Origin: Acidimicrobiales bacterium
GTDB taxonomy: Bacteria > Actinomycetota > Acidimicrobiia > Acidimicrobiales > Salinilacustritrichaceae
Length of the DNA stretch: 64,000 nt
Reading direction: 5' to 3'
Assembly (NCBI GenBank): GCA_035529695.1
Contig: DATKWD010000108.1
Span: forward strand, 27,508-91,507
In this document: piece after piece, positions 1 through 64,000 of the stretch
Layout of the letters: every line of letters starts with the position of its first letter
Numbering within the stretch: position 1 is the stretch's first letter
Position numbers and translations under genes: made by a program
The notes under the pieces: model-generated
Database searches by the model: none
What the model saw: only the letters and a program-made list of their open reading frames with translations
Told to the model about the DNA's origin: nothing

Positions 1-364
1 GTCGATCATCATCGCCATGATCGGGATCGCCAACACGTTGTCGTTGTCGATCCACGAGCGGACCCGAGAGCTCGGTCTCCTGCGCGCCGTGGGGATGACG
101 AGATCTCAGCTCCGCTCCGCCATCCGGTGGGAGGCCGTGCTGATCTCCGTACTGGGAACGGTGGTCGGTCTCGGGCTCGGGCTGCTCATCAGCGCGGCGC
201 TCGTCAAGGGCCTCGAAGGGTTCGGACTCTCCCGGTTCGACGTTCCGGTGACGCAACTCATCGTGCTCGTCGCGGTCGCGGCCCTCCTCGGCATCCTGGC
301 GTCGGTGCGCCCCGCCCGGCGAGCGGCGCGCCTGGAGGTGCTCGACGCCATCGCCAACGAGTGA
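1..364 (+). CDS. ABC transporter permease, FtsX/MacB family (C-terminal fragment, 5' end outside window)
   Basis: The ORF is open to the window edge. ERTRELGLLRAVGM...ARRAARLEVLDAIANE is the conserved last FtsX TM bundle. It is clearly paralogous to the C-terminus of the 3291..5828 product. Confidence 0.85.
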   Translation, partial: SIIIAMIGIANTLSLSIHERTRELGLLRAVGMTRSQLRSAIRWEAVLISVLGTVVGLGLGLLISAALVKGLEGFGLSRFDVPVTQLIVLVAVAALLGILASVRPARRAARLEVLDAIANE

Positions 365-404
365 ACGGCGAGCGGTCCACTGACCGGGTGGGTCATCCTC
401 GTGG

Positions 405-1688
405 ATGACCCCGACTCGCCCCCAGGGAGGACGACAGCCTCGGAGTCGGTCGGTAGCGTCGCGACCGGTGACCCGTCCCCGCCCCGTCCAATGGCTCCGC
501 GACCATCCCTTCGCGGCCGACATCATCCTGGCGGGCACGCTCACGTTCCTCATCGTCGGCGGTCTCGTGACCGTCGACATCAACACCGACGGACAGAGCA
601 ACCGAGAGATCGACGCCATCGGCTGGTTGCTCGCGGTCCCGCAGGGCGCGCTGCTGGCCTTCCGCCGCAAGGCTCCGGTGCAGGCGCTGCTTGCGAGCAC
701 GGTGCTGCTCGTCCCCTACTGGGTCCTCGACTACGCCGATCCGGGGACCAGCATCCCGGTGCTGCTCCTCCTCTACGCCGCAGCCGCCCACGGCCCTCGC
801 CCGCAGGCTGAACGTGCTGCCTTCGCGTGCGGCGCCGTGTTGCTGGGCGTCATGGTGGTCGGGGTGTTCGTCGACACCGAGGACCTGCCTGCGATCGCGG
901 TGCTGGCCAACCTGGTGATCTTCGCAACGGCTTGGATCCTCGGTGACAGCCTGCGCAACCGGCGCGCCTACCTGGCCGAAGTCGAGGCCAGAGCCGACCG
1001 TGCCGAGCAGGACCGGGCCGAGGAGACCGCTCGAGCGGTGCAGGCCGAGCGCGATCGCATCGCCCGTGAGTTGCACGACGTCGTTGCTCACAGTGTCTCG
1101 GTCATGGTGGTGCAGGCGGGCGCCGCGAGGCGGGTGATCGAATCGCACCCCGAGCAGACCACCGAGTCACTCCAGATCATCGAATCGACCGGGCGCGGCG
1201 CACTCGACGAGCTCAGGCGATTGCTGGGAGTGCTCAGAAATCCCGACGCAACGAAGACCTCCGACCCCCCTCTGACCCCTCAACCAGGGGCCGACGACAT
1301 CGCCGAGCTCGTCGTGCAATGGCAACAGACCGGCCTCGACGTGACCCTCGATACCGAGGGTGACCCGGTCGCACTCCCGTCCGGTGTCGGTCTCACCGCC
1401 TACCGAGTCGTGCAAGAGGCGCTCACCAACGCCATGAAGCACGCCGGACCGGCCACGGTCGTGGTCAAGGTCAGCTACCACCCCGACGAGGTCGAACTCG
1501 CCATCACCGACGACGGGCGGGGTGTCCAGCCACACTCGACCGACTTGTCGACAGGTCACGGGCTGCTGGGAATGGCCGAACGGGTGGACCTGTTCGGTGG
1601 CTCACTCGCCACCGGCCCGAGGCCCGGTGGCGGATTCCGCGTCGTGGCCAACCTCCCGCTCGACACCGCTGCGTCGTCGACCAGGTGA
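405..1688 (+). CDS. Sensor histidine kinase (HisKA_3 / NarL-partner type)
   Basis: H-box ELHDVVAHSVSVMVVQAGAA and ATPase boxes ITDDGRG and HGLLGMAERV are present, with N-terminal hydrophobic segments. The stop overlaps the next start (GTGA at 1685-1688). The exact start is uncertain. Confidence 0.85.
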   Translation: MTPTRPQGGRQPRSRSVASRPVTRPRPVQWLRDHPFAADIILAGTLTFLIVGGLVTVDINTDGQSNREIDAIGWLLAVPQGALLAFRRKAPVQALLASTVLLVPYWVLDYADPGTSIPVLLLLYAAAAHGPRPQAERAAFACGAVLLGVMVVGVFVDTEDLPAIAVLANLVIFATAWILGDSLRNRRAYLAEVEARADRAEQDRAEETARAVQAERDRIARELHDVVAHSVSVMVVQAGAARRVIESHPEQTTESLQIIESTGRGALDELRRLLGVLRNPDATKTSDPPLTPQPGADDIAELVVQWQQTGLDVTLDTEGDPVALPSGVGLTAYRVVQEALTNAMKHAGPATVVVKVSYHPDEVELAITDDGRGVQPHSTDLSTGHGLLGMAERVDLFGGSLATGPRPGGGFRVVANLPLDTAASSTR

Positions 1689-2353
1689 CCGACTCGATCA
1701 CGGTCGCGGTCGTCGACGACCAGGAACTGGTGCGGACCGGGTTTCGCATGATCGTCGACGCCGAGCCCGACATGGAGGTGGTCGGCGTCGCCGGCGACGG
1801 GAACGAGGCCATCGAACTGGTCGGCCGGACCACGCCGGACGTGGTTCTCATGGACATCCGAATGCCCGGCCTCGACGGGATCGACGCCACCCGGACGATC
1901 CACGACACCCACCCGCGAACCCGGGTGCTGGTCCTCACCACGTTCGACCTCGACGAGTACGTGTTCGCAGCGGTGCGAGCGGGTGCGAGCGGCTTCCTCC
2001 TGAAGGACACCCCGCCCGAGGACCTCGTGCGTGCGGTGCGGGTCATCGCGTCGGGTGATGCCCTCCTCGACCCTGGTGTCACTCGACGCCTCATCGAGGA
2101 GTTCGGACGAGCGCCGACCCCGCCGGCGGCCGTGGACGACGAGAGAATCGACCGGCTCACCGAGCGCGAGCGCGAAATGCTCGACCTGATGGCTCGTGGC
2201 CTCTCGAACGCCGAGATCGCCGAGTCGCTGTTCCTCGGCGAGACCACCGTCAAGACCCATGTCGGCCGCGTGCTCATGAAGCTCGAGGTCCGCGACCGTG
2301 TCCAGGCCGTGGTCGTGGCCTACGAGACCGGCACCGTCAGCCCCGGCGCCTGA
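1685..2353 (+). CDS. Response regulator, LuxR/NarL family
   Basis: Receiver motifs VVDDQELVR and DVVLMDIRMPGLDG, plus a C-terminal LuxR HTH LTEREREMLDLMARGLSNAEIAESLFLGETTVKTHV. Confidence 0.9.
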   Translation: MTDSITVAVVDDQELVRTGFRMIVDAEPDMEVVGVAGDGNEAIELVGRTTPDVVLMDIRMPGLDGIDATRTIHDTHPRTRVLVLTTFDLDEYVFAAVRAGASGFLLKDTPPEDLVRAVRVIASGDALLDPGVTRRLIEEFGRAPTPPAAVDDERIDRLTEREREMLDLMARGLSNAEIAESLFLGETTVKTHVGRVLMKLEVRDRVQAVVVAYETGTVSPGA

Positions 2354-2514
2354 GCACTCCGTCACACGGGCCGGGGACCCAGGTGAGAGATGCCGCGCCC
2401 GCGCTGGGAGCAGACATGGCCGTGACGCAGGTCACCCCGCCTCCCCCTCACGGACGACGGCGAATCAGACCGGAGGCCGACGACAGGGGCGGCGGCACTT
2501 CGTACCTTCGAGGC

Positions 2515-3288
2515 ATGACCCTCACGGCAACCCCCACCCCCACCCCGACCCCCGTCTCGGAGACCACCGCCGCCGCCCGGACCATCGACGCGACGAAGAT
2601 CTACGGCGACGGCTCGGGCCAGGTGATCGCCCTCGACCACGTCACCGTCGACTTCGGCGCCGGCGCCTTCACGGCGATCATGGGCCCGTCGGGCTCGGGC
2701 AAGTCGACGCTGATGCACTGCCTCGCCGGCCTCGACACGCTGACCTCGGGCCACGTGCTGGTCGGCGACGTCGACCTCAGCACGATGTCCGAGCGTGACC
2801 TCACCAAGTTGCGACGAGATCGCATCGGATTCGTGTTCCAGGCGTTCAACCTGGTGCCGACGCTCACCGCGGCCGAGAACATCACTCTTCCGCTCGACCT
2901 CGCGAACGAGGAGCCCGACCATCGCCTGCTCGATCGGGTGATTGCTGCGGTGGGGTTGGGTGACCGGATGAGCCACCGGCCGAGTGAGCTGTCGGGCGGC
3001 CAGCAGCAGCGTGTCGCGGTCGCTCGTGCGCTTGCCAGCAACCCGGCCATCGTGTTCGCCGACGAGCCCACCGGGAACCTCGACTCGGGCACCTCGGCCG
3101 AAGTCCTGGGATTCATGCGCACTGCGGTGCGGGAAATGGGTCAGACCATCGTGATGGTCACCCACGATCCCATGGCTGCCTCGTACGCAGATCGCGTGCT
3201 GTTCCTCGCAGATGGCAACATCGTCGACGAGATGTCAGCCCCCAGCGCCGACCAGGTGCTGGACCGCCTCAAGGCCATCGGAGACTGA
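2515..3288 (+). CDS. ABC transporter ATP-binding protein (MacB/FtsE-like)
   Basis: Walker A GPSGSGKST, signature LSGGQQQRVAVARAL, Walker B IVFADEPTGNLD, H-loop VTHD. The ORF opens at 2383, but ATG 2515 (MTLTATP) avoids an R/G-rich leader. Confidence 0.9.
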   Translation: MTLTATPTPTPTPVSETTAAARTIDATKIYGDGSGQVIALDHVTVDFGAGAFTAIMGPSGSGKSTLMHCLAGLDTLTSGHVLVGDVDLSTMSERDLTKLRRDRIGFVFQAFNLVPTLTAAENITLPLDLANEEPDHRLLDRVIAAVGLGDRMSHRPSELSGGQQQRVAVARALASNPAIVFADEPTGNLDSGTSAEVLGFMRTAVREMGQTIVMVTHDPMAASYADRVLFLADGNIVDEMSAPSADQVLDRLKAIGD

Positions 3289-3290
3289 TC

Positions 3291-5828
3291 ATGTTGAAGC
3301 TGAGCATCCGCAACCTCCTGAGTCACAAGATCCGGTTCTTCATGACGAGCTTCGCCGTCGTCCTCGGCGTGAGCTTCGTCGTCGGCAGCATCGTCGTCAC
3401 CGACACCGTCCGCAAGAGCTTCGACACGCTCTTCGACGAGATCACCGCAGGGGTCGATCTCGAGATCCGCTCGGTCGATCCTCTGAGCGACGAGCCCGGA
3501 AGTCTCGGGCCGCCCCTCCCGGCCGAGGTCGCAACGCAGGCCTCCGCAGTCGACGGCGTCGAGATCGCCGAGGGCCAGGTCGGCGGCATCGCACAACCGA
3601 TCGCCCCGGACGGCGAGCCGGTCACCACGACCGGCGCCCCGAAGCTCGCGTTCAGCTGGGGCCCCACCGACGAGCTCTACCCCGTCACCCTCGAACTCGG
3701 CGCGAAGCCAGGGCCCGGCGAGTTCGCCGTCGATCAAGGCACCTTCGAGGACTTCGACTTCGTGATCGGCGACACCTACGACGTGCTGGTCCCCGACGGG
3801 ACCGAGTCGTTCGTCCTGTCAGGGACCGCCACCTTCGGAAGCACCAACAGCCTCGCCGGTGCGCGTCTCACGATGTTCGACCTCGACACTGCCCAACGCC
3901 TCTTCGATCGCGAGGGGGTCTTCGACGCCATCGACATCAAGCTCGAACCCGGAGCCGACGCCGACGCCGTCCAGGCCGCGGTGGCCGAGGGTCTGCCGGC
4001 CGACGCCGAAGTGGTGACCGGCGCCGCCGTGGCCCAGGAGGGATCCGACCAGATCGGCGAACTCGCCTCGATCTTCGGGAACATCCTGCTCGGCTTCGCC
4101 GGCGTCGCTCTGTTCGTCTCGGCGTTCTACATCTACAACACGTTCTCGATCATCCTCGGCCAGCGCATCCGAGAGCTGGCGTTGCTGCGAGCGATCGGCG
4201 CGACCGCAGCCCAGATCCGGGCGACCGTGATCCTCGAGGCATTGCTCGTCGGCATCGTCTCGTCGATCGTCGGTATCGGGATGGGCATGCTCACCGCGCT
4301 CGGACTCCGGGGGATCCTCAACGCCGGAGGGTTCGGCCTTCCGGCCGACGCCCTCGTCCTGAAGCCCCCCACGGTCGCCGTGGCCTTTGTCATCGGAGTG
4401 GGCGTGACGCTCGCGGCGTCGATCCTGCCGGCCCGAAAGGCCTCGTCGGTGCCGCCCGTCGCAGCCCTCCGAGCCGATCTCGCGACCAGCGAATCGTCTC
4501 GCCGACTTCGGCTCCTGATCGGCGCCATCATCGGCGGGATCGGCGTGGCCCTGGTCGGTTTCGGACTCTTCATCGCCGACGGCACCCAACCCACGTTGAT
4601 CGGGCTCGGGGTCGGCGCCATCATGGTCTTCCTCGGCATCGCCAACCTGTCGCCGCTCGTCGCCGGCCCGGTGGCCCGCCTGCTCGGCGCCCCGATCGCG
4701 AAGGTGTTCAAGATGCCGGGACGGCTGGCACAGGAGAACTCGGCCCGCACCCCGTATCGCACGGCGTCGACGGCCTCGGCCCTCGTGGTCGGGCTGGCAC
4801 TGGTGACGATGGTGCTCGTCGTCGGAACGAGCGTGAAGAAGACCTTCGCCGCCACGATCGATCAGGCGGTCTCGGCCGACTTCATCATCACCGATCCGAA
4901 CTTCGCCGGGGTGACGCCGGCACTGGCCGACGGTCTCGGCGCCGACCCGGCCTTCGAAGCCGTGTCGGGAATCCGGTTCGACACCTTCTCGTTCGAGGGT
5001 GGCACGCGCGATCTGGTGGCGGTCGACGCAGTCAGCGGCGGAGCGTTGGTCGACATCGACATCGTCGACGGCGGTCAGATCGACGATCTGACCGCGACCT
5101 CGATCTTCGTCCACGAGGACCCGGCCCGCGACCTCGGCCTCTCCCCTGGAGACGAAGTGACCGTGTCGTTCTCGGCGACCGGCGATCAGACCTTCACGGT
5201 CGCGGGCATCCACGCCGACTCGCTCTTCGCCGGCAACTACCTCATCAGCACCGAGGCCTACGAGGCCAACTTCACCGACGACCTGGACCCGCTCATCATG
5301 GCAGTGGTGGCCGACGGGGTCGATCCCGAGACGGCTCGGGCGTCGATCGACGACGCGCTCGCCGAGTTCCCTCAACTCGAGGTCGAGGATCGCTCGGAGT
5401 TCCTGGCCAGCCAGGAGGACCAGATCAATCAGGTGCTCGTCTCGGTCAACGCGCTGCTCGGGCTGGCGATCGTCATCGCGGTGCTCGGCATCGCCAACAC
5501 GCTGGCGCTCTCGGTGTTCGAGCGGACCCGCGAGCTGGGCCTGCTTCGTGCGGTCGGGATGAGCAAGCGGCAGACCCGACGCATGGTGCGCTGGGAGGCG
5601 GCGATCGTCTCGCTGTTCGGCGCCGTGCTCGGGGTGGCCGTCGGCATCGCCTTCGGTCTCGCTGCGGCCTCCGCCCTGCCCGAATCGTTCCTCAGCGAGA
5701 TCGCGATCCCGGTGGGCACGCTGCTGATCCTCGTGCTCGTGGCGATGTTCGCCGGCCTGCTGGCGGCGATCTTCCCCGCTCGCCGCGCCGGCAAGCTCGA
5801 CATCCTCGAAGCCATCGCCAGCGAGTGA
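3291..5828 (+). CDS. ABC transporter permease with two FtsX modules (845 aa)
   Basis: Two FtsX-type repeats (RIRELALLRAIGA and ERTRELGLLRAVGM) are separated by large extracytoplasmic regions. The gene starts 3 nt after the ATPase stop. Confidence 0.9.
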   Translation: MLKLSIRNLLSHKIRFFMTSFAVVLGVSFVVGSIVVTDTVRKSFDTLFDEITAGVDLEIRSVDPLSDEPGSLGPPLPAEVATQASAVDGVEIAEGQVGGIAQPIAPDGEPVTTTGAPKLAFSWGPTDELYPVTLELGAKPGPGEFAVDQGTFEDFDFVIGDTYDVLVPDGTESFVLSGTATFGSTNSLAGARLTMFDLDTAQRLFDREGVFDAIDIKLEPGADADAVQAAVAEGLPADAEVVTGAAVAQEGSDQIGELASIFGNILLGFAGVALFVSAFYIYNTFSIILGQRIRELALLRAIGATAAQIRATVILEALLVGIVSSIVGIGMGMLTALGLRGILNAGGFGLPADALVLKPPTVAVAFVIGVGVTLAASILPARKASSVPPVAALRADLATSESSRRLRLLIGAIIGGIGVALVGFGLFIADGTQPTLIGLGVGAIMVFLGIANLSPLVAGPVARLLGAPIAKVFKMPGRLAQENSARTPYRTASTASALVVGLALVTMVLVVGTSVKKTFAATIDQAVSADFIITDPNFAGVTPALADGLGADPAFEAVSGIRFDTFSFEGGTRDLVAVDAVSGGALVDIDIVDGGQIDDLTATSIFVHEDPARDLGLSPGDEVTVSFSATGDQTFTVAGIHADSLFAGNYLISTEAYEANFTDDLDPLIMAVVADGVDPETARASIDDALAEFPQLEVEDRSEFLASQEDQINQVLVSVNALLGLAIVIAVLGIANTLALSVFERTRELGLLRAVGMSKRQTRRMVRWEAAIVSLFGAVLGVAVGIAFGLAAASALPESFLSEIAIPVGTLLILVLVAMFAGLLAAIFPARRAGKLDILEAIASE

Positions 5829-5858
5829 CCTGGCGGGTTTGCGGGCAGACTCGTCGCC

Positions 5859-6251
5859 ATGGCCCTCGATCTCGATTCGTTGTCAGACGATGTGCTCACC
5901 TTTCTGAGCGAGTACCACCTGGCGACCCTCACGACGCAGCGGGCCGACGGCTCGCCTCACGTGGTCGCCGTGGGGTTCACCTACGACCCGCAGTCGCGGC
6001 TGGCTCGGGTGATCACGTGGGATGCCTCGCAGAAGGCGGTGAACGTGGCCCGTGGCGGCACGCGGGCGGTCGTCGCCCAGGTCGACGGCGGGCGCTGGCT
6101 CGCCCTCGAGGGAGAAGCCCGCTTGGCGACCGACGACGAGTCGGCCCGGGAAGGTGAACGGCGCTATGCCGAGCGGTACTCCGAGCCCCAGCAGCGCGAC
6201 GACCGCGCGGTGATCGAGATCATGGTCGACCGCATCCTCGGCCGGGGCTGA
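5859..6251 (+). CDS. PPOX-class (pyridoxamine 5'-phosphate oxidase-like, possibly F420-dependent) small oxidoreductase
   Basis: The 130-aa product has the pattern FLSEYHLATLTTQRADGSPHVVAVGF...VDGGRWLALEG, typical of the split-barrel PPOX family. The call is based on family resemblance only. Confidence 0.55.
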   Translation: MALDLDSLSDDVLTFLSEYHLATLTTQRADGSPHVVAVGFTYDPQSRLARVITWDASQKAVNVARGGTRAVVAQVDGGRWLALEGEARLATDDESAREGERRYAERYSEPQQRDDRAVIEIMVDRILGRG

Positions 6252-6278
6252 GAATCGACGAACCGCCGCCGGTCGAAC

Positions 6279-6665
6279 TCAGTCCTCGGCGGGCTTCATG
6301 TCGCCGAACTCGAAGAAGGCGCGCATCGTGGTGATGTGGCCGTCGTCATCGAAGGTCATGACATCGATGGCGGGGAGCACCATCTGCTGATCGCCGACGG
6401 TCGGCCGGACTTCCATGAAGAAGGCCGCCTCGCCGGCGCACACGTTGGCCTTGATCATGCGGAGCTCGATCTCGGACACCATCTCGCGCGACTGGTCCCA
6501 GAACGCAGCGATGGCCTCCTTGCCCTCGTGGACCGGTGTCCCCACCGGGTCTTGGACCGTCGCGCCTTCGGCAAAGAGTCCGAGCCACCCCTCTTTGTCG
6601 TTCGCCGAGAAGAACTTGGTGTAGTTCAGGCAGGTGGTGTGGATCACGTCGTCCGGTGCGGCCAT
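6279..6665 (-). CDS. SnoaL-like / NTF2-fold (ketosteroid-isomerase-like) protein
   Basis: Only the last 128 aa of the 296-aa ORF look protein-like (MAAPDDVIHTTCLNYTKFFSANDKEGWLGLFAEGATVQDP...). ATG at 6665. The upstream part is R-rich shadow sequence overlapping ndh. Confidence 0.55.
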   Translation of the reverse strand: MAAPDDVIHTTCLNYTKFFSANDKEGWLGLFAEGATVQDPVGTPVHEGKEAIAAFWDQSREMVSEIELRMIKANVCAGEAAFFMEVRPTVGDQQMVLPAIDVMTFDDDGHITTMRAFFEFGDMKPAED

Positions 6666-6676
6666 GGGCGACGAAC

Positions 6677-7948
6677 CTAGTTCTCGGGCTCGGTGTCGGG
6701 CCCGAAGATCAGCCTCGGACCTCGGTCCCACGTGAAGTAGTTCCAGGCCCAGTTGAGCAGGACCGACAACCGGTTTCGTCGACCGACGAGGAAGACCAGG
6801 TGCAGCCCGAGCCACGCAAACCAGGCGGGCGTCCCCCACAACCGGATCCCGAAGGGCAGCTCGGCGACCGCAGCGCGCCGCCCGATGGTGGCCATCGTGC
6901 CCTTGTCGGTGTAGCGGAACGGCTCGGTCGGCTCGCCACGCTGCACCCGGTGGATCTGTGCCGCCACATGGGCTCCGGTCTGCATCGCCACTGGGGCGAG
7001 CTGCGGCAGCGCGTGGTCGTCGTTCACGATGTGGGCGATGTCGCCGATCGCCCAGACCCCATCCGCGCCAGGAACCGACAGATCCGAATCGACGATGATG
7101 CGCCCCGATGGTCCTTGTTCGAAACCGAGCGACTCGACCAACGGATTGGCCTTCACGCCAGCCGCCCACACTGTCGTGTGCGTGCTGATGCGCTCGCCGG
7201 TGTCGAGCTCGATGTGGTCAGCCGCGACGCTCCGCACGTTCGCTCCATAGAGGATGTCGACACCACGAGACACGAGCGTGTCGTGAGCGTGCTGTTGCGA
7301 GGGCGACGAGAACGGGGCCAGCAACTGCTGTTCGCGCTCGATGATCCGCACCGACACGCGCTCGAGATCCAGGTCGGGGAAGTCCTTGCTCAGGACGGCG
7401 TCGATCAGTTCGGCCAGCGCTCCCGCGGTCTCGACACCGGTCGGGCCGCCGCCGATGACCGTGAACGACAGCACGCCGTCTTCCACGGCCGCCGGATCGA
7501 CCTGGGCTGCCTCGAAGCACCCGAGGATGTGGTTTCGCAGCCTCACCGCGTCAGCCAGGTTGTAGAGGGGCAGCGCGTGGTCGGGCGCACCCTCGATGCC
7601 GAAGAAGTTGGTGGCTGCGCCCGCAGCCACCACCAGGTGGTCGTAGCCGAGCAGCTGCTGGCCCTCGACGACCACGTGTCGTGTCTCGGTGTCGATCCCG
7701 CTGACACGCCCGTTGCGGAACCGAACGTGATCGACGCCGTGGAACAGCCCGCGCACCGCATGGGCGACGTCGGCGGCGTTCAGGCCTGCGGTCGCCACCT
7801 GGTAGAGAAGCGGCTGGAACGTGTGGAAGTTGTTCCGGTCGACGATGGTCACCGTGACGTCGTCGCCGAGCGCCCGGGCGACGGCCAGCCCGCCGAACCC
7901 GGCGCCGATGACGACGACATGTGGTCTGGGTTGGTCGACGGTCGACAT
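6677..7948 (-). CDS. ndh: Type II NADH dehydrogenase (NDH-2) / FAD-dependent pyridine nucleotide-disulfide oxidoreductase
   Basis: Two Rossmann motifs (VVVIGAGFGGL, TVIGGGPTGVE), VWAIGDIA, and a C-terminal amphipathic/membrane tail. ATG 7948 (MSTVDQPRPH). Confidence 0.85.
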   Translation of the reverse strand: MSTVDQPRPHVVVIGAGFGGLAVARALGDDVTVTIVDRNNFHTFQPLLYQVATAGLNAADVAHAVRGLFHGVDHVRFRNGRVSGIDTETRHVVVEGQQLLGYDHLVVAAGAATNFFGIEGAPDHALPLYNLADAVRLRNHILGCFEAAQVDPAAVEDGVLSFTVIGGGPTGVETAGALAELIDAVLSKDFPDLDLERVSVRIIEREQQLLAPFSSPSQQHAHDTLVSRGVDILYGANVRSVAADHIELDTGERISTHTTVWAAGVKANPLVESLGFEQGPSGRIIVDSDLSVPGADGVWAIGDIAHIVNDDHALPQLAPVAMQTGAHVAAQIHRVQRGEPTEPFRYTDKGTMATIGRRAAVAELPFGIRLWGTPAWFAWLGLHLVFLVGRRNRLSVLLNWAWNYFTWDRGPRLIFGPDTEPEN

Positions 7949-8070
7949 CCCACCTCCGCTTGTGAACCCTTTCACGAATGACCCTACGCCTCGGATCGTC
8001 GAACGCGGGGAACCATCCGCAGAGGTCCTTGAGTACGCTCGGCGTCGTGACCGATGACCATCGCACCGAC

Positions 8071-8304
8071 ATGGAACAGCTCCGCGCCGAGATCGATCGA
8101 GCGAAGGCGAGCGACGCAGACACGACCGATCTCGAGGCACTCGTCGATCGGCTCGAGCGGCACCTCGACGACGACGACGAGCACACCGAGCCCGGAATCC
8201 GCGACCGGCTCGAGGATGCGGTGCAGACCTACGAGGTCGAGCACCCCGAGGTGACCTCGATCTTCGCCCGCATCGTCGACACGCTGAGCGCCGCGGGCCT
8301 CTGA
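8071..8304 (+). CDS. Small acidic helical protein (DUF4404-like)
   Basis: MEQLRAEIDRAKASD...HPEVTSIFARIVDTLSAAGL. G/C-rich third codon positions. An alternative GTG start lies at 8047. Confidence 0.45.
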   Translation: MEQLRAEIDRAKASDADTTDLEALVDRLERHLDDDDEHTEPGIRDRLEDAVQTYEVEHPEVTSIFARIVDTLSAAGL

Positions 8305-8314
8305 AGTCGACGGC

Positions 8315-9088
8315 TCAGCTCTGACACGACGGGCACCAGTAGGTGCTGCGGCTGTGTTCGCCCTGGCGCTTGCTCAGGATGGGCGTCCCGCAACGGTGGC
8401 AGGGCCGGCCGGACCGGCCGTAGACGGCGAGCCCCTTGGAATGGGTCACGCGGTGCCCGGACCCAAGGTTCGACCGGAGCTGATGGTGGGCGACCTCGAG
8501 GAGCTGCCGGCGCCGCGCCGCATCGACACCGGACGTCAGCGTGAACGGATCGATTCGTCCGACCCACAGGGCCTCTGACTTGTAGACATTGCCGATCCCT
8601 GCTGCCACGCGCTGGTCGAGCAGCGAGTCGGCGATCTGGGTGTCGGGCCCCGCGAGGTCGACCATCCGCTCGGTCGCGAGATCGAGATCGGGACTCGGGA
8701 GGCACAGGTCGGGGCCGAGGGTGCTCAGGCGCCACGGCTCGGCGACGTCGCGTCGGTAGGTCTCGACGACCGGCGCCTGGAAGCACACGCCGAGCCAGCC
8801 ACTGTCGGTGCCGATCACGACCCGGGCCAGGTGCGCAGCCCTTCGCCAACGCTCTCCGTCGCGGTACACGTGCCACGAGCCGCTCATCCTGAGATGGGTT
8901 CGCAGGCTCAGCCCATCGTCGAAGTGCACCAGCAGGTTCTTCCCTCGTGCCTCGACATCGGAGACGGCCACCCCGAGGTCGGGTCGATCACCGACGAGCC
9001 GCGGTGCCTCGAAGCGGGTCAGCCGGTGGCCGGCGAGAGCGGGACGCAGCCGCAGGGCCGTGTTGAAGAGCGTGTCACCCTCGGGCAT
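8315..9088 (-). CDS. nei: Fpg/Nei family DNA glycosylase (endonuclease VIII-like)
   Basis: N-terminal MPEGDT (catalytic Pro2/Glu3), an H2TH region, and a C-terminal zinc finger CHRCGTPI...YWCPSCQ. Confidence 0.85.
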   Translation of the reverse strand: MPEGDTLFNTALRLRPALAGHRLTRFEAPRLVGDRPDLGVAVSDVEARGKNLLVHFDDGLSLRTHLRMSGSWHVYRDGERWRRAAHLARVVIGTDSGWLGVCFQAPVVETYRRDVAEPWRLSTLGPDLCLPSPDLDLATERMVDLAGPDTQIADSLLDQRVAAGIGNVYKSEALWVGRIDPFTLTSGVDAARRRQLLEVAHHQLRSNLGSGHRVTHSKGLAVYGRSGRPCHRCGTPILSKRQGEHSRSTYWCPSCQS

Positions 9089-9089
9089 G

Positions 9090-9743
9090 TCAGCCGATGC
9101 GCTGCAATGCAGCCCAGGAGCCCGCCCCGGCTCTCGACTCGCGGCCTTCGGTGGCGAACGGGAGCGCCTCGACGACCTCGGCGGTCGTGAGGTGGATGGG
9201 GGTCTGCGGGCCGCTCGAGTTCACCCACAGCAGCGCACCCCCCGGCCGAAGGACCCGATCGACCTCGGACGGGAACAGAAATGCGTTGATCAGCACGAGC
9301 GCGTCGACCGACGCATCCGCAACCGGCAACGCGTCGCCGTCTGCCAACACGCGGTGTGCGGGTCCGGCCGGCGCACGCAGGCTCATCTCGATGGCGATGT
9401 CGACGGCCAGCGCTGCGGCGAAACGCTCGGCAAGCATCGGCGAGTAGAAGCCCGTGCCTGCACCCAACTCGACGGCAGTCTCACAACGATCGAGCAGCGG
9501 ATCGAGACCCCGGATGAGGGCGTCGGTGACGACTGCGAACCGCTCGGGAGAACTTCGGGTGTGCCATTCGGTGGCGAGCACGTCGAAGAACCCGGCCACC
9601 TCGATGCGGGCCGCATGGTCCCACGCTGGAGCCTGAAGGCCTGCGGCACGACGAGTCATCACGCGCATCGGATGTTCGTCGTTCCCCGACCCCGACGGCT
9701 CGTGTCCTGGGACCTCGACGTCAGGGAGCCACTCGATGCTCAT
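9090..9743 (-). CDS. Class I SAM-dependent methyltransferase
   Basis: SAM motif I VELGAGTGFYS and post-I ALAVDI. It is wedged between lhr (stop 9777) and nei (start 9088, 1-nt gap). ATG 9743 is used; the longest ORF reaches 9776. Confidence 0.7.
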   Translation of the reverse strand: MSIEWLPDVEVPGHEPSGSGNDEHPMRVMTRRAAGLQAPAWDHAARIEVAGFFDVLATEWHTRSSPERFAVVTDALIRGLDPLLDRCETAVELGAGTGFYSPMLAERFAAALAVDIAIEMSLRAPAGPAHRVLADGDALPVADASVDALVLINAFLFPSEVDRVLRPGGALLWVNSSGPQTPIHLTTAEVVEALPFATEGRESRAGAGSWAALQRIG

Positions 9744-9776
9744 CCACCCAGTGTGGACGCTGGACCGGAGCCACAT

Positions 9777-12700
9777 TCAACGGGCACGCGACGGGCGCCA
9801 GGTCAGTCCCTTGTAGCCATCGGTGAAGCCTGCGGCGATGAGCACTTCGGCGTGCGGTGACTCGGCCACACGGGCTCGGTCGATCTTGCGGATCTCGAGG
9901 TTCCGGTACCGCCCCGACGTGGCGAGATCCTTGATGGCCTCGGCCCATCGGTGGTCGTGGCCGGTGCGGTCGAAGGTGACGAGAGCATGTCCACCACGCT
10001 CGACGTACACCGCAGGGACACCGTCGATGAGCACCACGTGTGCGCCGGCTTGGCGGGCGGGACGACCCGCCGACTCGGGCCACGGCAACGACGCGCCGTA
10101 GGGCTGAGCGGGGTCGGTGGCCGCCAGCAGCACCGGCACGTCGTCGGGGTCGGGGTCACGCATCGATCGAAGCCGATCGACCGCACCGGGCACGGCGAAC
10201 TGCGCCGCCCCACGACCTGCGACGAAGTAGCCGCGCCGCACCTCACCCCGTTCCTCGAGGGCCTTGAGCATCGGATAGACGCCGGCGAACCCCCCTTGGG
10301 CGCCCTCGCCCAGCGCCGCTTCACGGGTCAACACGCCGTAGCGTTCGAGAAGCTGCTGGGCCCGCGCGTGGGCGACCTCGGTCGGCGCCGGGTGAGGCTG
10401 GAGCAGCGGCGCCACCGCGGACCACCGGCCCGAGCCCGCCGGCGGGCCGAGGCGCGACAAACGACCCGGACGCGGGCGGCCACGTCCCCGGTTCGCCGCC
10501 GACCGCCGGGGCCGACCGGCGAGATACGAACGGAGCGGCGCCAGCGAGTCGTTGGTGACGTGCCCCGCCCACACAAGATCCCACAACGCGGCAAGCACGG
10601 CCTCGTCGTCGTAGTCGTGGCCGGCGCCGTGCACTGCCCCGAGCACGTCGGTCCAGAACGACGCACCCCGGGCGGTGAGGTGATCGAGGATCGCCGACTG
10701 CACATCTCCCTCGGGGACCTCGTCCGGGCTCGGGACGAGCAGCGGGGCCTGATCTCGAAAGACGAGCCGCACGCGGCCGTCGCGGGCGCCGAGCGACCCG
10801 GCACCGATCCAGACGATCTCGCCGGTCGAACAGAGTCGGTCGAGGTCGGCGGGGCGGTACTCGGCGAGCCGAGCAGGAAGCAGATCGGCCTCGAGCACCG
10901 AGGCGACCAGTGGGGCACCCGACAGCTGGCCGAGCGAGTCGATCAGGGCATCGAAGGACCGCCGTTGGCTCCCGACGTGGTGCCACGCAGGGAGGAACCG
11001 CCCCAGGGCATCGCCTTCGACCGGTTCGACCTCGCGACGCAGCGCCGCCAACGAGCGACGCCGCAGCATCTTCAGGACGTCTTCGTCGCACCACTCGCGA
11101 GCGGCACCTCCGGGCCGGAACTCGCCTCGCACAACCCGCGACTGTGCTTCGAGCGCCTCGAGTGCCGGCCGGACGCGATCGAGCTGGACGCCGTATCGGC
11201 GCGCCAGGTCGTCGGTCACGAACGGCCCGTGGGTCTTGGCGTAGCGCGCGGCCAACTCGACCCACGGGGCGTCCTGGACCTCGGTGAACGCGATCGGCAA
11301 TCCCATCGGCGCCGCGACCCCGAGCGCATCACGCAACCGGCCGGCGTCCTCGGCGGCAGCGATCCGTTCTTCGCCCGCGATGTTGACCCGGTAGGCGCGG
11401 CGCACGGCTTCGAGCTCGGCGACCAGTGCGTCTGCGTCGGTGCCGACGGTGCGGCCGTCGATCTCGAGCAGGCTCAGCGGGCCGAGCCGGCGCAGCAGAT
11501 CGTGCACCTCGTCGGCATCGCGGGCCCGACGACCTTCGACGAGGCATTGGAGTTCGAGTTCGAGGTCGGCCAGCGCTTCGGGATCGATGAGCTCGCGGAG
11601 CTCCTCTGCGCCCAGCAGCTCGCGCAACAGGTCGCGGTCGAGCGACAACGCAGCAGCACGCCGCTCGGCCAGCGGTGCATCGCCTTCGTACATGTACACC
11701 GCGATCCAGCCGAACATGAGCGACTGGGCGAAGGGCGAGGCTCGGTCGGTCTCGACGGTGACCATCCGGACCCGACGGCTCCGCAGGTCGGTGAGGACCT
11801 GCTTCAGGGCCGGCACGTCGAACACGTCGTTCATGCACTCGCGGGTCGCTTCGAGCAGCATCGGGAACGTCGGATACTTCGCAGCGACACCGAGGAGGTC
11901 GGCAGCCTTCTGGCGCTGCTGCCACAACGGTGTGCGGCGGTCCGGCCGGCGTCGCGGCAGCAACAGGGCGCGACCGGCACACTCTCGGAACCGGCTGGCG
12001 AACATCGCGGTCTGAGGCAACTGCCGGACGAGGAGTTCCTCGAGTTCGTCGGGATCGACCGTCAGCAGCTCGACGGGGATCTCGTCGATGGCTTCGGGCA
12101 ACCGCAACACGATGCCGTCGTCGCTCCACATCAACTCGACCTCCATCCCCCACTCCTCGGCGAGCAGGAGCTGGAGCGCCATTCCCCACGGCGCATGGAC
12201 CTGGGCGCCGAACGGTGACAACACACAGATCCGCCAGTCACCGATCTCGTCGCGGAACCGTTCGACGACGATGGTCCGATCGTCGGGCAGCGCCCCGGTC
12301 GCCTCGGCCTGCTCGTCGAGATACGCCACGAGATTCGTCGCCGCTCGCGGATCGAGGCCGTGGTCTCGACGAAGGACTTCGACCGGATCGTCGACGGTCC
12401 GGATCTCGCGCACGAACGCGCCGATCGCCTGACCGAGCTCGAGCGGACGTCCCGGCCCGTCTCCGTGCCAGAAGGGCATCTTCCCCGGCTGTCCGGGCGC
12501 CGGGGTGACGACGACGCGCTCGAAGGTGATGTCCTCGATGCGCCACGTCGACGCACCGAGCAGAAAGGTCTCGCCGGGACGGCTCTCGTAGACCATCTCC
12601 TCGTCGAGCTCGCCGACTCTCGTGCCATCGGGGAGGAACACGCCGAACAGGCCGCGGTCCGGAATCGTTCCGGCGTTGGTGACTGCCAGCCTCTGAGCGC

Positions 12701-14405
12701 CCGCTCGCCCGCGGACCACCCCCTCGATGCGGTCCCAGACGATGCGGGGCCTCAGCTCACCGAACTCCTCGGACGGATAGCGACCCGCCAGCAGATCGAG
12801 GACCGAGTGCAGGACGTCGTCGGACAGCTCGGCGAAGTTCGCCGAGCCACGGATCACGGCCTTCACGTCGTCGAGCGACCATTCGTCGAGCGCGCACATG
12901 GCCACGATCTGCTGCGACAGAACGTCCAGGGGGTTGCGCACGAAGTGGGTGTGCTCGATCTCACCGTCGACCATGCGCTTCACCACCACCGCCGCCTCGA
13001 GAAGGTCGTGGCGGTGCTTCGGGAACAACTTCCCGGTGCTCGGTTGGCCGACCTGGTGACCGGCACGGCCGATCCGCTGGAGGCCCCGGCTGACCGCACC
13101 GGGTGACTCCACCTGGATCACGAGGTCGACTGCACCCATGTCGATGCCGAGCTCGAGGCTGCTCGTGGCGACCAGGCCCTTGAGGCGCCCGGCCTTGAGG
13201 TCGTCCTCGATCTGCAGCCGGCGCTCGCGGCTCAGCGAGCCGTGATGAGCCCGGACCAACTCGACCCCTTCGGCGAACTCGTCCGACAGTGGCGCCCGTC
13301 CCTCGGCCTCGGCCGCGCGGTTGATGCCCTCGACGTGCAGTTCGTTGAGGCGGATCGCCAAGCGCTCTGCGAGACGCCGTGCGTTCACGAAGATCAGCGT
13401 CGAGTGGTGTGCCTTCACCAGTTCGAGGAGCTCGGGGTGCATCGCCGGCCAGATGCTTCGTCGCACCGGACCGGCAGCGGCGGGCCCGGACGTCGGCTCG
13501 TCGACGATGGTGCCCAACTCGGCCATGTCGTCCACCGGGACGACGACCTCGATGTCGAGGACCTTGCGGATGCCCGCATCGACGATCCTCACCGGCCGAG
13601 GCGAGCCGTCGGCGCGACGGCCGACCAGGAAGTCGGCGATCTCCTCCAACGGTCGTTGCGTCGCAGACAACCCGATTCTCTGCAATGTGCTGTTCCGTTC
13701 CCCGGCCACGGAGGCCGCGCTGTCCCGTTCCCCGGCCACGGAGGCCGCAACCGGCCGCTCACTCGCTGGCGCTCCCTCGCTCGCACCATCAAGTCGCTCC
13801 GGCGATGGAGTGTCCCCATCGCTCCCTCTTTCCACTTGCATGGCCTCCAAGCGTTCGAGGCTCAGTGAGAGGTGGGCGCCTCTCTTGGTGGCGGCGAGCG
13901 CGTGGATCTCGTCGATGATCACCGCATCGACCCGGGTCAGGGTCTCGCGGGCCTTGCTGGTGAGCATCAGGTAGAGCGATTCCGGTGTCGTGATGAGGAT
14001 GTCGGGTGGCGACCTGACCAGGCGACGCCGCTCGTCGGGAGGGGTGTCACCCGTGCGGATGCCGACGGTCGGCTCGACGACCTCGACCCCGAGGCGATCG
14101 GCCGCGACCCTGATACCGGTCAGCGGGGCCCGCAGGTTCTTCTCGACGTCGACGGCGAGGGCGCGCAGCGGCGAGATGTAGAGAATTCGAGTGTGGCGAT
14201 CGTCCGGATCAGTCGGCTCGGACACCAACTGGTCGATCCCCCACAGGAATGCCGAGAGCGTCTTGCCCGACCCGGTGGGGGCGAGGATCAGAGCGTTGTG
14301 GCCGTCGGCGATGGCCGGCCACCCTTGTTCCTGCGGCGGTGTCGCAGCAGCGAACGAGGCTTCGAACCACGCCCGGACGGGTTCGGAGAACCGATCGAGC
14401 GCCAT
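9777..14405 (-). CDS. lhr: Lhr-family large ATP-dependent DEAH helicase (1542 aa)
   Basis: Motif I APTGSGKT, motif II DEIH, motif III SAT, HHGSLSRE and QRIGRAGH, followed by the long Lhr C-terminal extension. Confidence 0.9.
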   Translation of the reverse strand: MALDRFSEPVRAWFEASFAAATPPQEQGWPAIADGHNALILAPTGSGKTLSAFLWGIDQLVSEPTDPDDRHTRILYISPLRALAVDVEKNLRAPLTGIRVAADRLGVEVVEPTVGIRTGDTPPDERRRLVRSPPDILITTPESLYLMLTSKARETLTRVDAVIIDEIHALAATKRGAHLSLSLERLEAMQVERGSDGDTPSPERLDGASEGAPASERPVAASVAGERDSAASVAGERNSTLQRIGLSATQRPLEEIADFLVGRRADGSPRPVRIVDAGIRKVLDIEVVVPVDDMAELGTIVDEPTSGPAAAGPVRRSIWPAMHPELLELVKAHHSTLIFVNARRLAERLAIRLNELHVEGINRAAEAEGRAPLSDEFAEGVELVRAHHGSLSRERRLQIEDDLKAGRLKGLVATSSLELGIDMGAVDLVIQVESPGAVSRGLQRIGRAGHQVGQPSTGKLFPKHRHDLLEAAVVVKRMVDGEIEHTHFVRNPLDVLSQQIVAMCALDEWSLDDVKAVIRGSANFAELSDDVLHSVLDLLAGRYPSEEFGELRPRIVWDRIEGVVRGRAGAQRLAVTNAGTIPDRGLFGVFLPDGTRVGELDEEMVYESRPGETFLLGASTWRIEDITFERVVVTPAPGQPGKMPFWHGDGPGRPLELGQAIGAFVREIRTVDDPVEVLRRDHGLDPRAATNLVAYLDEQAEATGALPDDRTIVVERFRDEIGDWRICVLSPFGAQVHAPWGMALQLLLAEEWGMEVELMWSDDGIVLRLPEAIDEIPVELLTVDPDELEELLVRQLPQTAMFASRFRECAGRALLLPRRRPDRRTPLWQQRQKAADLLGVAAKYPTFPMLLEATRECMNDVFDVPALKQVLTDLRSRRVRMVTVETDRASPFAQSLMFGWIAVYMYEGDAPLAERRAAALSLDRDLLRELLGAEELRELIDPEALADLELELQCLVEGRRARDADEVHDLLRRLGPLSLLEIDGRTVGTDADALVAELEAVRRAYRVNIAGEERIAAAEDAGRLRDALGVAAPMGLPIAFTEVQDAPWVELAARYAKTHGPFVTDDLARRYGVQLDRVRPALEALEAQSRVVRGEFRPGGAAREWCDEDVLKMLRRRSLAALRREVEPVEGDALGRFLPAWHHVGSQRRSFDALIDSLGQLSGAPLVASVLEADLLPARLAEYRPADLDRLCSTGEIVWIGAGSLGARDGRVRLVFRDQAPLLVPSPDEVPEGDVQSAILDHLTARGASFWTDVLGAVHGAGHDYDDEAVLAALWDLVWAGHVTNDSLAPLRSYLAGRPRRSAANRGRGRPRPGRLSRLGPPAGSGRWSAVAPLLQPHPAPTEVAHARAQQLLERYGVLTREAALGEGAQGGFAGVYPMLKALEERGEVRRGYFVAGRGAAQFAVPGAVDRLRSMRDPDPDDVPVLLAATDPAQPYGASLPWPESAGRPARQAGAHVVLIDGVPAVYVERGGHALVTFDRTGHDHRWAEAIKDLATSGRYRNLEIRKIDRARVAESPHAEVLIAAGFTDGYKGLTWRPSRAR
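13690..13749. repeat. In-frame 2 x 30-nt tandem duplication inside lhr
   Basis: gctgttccgttccccggccacggaggccgc is followed directly by gctgtcccgttccccggccacggaggccgc (1 mismatch). On the minus strand this encodes AASVAGERDS/AASVAGERNS. Confidence 0.9.
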
Positions 14406-14486
14406 CGACTCAACGTATCGACCCGGCGTGACACGCCACCCGCGAACCCGTCACGGCCACGATCCGCGCCGATAGCCTCGGCCGCC

Positions 14487-15431
14487 ATGAAGCTGTCGGT
14501 CGACCCGGATCGCTGCGCGCCGTTCAACCGCAACGCCGGCATCGATCCGATCGGCAGCGCCGGCCACTACCACTCGTTCATCCTCGTCGAGGTCGCACTG
14601 CCGTGGCCTCGGGAGATCACCCTCGCGGACGAACTGGCCGGCGTCACCGACGTGATCGACGCCGTCGAGGCCCGCGACGGGCGGCTGGTCCGGGTCCTCG
14701 GCATCGTGCCGCTCGGCGACCGGGGTGAGCAGCAGCGCAGAATCATCCACTACCACCGGGCGGTCTCCGAGCAGGTCACTGCTTTCGACGGTCACGAGCT
14801 GGTGATCGAGGCCGGCGACGAGGTCGCCACGATCGAGGCCATGCTCGACGAACCCGACAGCGCACGGCTCACGCCGGTCGCCGGCCCGGACGTTCTCATC
14901 TGCACCCACGGCAGCCGCGACGTGTGCTGCGGCGGCGACGGCATGCGCCTCCACCTGGCGGCAGCCGACGGTCTTCAGGGGGTACGGGTGTGGCGCTGCA
15001 GCCACACCGGAGGACACCGGTTCGCTCCCACCTCGATCACCTTCCCAGACGGCCGGTTCTGGGCATATCTGGATGAAGAGAAGCTCGCCGCCATCGTCGA
15101 CCGGAACATCGATCCGGCCTCGCTTCGCCACAACGACCGAGGCTCATCGGGCTTCGGGTCTCCGTTCGCCCAGATCGCCGAGCGCGAACTGTTCGCCGTC
15201 ATCGGTTGGACCATGAACGACGGCTCTCGTTGGGTCGTCCACGAGGAGAATGACGGCAGGCGCGGCTCGGCACAGATCGTGCACGAGGCGCCCGACGGCA
15301 CACGCACCTCGGTCGAGGTCAGTTCCGAGCTCGCGCAGCGGTACCCGGCGATGGTGTGCGGCGAAGGAGCCGATCCGAGCGGGAAGACCTTCGACGAGTA
15401 CCGAGTGATCTCGACCAAGCACCAGCCCTGA
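14487..15431 (+). CDS. Sucrase/ferredoxin-like (thioredoxin-like [2Fe-2S]) family protein
   Basis: Cys/His motifs ICTHGSRDVCCG and CSHTGGHRFAP. ATG 14487 (MKLSVDPDRC). The upstream part of the 519-aa ORF is antisense to lhr. Confidence 0.7.
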   Translation: MKLSVDPDRCAPFNRNAGIDPIGSAGHYHSFILVEVALPWPREITLADELAGVTDVIDAVEARDGRLVRVLGIVPLGDRGEQQRRIIHYHRAVSEQVTAFDGHELVIEAGDEVATIEAMLDEPDSARLTPVAGPDVLICTHGSRDVCCGGDGMRLHLAAADGLQGVRVWRCSHTGGHRFAPTSITFPDGRFWAYLDEEKLAAIVDRNIDPASLRHNDRGSSGFGSPFAQIAERELFAVIGWTMNDGSRWVVHEENDGRRGSAQIVHEAPDGTRTSVEVSSELAQRYPAMVCGEGADPSGKTFDEYRVISTKHQP

Positions 15432-15442
15432 CACCCCCGCCT

Positions 15443-15491
15443 GATCTTCGTTGCTCTCCTGCCACATAGTGGCGACAGAGCAACGAAGATC
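15443..15491 (+). terminator. Long perfect hairpin (15-bp outer stem plus 5-bp inner stem) after the 14487..15431 gene
   Basis: gatcttcgttgctct (15443-15457) pairs perfectly with agagcaacgaagatc (15477-15491). An inner gccac/gtggc stem lies in between. There is no U-tract. Confidence 0.4.
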
Positions 15492-15569
15492 CCGGGGGGA
15501 GGGGTGGTTGCATCGCGAGCCCTTGGTCCGCGAGCGGCCTGGCGGTTGGCCGATAGCGTCTGTATCGGC

Positions 15570-16292
15570 ATGACCGAACGCACACCACTTGTTCACCACG
15601 TCGGACATGAAGATCACCGGGGCATCGGTGGCGGCCAGGCGCGCGCCGCCGTGTTCGGCTTCTCCGACGGCCTGGTGTCGAACGTGTCGCTCGTGCTCGG
15701 CGTCGCAGGCAGCTCGGCGGGGGCCGACTTCGTCCGTCTCGCCGGCGTGGCCGGGCTCGTGGCGGGCGCCGTCTCGATGGCCGCCGGAGAGTACGTGTCG
15801 ATGCAGGCCCAACGCGAGCTCCTCGAGCGCGAGCTCGCAATCGAGCGACGAGAACTGGCACGCAATCCCGAGGCCGAGACGCGTGAGCTGGCCGGCATCT
15901 ACCGCTCGCGGGGTGTCGCAGCCGAGACCGCACAAACGCTGGCCGAGGAGATGATGCGCGACCCCGAGGTGGCCCTCGAGGTCCACGCTCGCGAAGAGCT
16001 GGGCGTCGACCCGTCCGACCTGGGCTCACCGGTCGGTGCCGCACTGGCGTCGCTCGCGGCATTCGCCTCGGGCGCCCTCATCCCCGTGGTGCCCTGGTTC
16101 TTCGCGTCAGGGACCGCTGCGATCGTGCTCTCACTGGTGCTCGGCCTGGTGGCCGCCCTCGCCGCCGGTGCCATCCTCGGGGTGGTGACCGAGCGGTCGC
16201 GTGTCCGGTCGGCGCTCCGGCAGGCCGGGATCATGATCGGCGCATCGGCAGTCACCTACGCCATCGGCGCCGCCATCGGCGTCAGCGTCTGA
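15570..16292 (+). CDS. VIT1/CCC1-family Fe/Mn transporter
   Basis: The FGFSDGLVSNVSLVLGVAG motif, a central coiled acidic loop (ELLERELAIERRELA), and C-terminal TM helices. ATG 15570. Confidence 0.8.
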   Translation: MTERTPLVHHVGHEDHRGIGGGQARAAVFGFSDGLVSNVSLVLGVAGSSAGADFVRLAGVAGLVAGAVSMAAGEYVSMQAQRELLERELAIERRELARNPEAETRELAGIYRSRGVAAETAQTLAEEMMRDPEVALEVHAREELGVDPSDLGSPVGAALASLAAFASGALIPVVPWFFASGTAAIVLSLVLGLVAALAAGAILGVVTERSRVRSALRQAGIMIGASAVTYAIGAAIGVSV

Positions 16293-16325
16293 CGGCGGTC
16301 ACCCGTTCCGTCGGCGATTTCGCGG

Positions 16326-16389
16326 TCTGCCGTCGACCCCACTGCCCAGAGCCACCAGAACCACGACGAAAACGGGGATCGACGGCAGA
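16326..16389. terminator. Inverted repeat between convergent genes (possible bidirectional terminator)
   Basis: tctgccgtcgacccc (16326-16340) pairs with ggggatcgacggcaga (16374-16389), with one bulge and a 33-nt loop. Confidence 0.3.
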
Positions 16390-16394
16390 GAGCG

Positions 16395-17060
16395 TCACCG
16401 GCGACTGATCAGGGTGACGCCGTCGGACAGCGGGAGCATGGCGATGTCGAGGCGGTCGTCGACCGCGACGGCGTCGTTGAACGCGCGGATGGCCCGGGTG
16501 TTCTCGTCGTCGACATCAGGATCGACGACTGCGCCGCTCCACAGCACGTTGTCGACCGCGACCACACCGCGGTCGGTGAGGCGGGGCAGCAAGGCCTCGA
16601 GGTAGGCGGCGTAGTTGGGCTTGTCGGCATCGATGAAGGCGAAGTCGAACGTCGGCAGCTCGGGCATCGCTGCGACCGACGCGAGCGCGGGGCCGAGCCG
16701 GAGATCGATCTTGTCGGCCACCCCGGCCTGCTCCCAGAACGGCCGTCCGACCGAGGTCCATTCGTCGCTCACGTCGAGGCAGATGAGCTGGCCGTCGTCG
16801 GGCAGCCCGCGGGCGATGCAGAGCGCCGAGTAGCCGGTGAACGTGCCGATCTCGATGGCGTGCTGTACCCCCATGGCCCGCACGAACCAGGTCAGGAACG
16901 CACCCTGCTCGGGGGCGATCTGCATCATCGCGAAGTCGCCCGCGTGCTCGGCGGTCGCGTCGATCAGGCCCAAGAGCACCTCATCGGGCGGTGTCGAGTG
17001 CTCGACGAGGTATGTGTGGAGGTCGTCGGTCAGTTGAACATGCTTCGGGCCATCAGCCAT
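16395..17060 (-). CDS. Class I SAM-dependent O-methyltransferase (caffeoyl-CoA OMT-like, Methyltransf_3)
   Basis: IEIGTFTGYSAL (motif I), DFAFIDADKPNY and VAVDNVLWSG are typical of cation-dependent OMTs. Confidence 0.85.
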   Translation of the reverse strand: MADGPKHVQLTDDLHTYLVEHSTPPDEVLLGLIDATAEHAGDFAMMQIAPEQGAFLTWFVRAMGVQHAIEIGTFTGYSALCIARGLPDDGQLICLDVSDEWTSVGRPFWEQAGVADKIDLRLGPALASVAAMPELPTFDFAFIDADKPNYAAYLEALLPRLTDRGVVAVDNVLWSGAVVDPDVDDENTRAIRAFNDAVAVDDRLDIAMLPLSDGVTLISRR

Positions 17061-17091
17061 CGGAGATGCGTAGCACGGCGGCGACGATCCA

Positions 17092-18678
17092 TCATCCGAT
17101 CCGCATCACCCGGGCGGGATAGCCGGTCGCTCCCGACGGGAAGGGGGCAGCCCGTTCGTCGGTCTGCGTGACGCCCTCGCCGTCGGTCGCTCGGGCCTCG
17201 ACGACGTACTCGCCGGGTCCGACATCCCACTCGAACAGCCATTGCCGCCAGGTGTCATCGCCGGGCACCCCGGCCAGCTGCGCCTCTTGCCACGATCCGC
17301 CATCGACGCGGACCTCGACCTTCGAGATGCCGATGTGGGGTGCCCAGGCCACCCCGGCCAGCGCGACCTTCCCTGCCGGGGCCGCGCCCCGGGGCGTATC
17401 GATCCGGCACTGGGTCCTCACGGGCGCGATCTCGACCCACCCACGCTTGACCCAGTACTGGTCGAAGTCGTCGAAGGTCGCCAACTCGAGCTCGCTCAGC
17501 CACTTGGTCGCCGACACATAGCCGTAGAGACCGGGCACGATCATGCGGACCGGGAAACCGTGGACCACCGGAAGGGGCTCGCCGTTCATGCCGACGGCGA
17601 GGATGGCGTCGCGATCACGGGTCTGTGCCACCGGGAAACCGCACGTGTACCCGTCGACCGAGCGTCCGACGAGCTGGGTCGCGTTCGGATCGACCCCGGC
17701 GTCGTCGAGAATGCGGTCGATGCGGGTTCCGAGCCAGCGGGCGTTGCCGACGAGGCCGCCGCCGACCTCGTTCGACACGCAGCTGATGGTGACATCGACC
17801 TCGTCCATCGGCATTGCGAGGATGTCGTCGTAGGTGAAGTCGAGCTCCTGGTCGACCATTCCCTTCACCCGCAACCGCCACGACGCCGGGTCGACCTGCG
17901 GGATCGTGAGCGCGGTGTCGATCCGGTAGAAGTCGCTGTTGGGCGTGACGAACGACGACAGGCCGTCGATGCCGAAATCGACGTCGCCGGGCAGTGGCGC
18001 CGCGGGACGATCGGCCGCGGTGAGCCGAACCTGCTCGCGCGCCTTTTCAGCCGAGAACCGGTCGCGAAGACGTCGACCACCGGCGGCGAGGACCATCGCC
18101 GCGACCGCTGCCGCGCCGGCAAACCCCAGGAAGACCCGCCGCTCGGCCTCACCCGCGCCGGGGACCGAACGGTGAGAGCCGCGCGGTTGAGCTGCGGCGC
18201 CTTCGTCGGGAGCAAGGAACAACAGGACCCGAAGCGTCGCGATCCCGGCGACGACAGCGAAGACCAGTGGAATGACTGCGGCGGGCGTGCCGTCTGCGAG
18301 CCGCGCCGACGCGAAGATGCCCAGCACGCCGAACCCGACGAAACCCACGTCGCCGACGAGCCGGTTCTCCGCGGCCTTGCGTCCGAGCGCCGAACCGATC
18401 AACAACGCGATCAAGGTCGTGCCGATCACCAGGGCGGGCTTGTCGTTCCGACCGAAGACGGCGATGGCCTGGCGAGCGAGGTCGCCGGGAGTGAAATCGA
18501 TGACCATGTCACCGACGGCGACGACCGGCGACGGTGCGCCCTCGATCAGCCCTGAGAGGAACTCGCCCGTCGCCAGGGCAGCCGCGACCGCGACCACCCC
18601 GGACAGGCGAGGCCAGACCCGGTCAGCAGCGGCAACATCCACCGACACAGTGTCCCGCACGACTGCCGCCGAACCCAC
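17092..18678 (-). CDS. Membrane-anchored molybdopterin-dependent oxidoreductase (sulfite-oxidase fold)
   Basis: An N-terminal block of about 200 aa with several hydrophobic helices, then a Moco domain with ISCVSNEVGG (Mo-ligand Cys context) and an Ig-like dimerisation C-terminus. Confidence 0.75.
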   Translation of the reverse strand: MGSAAVVRDTVSVDVAAADRVWPRLSGVVAVAAALATGEFLSGLIEGAPSPVVAVGDMVIDFTPGDLARQAIAVFGRNDKPALVIGTTLIALLIGSALGRKAAENRLVGDVGFVGFGVLGIFASARLADGTPAAVIPLVFAVVAGIATLRVLLFLAPDEGAAAQPRGSHRSVPGAGEAERRVFLGFAGAAAVAAMVLAAGGRRLRDRFSAEKAREQVRLTAADRPAAPLPGDVDFGIDGLSSFVTPNSDFYRIDTALTIPQVDPASWRLRVKGMVDQELDFTYDDILAMPMDEVDVTISCVSNEVGGGLVGNARWLGTRIDRILDDAGVDPNATQLVGRSVDGYTCGFPVAQTRDRDAILAVGMNGEPLPVVHGFPVRMIVPGLYGYVSATKWLSELELATFDDFDQYWVKRGWVEIAPVRTQCRIDTPRGAAPAGKVALAGVAWAPHIGISKVEVRVDGGSWQEAQLAGVPGDDTWRQWLFEWDVGPGEYVVEARATDGEGVTQTDERAAPFPSGATGYPARVMRIG

Positions 18679-18717
18679 GTGCTGACCATGACGAAGTCCT
18701 GAACAATCGCGTAGTGC

Positions 18718-20817
18718 TCAGGTCTCGGCTGCTGCGAGGAACTCCGGCAACGGTCGCTCGTGCACGATGGCCAGACGCTTGGTCGCCCGGGTGAGCGCGA
18801 CGTACAACGCCCGGGCGCCCTGCATCTCTCCCTCGAGGATGGCCGCCGGCTCGACCACGACCGAGGCATCGAGCTCGAGTCCCTTGACGAGACCGACCGG
18901 GACGAGCGTCACGTCGGCCGCCAGGCCGCGACGGCTCGCATGCCCGATCTCGATGCCGCGCAGCGCGAAGCCCTGCTCGACGTCGGCGACCATCGAACCC
19001 GCAACGATCACCGCGACCGATCCGACCCCGACCGCCTCGTGCTCGCGGAGGGCAGTGTCGATGACCGTCTCGATGAGGTTCTCCGTCGAGATGACCTGCG
19101 GTGGATCGCCTTGTTGGCGAACCGGGCGGGGAGGCTCGAGCCCCGGCGCCGCGACGCGGAGTACGCGAGCTGCCAGCTCCATGTTGGGCGCCGGGATCCG
19201 GTACCCGATGCTGAGCTCGGCGCGCTTCGGCTCGCGACGTGACGGCAGGTGCTCGAGGATCTCGTGCCAGTCCTGATGTGCCCATGCGCCGGTCGACTGG
19301 GCGATGTCGCCGACCACGGTCATCGATCCGTTCAGCGAACGGCGGTTCAGCATCCTCAGCTGCATCGGCGACAGATCCTGGGCCTCGTCGACCACGATGT
19401 GGCCGTAGGTCCGCACGGCATCGGCGCCGTGCATCCGGCGGCGACGAGGTGTCGGCCCGAGGACCGCCCTCGCCTCGTCGAGCAGGGGGGCGTCGTCGGA
19501 GGTGAAGACCGGCTGGTCGGGATGCGAGACCCGGGGCCGGAACAGTGCCGCCTGCTCGTCGGGGTCGATCCGCCGGCCGGCCGCCGAGGCGAGCAGGGCA
19601 GGCGACCCGAACAGGTCGTTGAGCAGCTGCGCGGGGGTGAGCACCGGCCACATCCACTCGAGCGCCTCGATGATCTCGGGAAGCCTGCGAGTCCTGGCCC
19701 GCACTTCACTCGCAGGGAGGTCGTCCCGACCGCTGGCGGCCAGCTCGGCGAAGAAGGCGTCCTCGACGTGGCGGCGCCCGGCGTTGTGGCCCCGAGACCG
19801 ACGACGAGCCTCGGCCACCACCCGCTCGCTCGCCTCGACGGTGAGGGTGAGGTGTTGGAGCCCGTAGCCGATCCTGAGGTCGCTTCGAAGGGCCCGCTTC
19901 CGATCGCGAATGGCACGCGCAAGCACCTGGACCATTCGCAGATCGCCTTTGATCCGCGACGCCTCGGGCTCGTCACGACCGGTGATCGACACGTCGTCGA
20001 CGAGGTCGTCGAAGACAGCCAACTCGACCCCCGCCTCGCCGAGGCTCGGAAGGACCTGCTCGATGTAGCCGAGGAACAGCCGGTTCGGCCCGACCACCAG
20101 CACCCCCTGGCCTTCGAGCGGGAACCGGTGGGTGTACAGCAGGTACGCCGCGCGGTGGAGCGCGACCACGGTCTTGCCCGTGCCCGGGCCGCCCTGCACC
20201 ACCATCACGCCCGGGAGAGGGGCGCGAATGATCTCGTCCTGCTCGCCCTGGATGGTGGCCACGATGTCGCCGAGCTGCCCGGTGCGGGCCGTCTCGAGCG
20301 AGCGGATCAGGGTGCCCTGGCCGGTCACGGTGGTCCCGGCGTCGACCACGCCGTACTGACCGCCGACCTCGGATCCTTCACCGAACAGCTCGTCTTCGAT
20401 GTCGATCAGGTTGCGGCCGCGGCTCGCGAAGTGGCGACGACGGACCAGTCCCATGTGCTGACGGCCCGTGGCCCGGTAGAACGGCTCGGCCACCGGCGCC
20501 CGCCAGTCGACCACGACCGGTTCCATGGCATCGTCGGCGACGGCGAGTCGACCGATGTAGAAGCTGTCTCCGCCCTCGTCCTGGCGGAGGTCGATGCGCC
20601 CGAACACCAGGGTGTGGTCGCCGAGGTGCAGATCGCTGAGGCGGCTGGCGATGTTGCCCTCGATCATGTCGCGCTCCCAGCGCGCCTGCTCGGTCCCGCC
20701 CTTCCCGACCTCGACCATGCTGCGGAGCCGCTTCGCCGAGTCGCGGGACGACTCGAGGCAGCGATACGCATGGTCGACATAGGCCTGCTCGGCCGCCAGA
20801 TCGGGATGTGGTGCCAT
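18718..20817 (-). CDS. helD: HelD-like UvrD/Rep-family (SF1) helicase, RNA-polymerase-associated type
   Basis: An N-terminal coiled region (EQAYVDHAYRCLE), Walker A GGPGTGKT, VVDEAQD, and C-terminal YVALTRATKRL. Confidence 0.8.
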   Translation of the reverse strand: MAPHPDLAAEQAYVDHAYRCLESSRDSAKRLRSMVEVGKGGTEQARWERDMIEGNIASRLSDLHLGDHTLVFGRIDLRQDEGGDSFYIGRLAVADDAMEPVVVDWRAPVAEPFYRATGRQHMGLVRRRHFASRGRNLIDIEDELFGEGSEVGGQYGVVDAGTTVTGQGTLIRSLETARTGQLGDIVATIQGEQDEIIRAPLPGVMVVQGGPGTGKTVVALHRAAYLLYTHRFPLEGQGVLVVGPNRLFLGYIEQVLPSLGEAGVELAVFDDLVDDVSITGRDEPEASRIKGDLRMVQVLARAIRDRKRALRSDLRIGYGLQHLTLTVEASERVVAEARRRSRGHNAGRRHVEDAFFAELAASGRDDLPASEVRARTRRLPEIIEALEWMWPVLTPAQLLNDLFGSPALLASAAGRRIDPDEQAALFRPRVSHPDQPVFTSDDAPLLDEARAVLGPTPRRRRMHGADAVRTYGHIVVDEAQDLSPMQLRMLNRRSLNGSMTVVGDIAQSTGAWAHQDWHEILEHLPSRREPKRAELSIGYRIPAPNMELAARVLRVAAPGLEPPRPVRQQGDPPQVISTENLIETVIDTALREHEAVGVGSVAVIVAGSMVADVEQGFALRGIEIGHASRRGLAADVTLVPVGLVKGLELDASVVVEPAAILEGEMQGARALYVALTRATKRLAIVHERPLPEFLAAAET

Positions 20818-20967
20818 CGTGTCCGTTCGATTGCCAGGTCCGGCAACAGGGAACCGACCACACTACCGGCCCGAACCCCGGGCATCTGCGGGGCAGAACC
20901 GACGCTCACGTGTCCACAACGCACCACAGATGCCCCGGGGCGCCCTCTGGAGGGGTGCCATGATGAG

Positions 20968-21909
20968 GTGGTGACGACGTTCGGGCTGGTGCTGGGGGCC
21001 GGCGGCGTCGTCGGCAGCGCGTACCACGCCGCGACGCTCACGGCGCTGGCCGAGGTCGGCATCGATGCCCGCGACGCATCGTTGATCGTCGGCACGTCGG
21101 CCGGATCGGGCACCGGCGCGGTGGTCCGCGCCGGATTCCCGCCCGCCGATCTGACGAACCGTCTGCTGGGCATGCCCGTGAGCGCGGAAGCAGCGGCGAT
21201 CGTCGAACGCACCGGCGGGCCACCGACGATCCCGATGAGGCCACGGCCGTTCTCCCGCCCACCGGTGCCCTCGTCGCTCGGCATGGCCATGCGGAACTGG
21301 CGGCATCCCGGCAAGGTGATCACCGGCCTTCTTCCCCGCGGCACGGTGCCGACCGGCGTCATCTCCGAGAGCATCGATCTGCTGTACGACGACCTCCCGT
21401 GGCCCGAAGATCCGCTGTGGGTGTGTGCGGTTCGACTGGACAACGGCGAACTCCGGGTCTTCGGCCGGGACGACGTCGACGCGTCGATCGGCACCGCGGT
21501 GCGCGCTTCGTCGGCCATTCCGGGGTTCTTCGAGCCGGTCGTGCACCGGGGTACGTCCTATGTCGACGGCGGCCTTCGGTCGCCCACCAATGCGGACCTG
21601 CTGGCCGAACTGGCGCTGGCCGTGGTCATCATCGTCTCCCCGATGTCAGCGACATCGGGGGGTCAGCGAGCCGGCGGACTGAGCTCGCGGCCGATCCACA
21701 GTCGCCGTCTCAGCTCGGAGGTGGCGACACTGCGTGCGCACGGCGTCGAGGTGGTGACGGTTCAGCCCACCGCCGACGACGTCGCCGTGATGGGACGCAA
21801 CGCCATGGACGCAAGCCGGCGCGAACCGGTGGCCAACCAGGCGTTGGCGACGGCCAGAGCACGATTCGACGACCCCCGGATCGCCGAGATCCTCGACGAA
21901 CTTCGCTGA
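20968..21909 (+). CDS. Patatin-like phospholipase
   Basis: Oxyanion GAGGVVG, nucleophile elbow GTSAG, and catalytic Asp in YVDGGL. A GTG start at 20968 is inferred. Upstream of that the ORF is antisense to helD. Confidence 0.8.
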   Translation: MVTTFGLVLGAGGVVGSAYHAATLTALAEVGIDARDASLIVGTSAGSGTGAVVRAGFPPADLTNRLLGMPVSAEAAAIVERTGGPPTIPMRPRPFSRPPVPSSLGMAMRNWRHPGKVITGLLPRGTVPTGVISESIDLLYDDLPWPEDPLWVCAVRLDNGELRVFGRDDVDASIGTAVRASSAIPGFFEPVVHRGTSYVDGGLRSPTNADLLAELALAVVIIVSPMSATSGGQRAGGLSSRPIHSRRLSSEVATLRAHGVEVVTVQPTADDVAVMGRNAMDASRREPVANQALATARARFDDPRIAEILDELR

Positions 21910-22044
21910 GGAAGCACCCGCTGGGGCCTGCTCGGTCGGGGTGCTCGCCGACCTCTTCGACCTTCAGGACCACCCGGGGCGCGGCGTCCTCGACCGAGCG
22001 GCGCATTCCCTCCCGGCCCTGCGAGCCGGGTACCGTCGGCCGAC

Positions 22045-23085
22045 GTGGCCCCACCTGTCGACGCACCGTTTCTCGCTGCATGCCGAAACGAGCCAACCGA
22101 CCGTGTGCCCGTCTGGTTCATGCGCCAGGCCGGGCGGTCATTGCCCGAGTACCACCGAGTCAGGGGCGAGGGATCGATCCTCGACGCCATCGCCGACCCC
22201 GAACGCTCGATCGAGATCACGCTCCAGCCGGTGCGGCGCTACGGCGTCGATGCCGCCATCCTCTACAGCGACATCGTCGTACCGGTGGCAGCCATCGGGT
22301 TCGGCGTCGACGTGACCCCGGGCGTCGGTCCGACCGTCGAGCAGCCCTTCAGCGAGCGCGCCGATCTCGACCGTCTCCGCCGACTCGATCCCGACACCGA
22401 CACGCCCTACGTGCTCGAGACCATCCGCGGTCTGGTCGAGGAGTTGGGCGACACCCCGCTCATCGGCTTCGCCGGGGCTCCGTTCACCGTCGCCAGCTAT
22501 CTGATCGAAGGTGCGCCGAGCCGCACGTACGGCAAGACCAAGGCGATGCTGCACGGAGAGCCGGCGCTCTTCGCCGCGCTCCTCGACCGCCTCGCCGACC
22601 TTGCCATCGATTCGTTGGTCAGCCAGATCGAGGCGGGGGTGAGCGCCGTCCAGCTCTTCGACAGCTGGGCGGGTGCACTGTCGCCCGACGTGTACGAGGC
22701 CGCAGTGCTTCCGTCAACCCAGAAGGTGTTCGAGGCCGTCGCTTCCTACGGCGTGCCCCGCATCCACTTCGGTGTCGGCACCGGAGAACTGCTCTCGTTG
22801 ATGAGCGATACCGGCGCCGATGTCATCGGAGTCGACTGGCATGTGCCGATCGATGTCGCGCGCGAGCGTGTCCGGGGCAAGCCGGTCCAGGGCAACCTGG
22901 ACCCTGCGGTCTGTCTGGCTCGTTGGGAGGTCGTGGCCGAGCGCACACGCGACGTGTTGGCCCGGATCGGCGGCGAGCCCGGCCACGTCTTCAACCTCGG
23001 TCACGGCGTCACGCCCGACATCGACCCGTCGATTCTCGAGAAGATCGTCGAACTCGTGCACACCGAGGGCCGCGCCGGACGCTGA
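22045..23085 (+). CDS. hemE: Uroporphyrinogen decarboxylase
   Basis: PVWFMRQAGRSLPEY, the ILYSDIVVP region and NLGHGV at the C-terminus. GTG start at 22045. Confidence 0.9.
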   Translation: MAPPVDAPFLAACRNEPTDRVPVWFMRQAGRSLPEYHRVRGEGSILDAIADPERSIEITLQPVRRYGVDAAILYSDIVVPVAAIGFGVDVTPGVGPTVEQPFSERADLDRLRRLDPDTDTPYVLETIRGLVEELGDTPLIGFAGAPFTVASYLIEGAPSRTYGKTKAMLHGEPALFAALLDRLADLAIDSLVSQIEAGVSAVQLFDSWAGALSPDVYEAAVLPSTQKVFEAVASYGVPRIHFGVGTGELLSLMSDTGADVIGVDWHVPIDVARERVRGKPVQGNLDPAVCLARWEVVAERTRDVLARIGGEPGHVFNLGHGVTPDIDPSILEKIVELVHTEGRAGR

Positions 23086-23087
23086 CG

Positions 23088-24449
23088 ATGGCTCGACTCG
23101 CCGTGATCGGAGCCGGCATCGCCGGCCTTGCCGCCGCCTACGAAGGCCAGCGGCAGCAGCTCGACACCGTCGTGTTCGAGGCAAGTGACCGGGTCGGCGG
23201 GAAGATCCACGCGTCCACCTTCGCCGGGCAGCTCGTCGACGAGGCAGCCGATGCGTTCCTGGCCCGAGTTCCCTGGGCGGTCGAGCTCTGCGACGAGCTC
23301 GGACTGACCCCTCGCCTGACCGAGCCGGCGGCCCGGTCAGCGTTCGTCTGGAGTCGCGGTGAGCTGCGACGGCTGCCCGCGTCGCAGCTCCTCGGGGTCC
23401 CCACCGACCTCGACGAGCTCGCCGCCACCGGCATCGTGTCGGACGAGGGCGTCGAGCGAGCACGCGAGGACCTCGATCGGGGCGATCCTGCCCCGGAGGG
23501 CGATCCGAGCATCGGTGCGTTCGTCCGTGACCGACTCGGCGACGAGGTCGTCGATCGACTCGTCGGACCGCTCGTCGGCGGAATCAATGCCGGTGACGTC
23601 GACCGGCTCTCGCTCAGGGGATCCGCTGCGCAGATCGCCGGAGCCGCGGATCGTGGCGGAAGCCTCATCGCAGCAGCCAGGGCCATTCGAGCCGGTGCGA
23701 CCGCCCAGCCGACCGCCCCGGTCTTCCATGCGCCCCTGGGCGGCATGACCGAACTCGTCGATGCACTCCGTCGCAGCTGCGGATCAACGGTGGCGATCCG
23801 CACCGGCACGCCGGTCAGCCGACTGCGCCCGACCGCAGCGGGCTGGCTCGTGGGTGACGAACCCGAAGCCTTCGACCACGTGGTGGTCGCCGTCCCGGCC
23901 CGCGTCGCAGCCGAACTCGTGGCCCGGGCAGCCGAGGCCGCATCGATCCTCTCGCACATCGACTACGCGTCGGTCGCCATGGTGAGCCTGGCGTTCGAAC
24001 CGAGCTCACTCGGGCACGAACTCGACGGCAGCGGGTTCCTCGTGCCGGCGATCGAGGGTCGCTTCGTCACCGCGTGCTCGTTCGCCTCGTCGAAATGGGC
24101 GCATCTCGGATCGAGCGACACCGCCATCCTGCGCGTGTCTGCGGGACGCGACGGCGACACCGAACTGGCGACGGACCTCGACGACGCCACGCTGTCGAGG
24201 AAGGTCCTGTCCGATCTCGACGACTTCCTCGGGATCGATGCACCGCCGATCGCGACGCGGGTCAGCCGCTGGCCCGAGTCGCTCCCGCAGTACCGCCCCG
24301 GCCACCTCGACCGGATCGACGACCTCGATGCATCGGTCGGCGCGGACCTGCCGGGCGTGTGCGTGGTCGGCGCCGCGCTGCGCGGTCTCGGCATTCCAGC
24401 CTGCATCCAGCAGGGTCGCGAGGCCGTCCGCCGAATGGTCGCTCGCTGA
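23088..24449 (+). CDS. hemY: Protoporphyrinogen/coproporphyrinogen III oxidase (HemY/CgoX type flavoprotein)
   Basis: FAD motif VIGAGIAGLAAA, amine-oxidase fold, and a start 3 nt after hemE. ATG 23088. Confidence 0.85.
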   Translation: MARLAVIGAGIAGLAAAYEGQRQQLDTVVFEASDRVGGKIHASTFAGQLVDEAADAFLARVPWAVELCDELGLTPRLTEPAARSAFVWSRGELRRLPASQLLGVPTDLDELAATGIVSDEGVERAREDLDRGDPAPEGDPSIGAFVRDRLGDEVVDRLVGPLVGGINAGDVDRLSLRGSAAQIAGAADRGGSLIAAARAIRAGATAQPTAPVFHAPLGGMTELVDALRRSCGSTVAIRTGTPVSRLRPTAAGWLVGDEPEAFDHVVVAVPARVAAELVARAAEAASILSHIDYASVAMVSLAFEPSSLGHELDGSGFLVPAIEGRFVTACSFASSKWAHLGSSDTAILRVSAGRDGDTELATDLDDATLSRKVLSDLDDFLGIDAPPIATRVSRWPESLPQYRPGHLDRIDDLDASVGADLPGVCVVGAALRGLGIPACIQQGREAVRRMVAR

Positions 24450-24502
24450 GGTCGCGCGTGGACATTCCGTCGGCGATCGCATACAACCGCCATGTGGAAT
24501 CG

Positions 24503-25150
24503 ATGCGGTCACGCCGAACGCCGGTCGTGCTCGCCCTCGTCGCCGTTCTGCTCGCGGGCGTCGTGGTGTTCCAGGCTGCGGCCAGCGCCGACGTCGAGGT
24601 GCGACTCGGTGACGCAGCCGCGCAGGCGCTCGACGAGGCACCCGATGTGCGGGCCACCGAGCCCGACCGCGAAGTCGCCCGAATCGCCATCGGCTCGAAC
24701 GGCGCGAGGAACCTCCCGGTGCCCGAGGCGGCCCCGGCCGATCCCTACGCTCCGACCCCCGAGGTCCGCCACGGCACCCTCGAGATCCCGGCCATCGGGC
24801 TGTCGCAGCCGCTCTTCGAGGGCGTGACGCTCACGGCCATCAACCGCGGACCCAGCCACTGGCCGGGGACGGCGATGCCCGGCGAGTTGGGAAACGTGGT
24901 CGTTGCCGGACACCGCACGACGTTCACCCGACCCTTCTGGGACCTTCAGCTGCTCGAGCCCGGCGACGAGCTGGTGTTCACGACCGACGCGGGCCGTTTC
25001 GTGTATGTGCTCGATTCGATCGAGATCGTGAACCCCGAAGACATCCACATCGTGACGCAGCGCTACGCACACACGGCGACGTTGTTCGCCTGCCACCCGC
25101 GGGGCTCGGCACGTGAGCGCATCGTCGGACACTTCACGCTGGCCGACTGA
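24503..25150 (+). CDS. Sortase (class E-like transpeptidase)
   Basis: An N-terminal signal/anchor helix, catalytic His in VVAGHRTT, Cys in TLFACHP, and a downstream Arg (SARERIVGHF). Confidence 0.8.
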   Translation: MRSRRTPVVLALVAVLLAGVVVFQAAASADVEVRLGDAAAQALDEAPDVRATEPDREVARIAIGSNGARNLPVPEAAPADPYAPTPEVRHGTLEIPAIGLSQPLFEGVTLTAINRGPSHWPGTAMPGELGNVVVAGHRTTFTRPFWDLQLLEPGDELVFTTDAGRFVYVLDSIEIVNPEDIHIVTQRYAHTATLFACHPRGSARERIVGHFTLAD

Positions 25151-25156
25151 ACCACG

Positions 25157-26650
25157 ATGCCCGTCACCGACCCGACGCTCCCAGAGCGCGCGCGTGTGCA
25201 CGCGTTCGCGATCGGGTCGGGACTGCTGCTGGCCTTCGCGTTGCCGCCGTGGGGCTGGTGGCCCCTGCTGTTCGTCGGACTCGTCGGACTCGAGCGGCTC
25301 ATCGCCGATCAACCGGGATGGGTCCGATTCGCTCGTGGTTTCACGGTCGGGTTGGGCTGGTTCTTCCCGTCGATCGTGTGGATGCGGGCGCTCACGTTGC
25401 CCGGTTACGTGATCGCCTCGGTGGGCTACAGCCTGATGCTCGGCGTCGCCGTGGCGCTCACGCCGCCGGACCGTCGGCGTCTCGTCGCGCTGCCCGGCGC
25501 GCTCGTCGTGATGGAACTGGTCCGCTGGCAATGGCCGTTCGGTGGCGTCCCACTGTCGAACTTCGCGGTGTCGCAGGTCAGCGGACCACTCAGCCCGGCA
25601 CTGCGGATCGGCGGCTCGATCCTGGTCGTCTTCCTCGCCACCAGCGCCGCCATGGCAATCGCCGGAGCACTCCGTCGAGACCGCCTCGCGCTGGTTCCTG
25701 CAGCCACGGTCGTCGTCGCGGTGCTCCTCGGTCTGGTCGCACCTCGCGGATCGGCCTTCGACACGATCGATGTGGCGCTCGTCCAGGGCGGCGGGCCACA
25801 GGGAACCCGCGCCGACGAGACCGATCCGCGTGACGTCATCGAACGTCATCTGGCCGCGTCGGAGCTGGTCGATGGCCCCGTCGACCTGGTGTTGTGGCCC
25901 GAGGACGTGGTCGACGTCGATCGCCTCGCCGGATCACGCGAGAACCGCGAGCTGTCAGAGCTCGCACAGTCGCTCGACACGACCCTCGTTGCGGGAATCA
26001 TCGAGGACGAAGGCTCGGACAAGTTTCGGAACGCCGCCGTCGTCTACTCGCCCGACGGAGAGATCATCGACCGGTTCGAGAAGGTCGAGCGGGTGCCCTT
26101 CGGTGAATGGGTGCCGCTTCGACCGATTCTCGAACCGTTCGCCGGTGACGCACTCCCGGCGCGCGATGCGATCGAGGGCGAGGGTCCCGCGATCATCGAG
26201 ACCGGGGTCGGCACGTTCGGCGTCGCGATCAGTTGGGAGATCTTCTTCGGCGCACGGGTCCGCGATGCGATCGGCAACGGCGGCGAGATCCTCCTGAACC
26301 CGACGAACGGATCGTCGTTCGAGGGCACGATCGTGCAGACACAGCAGATCGCGTCGTCACGGGTGCGGGCGATCGAAACGGGCCGTTGGGTGCTGCAGGC
26401 CGCTCCGACGGGTTTCACCGCAGTCATCAGTCCCGACGGCGACGTCATGCAACGCACCGCAGTGTCGGAGCAGGCAGTGCTCCGAGCGACGGTCGAGCGT
26501 CGCTCGGGCCTGACGTGGGCCAATCGGCTCGGCGTCTGGCCTGCCACCCTGCTCGCGCTGGTCGCGCTCGGCTGGGGGTGGTGGCCCCATCGTTCGGGGC
26601 TCATCGGCGCGATCAGATCTCGACGATCACGGTCACCGGACCGTCGTTGA
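25157..26650 (+). CDS. lnt: Apolipoprotein N-acyltransferase homologue (Cys-to-Ser at the nucleophile position)
   Basis: A polytopic N-terminus plus a CN-hydrolase domain. LVLWPED (Glu) and [15 protein letters not shown] (Lys) are conserved. [14 protein letters not shown] aligns to E. coli AAICYEIILGEQVRD. Confidence 0.8.
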
Positions 26651-27050
26651 CCAGTTCGACCTGCATGTCGGCGCCGAAGCTTCCGGTGGCCACCGTCGAG
26701 CCCAAGATCCGCAGGTGATCGGCGAAGGCGTCGATCAGCGGTTCGGCGACCTCGGGGCGAGCGGCCGCCAACCACGACGGCCGGCGTCCCTTTCGGGTGT
26801 CCGCGTACAGGGTGAACTGGCTCACGACCAGCACTTCGCCGGTCGAGGAGGCGACCGAGGTGTTCATGGCGCCGTCGGCATCGTCCATGATGCGCAGGTG
26901 CCAGATCTTCTCCGCCAGCCTGCGCGCCGTCGCCACGTCGTCATCGTGGGTGGCCGCCACGAGCACGCACAGCCCAGCACCGATCGAGCCGGTGACCGAT
27001 CCATCCACCCGCACCTCGGCGCGACCCACCCGCTGCACCACTGCCCGCAT
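26613..27050 (-). CDS. dtd: D-aminoacyl-tRNA deacylase
   Basis: MRAVVQRV...[17 protein letters not shown]...[15 protein letters not shown] are hallmark Dtd motifs. The 3' end overlaps the lnt 3' end convergently. Confidence 0.9.
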
Positions 27051-27076
27051 GGGCGACAACCTAGGAGGTGCGCGAC

Positions 27077-27865
27077 GTGACCGGCGCCCGCCTGCGACTC
27101 GTCACCGACGATGCGGTTCTCGAGGTCGACGCTGCGGCCGGCGGGCGGATGTCGTCCTTGTCGATCGGGGGGACCGAGTTGTTGGTCGCGGCGACGGCCG
27201 ACCCGATCGGATGGGGCTGCTTTCCGATGGCGCCGTGGGCGGGACGGGTCGGCGGCGCTCGACTGGACTGGCGGGGCACCACCTTCGAACTCGAGCCGAC
27301 GCTCCCACCTCACGCGATTCATGGCACGGTGCACCGACGTCCGTGGGACATCCTCGACGGTGCCACCCTCCGCACCGATCTGGGCCCCGAGTGGCCCTTC
27401 GGCGGCGAGGCCGTCCAGCGCTTCACGTTGGCGCCCGGCTCGCTTGTCGCCAACCTCGAGATCCATGCCGACGATGAGCCCTTCCCGGCCACCCTGGGCT
27501 GGCACCCCTGGTTCCGGCGCGAGATCGACGGCAACACCGCCGAGCTCTCCTTCAGCGCTGACGCCATGTATGAGCGTGGACCCGACCACCTGCCCACGGG
27601 CCGCTTGATCGAGCCGTCGGCTGGGCCATGGGACGACGCGTTCACCGCGCTCGCCGGACCCGAGACCATCGCCTGGTCGGACCAGCTCTGGCTCCGCATC
27701 GACACCGATCTCGACCACCTGGTCGTCTACGACGAGCCCGCTCATGCGTTGTGTGTCGAGCCGCAATCGGGACCGCCCGATGCGTTCGCGCTCGGCAAGG
27801 CGAGCGTGGTGATCCCGGGTCGACCCCTCAGCGCCGAGATGCGGTGGAGCTGGGCGACGGGCTGA
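27077..27865 (+). CDS. Aldose 1-epimerase family protein
   Basis: Mutarotase-like motifs [10 protein letters not shown] and GWHPWF. AGGAGG at 27063-27068 favours GTG 27077 over GTG 27068. Confidence 0.7.
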
Positions 27866-27905
27866 GCCACACGCACTGGACCGCGCTGGGTTCGGTCCGC
27901 TGCTG

Positions 27906-28520
27906 TCAGTGGGTGCGGCGAGTGAGTCTCGAGCGGTCGAGCATCGACAGCGCGACGAACAACGACGCGGCGGCGAGCACCTCGATCGCGTTCTTCACGC
28001 CCGCGAGCTGTGCGTGGAGGTCGGCCGCTTCTCCGATACGCCACTGCCAGACTTCGATCGACAGCGCGACGCCCCAACCAGCCCCCGCCAGGAGCAGCCC
28101 GATTCGCTCGGCCGCCGTCGACTCGCTTCCGGCGAAGGTCCTCCAGCCGACCGCCAGCGTGCAGAGCAGGACCGGGAGGTAGACCGCCTGCCAGTCGATT
28201 CCGCTCGCGGACTCGACGTCGTGGTGGACGGCGAGCAGTTCCGAGAACGACACGAGCATGAGCAGCGCAGGGAAGAGCAGGGCGCCCGCGTCGGAGAACC
28301 TACTGAGCGACCACGCCGGGTAGGACGACGCCAACAGCAGGCCTGCAGCCATCGAGCCCGGCACGCTGAGAGGCTGCGCCAGGAACGAGTCAGTCGACAG
28401 GGCAAGCGCCCAGACCGCGCCCGCTGCGAGTGCGAACGACGCGGCGACGACGGTCGATCCCACGGCTTCGGCGTGCGTATCGACGCCGTGGCTCGCGGGC
28501 TGATGCCTCATGCTGTCCAT
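27906..28520 (-). CDS. Hypothetical integral membrane protein
   Basis: The translation is hydrophobic with several helices. The mirror ORF on the plus strand is R/E-rich nonsense. Confidence 0.5.
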   Translation of the reverse strand: MDSMRHQPASHGVDTHAEAVGSTVVAASFALAAGAVWALALSTDSFLAQPLSVPGSMAAGLLLASSYPAWSLSRFSDAGALLFPALLMLVSFSELLAVHHDVESASGIDWQAVYLPVLLCTLAVGWRTFAGSESTAAERIGLLLAGAGWGVALSIEVWQWRIGEAADLHAQLAGVKNAIEVLAAASLFVALSMLDRSRLTRRTH

Positions 28521-28695
28521 TGAAGCGGTTCGCGTGGGGGGAAGTCACCAGATGCGGAGCCGTTTCGACATCGTCGGAGGATCTGAGCACGATCTCTGCC
28601 GAACACCCTACGCATCGTGAGGATCGCCTCGCCGGTCCACTCGGATCGTGCGCGTACTTGACCCGTCGGCCATACCCCCGTCAGGCTTGGCCGCC

Positions 28696-29961
28696 ATGTC
28701 GACCGGCGACTCCTCACTGCGGATCGCGCTCCTCGCCTACCGTGGGAAACCTCACGTGGGCGGGCAGGGCGTCTACATCCGCCACCTGAGCAAGGCGTTG
28801 GTCGACCTCGGTCACCACGTCGAGGTCATCGGCGGCCAGCCGTACCCCGAACTCGACGACTGCGTGGGCCTCGTCGAGCTGCCGAGCCTCGACATCTACA
28901 ACGAGCACTTCCCGATGCGGATGCCCGGCGTCTGGGAGCTGAAAGAGCTCGCCGACTTCGCCGAAGTCACGTCGTTCTCGACCGGATCGTTTCCCGAGCC
29001 GCTCGCCTTCAGCATTCGAGCCTGGCAGTACCTGAAGGCCCGGCACGGCGAGTTCGACCTCGTGCACGACAACCAGTCCCTCGGCTACGGACTGCTGGGC
29101 ATCGAGCGGCTCGGGCTCCCCGTCATCGCCACGATCCACCACCCGATCACGGTCGATCGACGCCTCGAGATCGAGCACGCCGAAGGCTGGTACGAGAAGC
29201 TGACCCTGCGCCGTTGGTACGCGTTCACCAAGATGCAGACCCGCGTCGCCAAGCGCCTCCGCCGGGTGATCACGGTGTCCGAGAACTCCTTCGGCGACAT
29301 CAGCCGCGATCATCAGGTGTCACCCGACCGGATGGCCATCGTGCCGGTCGGGGTCGATCCCGACCTCTTCAAGCCGCTCGATCACGTGAAGCGGGTCCCG
29401 GGTCGCATGGTGACCACCGCCAGCGCCGACGTGACGATGAAGGGACTGCGCTACCTCCTCGAGGCCATGGCCAAGGTTCGCGTCGAACGTCCCGAGACCC
29501 ATCTCGTGGTGATCGGGCGCAAGAAGGAAGGCGGCGCGTCCGAGGCCGTCATCGAGCGGCTCGGACTCGAGGATGCCGTCGAGTTCATCACCGGCGTCCC
29601 CGAGCAACGGATCATCGAGCTCTACGGCGAAGCCGAACTCGCGGTGGTCCCGAGCCTGTACGAGGGGTTCTCGCTCCCGGCCATCGAGGCCATGAGTTGC
29701 GGCACGCCCTTGGTGGCCACCACCGGCGGCGCCATTCCCGAGGTGGTCGGCAACGACAACGAGACCGCGATGCTCGTCGAGCCCGGCGACAGCGAGGCCC
29801 TGGCGGCCAAGATCGCCCACGCCTTCGCCGACCCGGACCTGCGCGCCCGCATCGGGGATGCCGGGCGCCAGCGAGTGATCGACAACTGGAGCTGGCGCCA
29901 CACCGCCGAGCGCACCGTCGAGCAGTACCGGATCCTGCTCGACGAGCCCAAGGCGCCCTGA
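28696..29961 (+). CDS. Glycosyltransferase family 4 (GT-B, group 1)
   Basis: N-terminal RIALLAYRGKPHVGGQGVYIRHLSKAL and the C-terminal EX7E region PSLYEGFSLPAIEAMSCGTPLVAT. Confidence 0.85.
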   Translation: MSTGDSSLRIALLAYRGKPHVGGQGVYIRHLSKALVDLGHHVEVIGGQPYPELDDCVGLVELPSLDIYNEHFPMRMPGVWELKELADFAEVTSFSTGSFPEPLAFSIRAWQYLKARHGEFDLVHDNQSLGYGLLGIERLGLPVIATIHHPITVDRRLEIEHAEGWYEKLTLRRWYAFTKMQTRVAKRLRRVITVSENSFGDISRDHQVSPDRMAIVPVGVDPDLFKPLDHVKRVPGRMVTTASADVTMKGLRYLLEAMAKVRVERPETHLVVIGRKKEGGASEAVIERLGLEDAVEFITGVPEQRIIELYGEAELAVVPSLYEGFSLPAIEAMSCGTPLVATTGGAIPEVVGNDNETAMLVEPGDSEALAAKIAHAFADPDLRARIGDAGRQRVIDNWSWRHTAERTVEQYRILLDEPKAP

Positions 29962-29982
29962 CCGGCTGCGCGCCTCGATCCC

Positions 29983-30714
29983 ATGCTGACCGTCGACTAC
30001 CAACGCCTCGACCTCCAACCGGGACACCGCATCCTCGATCTCGGGTGCGGTGCGGGCCGCCATGCCTTCGAATCGTTGCGACGCGGCGCGAAGGTCACCG
30101 CCTTCGACTACGACGCGACCGAGCTCAAGGAGGTCATGAACCTCTTCGGCGCGATGGACGAGGTCGGCGAAACCGGCGCGGGCGGCGACGGTGCGGCCAC
30201 CAACGGCGACGCCGTCCGGCTGCCGTTCCCGAACGACACCTTCGATCGCATCATCGCCGCCGAGGTGCTCGAGCACATCCCCGACGACGACGGCGCCATG
30301 GCCGAGCTCGCCCGGGTGCTCAAGCCGGGCGGGATCCTCGCCGTCACGGTGCCGGCCTGGCTGTCCGAGCGGATCTGCTGGGCGATCACCGACGAGTACC
30401 ACGCGCCGTTCGTCGAAGGCGGCCACCTGCGCATCTACACCGAGGCCGGACTCCGCTCGCAGCTCCGTGACGCCGGCCTCGAGCCTCGAGGCGCACACCA
30501 CGCCCACGCGCTGCACGCCCCGTACTGGTGGTTGAAGTGCGCGGTCGGGGTCAAGAACGACGACCACCCGCTCGTGCAGGCCTACCATCAGCTCCTGGTG
30601 TGGGACATCACCAAGGCGCCGCTGGCAACCCGCGTCGCCGACGCGGTGCTCAACCCGGTGATCGGCAAGTCCATCATCGTCTACGCCCGCAAATCCGAAG
30701 GGCGGAACGCGTGA
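29983..30714 (+). CDS. Class I SAM-dependent methyltransferase (Methyltransf_11-like)
   Basis: Motif I ILDLGCGAGRH, then FDRIIAAEVLEHI and LKPGGILAV. Confidence 0.85.
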   Translation: MLTVDYQRLDLQPGHRILDLGCGAGRHAFESLRRGAKVTAFDYDATELKEVMNLFGAMDEVGETGAGGDGAATNGDAVRLPFPNDTFDRIIAAEVLEHIPDDDGAMAELARVLKPGGILAVTVPAWLSERICWAITDEYHAPFVEGGHLRIYTEAGLRSQLRDAGLEPRGAHHAHALHAPYWWLKCAVGVKNDDHPLVQAYHQLLVWDITKAPLATRVADAVLNPVIGKSIIVYARKSEGRNA

Positions 30715-31766
30715 CTGGGTCGACCTCTCACGTCCCCACCGTCGAGGGCCTGCTGACCGCGTCCGACGTCTCGGCGACCGTCGATGCGATCGCCTCGTGG
30801 CAACTGCCGTCGGGGATGATCCCGTGGTTTCCCGGTGGCCATGCCGACGCCTGGAACCACGTCGAGGCAGCGATGGCGCTGAGTCTCGGCGGGCGTCGCG
30901 AACAAGCCGATCGGGCCTTCGACTGGCTCATCGATCTGCAACGACCCGACGGCTCGTGGCACCAGTACTACGTCGACGACGGGGTCGAACAGGACAAGCT
31001 CGACGCCAACGTCATCGCGTACATCGCGGCCGGCGTGTGGCACCACCATCTGCTGTGGGAGGACGACACCTTCACCGAGCGGCTCTGGCCGGTCGTCGAG
31101 AAGGCGATCGACTTCGTGCTCGACCTCCAGACCCCACGGGGCGAGATCCTGTGGGCACGCCACGCCGACGGCACCCCGTGGAGCTTCGCCCTGCTCACCG
31201 GGTCGGCGAGCATCTGCCACAGCCTGCGGTGTGCGATCGCCGTGGCCGGCCACCTCGGGCACGAGCGACCCGACTGGGAGCTCTCCGCGGCGAAGCTGTC
31301 GAACGTCATCGCCAACGAGCCCGATGCCTTCGCGCCGAAGCACCGGTGGGCCATGGACTGGTACTACCCGGTACTCGGAGGGGTGCTCACCGGAGATGCC
31401 GGTCGAGCACGGCTCGATGAGCGGTGGGACACCTTCATCATGGACGGCCGCGGGGTGCGGTGCGTGTCCGACCGGCCGTGGGTCACCACTGCCGAGACCT
31501 GCGAGTGTGCCATGGCCTGCCTGGCCGTCGGCCAGGACGAGCGGGCGATGGATCTGTTCTCGTGGGCCCACAAGCTCCGCGAGGACAACGGCCGCTACTG
31601 GACCGGGATCGTGTTTCCCCAAGAGGTCCACTTCCCGGGCGAAGAACAGTCGACCTATTCGGCGGCTGCCGTGGTGCTCGCCGCCGACGCCATGTCGGGC
31701 ACGAGCAGCGCATCGAAGTTGTTCGTGAGCCACGACGACGTGCTGCCACCCCTCATCGATCTCTGA
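30711..31766 (+). CDS. (alpha/alpha)-toroid protein, prenyltransferase / terpene-cyclase-like
   Basis: Repeated QW-like segments (LQRPDGSWHQYY, TPRGEILWARHADGTPWS, EDNGRYWTG). A GTG start overlaps the preceding stop (GTGA at 30711-30714). Confidence 0.55.
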   Translation: MTGSTSHVPTVEGLLTASDVSATVDAIASWQLPSGMIPWFPGGHADAWNHVEAAMALSLGGRREQADRAFDWLIDLQRPDGSWHQYYVDDGVEQDKLDANVIAYIAAGVWHHHLLWEDDTFTERLWPVVEKAIDFVLDLQTPRGEILWARHADGTPWSFALLTGSASICHSLRCAIAVAGHLGHERPDWELSAAKLSNVIANEPDAFAPKHRWAMDWYYPVLGGVLTGDAGRARLDERWDTFIMDGRGVRCVSDRPWVTTAETCECAMACLAVGQDERAMDLFSWAHKLREDNGRYWTGIVFPQEVHFPGEEQSTYSAAAVVLAADAMSGTSSASKLFVSHDDVLPPLIDL

Positions 31767-31778
31767 CGAACCTCCGCA

Positions 31779-32435
31779 TCATTCAGATGCATTCGGGCCG
31801 GTCGCAGCAACCGGCTCGACAGCTTTCAGGACACGCAGGCTTCCGGTCGCCGACTCGGGCTCGAACCTTCCGCTGCCGAGCGCCCGGAGATAGATCTCGT
31901 ACGGCGGTTGGCCACCGTCGGCCGGGTCGGGGAACACGTCGTGGATGACCAGCCGCCCGCCGGGCCGCACGTGACGCACCCACAGGTCGTAGTCGCGATG
32001 TGCGGGCTCACGGCCGTGGCCGCCGTCGATGAAGAGCAGCGACAACGGGGTCGTCCAGTGGGCGCCGACCGTCGGCGAGTCGCCGACGAGTGCCACGACC
32101 GATCCCTCCAGGCCGGCCTCGTGAACGGTCCGTCGGAAGTGCGGCAGCGTGTCGATGCGCCCTGACACGTCATCGACCAGATCGGGTTCGTGCCATTCCC
32201 ACCCCGGCTGGTTCTCCTCACTCCCCCGGTGATGATCGAGCGCGAACAGGATGGTCTCTCGCTCCTGGGCCGCAGACCCGAGATAGACCGACGACTTGCC
32301 GCAGTACGACCCGATCTCGAGCATGGGCCCGTCGACGTCGAGCGTGGCCGCCGCGTCGTGGAGCGCAAGGCCCTCGTCGGGCGGCATGAAGCCACGGGCG
32401 GCCTCGGCGGCAGCTCGAAGCGCAGCGTCCATCAC
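31779..32435 (-). CDS. Class I SAM-dependent methyltransferase (Methyltransf_24 / OMT-like)
   Basis: MLEIGSYCGKSSVYLG, LLFIDGGHG and RPGGRLVIHDV. Confidence 0.75.
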   Translation of the reverse strand: MMDAALRAAAEAARGFMPPDEGLALHDAAATLDVDGPMLEIGSYCGKSSVYLGSAAQERETILFALDHHRGSEENQPGWEWHEPDLVDDVSGRIDTLPHFRRTVHEAGLEGSVVALVGDSPTVGAHWTTPLSLLFIDGGHGREPAHRDYDLWVRHVRPGGRLVIHDVFPDPADGGQPPYEIYLRALGSGRFEPESATGSLRVLKAVEPVAATGPNASE

Positions 32436-32463
32436 CGGAGTCTGTCAGCCCCCTGCGGAACCG

Positions 32464-32934
32464 TCAGGCGAACTCGGGGACCGAGGCCGGATCGGCCTGA
32501 GCCGAAGCCGTGTCGGCGCCGAACAGCATCGTGTCGAGCACGAGGTACTTCGCGACCCAGATGAGCCCGAACGCACCGATGTTCGCGACGTTCACCGCCA
32601 GGGGGTTCGTCCACACGCCGGCCACGACGGTGACCGCGATGGTCGAGAGCGCGAGTCCGAGCAGGCTGAACCCCCAGAACGGGAGCACTTCGCGACGGAA
32701 GTCGTTGCGTCCCCGCTTGCGCCAGACCCAGGCACGGTTGAGGAAGTACGCGGGCACCGAGGCAATCGACACTGCCAGCAGGTTGGTGACCGTCGGGGAG
32801 AGCCCCATCGGGCCGTGGAACGCCAAGATGAGCGCCTGGGTGATGACCACACCGATCACCGAGACGGCGGAATACTTGAGCGCCTTCACGCCGCCCTGCG
32901 CGACGGCTCGGCGAAACATCGCGCGCGGAGACAT
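32464..32934 (-). CDS. GtrA-family membrane protein
   Basis: A 156-aa, 4-TM protein with ALKYSAVSVIGVVITQALI...YFLNRAWVW...WVAKYLVLD, typical of GtrA. ATG 32934. Confidence 0.75.
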   Translation of the reverse strand: MSPRAMFRRAVAQGGVKALKYSAVSVIGVVITQALILAFHGPMGLSPTVTNLLAVSIASVPAYFLNRAWVWRKRGRNDFRREVLPFWGFSLLGLALSTIAVTVVAGVWTNPLAVNVANIGAFGLIWVAKYLVLDTMLFGADTASAQADPASVPEFA

Positions 32935-33040
32935 GTAGGCAGCATCGTACGCGCATTTTCGACCCTTGAGCGATTCAGGCCGATCGGCCCACCCTCGCCC
33001 CCGGCCCGAAGCCGGCCGGCACGCTTGTAGTGTCGGCGCG

Positions 33041-33895
33041 ATGTCCCAGGAAGCACTCGACGCGTTGATCGATCTGCTCGATCTCGAACCCATCGAGGTG
33101 AACATCTTCCGGGGCGTCTCGCCCGACGAGGATCGCCAACGGGTGTTCGGCGGACAGGTCGCCGGCCAGGCGCTCGTCGCAGCCGCACGCACCGTCGAGG
33201 ACTCGTTCGCGGTGCACAGTCTGCACTCGTACTTCCTGCGGCCGGGCGACCCCAACGTCCCGATCCTGTACGAGGTCGACCGCATTCGTGATGGTCGCAG
33301 CTTCACCACACGCCGGGTGGTCGCGATCCAGCACGGACGGGCAATCTTCAACCTGGCGGCCTCGTTCCACATCGCCGAGGAGGGCTTCGACCACCAAGCC
33401 GATGCGGGCCTCGACGCCGTGCCGGCCCCCGACGACCTCCCTGACTTCGACGAGCGCATGGCCCCGTACATCTCGGACGAACCATGGTTTCACCGGCCGC
33501 GTCCGATCGACAGCCGCTACGTCGACTGGAACCCACCGGACCGCAAGGAGTCCCTCGAGCCGCGCCAGCGGGTGTGGCTGCGTGCCGACGGCAGGCTCAC
33601 CGACGATCCGGTGATCCACCAGTGCATCCTCACCTACGCCTCGGACATGACCGTCCTCGACACGGCCCTGCTGCCCCACAGTGGAAGCTGGCACGACCCG
33701 AACATGTTCATGGCGAGCCTCGACCACGCCATGTGGTTCCACCGACCGTTCCGGGTCGACGAGTGGCTTCTGTACGACCAGGACAGCCCGACCGCCTCAG
33801 CGGGACGCGGCCTCGGACGCGGACTCATCTTCGACGCCTCCGGGCACCTCGTCGTGTCGGTCGTGCAGGAAGGGCTGCTCCGAGTCCTCCGCTGA
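33041..33895 (+). CDS. tesB: Acyl-CoA thioesterase II
   Basis: Double hot-dog fold: LDLEPIEVNIFRG...RQRVFGGQVAGQAL...VHSLHSYFLRPGD...DHAMWFHRP. Confidence 0.85.
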   Translation: MSQEALDALIDLLDLEPIEVNIFRGVSPDEDRQRVFGGQVAGQALVAAARTVEDSFAVHSLHSYFLRPGDPNVPILYEVDRIRDGRSFTTRRVVAIQHGRAIFNLAASFHIAEEGFDHQADAGLDAVPAPDDLPDFDERMAPYISDEPWFHRPRPIDSRYVDWNPPDRKESLEPRQRVWLRADGRLTDDPVIHQCILTYASDMTVLDTALLPHSGSWHDPNMFMASLDHAMWFHRPFRVDEWLLYDQDSPTASAGRGLGRGLIFDASGHLVVSVVQEGLLRVLR

Positions 33896-33904
33896 GCCGC
33901 CGGA

Positions 33905-34285
33905 TCAGACCGGTCGCAGCGAGAAGAACTCCGACGCCGCAGCCGGACCGGCCAGCCGGAGGTCGATGACCCCGTCGGCGTTCGCACGAAGCACCGTCGG
34001 TGCGGCGCGCACCGAGAGGGCGTCGCTGAGGTCGGGGCGTGAGCTCGCGTCGATCGCCGTCACGGTCGCGCTCGACTCGGTCGAGCGGAGGACGTCCACC
34101 ACCGGACCACAGGTCACGCACGTGGGGGTCGTGAACACGACCCAGGTCGGTCCAGGACCGCGGAGTTCGACCGGGAGCACGTCGGCGTCCCCCGTGACCT
34201 GCAGCCCGGCGAGGCGCCGCCGATAGCCCAGGTTCCCGAGGCCGACGAGCGTCACCACGAGGAGCACCAGCTGGACCCGCATCAT
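33905..34285 (-). CDS. Thioredoxin-like membrane-anchored protein
   Basis: An N-terminal TM helix (MMRVQLVLLVVTLVGL) and a CxxC in FTTPTCVTCGP. The start overlaps the upstream stop (ATGA at 34282-34285). Confidence 0.6.
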   Translation of the reverse strand: MMRVQLVLLVVTLVGLGNLGYRRRLAGLQVTGDADVLPVELRGPGPTWVVFTTPTCVTCGPVVDVLRSTESSATVTAIDASSRPDLSDALSVRAAPTVLRANADGVIDLRLAGPAAASEFFSLRPV

Positions 34286-34716
34286 CGGTGAGCCACCTCG
34301 ACGCCTGAACGGCGGGCCAGCAGCACGTAGATCTCGCACCCGACACAGATCCCGGTCGTGGCGGCCAGCCCTGCGAGCGCGGCGACCACCAGTGCGAGGG
34401 CCCAGGCCAGACCGGTGGCGCCGACGAGCAGCGCCACCGACGCGCCTGCGAGGAACACGACCCCCACCGCGGCGGCGAACCGCGGTGGGCGCGGGTCCTC
34501 GAGGAATGACGGCGCATCGAGCCTCGGCCCGATGACCTCTTTGAAGAAGCGCAGGGCTGGGCCGTAGTCGGAACCGAACGCCGCGCCGGCGAAGAGCACG
34601 AGGGCGAACACCGGGATCACGACGCGAGCGTCCACGACGAACCCCGCGAGCAAACCAACGGTGAGCACCGCCTGGTTGAAGCGGGGACCACGCGGATCGA
34701 TGGGAGTGGGCATCAC
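34282..34716 (-). CDS. DUF4395-like membrane protein
   Basis: A 4-TM protein with N-terminal IDPRGPRFNQ and a C-terminal CVGCEIY motif. Confidence 0.6.
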   Translation of the reverse strand: MMPTPIDPRGPRFNQAVLTVGLLAGFVVDARVVIPVFALVLFAGAAFGSDYGPALRFFKEVIGPRLDAPSFLEDPRPPRFAAAVGVVFLAGASVALLVGATGLAWALALVVAALAGLAATTGICVGCEIYVLLARRSGVEVAHR

Positions 34717-34727
34717 CCATCCTAAAC

Positions 34728-35783
34728 ATGACCCAACAGGTCAACATTCCCGAACGGGTGACGCGTCGTACGCTCAGGGACGTGACGTGGCACCGACGAG
34801 CGAGCACAGGGCTGGCCCTCGGTCTGCTGCTCAGCGCCTGCGCTGCCGGTGGCGCCGACGATGCCGGGGGCGGGGCGCTCTCGACCGGTGCGACTGCCAT
34901 CAGCACCACCAGCACCACGACACCTGCCGCCTCCTCGACAGATCGTGCCCCTGCTGCGCCTTCCACCGACCCGCCCTCGACCACGTCGACCACCGAGCGC
35001 TCGCCCGAACCACTGCGAACGCCGATGGCGGCCACCGAACCACGCGAGCTCGCGACCCAGATCGTCGAAGCCGAGGCCGAGATCCGCGACCCCGACACAC
35101 CACCGGACGTGCTGGCCAACGCGGGCCTGATGCAGCAGGTCGCCTATCGAGCCCTCGGAACTCATCCGGAGTGGGATGCGATCGTGCTCCAGAGCGTGCC
35201 CGAGGACCTCAGGCCGGCCGTGCTCCTCAACGTCGGGGCAAGGCGCCAGTTCCGCGGCATGCACACTCGACTCCAGGAGAACCTCCCCGCGTGGACCATC
35301 GTCGAACCGGTCCCGGCTGCCGAGTTGCTGCGCTCCTACCAGGAGGCCGAAGCCGAATTCGGCATCGAGTGGGAGTACCTCGCCGCCATCAACCTGGTCG
35401 AGACCGGCATGGGCCGCATTCGCGGAACCTCCTCCGCCGGCGCCCAGGGTCCCATGCAGTTCCTGCCGTCGACGTGGGACGCGTTCGGAGAGGGCGACAT
35501 CAACGACCCGCGCGACGCGATCTTCGGGGCCGCCCGGTACCTCCGCCACAACGGCGGTGCCGATGGCAACATCGCCGGGGCCCTGTTCCGGTACAACAAC
35601 CACCAGAACTACGTCCGCGGCGTCACCTCCTATGCCCTGGTGATGAAAGAGGACCCGCAGGCCTTCTTCGGCTTTCACCAGTGGCAGGTCGTGTTCCTCA
35701 CGGTCCGAGGCGACGTGATCTTGTTCCCCGGCTACGCCGAACCCGCGCCGGTTCCGGTGGACGAGTACCTCGCCCGCAGCTGA
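34728..35783 (+). CDS. Lytic transglycosylase domain lipoprotein
   Basis: Lipobox LLLSAC, a low-complexity S/T/P linker, and an SLT-like core with LAAINLVETGMG (catalytic Glu) and QGPMQFLPSTW. Confidence 0.75.
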   Translation: MTQQVNIPERVTRRTLRDVTWHRRASTGLALGLLLSACAAGGADDAGGGALSTGATAISTTSTTTPAASSTDRAPAAPSTDPPSTTSTTERSPEPLRTPMAATEPRELATQIVEAEAEIRDPDTPPDVLANAGLMQQVAYRALGTHPEWDAIVLQSVPEDLRPAVLLNVGARRQFRGMHTRLQENLPAWTIVEPVPAAELLRSYQEAEAEFGIEWEYLAAINLVETGMGRIRGTSSAGAQGPMQFLPSTWDAFGEGDINDPRDAIFGAARYLRHNGGADGNIAGALFRYNNHQNYVRGVTSYALVMKEDPQAFFGFHQWQVVFLTVRGDVILFPGYAEPAPVPVDEYLARS

Positions 35784-36020
35784 TCAGCCGGTCAGGCGGT
35801 CAGGCCGAACCCGAGCGCAAGTGGTGGACCTCGGCGGCCGATGCGGTACCGTGACGGCGTCACCGGCCGCCTGCGGGTCGCCGGTCGCCCTCGCCGGAGA
35901 GTGACCTTCGGCCGGAGGTGTTCCACCTCGCTGCTGCCAGGCCTGGGGGAACACCGATCGAAATCGGCGGCACACGTCGTCGATCCGAACGGAAAGCGAA
36001 AGCGCATCACCACCACCGCC

Positions 36021-39000
36021 ATGCCCGCGCCGAGTACCCAGGGCGAGTTCGAGCTCCTCGTCCAGGACCACCTCGACCAGATCGCCGACGACGCCGTCGA
36101 ATCAGTCCTGCGCGCCGACGAACAGCGTTGGCGGCGGACCCTGCAGCGCATCTTCGACGACGTCGATGACACCCTCTTCGACCTCCGCCGCGACTACCGC
36201 GGGCCCAACCGGGCCCAGGTGCTCGCCGACTTCGAGGACCAGCGGGCCCGGGTCGCCATCGTCCTCGGCTCGCTCGGCGACGACATCGACCTCGACGAGC
36301 TCGACGCGGTCGACGACGACCTCGTCACCCCGCCGGGCGAACGCGCCGCGACGCCGACCGAAACCGCTCCTCGCCCGAAGGACGGGGTCGCCCAGCTCCA
36401 GCTGTCGTGGACCCCCGGTCAGCTCATCGCCTGGTCGTCCGGTCCGAACGCTCGTCACGAGCGAACCGATGCGGTGCTGGCCCGGCTCGAGAAGATCGGC
36501 GGCGGTCAGCTCGGCTGGCAGGAGCGGCGCGCGGTCAAGGTCCCCGACGGAAGCCGCGCCGACGCCACCGAGACCGACATCATCAACGGCCTCGGCTGGC
36601 TCACCGCGCTGCGCACCGTGACCGACGACACCACCGGAGCGAGCGTCAGTTGGATGGGTGCGGTCGCCGCCCTCGCCGTGCAGCTCGCCACCCAGGGCCG
36701 CATGGTGCCGACCGTGAAGAAGCTCAAGCGTCGCCTCACCGACGAGCAGCGCGAGAAGCAGCTCGCGTCCTACGTCGTGCGGTGGGTGCCGGCGCTCATC
36801 GAGGAAGCCGAACTCACGGCCCTGGCCGAGAGCCTTCCGCCGGCGGTCACCGTGCTCGAGAACCGCCGCGACGCGAAGGCGTTCACGATCGCCGTGCTCT
36901 CCGACCTCATCGACGCCGTGTGCTGCACCGCCGCGGCACGCCTCGAGACGCCGGCACCCCCCGAGGACCCGCGGACCAAGACCGATGTGTCCGAGGTCAT
37001 GCTGGCGAATCTCGACGGCAAGATCTTCGACGCGCCGAGCCGGTACGGCTCGGAGATCGCGAGCCGGATCGATCGTTGGAGCCGCCCGATCACCGGGCCC
37101 CTCAGCGTGAAGCTCACCGTGTTGCTCGACCCGCCCGGCGACGCCAACGACTGGTACCTCGCCGTCAAGGCCCCCGGCCCCGACGGTGACCTCGAACCGA
37201 TCGAGTCGGCCATGGTCAACTCGGGATCGGGCCGCGGCAAGGACCTCCAGGACCACCTCACCCGCCTCGAACGGCTCTTCCCGCCGTTGCTGCGCCCCGG
37301 CGCCCGGCGACGCGGCGAGGTGATCCTCAGCCAGGACGAGGCATGGCAACTCATGAGCGGCACCGGCGATGCGCTGATGGCCGCCGGCTACGACGTCAGG
37401 ATCCCGCTGCTCGGGAAGGGAAAGCCGGCCCCGTCGCTGAAGCTGACCGCCGACGACGCCGACGAGTCGGTGGTCGGTGCGCAGCAACTCGCCAACGTCA
37501 GCTGGTCGGCCGTGTTCGACGACGTCGAACTCACGGCCGAGGACATCCGGGCGCTCGCGGCCGAGGCTCGGCCACTCGTCCAGTCACGCGGCCGCTGGGT
37601 CGAGCTCGACAAGGCCGATCTGGCTGCAGCCGCCCGTGCCCTCGCCGACCGCGCCGACACCTCGCGACTCACCGGCGCCGACATGCTGCGCCACGCCCTC
37701 GGCCTCGAGGGCTCGCCGCTCTCGGGTGGCATCTCGCTCGGCGGCGAGGGCTGGGCCGCCGATCTGCTCCGCAGTGCGGGTGACATCCCTGACGACCTCC
37801 CCACCAGCCCCGACGGGTTCGAGGGCGAGCTGCGCCACTACCAGGCCGAGGCCCTGGCATGGCTCCAGTTCCTCGACCGCTCGGGCCTCGGTGGCTGCCT
37901 CGCGCTCGACATGGGCCTCGGCAAGACCCCGACCATGCTCGCCGACATCCTCTCCTCGACCAGCGACGGGCCGTCGCTGGTGATCGCACCGCCGGCCGTC
38001 GTCGGGAACTGGGCGGTCGAGGCCCGCCGCTTCACCCCTGGTCTCGACGTCGTCGTACACCACGGACCGAACCGCGTCGATGCGGCGAGGTTCGACGCCA
38101 TGGCGAACCAGGCCGATCTGGTCATCACCACCTACGGGACGGCCGTCCGCGATGTCGACGCGCTCGAGAAGGTCGCCTGGGGCAAGGTCGTGCTCGACGA
38201 GGCCCAGGCCATCAAGAACCCGGCCAGCGACACCGCCCAACAATTACGGCGGATCCCGGCCCGCACTCGCCTCGCGCTGACCGGAACCCCGATCGAGAAC
38301 GGCCTCGGCGACCTGTGGGCGATCCTCGACTTCGCCAATCCGGGCCTCGTCGGACCGCGGGCGTCGTTCATCGCGAGTCTCTCCGAGGCCGGCACCGGCA
38401 AGGACGCCGCCGAGCGGGCCCTCCGTGCGCTCAACGGCATCCTCGTGTTCCGCCGCACCAAACTCGAGCCGGCCATCGCCGCCGAGCTGCCCGATCGCAT
38501 CGACGAGCTCGACCACTGTGCGATGACCGCCGAACAGATCGGCCTCTACCAGGCCGTGCTCGACGACCTGGTTCGCGAAACCGCCGACGACGGCACGCCG
38601 CAACGCAAGGGCGCCGTCCTGGCCGCGATCACCGCGCTCAAGCAGATCTGCAACCATCCGGTGAATTTCCAACCCGACGACGACGGTCCGATCGAGGGCC
38701 GGTCGGGCAAGCTGGCCCGTCTCGACGAGATCCTCGAGACGGTGTTCGCGGCGGGCGAACGGGTCCTGGTGTTCACCCACTTCGCCTCGTGGGGCGAGCG
38801 GCTCGCCGTGCACCTGAGCGAACGCTTCGACATGCACGTTCCCTGCTACCACGGCGGCCTCGGCCGCGGGGCCCGCGACAAACTCGTCAGTACCTTCCAG
38901 GAGGGCACCGGGGCGGGAGCCATGGTCCTGTCGCTGAAGGCAGGCGGCACCGGACTCAACCTCACCGCAGCCAACCACGTGGTGCTCTACGACCGCTGGT

Positions 39001-39293
39001 GGAACCCTGCGGTCGAGGACCAGGCCCGCGACCGCGTGTGGAGGATCGGCCAGAAGAACAAGGTCATCTGCCATCGCCTGGTGTGTCCCGGCACCGTCGA
39101 CGAACGGGTCGAAGAGGTCGTGGCGGGCAAGCGACGGATCGCCGACATGGTCCTCCCCAAGTCGAGCTCGGTCGGCGACCTCGACAGCCAGCAGCTCCAG
39201 GTCGCGCTCGGCATCGACCCCGACCAGCTGCTCACCGACGACGAGACCGATCTCGACACCACCGCCCTCGCCTCGACCGGAGCCCCGGCATGA
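36021..39293 (+). CDS. SNF2-family (SF2) helicase/ATPase with a long N-terminal helicase-associated region
   Basis: Motif I LALDMGLGKT, II LDEAQAIKN, III LTGTPIEN and VI QARDRVWRIGQ. ATG 36021 is chosen; the longest ORF starts at 35841. Confidence 0.9.
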   Translation: MPAPSTQGEFELLVQDHLDQIADDAVESVLRADEQRWRRTLQRIFDDVDDTLFDLRRDYRGPNRAQVLADFEDQRARVAIVLGSLGDDIDLDELDAVDDDLVTPPGERAATPTETAPRPKDGVAQLQLSWTPGQLIAWSSGPNARHERTDAVLARLEKIGGGQLGWQERRAVKVPDGSRADATETDIINGLGWLTALRTVTDDTTGASVSWMGAVAALAVQLATQGRMVPTVKKLKRRLTDEQREKQLASYVVRWVPALIEEAELTALAESLPPAVTVLENRRDAKAFTIAVLSDLIDAVCCTAAARLETPAPPEDPRTKTDVSEVMLANLDGKIFDAPSRYGSEIASRIDRWSRPITGPLSVKLTVLLDPPGDANDWYLAVKAPGPDGDLEPIESAMVNSGSGRGKDLQDHLTRLERLFPPLLRPGARRRGEVILSQDEAWQLMSGTGDALMAAGYDVRIPLLGKGKPAPSLKLTADDADESVVGAQQLANVSWSAVFDDVELTAEDIRALAAEARPLVQSRGRWVELDKADLAAAARALADRADTSRLTGADMLRHALGLEGSPLSGGISLGGEGWAADLLRSAGDIPDDLPTSPDGFEGELRHYQAEALAWLQFLDRSGLGGCLALDMGLGKTPTMLADILSSTSDGPSLVIAPPAVVGNWAVEARRFTPGLDVVVHHGPNRVDAARFDAMANQADLVITTYGTAVRDVDALEKVAWGKVVLDEAQAIKNPASDTAQQLRRIPARTRLALTGTPIENGLGDLWAILDFANPGLVGPRASFIASLSEAGTGKDAAERALRALNGILVFRRTKLEPAIAAELPDRIDELDHCAMTAEQIGLYQAVLDDLVRETADDGTPQRKGAVLAAITALKQICNHPVNFQPDDDGPIEGRSGKLARLDEILETVFAAGERVLVFTHFASWGERLAVHLSERFDMHVPCYHGGLGRGARDKLVSTFQEGTGAGAMVLSLKAGGTGLNLTAANHVVLYDRWWNPAVEDQARDRVWRIGQKNKVICHRLVCPGTVDERVEEVVAGKRRIADMVLPKSSSVGDLDSQQLQVALGIDPDQLLTDDETDLDTTALASTGAPA

Positions 39294-39640
39294 GTGACGG
39301 ACCCGACCAGAACCAGAACCGGAACTCGAACCGGCGCCGCCGCAGCGGCCGCGGGCGCTCCGGCGGAGCCCCGGGCGCCGCCAAGCCGAAGGCGGGGACC
39401 CCCGACGAGTTCTGGGGCGACGTCGACGCGATCCCCGACACGGCCAACTCGGTCCACATCACCCATGCGCCGGCCGCCGTCGTCCAGTCGCTCGGTCGGG
39501 TGCCCCTGCCCGGCCACGAGGTCCCGGCCGAACACACGCTCAAGCTGGTCTACGAGTACGCGGTCAACCTGGCATCGACCCTCGCGGTCGCCGGCGAACT
39601 GATCGATCCCGAGGAGCTGCAGGGCTCGAACGGCGGCTGA
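39290..39640 (+). CDS. Hypothetical protein with an Arg/Gly-rich N-terminus (116 aa)
   Basis: The ATG overlaps the SNF2 stop (ATGA at 39290-39293). NRRRRSGRGRSGG is followed by a folded-looking C-terminal half. Third codon positions are G/C-rich. Confidence 0.55.
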   Translation: MSDGPDQNQNRNSNRRRRSGRGRSGGAPGAAKPKAGTPDEFWGDVDAIPDTANSVHITHAPAAVVQSLGRVPLPGHEVPAEHTLKLVYEYAVNLASTLAVAGELIDPEELQGSNGG

Positions 39641-40017
39641 TGGACGCGACGCGGGTCGACCGGTGGTTGTGGGCGGTCCGCTTGGCCAAGACTCGGTCGG
39701 CAGCAACCGCGTTGTGCAAGGGCGGGCACGTCGAAGTGAACGGTCGCCCTGCCAAGGCGTCCACGGCGGTGACGGTCGGCGATCGCGTGGCGGCTCGCAT
39801 CCACCAGCGTGAGCGGGTCATCGAGGTCACCAGGATCATCGACAAGCGGGTCGGCGCCACGGTCGCGGTCGAGTGCTACGACGACCACTCACCGCCAGAA
39901 CCCGCACGCGACCCCTCGTTCGGCGACGCTCCGGTGGCTCGACGCGAGCCGGGAGCCGGTCGGCCGACGAAGCGAGACCGGCGCCGGCTCGAGCGGTGGC
40001 AGCGGGAGAACCGCTGA
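39640..40017 (+). CDS. S4-domain RNA-binding protein (Hsp15/HslR-like)
   Basis: RVDRWLWAVRLAKTRSAATALCKGGHVEVNGRPAKAS is a canonical S4 motif. The start overlaps the preceding stop (TGATG). Confidence 0.8.
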   Translation: MDATRVDRWLWAVRLAKTRSAATALCKGGHVEVNGRPAKASTAVTVGDRVAARIHQRERVIEVTRIIDKRVGATVAVECYDDHSPPEPARDPSFGDAPVARREPGAGRPTKRDRRRLERWQRENR

Positions 40018-40068
40018 CCGCGAATCTCTGACGGCCTCGGACCCGGCTGCCTGCAACACTCGACGGTC

Positions 40069-41280
40069 ATGACCTCGATTCGTCCCTACGAGGCCGCCGA
40101 CCTCGATGCCATCACCCGCATCTGGCGAGAGATCGGATGGATCGACGACAGCGAGGCCAACGCGGCCGGCCTCGAGCGGTTTCTCGACGGTGGAAACGCC
40201 GTCGTCGGCGACATCGATGGCACGGCTGAGTGCCTGGTCAAGACGTCGGCGGGCCGCATGCGGTACCTGGACGCCGATCTCACGGCCACGTTCGTCATGG
40301 CGGTCACCACCAGCCGTGTCGCTCGTCGCGGCGGCTTGGCGACGACGCTGACCGCGCAGGAGTTGATCCATGCTGCGCGCGACGGAGCGCAGGTCGCCGC
40401 GCTGGGCATGTTCGAGCAGGGCTTCTACGACCGGTTCGGCTTCGGGACGGGAAGCTACGAGCACCGCTTCAAGTTCGATCCGTCGACCCTTCGGGTTCCC
40501 GTGCCCGATCGACCGACGGTCCGCATCACGTTCGACGACGCTGCGGACGTGCACCAACTCACGCAACGAGCAGCACGGCGGCACGGCGGCTTCGTCGTCG
40601 ACGAACCGGGGTGGGCGGACGCCGAGCTTCGCTTCTTGGACAAGTTCGTCGGGCTCGGGTTGCGCGCTTCGGATGGACGCCTCAGCGCCGTCCTCGCCGG
40701 GAGCGCCGTCGGTTCGGATCACGCAGACGTCGCGATGTTCGTCGCGGAAACCCCGGCCGATGCGCTCGACCTGCTCGGAGTCATCAAGGGTCTGTCCGAT
40801 CAGTGGATCACGGTCAAGATGGTCGAGCCGCCGGGGATCCAACTCCAGGACCTGATCGACCGCCCATTGCGGCAACGAACGATGGCGTGGCGCGAAACGG
40901 GGGGTGCGTTTCAGACGGCGCTGGGGTGGTGGCAGATGCGGATCCTCGATCTGGTTTCGTGCGTTCGACGGATTCGGTGGATCGGCGAACCCCTGCAACT
41001 CGTCCTCAGGCTGGACGATCCGTTGGGGCCGGACGAAGACACGAATCTCTCGGGCGACTGGGTGATGTCACTCGGTCCTGACCCGGACATCGAACGTGGC
41101 ACGGCGGCCGACCTCCCGGTGCTTTCGGCCGGCATCTCGAGCTTCTCGCGGCTCTGGCTCGGCGTCCGGTCGGCGACGACCCTCTCGCAGTCGACCGACC
41201 TCGGCGGCCCGGAATCGCTGCTCGAGTCGATCGATCGCGGACTGGTTCTCCCACGACCCGAACCCGGGATGTACTTCTGA
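40069..41280 (+). CDS. GNAT-family N-acetyltransferase, Eis-like three-domain type
   Basis: About 400 aa. It begins IRPYEAADLDAITRIW, with the acetyl-CoA loop VARRGGLATTL and a long C-terminal SCP2-like region. Confidence 0.65.
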   Translation: MTSIRPYEAADLDAITRIWREIGWIDDSEANAAGLERFLDGGNAVVGDIDGTAECLVKTSAGRMRYLDADLTATFVMAVTTSRVARRGGLATTLTAQELIHAARDGAQVAALGMFEQGFYDRFGFGTGSYEHRFKFDPSTLRVPVPDRPTVRITFDDAADVHQLTQRAARRHGGFVVDEPGWADAELRFLDKFVGLGLRASDGRLSAVLAGSAVGSDHADVAMFVAETPADALDLLGVIKGLSDQWITVKMVEPPGIQLQDLIDRPLRQRTMAWRETGGAFQTALGWWQMRILDLVSCVRRIRWIGEPLQLVLRLDDPLGPDEDTNLSGDWVMSLGPDPDIERGTAADLPVLSAGISSFSRLWLGVRSATTLSQSTDLGGPESLLESIDRGLVLPRPEPGMYF

Positions 41281-41313
41281 CGTGCTGAGGTCGCCACCAC
41301 CTACAGTCCGGGC

Positions 41314-42057
41314 ATGGATCTGGGAATCTCGGGCCGGACTGCTGCCGTCGCCGGGGCATCGTCGGGACTCGGCCGCGCGTCGGCCGAGGCATTGGTCGCC
41401 GAGGGTGCGCGGGTCGTCGTCTGCGGGCGAGACCGTGCACGGATCGACGCGGCCGCTGCGGAGATCGGCGGCGATGTGGTTGCGCTGGTGGCAGACGTGT
41501 CGACGATCGAGGGAGCCACGACATTCGTCACCGACGCCACCGAGGCACTCGGCCACCTCGACATCCTGGTCACCAACGCCGGCGGACCTCCGCCGGGCAG
41601 CTTCGCATCGACCGACCTCGATGCGTATGTCGCTGCGGTGCAGTTGAACCTGCTGTCGACCGTCGCCATGTGCAAGGCGGCGATTCCCGCCATGCAGGAG
41701 CGAGGGTGGGGGCGCGTCGTCGCCATCACCTCGGCCACCGTGCAGCAACCAGAACCCCAACTCATCCTCAGCAACACGGCCCGAACCGGTGCAACCGCCT
41801 TTCTCAAGACGGTCGCCACCGAGGTCGCCCCCGACGGCGTGACGGTGAACTGGGCCCAACCGGGCTTCCATGACACGCCGCGCCTTGCAGATCTGGGCAT
41901 CGACCTCGAGGCGCTGGCCCAATCGGTGCCGACCCGATCGATCGGCGACGCGGCCGACTTCGGCTCGATCGTCGCGTTTCTCTGCTCTGAACCCGCCAAG
42001 TACGTGACCGGGACCGGGATCCGGGTCGACGGTGGACGAACCCTGGGCCTGCCCTGA
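41314..42057 (+). CDS. SDR-family oxidoreductase
   Basis: TAAVAGASSGLG (TGxxxGxG), NAGG, and a Y/K region in a classical 247-aa SDR. Confidence 0.9.
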   Translation: MDLGISGRTAAVAGASSGLGRASAEALVAEGARVVVCGRDRARIDAAAAEIGGDVVALVADVSTIEGATTFVTDATEALGHLDILVTNAGGPPPGSFASTDLDAYVAAVQLNLLSTVAMCKAAIPAMQERGWGRVVAITSATVQQPEPQLILSNTARTGATAFLKTVATEVAPDGVTVNWAQPGFHDTPRLADLGIDLEALAQSVPTRSIGDAADFGSIVAFLCSEPAKYVTGTGIRVDGGRTLGLP

Positions 42058-43691
42058 TGGCCAAGACGTCGCATGCCTGCACGAACTGCGGGGCGGCGCT
42101 CGCCATCCCCGCTCGTCACGATCGCTACTTCTCGTGCAGGTTCTGCGGGTCGGTGCTCGAGGACACGACACCGCCCGAGCAGCAGGGGGCCGGTGCCATC
42201 ACGATCCGGCTCGCCGAATCGACGTCCATCGACGCCTCAGAGCTCATCTCCTACGCGGCTCCGGCCGCTCGCACCGCCGGCCGGGTCATGGTGATCGTGA
42301 CCCTGGTCATCCTGGCTGTCAGCGCGGCTGGGATCTTCGTCGCCGTACGGGCGGTCACCGACTCCACGACCCAGAACGCCGAGGCGAAGACTGCCGACGG
42401 CGAGGGCATCGAGATCTTCAACTACGCCACCGCCACCGTGGTGGCGTCGGACACCAGCACCGGACCCGACCTCGTCGCCGTGTCACGCGGGCCCGACGGC
42501 GACCGTGTGATCTATGCCGACCTCGATGCCGAGACCCCCTTCCGATGGAGCGTCGGCGTCGGACTCGAAGCCGACGTCTTCACCCAGTTCGTGGTTGACG
42601 ACGAGCTGGTGGTGCTCACCTCGGAATCGACGCTTGTCGCGCTCAACCGCGCCACCGGGACCGAAGCGTGGCGCGCTTCGCTCACCGACAAGCTGCAGCC
42701 GAACATCTGCAGCAACTGCCTCGCGGCCTTCGGCGACGACGTCGTCACCCTCACCGTCGACGGGGTCCTGACGGCTCATGTGCGCTCGACCGGCGAGCAG
42801 CGCTGGTCGGTGACCCTGACCGACACGCCACGGCAGATCGTCGATTTCGGCGGCAGCCCCGCCGTCCTCGATGCCGGCGATGACGGCCAGGTCTTCCTCG
42901 AGGTCCACGACTCGACCACCGGTGCGTTGTCGCGATCGGTCGCCTTGACCTGTCCCGATCCCACCTTTGGCGGACGGCGTGCCGTGAGCAGCGTCTTCGA
43001 GACGCTGCACCCGGTCGAGAACGGCGTCGTCTTCTTCGGCGACCCGGTGTTCGGGCCGTGCGTCCAGCGGATCGACCCTCCGGGTGACGGGCCGACCTGG
43101 GAAACCCCGTTCGCCTCGCAGGAGGGCCTCGATCCGTCACCCGAGGAGGTGCTGGTGACCGGCGGCGCGCTGATCCAGACCGCCGACGGGAACGTCGCCG
43201 CGGTCGATCTCTCCACCGGGGCGACCCGGTCGATCCTGACCATCGACGACGGCGACGTCTTCCCCGTTGCCGCCGATTCGCGGGTCGTCGTGGTCGTCGT
43301 CGAATCGACGAGGGGAAGCGGATCGCACCAACTCCGAGCGATCGATCTCGCGACCGGCAACATCAAGTGGACCTTCGACCTCGCCTCGACCGACCGCCTC
43401 GAGCGCGGGAATGGCATGTCCATCTCCGGCGATGCCTGGGCGGCCGATCTGACGAGCGTCGGCCTCTCGGTGCTGCAGTACCGGGAGGCCGACGACGAGA
43501 TCGTCCTCCAGACCATCCCGCTCGAGAGTGGCACCGCGTCGGCACCCGTGACCATCGGGCTCACGGGCTTCGGCTTCTCGGCCAACCCGTCGGTCGTCGG
43601 CTGGACCGGCGACACCCTTCACCTGCTGGTCGACGGCACGATCCTCGGGGTCGACGCCACCACGGGCAAGATCACGAATCGGGCACCCTGA
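42057..43691 (+). CDS. Zinc-ribbon / TM / PQQ-like beta-propeller repeat protein
   Basis: CTNCGAAL...FSCRFCGS (2 x CxxC), the TM helix VMVIVTLVILAVSAAGIFVAV, and repeated propeller blades (ALNRATGTEAWR, AIDLATGNIKWTF). The ATG overlaps the SDR stop. Confidence 0.7.
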   Translation: MAKTSHACTNCGAALAIPARHDRYFSCRFCGSVLEDTTPPEQQGAGAITIRLAESTSIDASELISYAAPAARTAGRVMVIVTLVILAVSAAGIFVAVRAVTDSTTQNAEAKTADGEGIEIFNYATATVVASDTSTGPDLVAVSRGPDGDRVIYADLDAETPFRWSVGVGLEADVFTQFVVDDELVVLTSESTLVALNRATGTEAWRASLTDKLQPNICSNCLAAFGDDVVTLTVDGVLTAHVRSTGEQRWSVTLTDTPRQIVDFGGSPAVLDAGDDGQVFLEVHDSTTGALSRSVALTCPDPTFGGRRAVSSVFETLHPVENGVVFFGDPVFGPCVQRIDPPGDGPTWETPFASQEGLDPSPEEVLVTGGALIQTADGNVAAVDLSTGATRSILTIDDGDVFPVAADSRVVVVVVESTRGSGSHQLRAIDLATGNIKWTFDLASTDRLERGNGMSISGDAWAADLTSVGLSVLQYREADDEIVLQTIPLESGTASAPVTIGLTGFGFSANPSVVGWTGDTLHLLVDGTILGVDATTGKITNRAP

Positions 43692-43696
43692 CCTCG

Positions 43697-44848
43697 ATGC
43701 GTGACCCCAGCGACGACTTCCCGGCGATCGCCGATCTCGAACACCGAGCCCGCAAGCGCATCCCGCACTTCGCGTGGGAGTACCTGGCCAGCGGGACCGG
43801 TGCCGACCAGGCGTTGCAGCGCAACCTCGACAAGTTGGCCGAGATCCGTCTGTTGCCACAGCTGCTCAAGGGTCCGCTCGAGCCCGACATCTCGACCGAG
43901 CTGTTCGGGGTCGCGTACTCGGCGCCGATCGGGATCGCGCCGGTCGGGCTCACGGGCCTGATCTGGCCCGGCGCCGACGAAGCGCTCGCCACGACGGCCG
44001 CCGATCGGCGGATCCCCTACGTGCTGTCGACGGTCGCGACCGAGCGTCCCGAGGTGGCGGGGCCGAATGCCGGCGGGATGGGCTGGTACCAGCTCTATCC
44101 GCCACGGGACGAACGAATCCGCGCATCGATGCTCGAACGAGCGGCCGAGTCGGGGTTCACGGCCCTCGTGGTGACCGCCGACGTGCCGGCGCCGAGCCAG
44201 CGCGAACGTCAGCGCAAGGCCCGCATTCGCGTGCCACCGAAGATCGGACCGACCCTCGCGGCGCAGGCTGCGTTGTGCCCTGCGTGGACCCTGGCGCTCG
44301 CTCGCAACGGACTCCCGCGGTTTCGCGGACTCGAGGCCTATCTCGATCGCTCCACGATGCAGAAGAGTGCCGGATTCGTCGGGGCGAACCTCGGCGGCAC
44401 ATTGTCGTTCGCCTACCTCGCTGAGCTCCGAGAGCTCTGGGAAGGCCCGATCATCGTGAAGGGCATCCTCGACCCCGACGATGCACAGCGCTGCATCGAC
44501 GTCGGAGCCGACGCCATCGGGGTCTCGAACCACGGCGGCAGGCAGCTCGATGCGGCGCCGGCCGCCATCGAGGCGCTTCCGGTGATCGTCGACCGCGTCG
44601 GAACAGCCGTTCCGGTCCTCTTCGACAGCGGCGTACGCTCAGGACTCGACGTCGCCCGTGCACTCGCGCTGGGTGCGTCGTTCGTCTTCTGCGGACGGGC
44701 GTTCATGTTCGGTCTGGGTGCGCTCGGCCGCAGCGGCGCCGGGCACGCGCTCGACATCCTCACCGAGGGGCTGTGCAACGTCATGGTCCAGACCGGCTGC
44801 GATTCGACCAGCCAGCTCGCAGATCGCCTGGTGACCCCACTGCGCTAA
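43697..44848 (+). CDS. FMN-dependent alpha-hydroxy-acid dehydrogenase/oxidase (LldD/glycolate-oxidase family)
   Basis: DLEHRARKRIPHFAWEYL, WYQLY and VSNHGGRQLD are hallmark motifs. Confidence 0.85.
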   Translation: MRDPSDDFPAIADLEHRARKRIPHFAWEYLASGTGADQALQRNLDKLAEIRLLPQLLKGPLEPDISTELFGVAYSAPIGIAPVGLTGLIWPGADEALATTAADRRIPYVLSTVATERPEVAGPNAGGMGWYQLYPPRDERIRASMLERAAESGFTALVVTADVPAPSQRERQRKARIRVPPKIGPTLAAQAALCPAWTLALARNGLPRFRGLEAYLDRSTMQKSAGFVGANLGGTLSFAYLAELRELWEGPIIVKGILDPDDAQRCIDVGADAIGVSNHGGRQLDAAPAAIEALPVIVDRVGTAVPVLFDSGVRSGLDVARALALGASFVFCGRAFMFGLGALGRSGAGHALDILTEGLCNVMVQTGCDSTSQLADRLVTPLR

Positions 44849-44945
44849 CTCCGGGACTGCCGGCGATCTCCGCGTCCGCCGTGGTCTCCGTCGCTCTCTG
44901 CCGGGTGAACCACGGCAGAAACTGCGATCCACGGCAGACGGCGGA

Positions 44946-46235
44946 TCAGGGGTGCCAGACCGGGTCGGCGCTGCCGAGCGGTTGTGGCCCGTGTGTCCAC
45001 GAACCACTGACCGGTTTGGCCGCGGTGATCACCCCGAACGGAGTGTCGACGGTGCACCGTGTCGAGTCGGTGAGGGCGAGCGGCGCCGGCTCGAAGGGGT
45101 CGGGTCCACCCAGGCCCACGAGCCAGTTCCGCGTGCGGAGCAGCGACAGCCGAGCCAGCCACGTGCCGCCGTGCTCGGCCTGATGGGCAAGGAGTTGAGT
45201 CGCCGCGAAGGCCGCCAGGAACCCGGTGCAGTAGTCGAGGGCCTGGACCGGTAGCGGAGTCGGGCGGTCGGCTCCGGCAGCCTGCTGCCCGGCCCGCACG
45301 ATGCCCGTCGTCGACTGGACGATCGAGTCGAAGCCGCGGCGACCCGCCCACGGGCCGACCCAGTCGAACGCACACAGCTGAACGGCGACGGTGCCCGGCG
45401 CGATCGCTTCGACCCCGAACCCGTGCCTCGCGAACGCCCCAGGGCGATACGCGTCGACCCAGACATCGGCACCTCCCAACAGCTCGGCGAAGTCGGCTCG
45501 CCCGGACTCGTGGCGAAGATCGACGAATGCGTTGCGCTTCCCGAAACCGGTGGCGAGCACGCACAACTCGACGCTGGGGAGATCTGGCGAGCCGACCCGG
45601 AGCACGTCGGCTCCGTGTGCCGCGAGCGTCGTCCCCGCGATGGGCCCCGCGAGCACGCGAGAACAGTCGAGCACGCGCGGGCGTCGGCCGGGATCTCTCG
45701 GCTCGGCCTCACCGATTCGTTCGATCGAGATGACCGGGAGGTTCGCCGTGGCCGCTGCGTGCGGGTGGGCATCCCACTCATCCAGCGTGCGCAGGCGGGC
45801 CGCGATCATGCCGTCGGCGATCAGCACCTCTTCGAGCTCGGCCGGATCCCAGTCGAGGACAGCCTCCTGAACAGCCTCCGTCGTGGGCGCACACCCGAGC
45901 CGTCTCACGATGCCGGCGGCGTGGTGGCCGAAGTTGCAGTGGAACTGGATGTGACCGTCGTCGCTCGTGCGGTAGTAGCCCGAGAGGTCGGCCCAGCCCG
46001 TGAGCGGCCGGCCGTCACGGTCGATTCGGGTCGCGAACGTCTCGACCACTCGGTTCCGGTCGATCGACATCGATCCGTTGGCCAGGGCAGCCGCCCCGAC
46101 ACTCGCCATCGCAGCGGTGGTGACGTCGAACGCCGAGGCGAACCGGCTCGACCCGATGAACTCGAGAGCGTCGATCGGCAACGAAGGTCCGGGCACGAGA
46201 GCGGCCACCTGCTCGACCACATCATGAACCGTCAC
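44946..46235 (-). CDS. Family III (CaiB/BaiF) CoA-transferase
   Basis: RVLDCSRVLAGP and the GFDSIVQSTTG (catalytic Asp) contexts. A GTG 46235 start is inferred because the longer ORF overlaps the GNAT gene. Confidence 0.8.
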   Translation of the reverse strand: MTVHDVVEQVAALVPGPSLPIDALEFIGSSRFASAFDVTTAAMASVGAAALANGSMSIDRNRVVETFATRIDRDGRPLTGWADLSGYYRTSDDGHIQFHCNFGHHAAGIVRRLGCAPTTEAVQEAVLDWDPAELEEVLIADGMIAARLRTLDEWDAHPHAAATANLPVISIERIGEAEPRDPGRRPRVLDCSRVLAGPIAGTTLAAHGADVLRVGSPDLPSVELCVLATGFGKRNAFVDLRHESGRADFAELLGGADVWVDAYRPGAFARHGFGVEAIAPGTVAVQLCAFDWVGPWAGRRGFDSIVQSTTGIVRAGQQAAGADRPTPLPVQALDYCTGFLAAFAATQLLAHQAEHGGTWLARLSLLRTRNWLVGLGGPDPFEPAPLALTDSTRCTVDTPFGVITAAKPVSGSWTHGPQPLGSADPVWHP

Positions 46236-46263
46236 GGCGGCACCGTATCGAGCGAGGTGCGGG

Positions 46264-46713
46264 TCAGTCGCGCAGGTCGAACCGGTAGACGTTGGTCTCG
46301 CGTTGCGCGAACCCGACCTTCTTGTAGAGATGGTTGGCCTGCTCGCGGCTCGGTCGCGAGGTGAGATCGACCGTGATGCACCCGAGGTCACGCGCCCGCT
46401 CGAGCATGGCGACGGTCAGACTGGTCCCGACACCGCGGCCCGACGCGGCGGGATCGGCGATCACATCCTCGACCCACGCTCGCAGACCGGTCGGAATCCG
46501 AAAGACCGCAAGGGTCGCGACCCCGACGATACGTCCGCCATCGAGGTCGTCGCGGGCCACGAACTGATCGGTGGCAGGCGAACCGACGATCTCGACCAGC
46601 TGGGCTCGTCCGGGCGGCGGATTCGACTTCGACAGATGAGGAGTGAGCCGATCGAACGCCTCGACGAGTTCGTCGGTGACCGGGCCGTCCCAGATCGAAC
46701 AGGTGATGGTCAT
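46264..46713 (-). CDS. GNAT-family N-acetyltransferase (149 aa)
   Basis: Acetyl-CoA motif A DPAASGRGVGTSL and C-terminal ANHLYKKVGF. The ATG overlaps the upstream stop (ATGA at 46710-46713). Confidence 0.8.
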   Translation of the reverse strand: MTITCSIWDGPVTDELVEAFDRLTPHLSKSNPPPGRAQLVEIVGSPATDQFVARDDLDGGRIVGVATLAVFRIPTGLRAWVEDVIADPAASGRGVGTSLTVAMLERARDLGCITVDLTSRPSREQANHLYKKVGFAQRETNVYRFDLRD

Positions 46714-48254
46714 GCGTCGATGTCGGGCACCGGGACCGGCGGCGGTGTCCCGACGTAGCGGGCACTCGGCCTGATGATCCGGTTGTCCGCAGCCTGCTCG
46801 AGGATGTTGGCGCACCACCCGATGATGCGACTCGACGCGAATGTCGGCGTGAAGAGCTCGCGGGGCAGTCCGCAGTGCTCCATCACGACACCGGCATAGA
46901 ACTCGACATTGGCGTAGAGGTCACGCCCGGGCTTGAGCTCGCCGAGCACCTCGACCACTGACTTCTCGACGATCTTGGCGAACGTCACCTTGTCGGCACG
47001 GATATCGGCCGCCACTTGGCGCAAGAACGTCGATCGGGGGTCGTCGGTCTTGTAGACGCGGTGGCCGAACCCCATGATCACCTCGCCGCGTTCGACGACG
47101 TCGATCAGGTAGGGACGGGCGTTCTCCTCGGTGCCGATGGCGTCGAGCAGGTCGAGTGCCCGGCTCGGGGCGCCCCCGTGCAGCGGGCCACTCAGCGCAG
47201 CGATCCCGCCGACGACGGCGGCGCCGACATCGGCGCCGGTCGAGGTGATCACCCGACTCGTGAAGGTCGAGGCATTGAACCCGTGGTCGATGGTGGTGAT
47301 CTGGTACTGCTCGACGCCGCGACCGAGCTCGGCCGGATGCTCTTCACCGTCGAGCATCCACAGGTAGTTGGCTCCGTACCCGAGATCGTCGCGGGGGTCG
47401 ATCGGCTCGAGACCGTTGCGCAGGCGATGGAGCGCCATGATCAGCGTCGGGGTCACCGCACACAGTCGCATCGCGTCGGCTCGTCGTTGCGCATGGTCGA
47501 TGTCGAGTGTCGGCTTCATGGTCGACGCCGCCGCCACCAGTGACAGCGAAGTCCGCAGCCCTTCCATCACCGACGAGGACTCGGTCGCGATCGTCGGGAG
47601 CACTGCGCGCACGGAATCGGGGACTCGGCGAAGCGGACGGATCTCCTCGATGAAGGCCTCGCGCTCGGCTCGGTCGGGGAGGGCCCCGTCGAACATCAGG
47701 CGCCAGACGTCTTCGAGCGGGCGGGTGGCCGCGAGCTCGACGGCGTTGTACTCGCGGTAGTGGTAGAACCCCTCGGTCCCGCGGACGTCACCGACCTCGG
47801 TCTCGGCGACGATCACGCCGGCCAGTCCTGGCGGAGCTTCGATCTCGCCGGGGTCGGTGACCGGCTGGATGCTCGCCATCTTCATGAGGTCGCGGAGGGA
47901 GATGAGACCGATGAGTCGGCCGTCCTCGACGACCGGGAAGTGGCGGTAGCCCTGCACGCTCAACGCGTCGTAGGCGACCTGCACGTTGGTGTCGGGAGCC
48001 ACGACATCGGGGTCCTCGGTCATCCACTCGCTGACCTCGGATGCGTCGCCCGACCGTCCGCTGGCGCCGAACTTGATCAGGTCGCGTTCGGTGAGGATGC
48101 CGATCGGACGTACTCCGTCGACCACCACGACCGAGCCGACGTTCGCCTGCACCATGCGCTGCGAGACCTCGGCCACGGTCTCCGATGGCGTTGCCGTCAA
48201 CACCGGTGAACTCATCACGTCGGAAACCGTGCGCTCGCGCACGTTGCTTGCCAT
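46710..48254 (-). CDS. CBS-pair domain fused to a citrate-synthase-family domain
   Basis: Two N-terminal CBS motifs (VMSSPVLTATP...ILTERDLI; HFPVVEDGRLIGLISLRDLM). Citrate-synthase motifs SGPLHGGA, GFGHRVYKTDDPR and NVEFYAG (Glu where Asp is canonical). Confidence 0.85.
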   Translation of the reverse strand: MASNVRERTVSDVMSSPVLTATPSETVAEVSQRMVQANVGSVVVVDGVRPIGILTERDLIKFGASGRSGDASEVSEWMTEDPDVVAPDTNVQVAYDALSVQGYRHFPVVEDGRLIGLISLRDLMKMASIQPVTDPGEIEAPPGLAGVIVAETEVGDVRGTEGFYHYREYNAVELAATRPLEDVWRLMFDGALPDRAEREAFIEEIRPLRRVPDSVRAVLPTIATESSSVMEGLRTSLSLVAAASTMKPTLDIDHAQRRADAMRLCAVTPTLIMALHRLRNGLEPIDPRDDLGYGANYLWMLDGEEHPAELGRGVEQYQITTIDHGFNASTFTSRVITSTGADVGAAVVGGIAALSGPLHGGAPSRALDLLDAIGTEENARPYLIDVVERGEVIMGFGHRVYKTDDPRSTFLRQVAADIRADKVTFAKIVEKSVVEVLGELKPGRDLYANVEFYAGVVMEHCGLPRELFTPTFASSRIIGWCANILEQAADNRIIRPSARYVGTPPPVPVPDIDA

Positions 48255-48331
48255 CTGCTCTCCTCGTTGACCGTGGGCGGGTCGATGGTAGGACGTTTTG
48301 TCAGCCGTCCACGCCTGACCGACGGATCTCC

Positions 48332-48604
48332 TCAGTCGATCGGCACGATGCGTTCGAACATGAATTCGTGCTCGAGCCGGCCCCGAACGGTCTCGGCCCC
48401 CGGTGCAGGCAGCGGAATCGGGCTCGTCTGGATGAGGCGCCAGCCATCTCGAAGCGCTGCGACACCGTTGGCGTACGGAGCAGCATCGTGTCGGTCGCCG
48501 CGATCGGCGCCGTCATGGAAGGTCCAGGCCACCACGCGACCGTCGAGGTCCGAGTGCTCGAGCCACAGGAAGAGCACCTGTTGGCGGTGTGTCATCGGAT
48601 CCAT
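48332..48604 (-). CDS. Hypothetical protein (90 aa)
   Basis: MDPMTHRQQVLFLWLEHSDLDGRVVAWTFHDG... The ATG shares one nucleotide with the upstream stop (TGATG). I recognise no family. Confidence 0.4.
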   Translation of the reverse strand: MDPMTHRQQVLFLWLEHSDLDGRVVAWTFHDGADRGDRHDAAPYANGVAALRDGWRLIQTSPIPLPAPGAETVRGRLEHEFMFERIVPID

Positions 48605-49482
48605 CAGGCGAGCTCCTCGCGAAGTTCCTTGCGGGTCTGGTACCAGTCGACATCGAAGGCGTCGTCGCCACTCAGATACCGCCACAGTGCGGCGCGTTGC
48701 ACCAACTCGAGCCGGTACGCGGATTCGCCCAACCAGGGCTCACGATGCCGGAGCGTTGCGGCGACCGAGTCGGCACGGAACTTGGCGAACACGTGATCGC
48801 TGGCGTCGTTCTGGCGCTCGTCGAAGCCGGCGAGGTCCCAGAGGCGGGTCTGGGGAGCGGTCGGATTCAAACGGATCTTGTACATCAGCCGCCGCAGCGA
48901 TCCGGGATTGGGCATCCCGCGGTGCCACATGCCGTGATGGAAGATCAACACCGAGCCGGCCGGGCCGACCCACTGGCGTTCGCCTGCGACGTGGTGATAG
49001 CGGGCCACATCGGTCTCGTTGACCAGCCGGAGGTGGGTTCCGGGCACGAAGCCAGTCCCTCCACCGTCGTCAGTGACCTCGTGAGGGAAGTAGAAGACCT
49101 GCACGTCGAAGGCCCGGTTGGAGTCGATGATGGCGTCGGCGTGGAGCTTCTGTTGGCTGAGGTCACCGGGCGGGCGGAGGTGGACGAAGTCGTGGTCGAA
49201 CACCGCATCGGTGCCCACCAACGACTGCACGGCTCCGGCGACCACGGGATGCCGCAGGACCGCGCCGATCGCCGACGGTTCCGGGTAGATCTCGTCCAGC
49301 CGTTGCCCGCTCGAAGGTGCGAACGGCCGGGCATCGCTCCCCCATGTCGCCAGGATCGCTTCGAGCTCCTCGATGGCGGGCGCATTGAGGTCCTCATCGA
49401 TCAACCCTGGAAACGCGAGGAAGCCACGGGCGACGAAGCTGGCCATCTGGTCGGTGTCGAGCAGTGTCGGTGATGCCATCAT
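48604..49482 (-). CDS. Phytanoyl-CoA dioxygenase (PhyH) family Fe(II)/2-oxoglutarate oxygenase
   Basis: FVARGFL, KLHADAIID (HxD), VPGTHL and MWHRGMPN (distal His) are consistent with the PhyH fold. ATG 49482. Confidence 0.75.
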   Translation of the reverse strand: MMASPTLLDTDQMASFVARGFLAFPGLIDEDLNAPAIEELEAILATWGSDARPFAPSSGQRLDEIYPEPSAIGAVLRHPVVAGAVQSLVGTDAVFDHDFVHLRPPGDLSQQKLHADAIIDSNRAFDVQVFYFPHEVTDDGGGTGFVPGTHLRLVNETDVARYHHVAGERQWVGPAGSVLIFHHGMWHRGMPNPGSLRRLMYKIRLNPTAPQTRLWDLAGFDERQNDASDHVFAKFRADSVAATLRHREPWLGESAYRLELVQRAALWRYLSGDDAFDVDWYQTRKELREELA

Positions 49483-49552
49483 CGGATCGTACGCGGCAGG
49501 GGCCAGCCGGGCTGCGAGTCGACCCGACCTGTGCCCGGTAGCGTTGCAGGAC

Positions 49553-50401
49553 GTGGAGCACGTGCGTTGGAGCCATCGTCCAGCCGTCGATTCGCCGGTG
49601 GTCATCATCGCCTTCGAGGGCTGGAACGATGCCGGCGATGCGGCGAGTTCGGCCGTCCGCTACCTCCGCGATCACTGCGAGGTCGAGCCGTTCGCCGACA
49701 TCGATCCCGAGGTGTTCTACGACTTCACCGAGACCCGGCCCGAGGTCCGACTCGAGGACGATCGGCGCACGATCCGATGGCCACGCAACCAGTTCTCCCA
49801 CGGCAAGTTCCCTGGCACCGATCGCGACGTGGTGTTGCTCCTCGGCACCGAGCCCCAGCTGAGGTGGCGCACCTTCTGCGAAGCCGTCGACCACGTGGCG
49901 ACCGAAGTGGGGGCCGAACTCATCGTCACCTTCGGTGCACTGCTGGCCGAGGTGGCACACAGCCGCCCGGTCTCGGTGATCGGCAGCACGCAGGACGTCG
50001 GCCTCGCCGCGGAACTCGGCCTTCCGTTCTCCCGCTACGAGGGACCGACCGGGATCGTCGGGGTCCTGCACACCGCACTGAGCGAGGTCGGCCGACCGGC
50101 GGTCTCGCTGTGGGCAGCAGTGCCCACCTACGTGCCCGCGGCCCAATCACCGAAAGCCACGATGGCCCTGGTGCAGAAGGTGGCAGCGCTGCTCGACCTG
50201 TCGATCGTCACCACCGACCTCGAGATCGCCACAGCGGCATACGAACGCCAGATCAACGAGCTGGTCGAGGAGGACGAAGAGACACGGAGCTACGTCGCCG
50301 CGCTCGAAGACCGCCACGACGACGACGGCGAGGACTTCCCCACCGGCGACTCACTGATCGAAGAGGTCGAACGATTCCTCCGCGACCGCCCCGAGGACTG
50401 A
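49553..50401 (+). CDS. PAC2 (proteasome assembly chaperone-like) family protein
   Basis: PVVIIAFEGWNDAGDAAS...LLLGTEPQLRW...GPTGIVGVL and an acidic C-terminal tail. GTG start at 49553 or 49562. Confidence 0.75.
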   Translation: MEHVRWSHRPAVDSPVVIIAFEGWNDAGDAASSAVRYLRDHCEVEPFADIDPEVFYDFTETRPEVRLEDDRRTIRWPRNQFSHGKFPGTDRDVVLLLGTEPQLRWRTFCEAVDHVATEVGAELIVTFGALLAEVAHSRPVSVIGSTQDVGLAAELGLPFSRYEGPTGIVGVLHTALSEVGRPAVSLWAAVPTYVPAAQSPKATMALVQKVAALLDLSIVTTDLEIATAAYERQINELVEEDEETRSYVAALEDRHDDDGEDFPTGDSLIEEVERFLRDRPED

Positions 50402-50402
50402 C

Positions 50403-51095
50403 CTACTCCTCGGGATGCGGTCGCCACGGTGTGTCGCGTGGCTCGTCGTAGAGGACACCGACGTCCTCGCCATCGATGGCCGCGAAGACGTGCTCGCCCC
50501 ACTGCTCGATGCCGGCGATGGGTGACGGGAGGTCGTCGCGCGAGAACCAACCGACGTCGGTCGTCTCGAGCGGGTGTGCGTGCAGTTCTCCCCCGGTCGC
50601 CCGGCAGTGGAAGATCAGCGAGTAGAGCGGAATCCGGGTGAAACCGAGCCTGAGCCCGTCGAGCACCATCAGCATGCGGAGCGGGACGCAGTCGATCCCG
50701 GTCTCCTCGGCCACCTCCTTCACTGCGACCTCACTCGGCGAGTAGCCGATGTCAGCCCACCCGGTCGGGTAGAGCCAGATACCGCTGTCGGCCCGCTGGA
50801 TGAGGAGGATCTGTCCGGCATCGTTGCTGACGACCGCTCCGATGGCGACCTTGGGGGTCTGATAGCCCGCCACACCCTCGCCGACACCCTTGAGCCATTC
50901 GTCGATGAAGTGCTCGGCGTCGAATTCGTCGGAGACGTTGGCGGCGGCCCGCATGTCGCCGGCAACGGCGAGGACCTCCTCGAACCGCTCGCGCTCGTAC
51001 AGGTTGTCCGTGAACCCGAGGCCCGTTCGGGCGATACCGGACAGCGCCTCGCTCCACCGGATCAGGTCCTGGCGGGTCGGCGAAGGGTCGGTCAT
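50403..51095 (-). CDS. NUDIX hydrolase with N-terminal helical domain
   Basis: Nudix box GWADIGYSPSEVAVKEVAEETGI. Confidence 0.8.
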   Translation of the reverse strand: MTDPSPTRQDLIRWSEALSGIARTGLGFTDNLYERERFEEVLAVAGDMRAAANVSDEFDAEHFIDEWLKGVGEGVAGYQTPKVAIGAVVSNDAGQILLIQRADSGIWLYPTGWADIGYSPSEVAVKEVAEETGIDCVPLRMLMVLDGLRLGFTRIPLYSLIFHCRATGGELHAHPLETTDVGWFSRDDLPSPIAGIEQWGEHVFAAIDGEDVGVLYDEPRDTPWRPHPEE

Positions 51096-51102
51096 GAGCG
51101 GT

Positions 51103-52137
51103 TCACTCGGTGTAGGACGGCATTCCTGCCTCGATCAACTCGCCGACGAACTCGAAGAACTTCTCGCCGAAGGGGTCGTCGCCACTGAGAGGCAGCGTGC
51201 CCCGACGGATGGTCCAGTCGTACGGCGCCAGCTCGGCGGCCTGCGCGAAGTGATGCCGGGCGCCTTCTGCGTCGCCGAGCCGGTGCAGGTGTGCGCCGAT
51301 GCGGCGGTGGGCACGTGCTCGGCCCTGGTCCTCGGCGTCGGGTTGACTCCAGCGGGTCATGGCCTCGCGATCGATCGTGCCGTCGTGCACCCAGGCGCGC
51401 AGCGCTTCGTGGTGGACTTCACTGTCGATTCCCGAGAACTCCTTCCACATGTCCGACGCCGGAGCATTGGTGGGAGGACGCACCATCGACCCGCTCTCGT
51501 CGAACCACACGGTGGTGGGCACGTTGATGAGCCCGAAGGTCTCGGCGGCGTGCATGTTCGGGTCGATGAGCGTCGGAAGCGTCAGGTTCGCCTCGGTGAC
51601 CCAGGGCAGGGCGGCCTCAGCGGTGTCGTCGAGGCTCACCGTGATGGCCTGGAGGCCGAGCGGTGCGAGTTCGGTCATCAGTTGCTCCCACACGGAGAGC
51701 TCGTGGCGACACCCTCACCACGAAGCCCAGGCGATGAGCAACGTCTTCTTGCCGACGAAGTCAGCCAGGTCGACCTCGCCGCCGTGGACGCTCGGCAGAC
51801 GGACATCGGCAAGCGACGCGCCGTGTCCGCGGCTCATCGGATCTCCACCGATGGCAACGATGCCGCGGTCGGCGTCGACGACCACCGACTGCCCGAGCCG
51901 CTCGGCGAACGCACCGACATCGATCGACCCCTCGTTCACGATGTCGGTGCCCTTCACAGGAACACACGCTGCACCACGGCACAGCCCCTCGGGCTTGAGC
52001 TCCCACCCGGTCGCGGACGCGAAACTCTCCGCATCCACCTCGATCGGGCCATCAGCCTCGAGGCTCGGGATCTCGGCGAGGTCTCGTTCGATCAGCGTCG
52101 GCACCCGGGAAACCGTATCGGCTCGGTCGACACACAC
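51103..52137 (-). CDS. ResA/TlpA-like thioredoxin-fold protein with an in-frame TGA (51715-51717) at the redox-Cys position: probable selenoprotein (alternatively a pseudogene)
   Basis: ORFs 51715..52251 and 51103..51693 share one frame. Read-through gives ...FVGKKTLLIAWASW-U-GCRHELSVWEQLMTELAPLGLQAITVS... A GTG start at 52137 or 52104 is inferred. Confidence 0.6.
51684..51700 (-). promoter_or_regulatory. Candidate SECIS-like hairpin downstream of the in-frame UGA
   Basis: mRNA GCUCUC-CGUGU-GGGAGC forms a 6-bp stem (one G-U pair) with a 5-nt loop containing GU. It begins 14 nt after the UGA. Confidence 0.35.
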
Positions 52138-52146
52138 CTCAGTACG

Positions 52147-52728
52147 GTGGCACGGGTGACGAGCCGATGGAGCGAGGACCCGGCGGTGGCTCGGGGCGAC
52201 GCGTACGACGCCCGTTGGGCAGCAATGGCCGACACAGGTGAGTCGGTCCACGGCGAGGCCGACTTCGTTGCATCACTCGGACCGGCGTCAGTTCTCGACG
52301 CCGGATGCGGCACCGGTCGGGTCGCCATCGAGCTGGCGACGCGCGACATCGCCGTCGTCGGGGTCGACCTCGACGACGGCATGCTCGAGGCCGCCCGCCG
52401 AAACGCTCCGGATCTCATCTGGATCGAAGCCGACCTGGCGACGCTCGACCTCGATCGCCGATTCGACGTCGTCGCCATGGCCGGCAACGTCATGATCTTC
52501 GTCCGCCCCGGCACCGAGGCCCAGGTCGTCGCTTCACTGGCCGCCCACCTCGAGCCCGACGGCTCACTCGTCGCCGGGTTCCAACTGCGCCCGGGGGCAT
52601 ACGACCTCGCGACGTACGACGCCGATTGCGAACAAGCAGGCCTGAGGCTGTCGGAGCGCCATGCCACGTGGGATCGCGACGAGTACGAGGGCGGCGACTA
52701 CGCCGTCTCGGTCCACCGACGGCCCTGA
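52147..52728 (+). CDS. Class I SAM-dependent methyltransferase
   Basis: Motif I VLDAGCGTGRVAIEL, post-I VVGVDLD, then FDVVAMAGNVM. GTG 52147/52156. Upstream of that the ORF is antisense shadow sequence. Confidence 0.8.
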   Translation: MARVTSRWSEDPAVARGDAYDARWAAMADTGESVHGEADFVASLGPASVLDAGCGTGRVAIELATRDIAVVGVDLDDGMLEAARRNAPDLIWIEADLATLDLDRRFDVVAMAGNVMIFVRPGTEAQVVASLAAHLEPDGSLVAGFQLRPGAYDLATYDADCEQAGLRLSERHATWDRDEYEGGDYAVSVHRRP

Positions 52729-52742
52729 AGTCCTCGTGGGCG

Positions 52743-55372
<2,630 letters not shown>

Positions 55373-56626
55373 TCAGCCCCGGCCCATGGCGCCGAGATCG
55401 GCAAGGTTGTAGCCGGTTTCGGCGTGCTCGGTCCCGTCGAGCCCTGCCTGCTCGTCGTTCTCGTCGACCCGGAGGCCGATGGTGGCGTCGATCACCTTTG
55501 CGATGAGCGCGGTCACGATGAAGCTGAACGCGAGCACCACGACGATCGCCAGCACCTGCTCGACCAGCAGAGCGGTGCCGCCACCGAAGAACAGCCCGCT
55601 GTCGAAGGCTTCGGGGTCACCCTGGCCGAGGATCGACGTGTCGGCGAAGAACCCGATGAGGACCCCACCGATGATGCCGCCGACCATGTGGACGCCGACG
55701 ACGTCGAGGCTGTCGTCGTAGCCGAAGCGGTACTTCTGCTGAATGGCGAGGTAACAGACGATGCCGGCCACGGCACCGAACGCGATCCCCGCGAGCCCGC
55801 CGACGAAGGCGGCCGCGGGGGTGATGGCCACGAGGCCCGCCACGACACCCGAACATGCCCCGAGCAGCGTGAAGTGACCATCGCGGATCCGTTCGACGAT
55901 CAGCCAGGCGATCATGCCGGCCGACGCCGCGAGGAAGGTGTTCATCAGGGCCGTGGCCGTGAGCGCGGTGTTCCCGGCGGCCCCACCGCTGTTGAACCCG
56001 AACCACCCGAACCAGAGGATCCCGGTTCCGAGCAGGACCAGCGGGAGGTTGTGCGGCGGCATGGCTTCGCGTGGCCATCCGCGGCGCTTTCCGAGCACGA
56101 GCACCATGGCGAGCGCAGCGACACCTGCGTTGACGTGGATCGCCGTTCCGCCTGCGAAGTCGAGCGAGCCGCGGGCACCGAGCCATCCGACGAGCGAGCC
56201 GTCGCCGTTGTCGACGCCGTAGATCCAGAACACGACGGGCGTGTAGACCAGAAGGCTCCAGACCGGGACGAAGATCGCCCAGGCCGAGAACTTCATGCGG
56301 TCAGCAACCGCTCCGGAGATCAGCGCCGGGGTGATGACCGCAAAGGTCATCAGAAACGCCGTGAGCAACAACCCGCTGCCGTCGAGGCCCTTCAGGCCCG
56401 CGGCATCGAGGTTGCCGATGAAGCCGTTCCCGCTTCCGCCGCCCGAGAGCGAGGCGCCCACCGTCACCCACAGCAGGGGGATGATGCCCGCGCAGTAGAT
56501 GTTCATCAGCAACATGTTCAGCACGTTCTTCGAACGCACCATGCCCCCGTAGAACAGCGCGAGTCCCGGTGTCATGAACAAGACCAGGACAGTCGAAGTC
56601 AGAAGCCACGCATCGCCACCCTCCAC
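55373..56626 (-). CDS. amt: Ammonium transporter
   Basis: Amt signature DFAGGTAIH, the VVGVHMVGG twin-His region, and about 11 TM helices. It lies upstream of glnK-glnD. Confidence 0.95.
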   Translation of the reverse strand: MEGGDAWLLTSTVLVLFMTPGLALFYGGMVRSKNVLNMLLMNIYCAGIIPLLWVTVGASLSGGGSGNGFIGNLDAAGLKGLDGSGLLLTAFLMTFAVITPALISGAVADRMKFSAWAIFVPVWSLLVYTPVVFWIYGVDNGDGSLVGWLGARGSLDFAGGTAIHVNAGVAALAMVLVLGKRRGWPREAMPPHNLPLVLLGTGILWFGWFGFNSGGAAGNTALTATALMNTFLAASAGMIAWLIVERIRDGHFTLLGACSGVVAGLVAITPAAAFVGGLAGIAFGAVAGIVCYLAIQQKYRFGYDDSLDVVGVHMVGGIIGGVLIGFFADTSILGQGDPEAFDSGLFFGGGTALLVEQVLAIVVVLAFSFIVTALIAKVIDATIGLRVDENDEQAGLDGTEHAETGYNLADLGAMGRG

Positions 56627-56776
56627 GGAGGTCCTCCTCAGTCAGCTCGTGCGTGCCGATCACGCCCGCGCAGACCGTAGGCGTTCTTCGGATCGGAGGC
56701 TACTTCTGTGCCCGCCGACCAGACACGAGGAGGCCTGACGGCGGGCCCCGGCGTGCCTGCGAAACCGTGATGACGG

Positions 56777-57694
56777 TCAGACAGAAACCGATTCGCGCTC
56801 CTGTGCCCGGTCGCGTCGTGCGCTCATGCGCTCGCCGGCCTTCTTGACCCGGCCGATGTACTTGATCGTGCGTTCACGCGCGACCTCGGCCTCGGCCGAG
56901 AGGCCTTCGACGCCCGCCAGGTTCCAGTGTTCGAGCACGATGGGTTCGAGGATCTGATCGTGGTGGATCGTGAAGTCGTAGATCCCGGCCTGTGCGATCG
57001 CCTTGGAGTGCCGATTGAACTCGGGGATCCCGGTGCCTGGCATGGCGAATCCGCACACCTGGCGTTCCATGGCCAGCACGGCCTCGGAGGGGTCGAGCTC
57101 GAGCGCCGCGCTGGCGGCGTCGCGGTAGAAGACGTGGTGGAGGTTCTCGTCGCCTGCCACCCGAGCCATGATCTCGTAGCCGGTGCGGTCTTCGAGGAGA
57201 CGCCCCGTGTTGCGGTGGGAGATGCGGGTGGCGAGTTCCTGGAGGGTGACATAGACCAGGCCGTCCATCGGCGAGCCGGGTCGTGGCACTTCCCCGGTGC
57301 TCATCTGGCTCATCCTGCCGCGTTCGAGATCGATCAGATCGACTGCCCGGGTGACTGACAGGTAGTCGCGGATGACGATCGAGTGCCGGCCCTCCTCGGC
57401 GGTCCAGCGTCGAGCCCACTCGCCCCACGCCCCGTCGTTGCTGAACATGTGGAAGATCGTCTCGAAGTAGTACGGAAGGTTGTCCTCGGTGAGCAGGTCG
57501 ACGATCAGTGCGCTTCGAACCGCGTCGGGCATCGGCGCCTCGTCGGGGTCCCACGGCTCGCCCACTTCGAAGTCGCGGCCACGGCTCCACGGCACCAGCT
57601 CGTGGGGAAACCACTCCTTGGCGTTGGTGAGATGCCGGGCGAGAAGTGTCTCAACGGTCGGCTCGAGCTCGGCGACGAGGGTGCTTGCGTCCAT
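56777..57694 (-). CDS. Acyl-ACP desaturase (soluble di-iron, DesA-like)
   Basis: Di-iron motifs WTAEEGRHS and AGDENLHH. Confidence 0.85.
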   Translation of the reverse strand: MDASTLVAELEPTVETLLARHLTNAKEWFPHELVPWSRGRDFEVGEPWDPDEAPMPDAVRSALIVDLLTEDNLPYYFETIFHMFSNDGAWGEWARRWTAEEGRHSIVIRDYLSVTRAVDLIDLERGRMSQMSTGEVPRPGSPMDGLVYVTLQELATRISHRNTGRLLEDRTGYEIMARVAGDENLHHVFYRDAASAALELDPSEAVLAMERQVCGFAMPGTGIPEFNRHSKAIAQAGIYDFTIHHDQILEPIVLEHWNLAGVEGLSAEAEVARERTIKYIGRVKKAGERMSARRDRAQERESVSV

Positions 57695-57753
57695 GGGGCC
57701 TCAGCCTACCGACCGGTAGGTAGACGTGCACATCACCGGTTCACATCGGGGCG

Positions 57754-59091
57754 TCAATCACCCCGGAGCAACCGTCGGGCCACCATCTGGACCGGGTCCC
57801 AGACCCCCGAGAACGGCGGCGCATAGGAGAGGTCGAGGTCGATGACCTGTTGGGTGTCCAGGCCTGCGTGCAGCGCCATCGCGACGGTGTCGATGCGCTT
57901 GCCGGCACCTCGACCGCCGATGATCTGCGCGCCCAGGACGCGACCGCTGCCCCGCTCGGCCAGCATCTTGATGGTCATCGGCTCGGCCTCGGGCATGTAG
58001 TGGGCGATCGTGCTGGTGTCGAGCGTCGCCACGTCGTACTCGAACCCGGCCTCGACCGCCTCGTGCTCGGTGAGGCCGGTGCGGCTGATCTCGAGCGCAC
58101 AGATCTTGGTGATGGCCGTGCCCACCACGCCCGGGAACGTCGCATAGCCGCCGCCGATGTTGACCCCCGCGACACGGCCCTGCTTGTTCGCAACCGTGCC
58201 GAGAGCAATGTGCACCGGCTCCTGGGTGAGCAGGTGAAACGAACTCGCGCAGTCTCCGGCCGCCCACACGCCGTCGACGGACGTCCGCTGTCGCCGGTCG
58301 ACGAGGATCGACCCGCGCGGCCCCAGGTCGAGGCCGGCATCAGCGGCGAGGTCGGCATTGGGCGTCACCCCCATCCCGAGCACCACCAGATCCGCGTGGT
58401 GCTCGCCTTCGGTGGTGTGGACCACCCCGTCCTCGAAACCCGTGACCGGGAGGTCGGTCCGCACGTCGACGCCGAATCCGCGGATCGCCGATGCCACCTT
58501 CGCGGCGATGTCGGAATCGAGGGTCCGCATGACCTGCGAGGTCGCTTCGATGAGCGTGACCTCCGCACCCCACCGGCAGAACGCCTCGGCCATCTCGAGG
58601 CCGATGTAGCCGCCACCCACCACCGTCACATGCCGGCAGTCGGTCATGTGCGCGCGGGCCACGATCGCCTCGGCGTCGTCGAGCGTCTGGACCCCCATCA
58701 CCTTCGGAAGATCGATGCCACCGATGTCGGGGCGCATCGGCCGCGCACCCGTGGCGATGTGCAACTGATCGAAGGAGAGGTTGATGGTGCGATCCCGAGC
58801 GCGATCGTGCACCTCCACCTTGCCGGCCTGGAGGTCGATCGATCGCACCTCGTGCTGCATCCGCACGTCGATGCGCTGGTGGTCACGGAACTCCTGCGGC
58901 GTGCGAGCCACCAGGTCGTCGAGGTCCGACACGTCACCGCCCACGAAGTACGGAATCCCACATGCGGCGTAACTCGTCCAGTTGCCCTTCTCGAGCGCAA
59001 CGATGTCGAGATCGGGGTTGCGGCGCCTCGCCTGCGAAGCCGCCGCCATGCCGCCTGCGTCCCCGCCGATCACGACCAGTCGTTCCGCCAT
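57754..59091 (-). CDS. CoA-disulfide reductase / NADH-oxidase family flavoprotein
   Basis: VVIGGDAGGMAAA, the redox Cys context SYAACGIPY, a second Rossmann VTVVGGGYIGLE, and VWAAGDC. ATG 59091. Confidence 0.8.
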   Translation of the reverse strand: MAERLVVIGGDAGGMAAASQARRRNPDLDIVALEKGNWTSYAACGIPYFVGGDVSDLDDLVARTPQEFRDHQRIDVRMQHEVRSIDLQAGKVEVHDRARDRTINLSFDQLHIATGARPMRPDIGGIDLPKVMGVQTLDDAEAIVARAHMTDCRHVTVVGGGYIGLEMAEAFCRWGAEVTLIEATSQVMRTLDSDIAAKVASAIRGFGVDVRTDLPVTGFEDGVVHTTEGEHHADLVVLGMGVTPNADLAADAGLDLGPRGSILVDRRQRTSVDGVWAAGDCASSFHLLTQEPVHIALGTVANKQGRVAGVNIGGGYATFPGVVGTAITKICALEISRTGLTEHEAVEAGFEYDVATLDTSTIAHYMPEAEPMTIKMLAERGSGRVLGAQIIGGRGAGKRIDTVAMALHAGLDTQQVIDLDLSYAPPFSGVWDPVQMVARRLLRGD

Positions 59092-59149
59092 GGCGCCGGA
59101 CACTAGGTGATGGTCTCGATCCGGTGTTCCCGTCGTGCGAAGATTGGCC

Positions 59150-59332
59150 ATGGCCGTGCGCCGCGACTGTCGCCACTACTCGACGCGCACCACCCCTGAC
59201 GGCGTGGTGCAACGATGCCGGGTCGCCGCCAACGAAGACATGCCGTTCGCGTGCCCCGATGACTGCCTGTTCTTCGAAGACCGTCCGATCACCGACGCCG
59301 GCTGGCAGCGATTCGAGCCCGAGGACGGCTGA
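59150..59332 (+). CDS. Small four-cysteine protein (60 aa)
   Basis: MAVRRDCRHYSTRTTPDGVVQRCRVAANEDMPFACPDDCLFFEDRP has four Cys in a CX15CX11CX3C layout. Third codon positions are G/C-rich. Confidence 0.5.
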   Translation: MAVRRDCRHYSTRTTPDGVVQRCRVAANEDMPFACPDDCLFFEDRPITDAGWQRFEPEDG

Positions 59333-59845
59333 TCACACCTGAGGCTTGTGCCGACGAAGATGGATGTGGGCCTTGGCGGCGCCCCAGGTGATGCCCAACT
59401 CGTGCAGGTCGGGGTGCACGTCGGCGAAGGCGGCCGGACTCAGCCCATGGGTGTCGTCGGGAAACGCCCGCCGGTCGAAGTCGGCACGCGGGTTCGGCGC
59501 GACCCCGAGTCGATCCAGCGACTCGTTCGGGTAGCGGACGAGTGATCTGACGATGGCCAACGGAGTCGAGGTCTGCGCGTCGACGTCGGCCGCCAACAAC
59601 TCGCGGAGGCGGGGCTCACCGTCGGCGATGGCCGCCGTCGACGCCGCCGTCGCTTCTTCGGCCGCAAGCGATCGATCGACGCCGGACTCGGCGGACCGGG
59701 CGAGCACCATGGCTTCGACCCACCCAGGGATCACCGCGACCATCGCGTCGGCGAGCGCTGCGGCGTGTCGGCGCATTGCCGCAGCATCGTCGGGATCGTC
59801 GGGGTTGGAAGCGGCGCCCATCGGGTCCAAGCTTGGGTCGTGCAT
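59333..59845 (-). CDS. Hypothetical protein
   Basis: A 170-aa ORF of normal composition. I recognise no motif. An alternative start is Met9 at 59821. Confidence 0.5.
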   Translation of the reverse strand: MHDPSLDPMGAASNPDDPDDAAAMRRHAAALADAMVAVIPGWVEAMVLARSAESGVDRSLAAEEATAASTAAIADGEPRLRELLAADVDAQTSTPLAIVRSLVRYPNESLDRLGVAPNPRADFDRRAFPDDTHGLSPAAFADVHPDLHELGITWGAAKAHIHLRRHKPQV

Positions 59846-60331
59846 CCCGAGCGTGTCGAACCCGGACCTGGGCAGGAATCAGTGTGGGACTACCCGCGTC
59901 CGCCGGCTCTCGAACCGGCGGGAGCCGTCCTGCGGGTCGAGTTCGACCGCACCGTGATCGCGACGAGCGACCAGGCGCTGCGCATCTGCGAGACCTCGCA
60001 GCCTCCGGCGTACTACTTCCCGCCCGCTGATGTCCGCACCGAGCTGCTCGTCGAGGTCGCAGGCAACACGTTCTGCGAGTGGAAGGGACTGGCGACCTAC
60101 TTCGACGTGGTGGTCGACGGCCGACACGTCGAGCAGGCTGCGTGGACCTACCGGTCGCCCTCGAATCGCTACCGAGCCATCACCGACCACCTGGCGTTCT
60201 ACGCACAGAAGCTCGACTGCTTCGTCGACGACGAGCAGGTGGTGCCGAACGACGGCAGCTTCTACGGCGGTTGGGTCACCTCGAAGGTCGTCGGCCCGTT
60301 CAAGGGCGCGCCCGGGACCCTCGGCTGGTGA
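59840..60331 (+). CDS. DUF427-domain protein
   Basis: ESVWDYPRPP...PAYYFP...FCEWKGLATYF...AWTYRSP...LAFY are hallmark DUF427 motifs. A GTG 59840 start is inferred. Confidence 0.75.
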   Translation: MHPERVEPGPGQESVWDYPRPPALEPAGAVLRVEFDRTVIATSDQALRICETSQPPAYYFPPADVRTELLVEVAGNTFCEWKGLATYFDVVVDGRHVEQAAWTYRSPSNRYRAITDHLAFYAQKLDCFVDDEQVVPNDGSFYGGWVTSKVVGPFKGAPGTLGW

Positions 60332-60618
60332 GGATCAAGGCGCTGTCGGTCTTCGAGTGCGTGGTCTACCACTGCACGCTGGTCGACGGATCGAATCCGT
60401 GCCAACCGACCCTCGAGGTCGAGGCGCTCCTTCGAGACGGTGACGCCGACTCGGGCCCACTGCTGCTGCCGGTGGCCGAGTACGCGGTGATGGTGGGTGA
60501 CGACGTCGCGAAGGCGTGCCTGCCCGATCTGGCCCGAGCCGGACGAGTGGTCGATCACCTCGGGTCGCCCCACCTCGCGTTTCGGATGTGGACCGCAGGC
60601 GACATCATCACGGGCTGA
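60328..60618 (+). CDS. Hypothetical protein (96 aa)
   Basis: The GTG overlaps the DUF427 stop (GTGA at 60328-60331). The frame has a strong G/C third-position bias, whereas the antisense ORF 60262..60645 does not. Confidence 0.45.
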   Translation: MRIKALSVFECVVYHCTLVDGSNPCQPTLEVEALLRDGDADSGPLLLPVAEYAVMVGDDVAKACLPDLARAGRVVDHLGSPHLAFRMWTAGDIITG

Positions 60619-60671
60619 CGCGCTCATCCACTCAGGCTCATCCACTCAGGCGATGACGAACCGATTCGCGA

Positions 60672-62231
60672 TCACATCGACCGGCCGGTTCCCTCCCAGT
60701 ACGGATCGCGCAGCAGCCGTTTGTAGAGCTTCCCGGTGGGGTGACGAGGGAACTCGGCTTCGAAGTCGACCGACCGCGGCACCTTGTAGCCGGCGAGGTG
60801 CTCGCGGACGTGGGCCATGAGCTCCCTCGCGAGGTCGTCGCTGGGTTCGTGGCCCTCTGTCAGCTCGACCGCCGCCTTGACCTCCTCGCCCATCTCGTCG
60901 TGCGGGATGCCGAAGACGGCCGAGTCCTTGACGGCGGGATGGGTGACCAGACAACCCTCGATCTCGGCCGGGTAGATGTTCACGCCGCCGCTGATGATCA
61001 TGTCGATCTTGCGATCGGACAGGTAGAGCAGCCCCTCGTCGTCGAAGTAGCCGATGTCGCCCAGAGTGCCCCACCCGCCCTCGCGGTGTGCCGCCGCGGT
61101 CTTGTCGGGGGCGTTGTGGTACTCGAAGTCGCGCCCGGTCGCGCTCTTGAACCAGATCTGGCCCGACGATCCGGCTGGCTGTTCGACGCCATCGTCGTCG
61201 AGGATGCGGACCTCGGCCGATCCGGTCAGCGAGCCGACCGTGCCGGGATGCTCGAGCCACTGATCGGCGGTCGCGAGGCTGATGATCCCGCCTTCGGTGC
61301 CGCCGTAGTACTCGCTGATGTTCGGGCCCCACCACTCGATCATCTGACGCTTCACCTCGGGAGGGCACGGCGCCGCACCGTGCCAGACCTGCTTCAGCGA
61401 GGCGCCGTCGAAGGCCTCGCGCTCGTCGGCCGGCAGCTTCAGGAGACGGATGAACTGCGTGGGCACGAGGTGGGTGTGGGTGACCTGGTGCTCGTCGATG
61501 ACCCGCAGGCACTCGGCCGGATCGAACTTGTGGGTCATCACCACCGACGCGCCACCCACCAGCGGAAGCACCGACCACGCCCACTGCGCCGAGTGGTAGC
61601 CGGGGCCGTTGAGATAGAAGCGTGCCGGGAGCTCGTAGCCCATCCACATCCGGAAGCCGGCCGAGGTCAGCTCGATGAGTGCCGGGTCGACGGGCTCGGA
61701 GCTCACCCCGCTCTTCACACCCTTCGGGAACCCCGTGGTCCCCGATGTGTAGAACATCGGTCCACCCATGCTCTGGTCTGACGGTTCATCACTCGATCCG
61801 CTGGCCAAGAGCTCCTCGTAGGTCACCCAGCCGTCGGGGGCGTCGTCGGCCATCAGCACGAGCAGGTCGGGCGCGGAATCGAGACGGTCGACCGCCTCGA
61901 GCGCCACGTCGCGAAAGCGGCCGTCGACGATGAACGCCTTCGAACCCGAGTCCTCGATCACGTACGCCAGCTCCTCGGCGCTCCAGTGCCAGTTGATCGG
62001 CACGGTCTGCTGTCCGGCATGGGCACCGGCGCTCATCACCTCGAAGTACTCGCAGCGGTTGCCGGTGAGCACCGAGAAGATGTCGCCGAACCCGAGCCCT
62101 CCACCTCTGAGACCGGACAGGAGCTGGTTCGTCCGGGTATCGAGCTCGGACCAGGTCATCGACCGCTCCTCGTCGATCAGGGCGACGTCGTCACCCCGGG
62201 AGTCGGCGAATTTCTTCGATGCATGGACCAT
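60672..62231 (-). CDS. AMP-dependent acyl-CoA synthetase/ligase
   Basis: AMP-binding motif YTSGTTGFPKGV, then GDIGYFDDEGLLYLSDRKIDMI and the C-terminal PRHPTGKLYKR. ATG 62231. Confidence 0.9.
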   Translation of the reverse strand: MVHASKKFADSRGDDVALIDEERSMTWSELDTRTNQLLSGLRGGGLGFGDIFSVLTGNRCEYFEVMSAGAHAGQQTVPINWHWSAEELAYVIEDSGSKAFIVDGRFRDVALEAVDRLDSAPDLLVLMADDAPDGWVTYEELLASGSSDEPSDQSMGGPMFYTSGTTGFPKGVKSGVSSEPVDPALIELTSAGFRMWMGYELPARFYLNGPGYHSAQWAWSVLPLVGGASVVMTHKFDPAECLRVIDEHQVTHTHLVPTQFIRLLKLPADEREAFDGASLKQVWHGAAPCPPEVKRQMIEWWGPNISEYYGGTEGGIISLATADQWLEHPGTVGSLTGSAEVRILDDDGVEQPAGSSGQIWFKSATGRDFEYHNAPDKTAAAHREGGWGTLGDIGYFDDEGLLYLSDRKIDMIISGGVNIYPAEIEGCLVTHPAVKDSAVFGIPHDEMGEEVKAAVELTEGHEPSDDLARELMAHVREHLAGYKVPRSVDFEAEFPRHPTGKLYKRLLRDPYWEGTGRSM

Positions 62232-62277
62232 GCGGTCAGCCTGCCAGACCCGTCGGAGCGACGCGGACCCCAGGGGG

Positions 62278-63027
62278 TCAGGGGTCGACGATCTCGACCC
62301 GGAGGCGGCGGAACCCTTTTCCCTTCGACTCGCTCTTGACCACCCGCAGGCCTCCGACCTCGCCGGTCGAGGCGACATGGGTGCCGCCGTCGGCCTGCTT
62401 GTCGAGGCCGACGATGTCGACGATGCGGAGCTCGGTCACCGATTCGGGCACGAGCGACACCTTGGTCCGGATCAGCGCGTCGTCGAGCACGGCTTCGGCA
62501 CGCGGCATGAACGACACCTCGATCGGACGATCGGCGGCGATCTCGTCGTTCACCATCTGCTCGACCCGCTCGGCGAAGCCCGCCGGCAACGGGTTGAACT
62601 CGAAGTCCATCCGGGCCTTCAGGGGTTCCATGTTGCCGCCGGTGACCGGCTTCTCCCACTCGTTCCAGATCACGCCACACAGGATGTGCAGGGCCGTGTG
62701 GGTGCGCATGAGCTGGTGGCGACGTTCCCAGTCGAGCGTACCGGTCAACCTCTGGCCGATCGCCGGCGCGGCGCCGTCGAGGGCGTGCCAGTGCTCGCCC
62801 TCGGACTTCGTGACGTCGACGACCGAAGCGGCTCCACCGTCCCATTCGAGCCGGCCGGTGTCGTGCGGCTGCCCGCCCCCGGTTGCGTAGAACGCCGTGG
62901 CGGCGAGGGCGACGCGGCCATCGGCATCGACACCGGTGACCTCGGATTCGAAGGTCGCGAGGCGGGCGTCTCGGAGATAGAGGGGGTCGGCTGGCACCCA
63001 GCGATAGTGCCAGACCGGACGCACCAC
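62278..63027 (-). CDS. AlaX-like alanyl-tRNA editing / SAD-domain protein
   Basis: GGGQPHD, HxxxH in RTHTALHIL, and a QADGGTHV motif (normally CGGTH). An alternative GTG start lies at 62997. Confidence 0.75.
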   Translation of the reverse strand: MVRPVWHYRWVPADPLYLRDARLATFESEVTGVDADGRVALAATAFYATGGGQPHDTGRLEWDGGAASVVDVTKSEGEHWHALDGAAPAIGQRLTGTLDWERRHQLMRTHTALHILCGVIWNEWEKPVTGGNMEPLKARMDFEFNPLPAGFAERVEQMVNDEIAADRPIEVSFMPRAEAVLDDALIRTKVSLVPESVTELRIVDIVGLDKQADGGTHVASTGEVGGLRVVKSESKGKGFRRLRVEIVDP

Positions 63028-63141
63028 GAGCGAAGGACCGACGAACCCGGCGCCTCGGACAACCGCATCGACTCCGCTCCTCCCCTAAGGTCATGCGGTC
63101 AACCACGAACGGGCCTCCACGCGGGCCCCTGGAGGAAACCG

Positions 63142-63954
63142 ATGAGTTCTTCACTTCGACGCATCCTGGCGCTCCTGATGGCGTCAGCGCTGATGTTCGC
63201 CGCTTGCGGCGACAGCGACTCGGACGCGAGCACCGACGACGGCTCGGGCGACCCGGAGCCGTCGGGCGAGGTCGAGCTCGTCTCGGCCGGCACCCTCTCG
63301 GTCTGCTCCGACACGCCGTACGAGCCCTTCGAGTTCGAGGGCGATGACGGCGAGCAGACCGGCTACGACATCGACCTCTTGCGTGCGATCGCAGACGAGA
63401 ACAGCCTCGACCTCGAGGTCATCGACCTGCCCTTCGACGGCATCCTCGGCTCGCTGGCCGCCGGCGACTGTGACGTCGTCGCCTCGGCGCTCTCCATCAC
63501 CGACGAGCGCAAGCAGCAGGTCGACTTCTCCGGGCCCTACTTCGACGCCGACCAGTCGCTGCTGATCCGATCCGACGACGAAGGCACCATCACGGCGCTG
63601 GACGACGTGACCGGCACGATCGGCGTGCAGTCGGGCACCACCGGCGCCGACTACGCCGAGGAGAACGCCCCCGAAGGAGCCGAGGTCAAGTCGTTCGAGG
63701 ATGCCGACGGCCTCTTCGGAGCCCTCACCTCGGGCGACATCGACGCCATCCTCCAGGACTTCCCGGTGAACGCCTTCCGCGCCACCCAGGACGACTCCTT
63801 CGTCGTCACCGAGAAGTTCCCGACCCCCGAGCAGTACGGCTTCGCCGTCAAGAAGGACAACCCGACGGTGCTGGCGCTCGTCGACGACGGCCTCGAGACC
63901 ATCCGAGCGAACGGCACCTTCGACACCATCTTCCAGACCTACTTCGGGGCCTGA
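63142..63954 (+). CDS. Amino-acid ABC transporter substrate-binding lipoprotein (family 3 SBP)
   Basis: GGAGGA RBS at 63131-63136. Signal peptide with lipobox MFAAC. TGYDIDLLRAIA and FSGPYF are SBP_bac_3 motifs. Confidence 0.85.
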   Translation: MSSSLRRILALLMASALMFAACGDSDSDASTDDGSGDPEPSGEVELVSAGTLSVCSDTPYEPFEFEGDDGEQTGYDIDLLRAIADENSLDLEVIDLPFDGILGSLAAGDCDVVASALSITDERKQQVDFSGPYFDADQSLLIRSDDEGTITALDDVTGTIGVQSGTTGADYAEENAPEGAEVKSFEDADGLFGALTSGDIDAILQDFPVNAFRATQDDSFVVTEKFPTPEQYGFAVKKDNPTVLALVDDGLETIRANGTFDTIFQTYFGA

Positions 63955-64000
63955 GCCCTCCTGAAGCCAACCTGATTCGAAACGCACCAGACTCCCGATG

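Follow-up and report, generated by a model that had tools for sequence, protein, structure and literature searches.

A UGA codon in a ResA/TlpA-like redoxin gene of an Acidimicrobiales bacterium very probably encodes selenocysteine

We have analysed a split redoxin gene on the minus strand of a 64-kb stretch of DNA from an Acidimicrobiales bacterium, and this whole stretch is called the window here. From sequence comparison, we consider it very probable that the UGA at 51715-51717 encodes selenocysteine (Sec) at the active site of a ResA/TlpA-like redoxin and that the open reading frames (ORFs) on either side of it form a single gene for a 333-aa protein. This selenoprotein reading had been proposed in an earlier note made from the sequence alone, and it is supported by an alignment column in which homologues carry TGA or a Cys codon, by purifying selection, and by a covarying hairpin that is specific to the Sec forms. 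A family of this kind has already been known since 2008, and the find is correct and ordinary.

The minus-strand ORFs 51715..52251 and 51103..51693 share one frame and are split by a single TGA (51715-51717). Read through, the translation around this codon is ...KKTLLIAWASW-(TGA)-GCRHELSVWEQLMTELAPLGL..., and the motif W-A-S-W-(TGA)-G-C lies at 51709-51729 on the minus strand. The ORF list and the translation reproduced both the in-frame pair of ORFs and the read-through peptide given in the earlier note. The true start is most likely the GTG at 52104 rather than 52251: gene callers chose the equivalent start in three assemblies, homologues begin there too, and the interval 52105-52251 overlaps a divergent methyltransferase gene. 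Because of this start, the protein has 333 aa with Sec at residue 130, and the length of about 344 aa proposed earlier was corrected on the same three grounds. Apart from the in-frame TGA, the gene contained no frameshift or additional stop, and homologues of 330-360 aa could be aligned across the entire length of the protein. The features of the locus are as follows.

51103..52104, minus strand: complete candidate selenoprotein gene, 333 codons plus a TGA terminator, GTG start at 52102-52104, Sec as residue 130
51820..52104, minus strand: N-terminal alpha/beta domain of about 95 aa, motif GW.LKPEGLC-x4-C with Cys42 and Cys47 (codons 51964-51981)
51430..51819, minus strand: central ResA/TlpA-like redoxin (thioredoxin-fold) domain, from Pfam, PDB profile search and AlphaFold/Foldseek
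51715..51717, minus strand: in-frame UGA (U130), where thioredoxin-fold active sites carry the N-terminal nucleophilic Cys
51709..51711, minus strand: codon of Cys132, presumably the resolving residue of U-G-C, invariant in all homologues
51684..51700, minus strand: candidate bacterial SECIS hairpin, 6-bp stem GCUCUC/GGGAGC with a 5-nt apical loop CGUGU at 51690-51694
51106..51429, minus strand: C-terminal helical tail, weakly TPR-like, with conserved HHxxLRxW, ARAxRR, APxDWTIRRG and DPFG
50403..51095, minus strand: NUDIX hydrolase gene, an ORF 7 nt downstream of the redoxin gene, with Pfam NUDIX and Nudix_N in related loci

The protein is soluble and has three domains. Domain searches and structure models matched the layout expected by the earlier note, in which an N-terminal extension of about 95 aa is followed by a redoxin domain and a helical tail. 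Two structures were modelled separately, a 48%-identical Cys homologue (P0003) and the 129-aa N-terminal fragment of the window protein itself. In the central domain, Pfam detected AhpC-TSA (PF00578, 3.4e-15) and Redoxin (PF08534, 4.4e-11), and a PDB profile search returned ResA/TlpA-type proteins with E of about 1e-21. The UGA column aligned with the first Cys of W-C-P-P-C in PDB 3kcm and Cys132 with the second Cys of its CxxC motif, with a one-residue deletion between the two. The AlphaFold model of P0003 had a pLDDT of 94.3, and Foldseek matched it to ResA (1su9/1st9) with E of about 1e-11, a target-normalised TM of 0.83 and about 25% identity. The N-terminal domain has invariant columns at W34, G40, L41, C42, G44 and C47 in the homologue alignment; a Pfam search with this domain gave nothing at E <= 0.1, and a PDB fold search with the model of the N-terminal 129-aa fragment gave nothing significant (best E = 1.0, probability 0.09). 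The tail showed TPR_2 and TPR_12 matches under the Pfam cut-offs and was helical in the P0003 model. No hydrophobic segment resembling a signal peptide or membrane anchor was present, the highest 19-residue Kyte-Doolittle mean being 0.81, and the N-terminus formed a globular alpha/beta fold in the models. The protein would be located in the cytoplasm.

The position of the TGA was compared among homologues. All 69 full-length homologues (40-48% identity) have Cys-Gly-Cys here, and the TGA column corresponds to the first Cys of the invariant WxxW-C-G-C. Among the loci of 80 GTDB species representatives, this column is TGA in 42 and TGC or TGT in 38, which answers the question raised by the earlier note of whether homologues carry Cys or TGA there. 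In the closest relatives (66-99% identity), each gene had been called as two genes with the break at the identical place. The TGA is retained in the related loci L004/L007, L005, L006 and L008 despite synonymous changes in the flanking codons, and the complete chromosome OY970233.1 also carries a TGA form. Since a neighbour-joining tree spreads the Sec forms over at least five distinct clades, Sec and Cys versions appear to have replaced each other repeatedly at this one catalytic position.

The TGA is followed, after 14 nt, by the hairpin GCUCUC-CGUGU-GGGAGC at 51684-51700, as the earlier note had described. It lies within the coding sequence and encodes part of E-L-S-V-W-E-Q. Folded alone, the window hairpin has a minimum free energy (MFE) of -8.1 kcal/mol with z = -1.28, an equally good fold being reached by 25 of 200 shuffles; the wider 71-nt segment after the UGA has z = +0.70. 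As the fold of the single sequence is statistically unremarkable, the significance of the hairpin rests only on the comparison across genomes. In this comparison, pairs 2-6 (the five inner pairs; nt 18-34) are canonical in all 34 distinct Sec forms and in only 3 of 32 Cys forms, and the mean hairpin MFE is -11.3 kcal/mol for the Sec forms versus -6.4 kcal/mol for the Cys forms. In alignment A4, 93.6% of the cells are paired and two pairs are altered on both sides. The covariation score is 0.244 versus 0.071 in shuffles, none of the 500 shuffles reaches the observed value, and slid controls give much smaller values. At pair 4, G-C is seen 25 times, C-G 5 times and U-A 4 times. Here, the wobble position of a Leu codon varies together with the first position of the codon for Glu, Gln or Lys that comes after Trp. 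Specific to the Sec forms, the hairpin shows compensatory changes, and it may constrain the residues that come after the active site.

Among the Sec forms, the loop takes just three sequences (GGUCU, CGUGU and CGGGU), with GGUCU in most family members. All three fit the pattern N-G-(U/G)-N-U, in which the G demanded by the bSECIS model is invariant. The loop GGUCU appears to resemble the GGUC loop of fdhF. The published bSECIS model describes a loop of 3-9 nt, a stem of 4-16 bp, a G in the first two loop positions, a spacing of 16-37 nt and an MFE <= -7.5 kcal/mol. The window hairpin has a loop of 5 nt, a stem of 6 bp, G then U at loop positions 2-3, a distance of 20 nt from the UGA to the loop and an MFE of -8.1 kcal/mol, and it lies within all of these limits. 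The examination as a SECIS element that the earlier note had suggested was thus favourable with respect to the model, to the specificity for TGA forms and to covariation. On the one hand, the hairpin shares with the E. coli fdhF-type SECIS and the bSECISearch consensus a stem-loop in the coding sequence just after the UGA, a small loop with G-U/G and a spacing of 16-37 nt. On the other hand, its stem has only 6 bp, no conserved bulged U was identified in it, and binding of SelB is a prediction. When the window was scanned in full against Rfam at the gathering threshold, ASdes was the sole match and none came from a SECIS family; according to a 2026 preprint, Rfam covers bacterial SECIS elements poorly.

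During translation, the hairpin at 51684-51700, 14 nt downstream, would recruit SelB carrying Sec-tRNA(Sec) to the UGA. Sec130 would then take the place of the nucleophilic first active-site Cys, and the U/C-G-C site of the family can be regarded as a CxxC motif less one residue. In this case, Sec130 and Cys132 could cycle between the selenol/thiol state and a strained selenylsulfide, and the invariant N-terminal Cx4C pair would be a candidate internal redox partner. We infer decoding by SelB and a thiol-disulfide or peroxide chemistry.

Downstream stem-loops are in general able to stimulate read-through. The UGA might then be recoded without Sec, the hairpin favouring a near-cognate Trp or Cys, or it might usually terminate translation and give a functional 129-aa protein with occasional read-through; the independent folding of the N-terminal domain, with its own invariant Cys pair, would suit such a reading. 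We consider this unlikely, because the stop is placed exactly on the catalytic Cys column of the redox motif, the family switches only between TGA and TGC/TGT at this column, and the restricted loop with its invariant G fits the bSECIS model. If translation usually ended at the UGA, the thioredoxin fold would stop after its first strand. Moreover, in comparison with a 78%-identical orthologue (L007), dN/dS was 0.22 upstream of the TGA (129 codons) and 0.20 downstream of it (203 codons) at a dS of 0.65-0.74, so that the downstream codons are constrained as much as the upstream ones. Purifying selection acts on both halves flanking the TGA.

It is very improbable that the gene is a pseudogene, in which a TGC/TGT to TGA nonsense mutation inactivated a Cys-type redoxin that is now decaying. 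These codons are one base apart, gene callers give separate ORFs of 129 aa and 191 aa here, and the Sec machinery was not seen in the window: ARAGORN found 0 tRNAs, and an NCBIfam search of the 20 largest ORFs detected no SelA, SelB or SelD, the only related match among them being an 'Nterm_to_SelD' oxidoreductase that was weak and far under the cut-off. In about 600 kb of related loci, tblastn with approximate E. coli SelA, SelB and SelD queries gave no match, and ARAGORN found no tRNA-Sec. The conservation of the TGA in 42 of 80 species-level genomes effectively refutes decay. Selection also speaks against it, with dN/dS of about 0.2 on either side at a dS of about 0.7, as do the otherwise intact frame and the coevolution of the downstream hairpin with the state of the TGA codon. 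Disruption at unrelated positions, which the earlier note had regarded as the sign of decay, was not seen in the homologues examined.

There is hardly any chance that the codon is a sequencing or assembly error for TGC or TGT: the contig comes from a metagenome assembly, but the identical TGA is found in two near-identical assemblies, a JGI metagenome contig and a 1.28-Mb contig from ENA, in four divergent orthologue sequences that differ at the synonymous sites around the codon, and in dozens of further MAGs from unrelated projects. Just as negligible is a genome-wide reassignment of TGA to an ordinary sense codon (genetic codes 4 or 25), for which nothing speaks beyond the in-frame TGA itself, because TGA terminates 26 of the 27 confidently placed genes of the window, the redoxin gene included, and a search of the window for further in-frame TGAs lying between stretches with coding signal gave only gene junctions and antisense frames.

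Use of Sec has been described before in both cultured and uncultured Acidimicrobiia. In the supplement of Peng et al. 2016, Ilumatobacter, with 10-15 selenoproteins, and Ca. Microthrix, with 7, are recorded as having the Sec trait, and a 2026 preprint reports it throughout Actinomarina. The remark of the earlier note that Sec is uncommon in Actinomycetota therefore overstates its rarity for Acidimicrobiia.

The closest published description of a protein of this kind is the 'Prx-like (UGC-containing)' selenoprotein family of Zhang & Gladyshev 2008 (PMC2398784), which was commoner in non-marine samples. The family is named 'Prx-like (distant, UGC-containing)' in Peng et al. and 'UGC-containing TlpA family' in a 2026 review, and its published exemplar is MDE0950781.1. 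It shares with the window protein a redoxin fold (PF00578/cd02966), Sec in U-G-C, many Cys homologues and the status of a prediction from sequence, and the window protein has the redoxin-type domain and the Sec in U-G-C by which the family is defined. In contrast, the three-domain architecture and the covariation of the hairpin are reported here and are absent from the papers on the family. From motif and fold, we infer that the two probably represent the same orthologous group.

The family with a WAxxUGC motif that the earlier note had mentioned exists as NCBIfam NF041054 ('WAxxUGC_long', ResA-like WAxxUGC motif-containing protein), an equivalog model of 354 positions with a cut-off of 300 bits. 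It is the best NCBIfam match of the window protein with E = 9.6e-70, though the score of 235.6 bits is under the cut-off. The signature W-A-x-x-U-G-C with a TGA-encoded U is present. The best stretch covers only profile positions 7-204, which correspond to the N-terminal and redoxin domains, and the tail aligns separately and weakly. Ten relatives from the same Acidimicrobiia-rich group, eight with Sec and two with Cys, scored 213-247 bits, with best stretches covering only positions 5-218. Because of the scores below the cut-off and the partial coverage of the profile, the group is best placed, as judged from these alignments, as a sister of the NF041054 family with a divergent C-terminal region, and it takes no name from that model. 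A full-text literature search for 'WAxxUGC' gave no match, and the BSepDB paper contained nothing relevant.

The central domain has the same fold, in the P0003 model, as ResA, TlpA and CcmG (DsbE), of which B. subtilis ResA (1st9, 1su9) is an example, and the ResA-type site likewise follows a Trp at the start of helix 1. However, the window motif, U-G-C, has a single residue between its redox residues and is not C-x-x-C, and, unlike these extracytoplasmic proteins, the window protein has no signal peptide or membrane anchor and carries additional N- and C-terminal domains. The ResA model NF002854 gave 49 bits against a cut-off of 170, and no cytochrome c maturation genes were found around the redoxin gene in the window.

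Because the three-domain architecture is fixed and the N-terminal domain matches no Pfam family or PDB fold, a further reading may be entertained as a tentative possibility. The N-terminal Cx4C pair would serve the strained U-G-C as a built-in redox partner or substrate-mimic, and the Acidimicrobiia-centred group would be a distinct cytoplasmic selenoenzyme family and not a variant of NF041054 or ResA.

The main value of the find is for annotation. The earlier note expected gene callers to split the gene, and the inspected MAG assemblies indeed carry it as two hypothetical ORFs. The whole group is missed by the curated NCBI model NF041054 because of its cut-off. Since 42 of the 80 species-representative genomes have the TGA form, this split mis-call is likely to be common; with corrected annotation, many Acidimicrobiia genomes would gain a selenoprotein, and those lineages would be flagged as Sec users. 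Knowledge of selenocysteine decoding is unchanged by the find. The family also offers a clean natural data set, in which Sec and Cys have been exchanged repeatedly at a single catalytic position, and a candidate SECIS element within coding sequence, where the wobble position of a Leu codon varies with the choice of Glu, Gln or Lys two codons later.

The neighbouring NUDIX hydrolase gene (50403..51095) is context only and lies outside the Sec element. A functional link to NUDIX across the family was considered and rejected, the adjacency being limited to the clade of the window and one Cys clade. In the window, the gene directly follows the redoxin gene, as the earlier note had placed it, and with a gap of 7 nt between them the two are probably co-transcribed.

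On the minus strand of the window, the ORFs 51715..52251 and 51103..51693 lie in a common frame, and the codons between and around them read AAG AAG ACG TTG CTC ATC GCC TGG GCT TCG TGG TGA GGG TGT CGC CAC GAG CTC TCC GTG TGG GAG CAA, with the TGA at 51715-51717. The read-through translation is ...KKTLLIAWASW*GCRHELSVWEQLMTELAPLGL..., ending with a terminal TGA at 51103-51105, so that sequence, ORFs and translation agree with the ORF pair described in the earlier note. That note had read the pair, within 51103-52251, as one selenoprotein of about 344 aa; the selenoprotein reading stood, but the start and length did not. A 129-aa ORF is called for the upstream part in three assemblies, with a start equivalent to GTG 52104, the N-termini of homologues coincide with this codon in the alignment, and a divergent SAM-methyltransferase gene (52225-52728, plus strand) overlaps the sequence upstream of it. 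Accordingly, the redoxin protein is 333 aa long, with the TGA at residue 130. Gene callers split the gene, as had been expected: every assembly inspected has two ORFs, unnamed or called hypothetical.

In terms of domains, the middle of the protein matches the Pfam families AhpC-TSA (3.4e-15) and Redoxin (4.4e-11), and the tail shows sub-threshold TPR repeats. A search of ~5.8 billion proteins gave ~115 full-length relatives of 330-360 aa (41-50% identity), and the five closest relatives (66-99% identity) are represented solely by C-terminal fragments 191-196 aa long. Since every full-length relative of the alignment has W-A/S-S-W-C-G-C-R, the TGA falls exactly on the first Cys, the redox position that had been proposed for it. 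In a PDB profile search, C-G-C aligned, one residue being gapped, with the W-C-P-P-C of the thioredoxin-family entry 3kcm, which makes the TGA column the nucleophilic, N-terminal Cys of the classical CxxC site. The AlphaFold model of P0003, a 48%-identical Cys homologue, is confident (pLDDT 94.3, pTM 0.91), and superposition of its central domain on B. subtilis ResA gives a TM of 0.83 normalised to ResA. The N-terminal domain of ~95 residues has invariant W34, G40, L41, C42, G44 and C47, and it showed no family in Pfam and no significant fold match in the PDB. The redoxin protein has no hydrophobic segment (highest 19-residue hydropathy mean, 0.81), and it is therefore probably cytoplasmic, unlike ResA and TlpA.

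The same TGA is present in two further assemblies of near-identical sequence. It is also kept in L007 (the same as L004), a locus of the species-level relative 'uncultured Acidimicrobiaceae bacterium MFD09964.bin.1.301' (78% identity), and in two short contigs of ~75% identity, with synonymous differences beside it (GCT/GCC, GGG/GGA, TGT/TGC, CGC/CGA). Genome-wide reassignment of TGA is ruled out, because TGA terminates 26 of the 27 window genes, the redoxin gene included. In the comparison of the window with L007, dN/dS is 0.22 over the 129 upstream codons and 0.20 over the 203 downstream codons (dS 0.65-0.74), so both halves around the TGA are translated and constrained; dN/dS of ~0.2 on either side excludes a decaying pseudogene.

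The earlier note had asked whether homologues carry Cys or TGA at this column. In a survey with one genome per GTDB species, 513 relatives were confirmed and the best 80 were used, giving 42 TGA and 38 Cys codons at the active site. Motifs starting with W had TGA in 35 loci and TGC/TGT in 33, and the 12 loci with F- or Y-start motifs had TGA in 7 and TGC in 5. Genome labels among these best 80 of 513 are mostly Acidimicrobiia, with a few TGA forms in MAGs that carry the label Binatia, Myxococcota or Halioglobus. The labels of L075, L077, L084 and L085 (Myxococcota, Candidatus Binatia, and Halioglobus of the Gammaproteobacteria) imply either that the selenoprotein gene has spread horizontally or that contigs are mis-binned or mislabelled.

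The hairpin GCUCUC / CGUGU / GGGAGC is present at 51684-51700, 14 nt past the UGA, as claimed before. The published bacterial SECIS model has a loop of 3-9 nt, a stem of 4-16 bp, G in loop positions 1-2, a spacing of 16-37 nt and MFE <= -7.5 kcal/mol, and the window hairpin conforms to it with a 5-nt loop (C-G-U-G-U), a 6-bp stem, 20-nt spacing and -8.1 kcal/mol. Taken alone, it is unremarkable (z = -1.28; 25 of 200 shuffles fold equally well). For all distinct Sec forms (TGA at the active-site column) and Cys forms (TGC/TGT) with a W-type motif, we compared the 48-nt stretch from the UGA onward. Stem pairs 2-6 (nt 19-23 with 29-33) were canonical in 34 of 34 Sec forms versus 3 of 32 Cys forms, and the mean MFE of nt 14-38 was -11.3 and -6.4 kcal/mol, respectively. 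Sec-form loops were only GGUCU, CGUGU and CGGGU, G being invariant at loop position 2 and U at 5; eleven different loops occur at this site among the Cys forms. In A4, the alignment of Sec-form sequences downstream of the UGA, 93.6% of cells are paired and two pairs vary on both sides. At pair 4 there are 25 sequences with G-C, 5 with C-G and 4 with U-A; at pair 1, 13 have C-G, 5 have G-C, 3 have U-A and 13 are unpaired. Covariation scored 0.244 against 0.071 in shuffles (reached by 0 of 500), and when the 3' partner was slid by 1-3 columns as a control, pairing fell to 29-55%. In pair 4, the wobble base of a Leu codon (CUC, CUG, CUU) is matched with the initial base of the codon that follows Trp (GAG, CAG, AAG). 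Considering that a synonymous site here covaries with an amino-acid change among Glu, Gln and Lys, this covariation is hard to explain other than by RNA structure.

Based on the TGA/Cys column, selection and hairpin covariation, both the observation and the selenocysteine interpretation of the earlier note were right, and we consider that the redoxin gene is very probably a selenoprotein gene, our confidence being limited by Sec machinery that was not seen. No tRNA genes and no second selenoprotein-like in-frame TGA flanked by coding signal on either side were found in the window, no SelA, SelB or SelD among its 20 largest ORFs, and no Sec machinery in ~600 kb of related loci. Published work lends the Sec reading indirect support. 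Species given the Sec trait in the supplement of Peng et al. 2016 include Ilumatobacter coccineus, with 15 selenoproteins, I. nonamiensis, with 10, and Ca. Microthrix parvicella, with 7, and do not include Acidimicrobium ferrooxidans. According to a 2026 preprint, all 84 complete Actinomarina genomes carry selA, selC, selD and a divergent selB.

The redoxin gene adds a new member, so far unannotated, to a selenoprotein kind that is already known from listings of 2008 and 2016 and from the curated model NF041054. Zhang & Gladyshev (2008; PMC2398784) reported 'Prx-like (UGC-containing)' (with pfam00578 and a UGC motif), represented by 46 sequences with Sec and 855 homologues with Cys, as commoner in non-marine samples, and 'Prx-like (distant, UGC-containing)' appears in the supplement of Peng et al. 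2016 with counts 15 and 16. A 2026 review has it as the 'UGC-containing TlpA family'. The WAxxUGC ResA-like family mentioned in the earlier note exists as NF041054, an NCBI-curated model ('ResA-like WAxxUGC motif-containing protein') and the top NCBIfam match of the redoxin protein (E = 9.6e-70; 235.6 bits, below the curated cut-off of 300), with its best stretch at profile positions 7-204 of 354. The redoxin protein scores within 213-247 bits, as do eight further Sec forms and two Cys forms of its group, all under that cut-off, and in the relatives the best stretch is confined to the profile's N-terminal half to two-thirds. From these scores and this coverage, the group is a sister of the curated family, whose model would not name its members.

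In a neighbour-joining tree of 69 proteins, Sec and Cys forms interleave with at least five separate Sec clades, one of which consists of the window, L007 and L008; since the tree is without support values, the number of Sec/Cys switches is provisional. The Cys forms L051, L055, L063, L068 and L086 keep D-L-P-(S/G)-W-(E/Q), the peptide encoded by the hairpin in Sec forms, and the stem is retained in 3 of 32 Cys forms. Such retention is compatible with recent Sec-to-Cys replacement, and these five loci may hold 'fossil' SECIS remnants of it. A tRNA-Cys(GCA) gene lies ~3 kb or less from the redoxin gene in seven species-representative Cys-form loci (L019, L023, L027, L029, L034, L048, L052) and was found beside no Sec form, which is probably shared synteny within one or two clades.

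The redoxin gene is flanked on one side by the divergent methyltransferase and a glnD-glnB-amtB cluster, and on the other side by the adjoining NUDIX hydrolase noted earlier, 7 nt downstream. NUDIX adjacency is limited to the window's clade and one Cys clade, and it offers no family-wide clue to function. The glnD-redoxin neighbourhood is common to L007, L008, L016, L020 and L021.

Nitrogen-regulation cluster and helicase-type genes of the window
52743-56641, minus strand: nitrogen-regulation cluster, immediately upstream of the methyltransferase/redoxin pair
55376-56641, minus strand: amtB
55022-55372, minus strand: glnB-sized ORF
52743-55025, minus strand: glnD
9780-14450, minus strand: Lhr-family helicase, 1557 aa
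18721-20862, minus strand: HelD/HelR-like RNA polymerase recycling ATPase, large helicase-type
35784-39290, plus strand: SNF2-family helicase with DUF3670, 1169 aa

The sole Rfam match in the window is ASdes (RF01781; 57327-57394, plus strand; 50.1 bits, E = 8.7e-9). It lies antisense within the ORF 56780-57700 (minus strand), an acyl-ACP-type fatty acid desaturase (Pfam FA_desaturase_2, 2.8e-66), the same arrangement as that of the M. tuberculosis desA1 antisense RNA; the match may be mere conserved desaturase coding sequence. A pyridine-nucleotide-disulfide oxidoreductase at 6680-8314 (minus strand) has TIGR03169 'Nterm_to_SelD' as its top NCBIfam match, and was rejected as a selenium-related gene because its 114 bits fall too far short of the 310-bit cut-off. 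A CoA-disulfide-reductase-like flavoprotein is encoded at 57757-59175 (minus strand; TIGR03385, 422 bits, below the 579-bit cut-off). This family has Sec forms (UGxP) according to a 2026 review, and the copy in the window is a Cys form, with its Cys within S-Y-A-A-C-G-I-P-Y.
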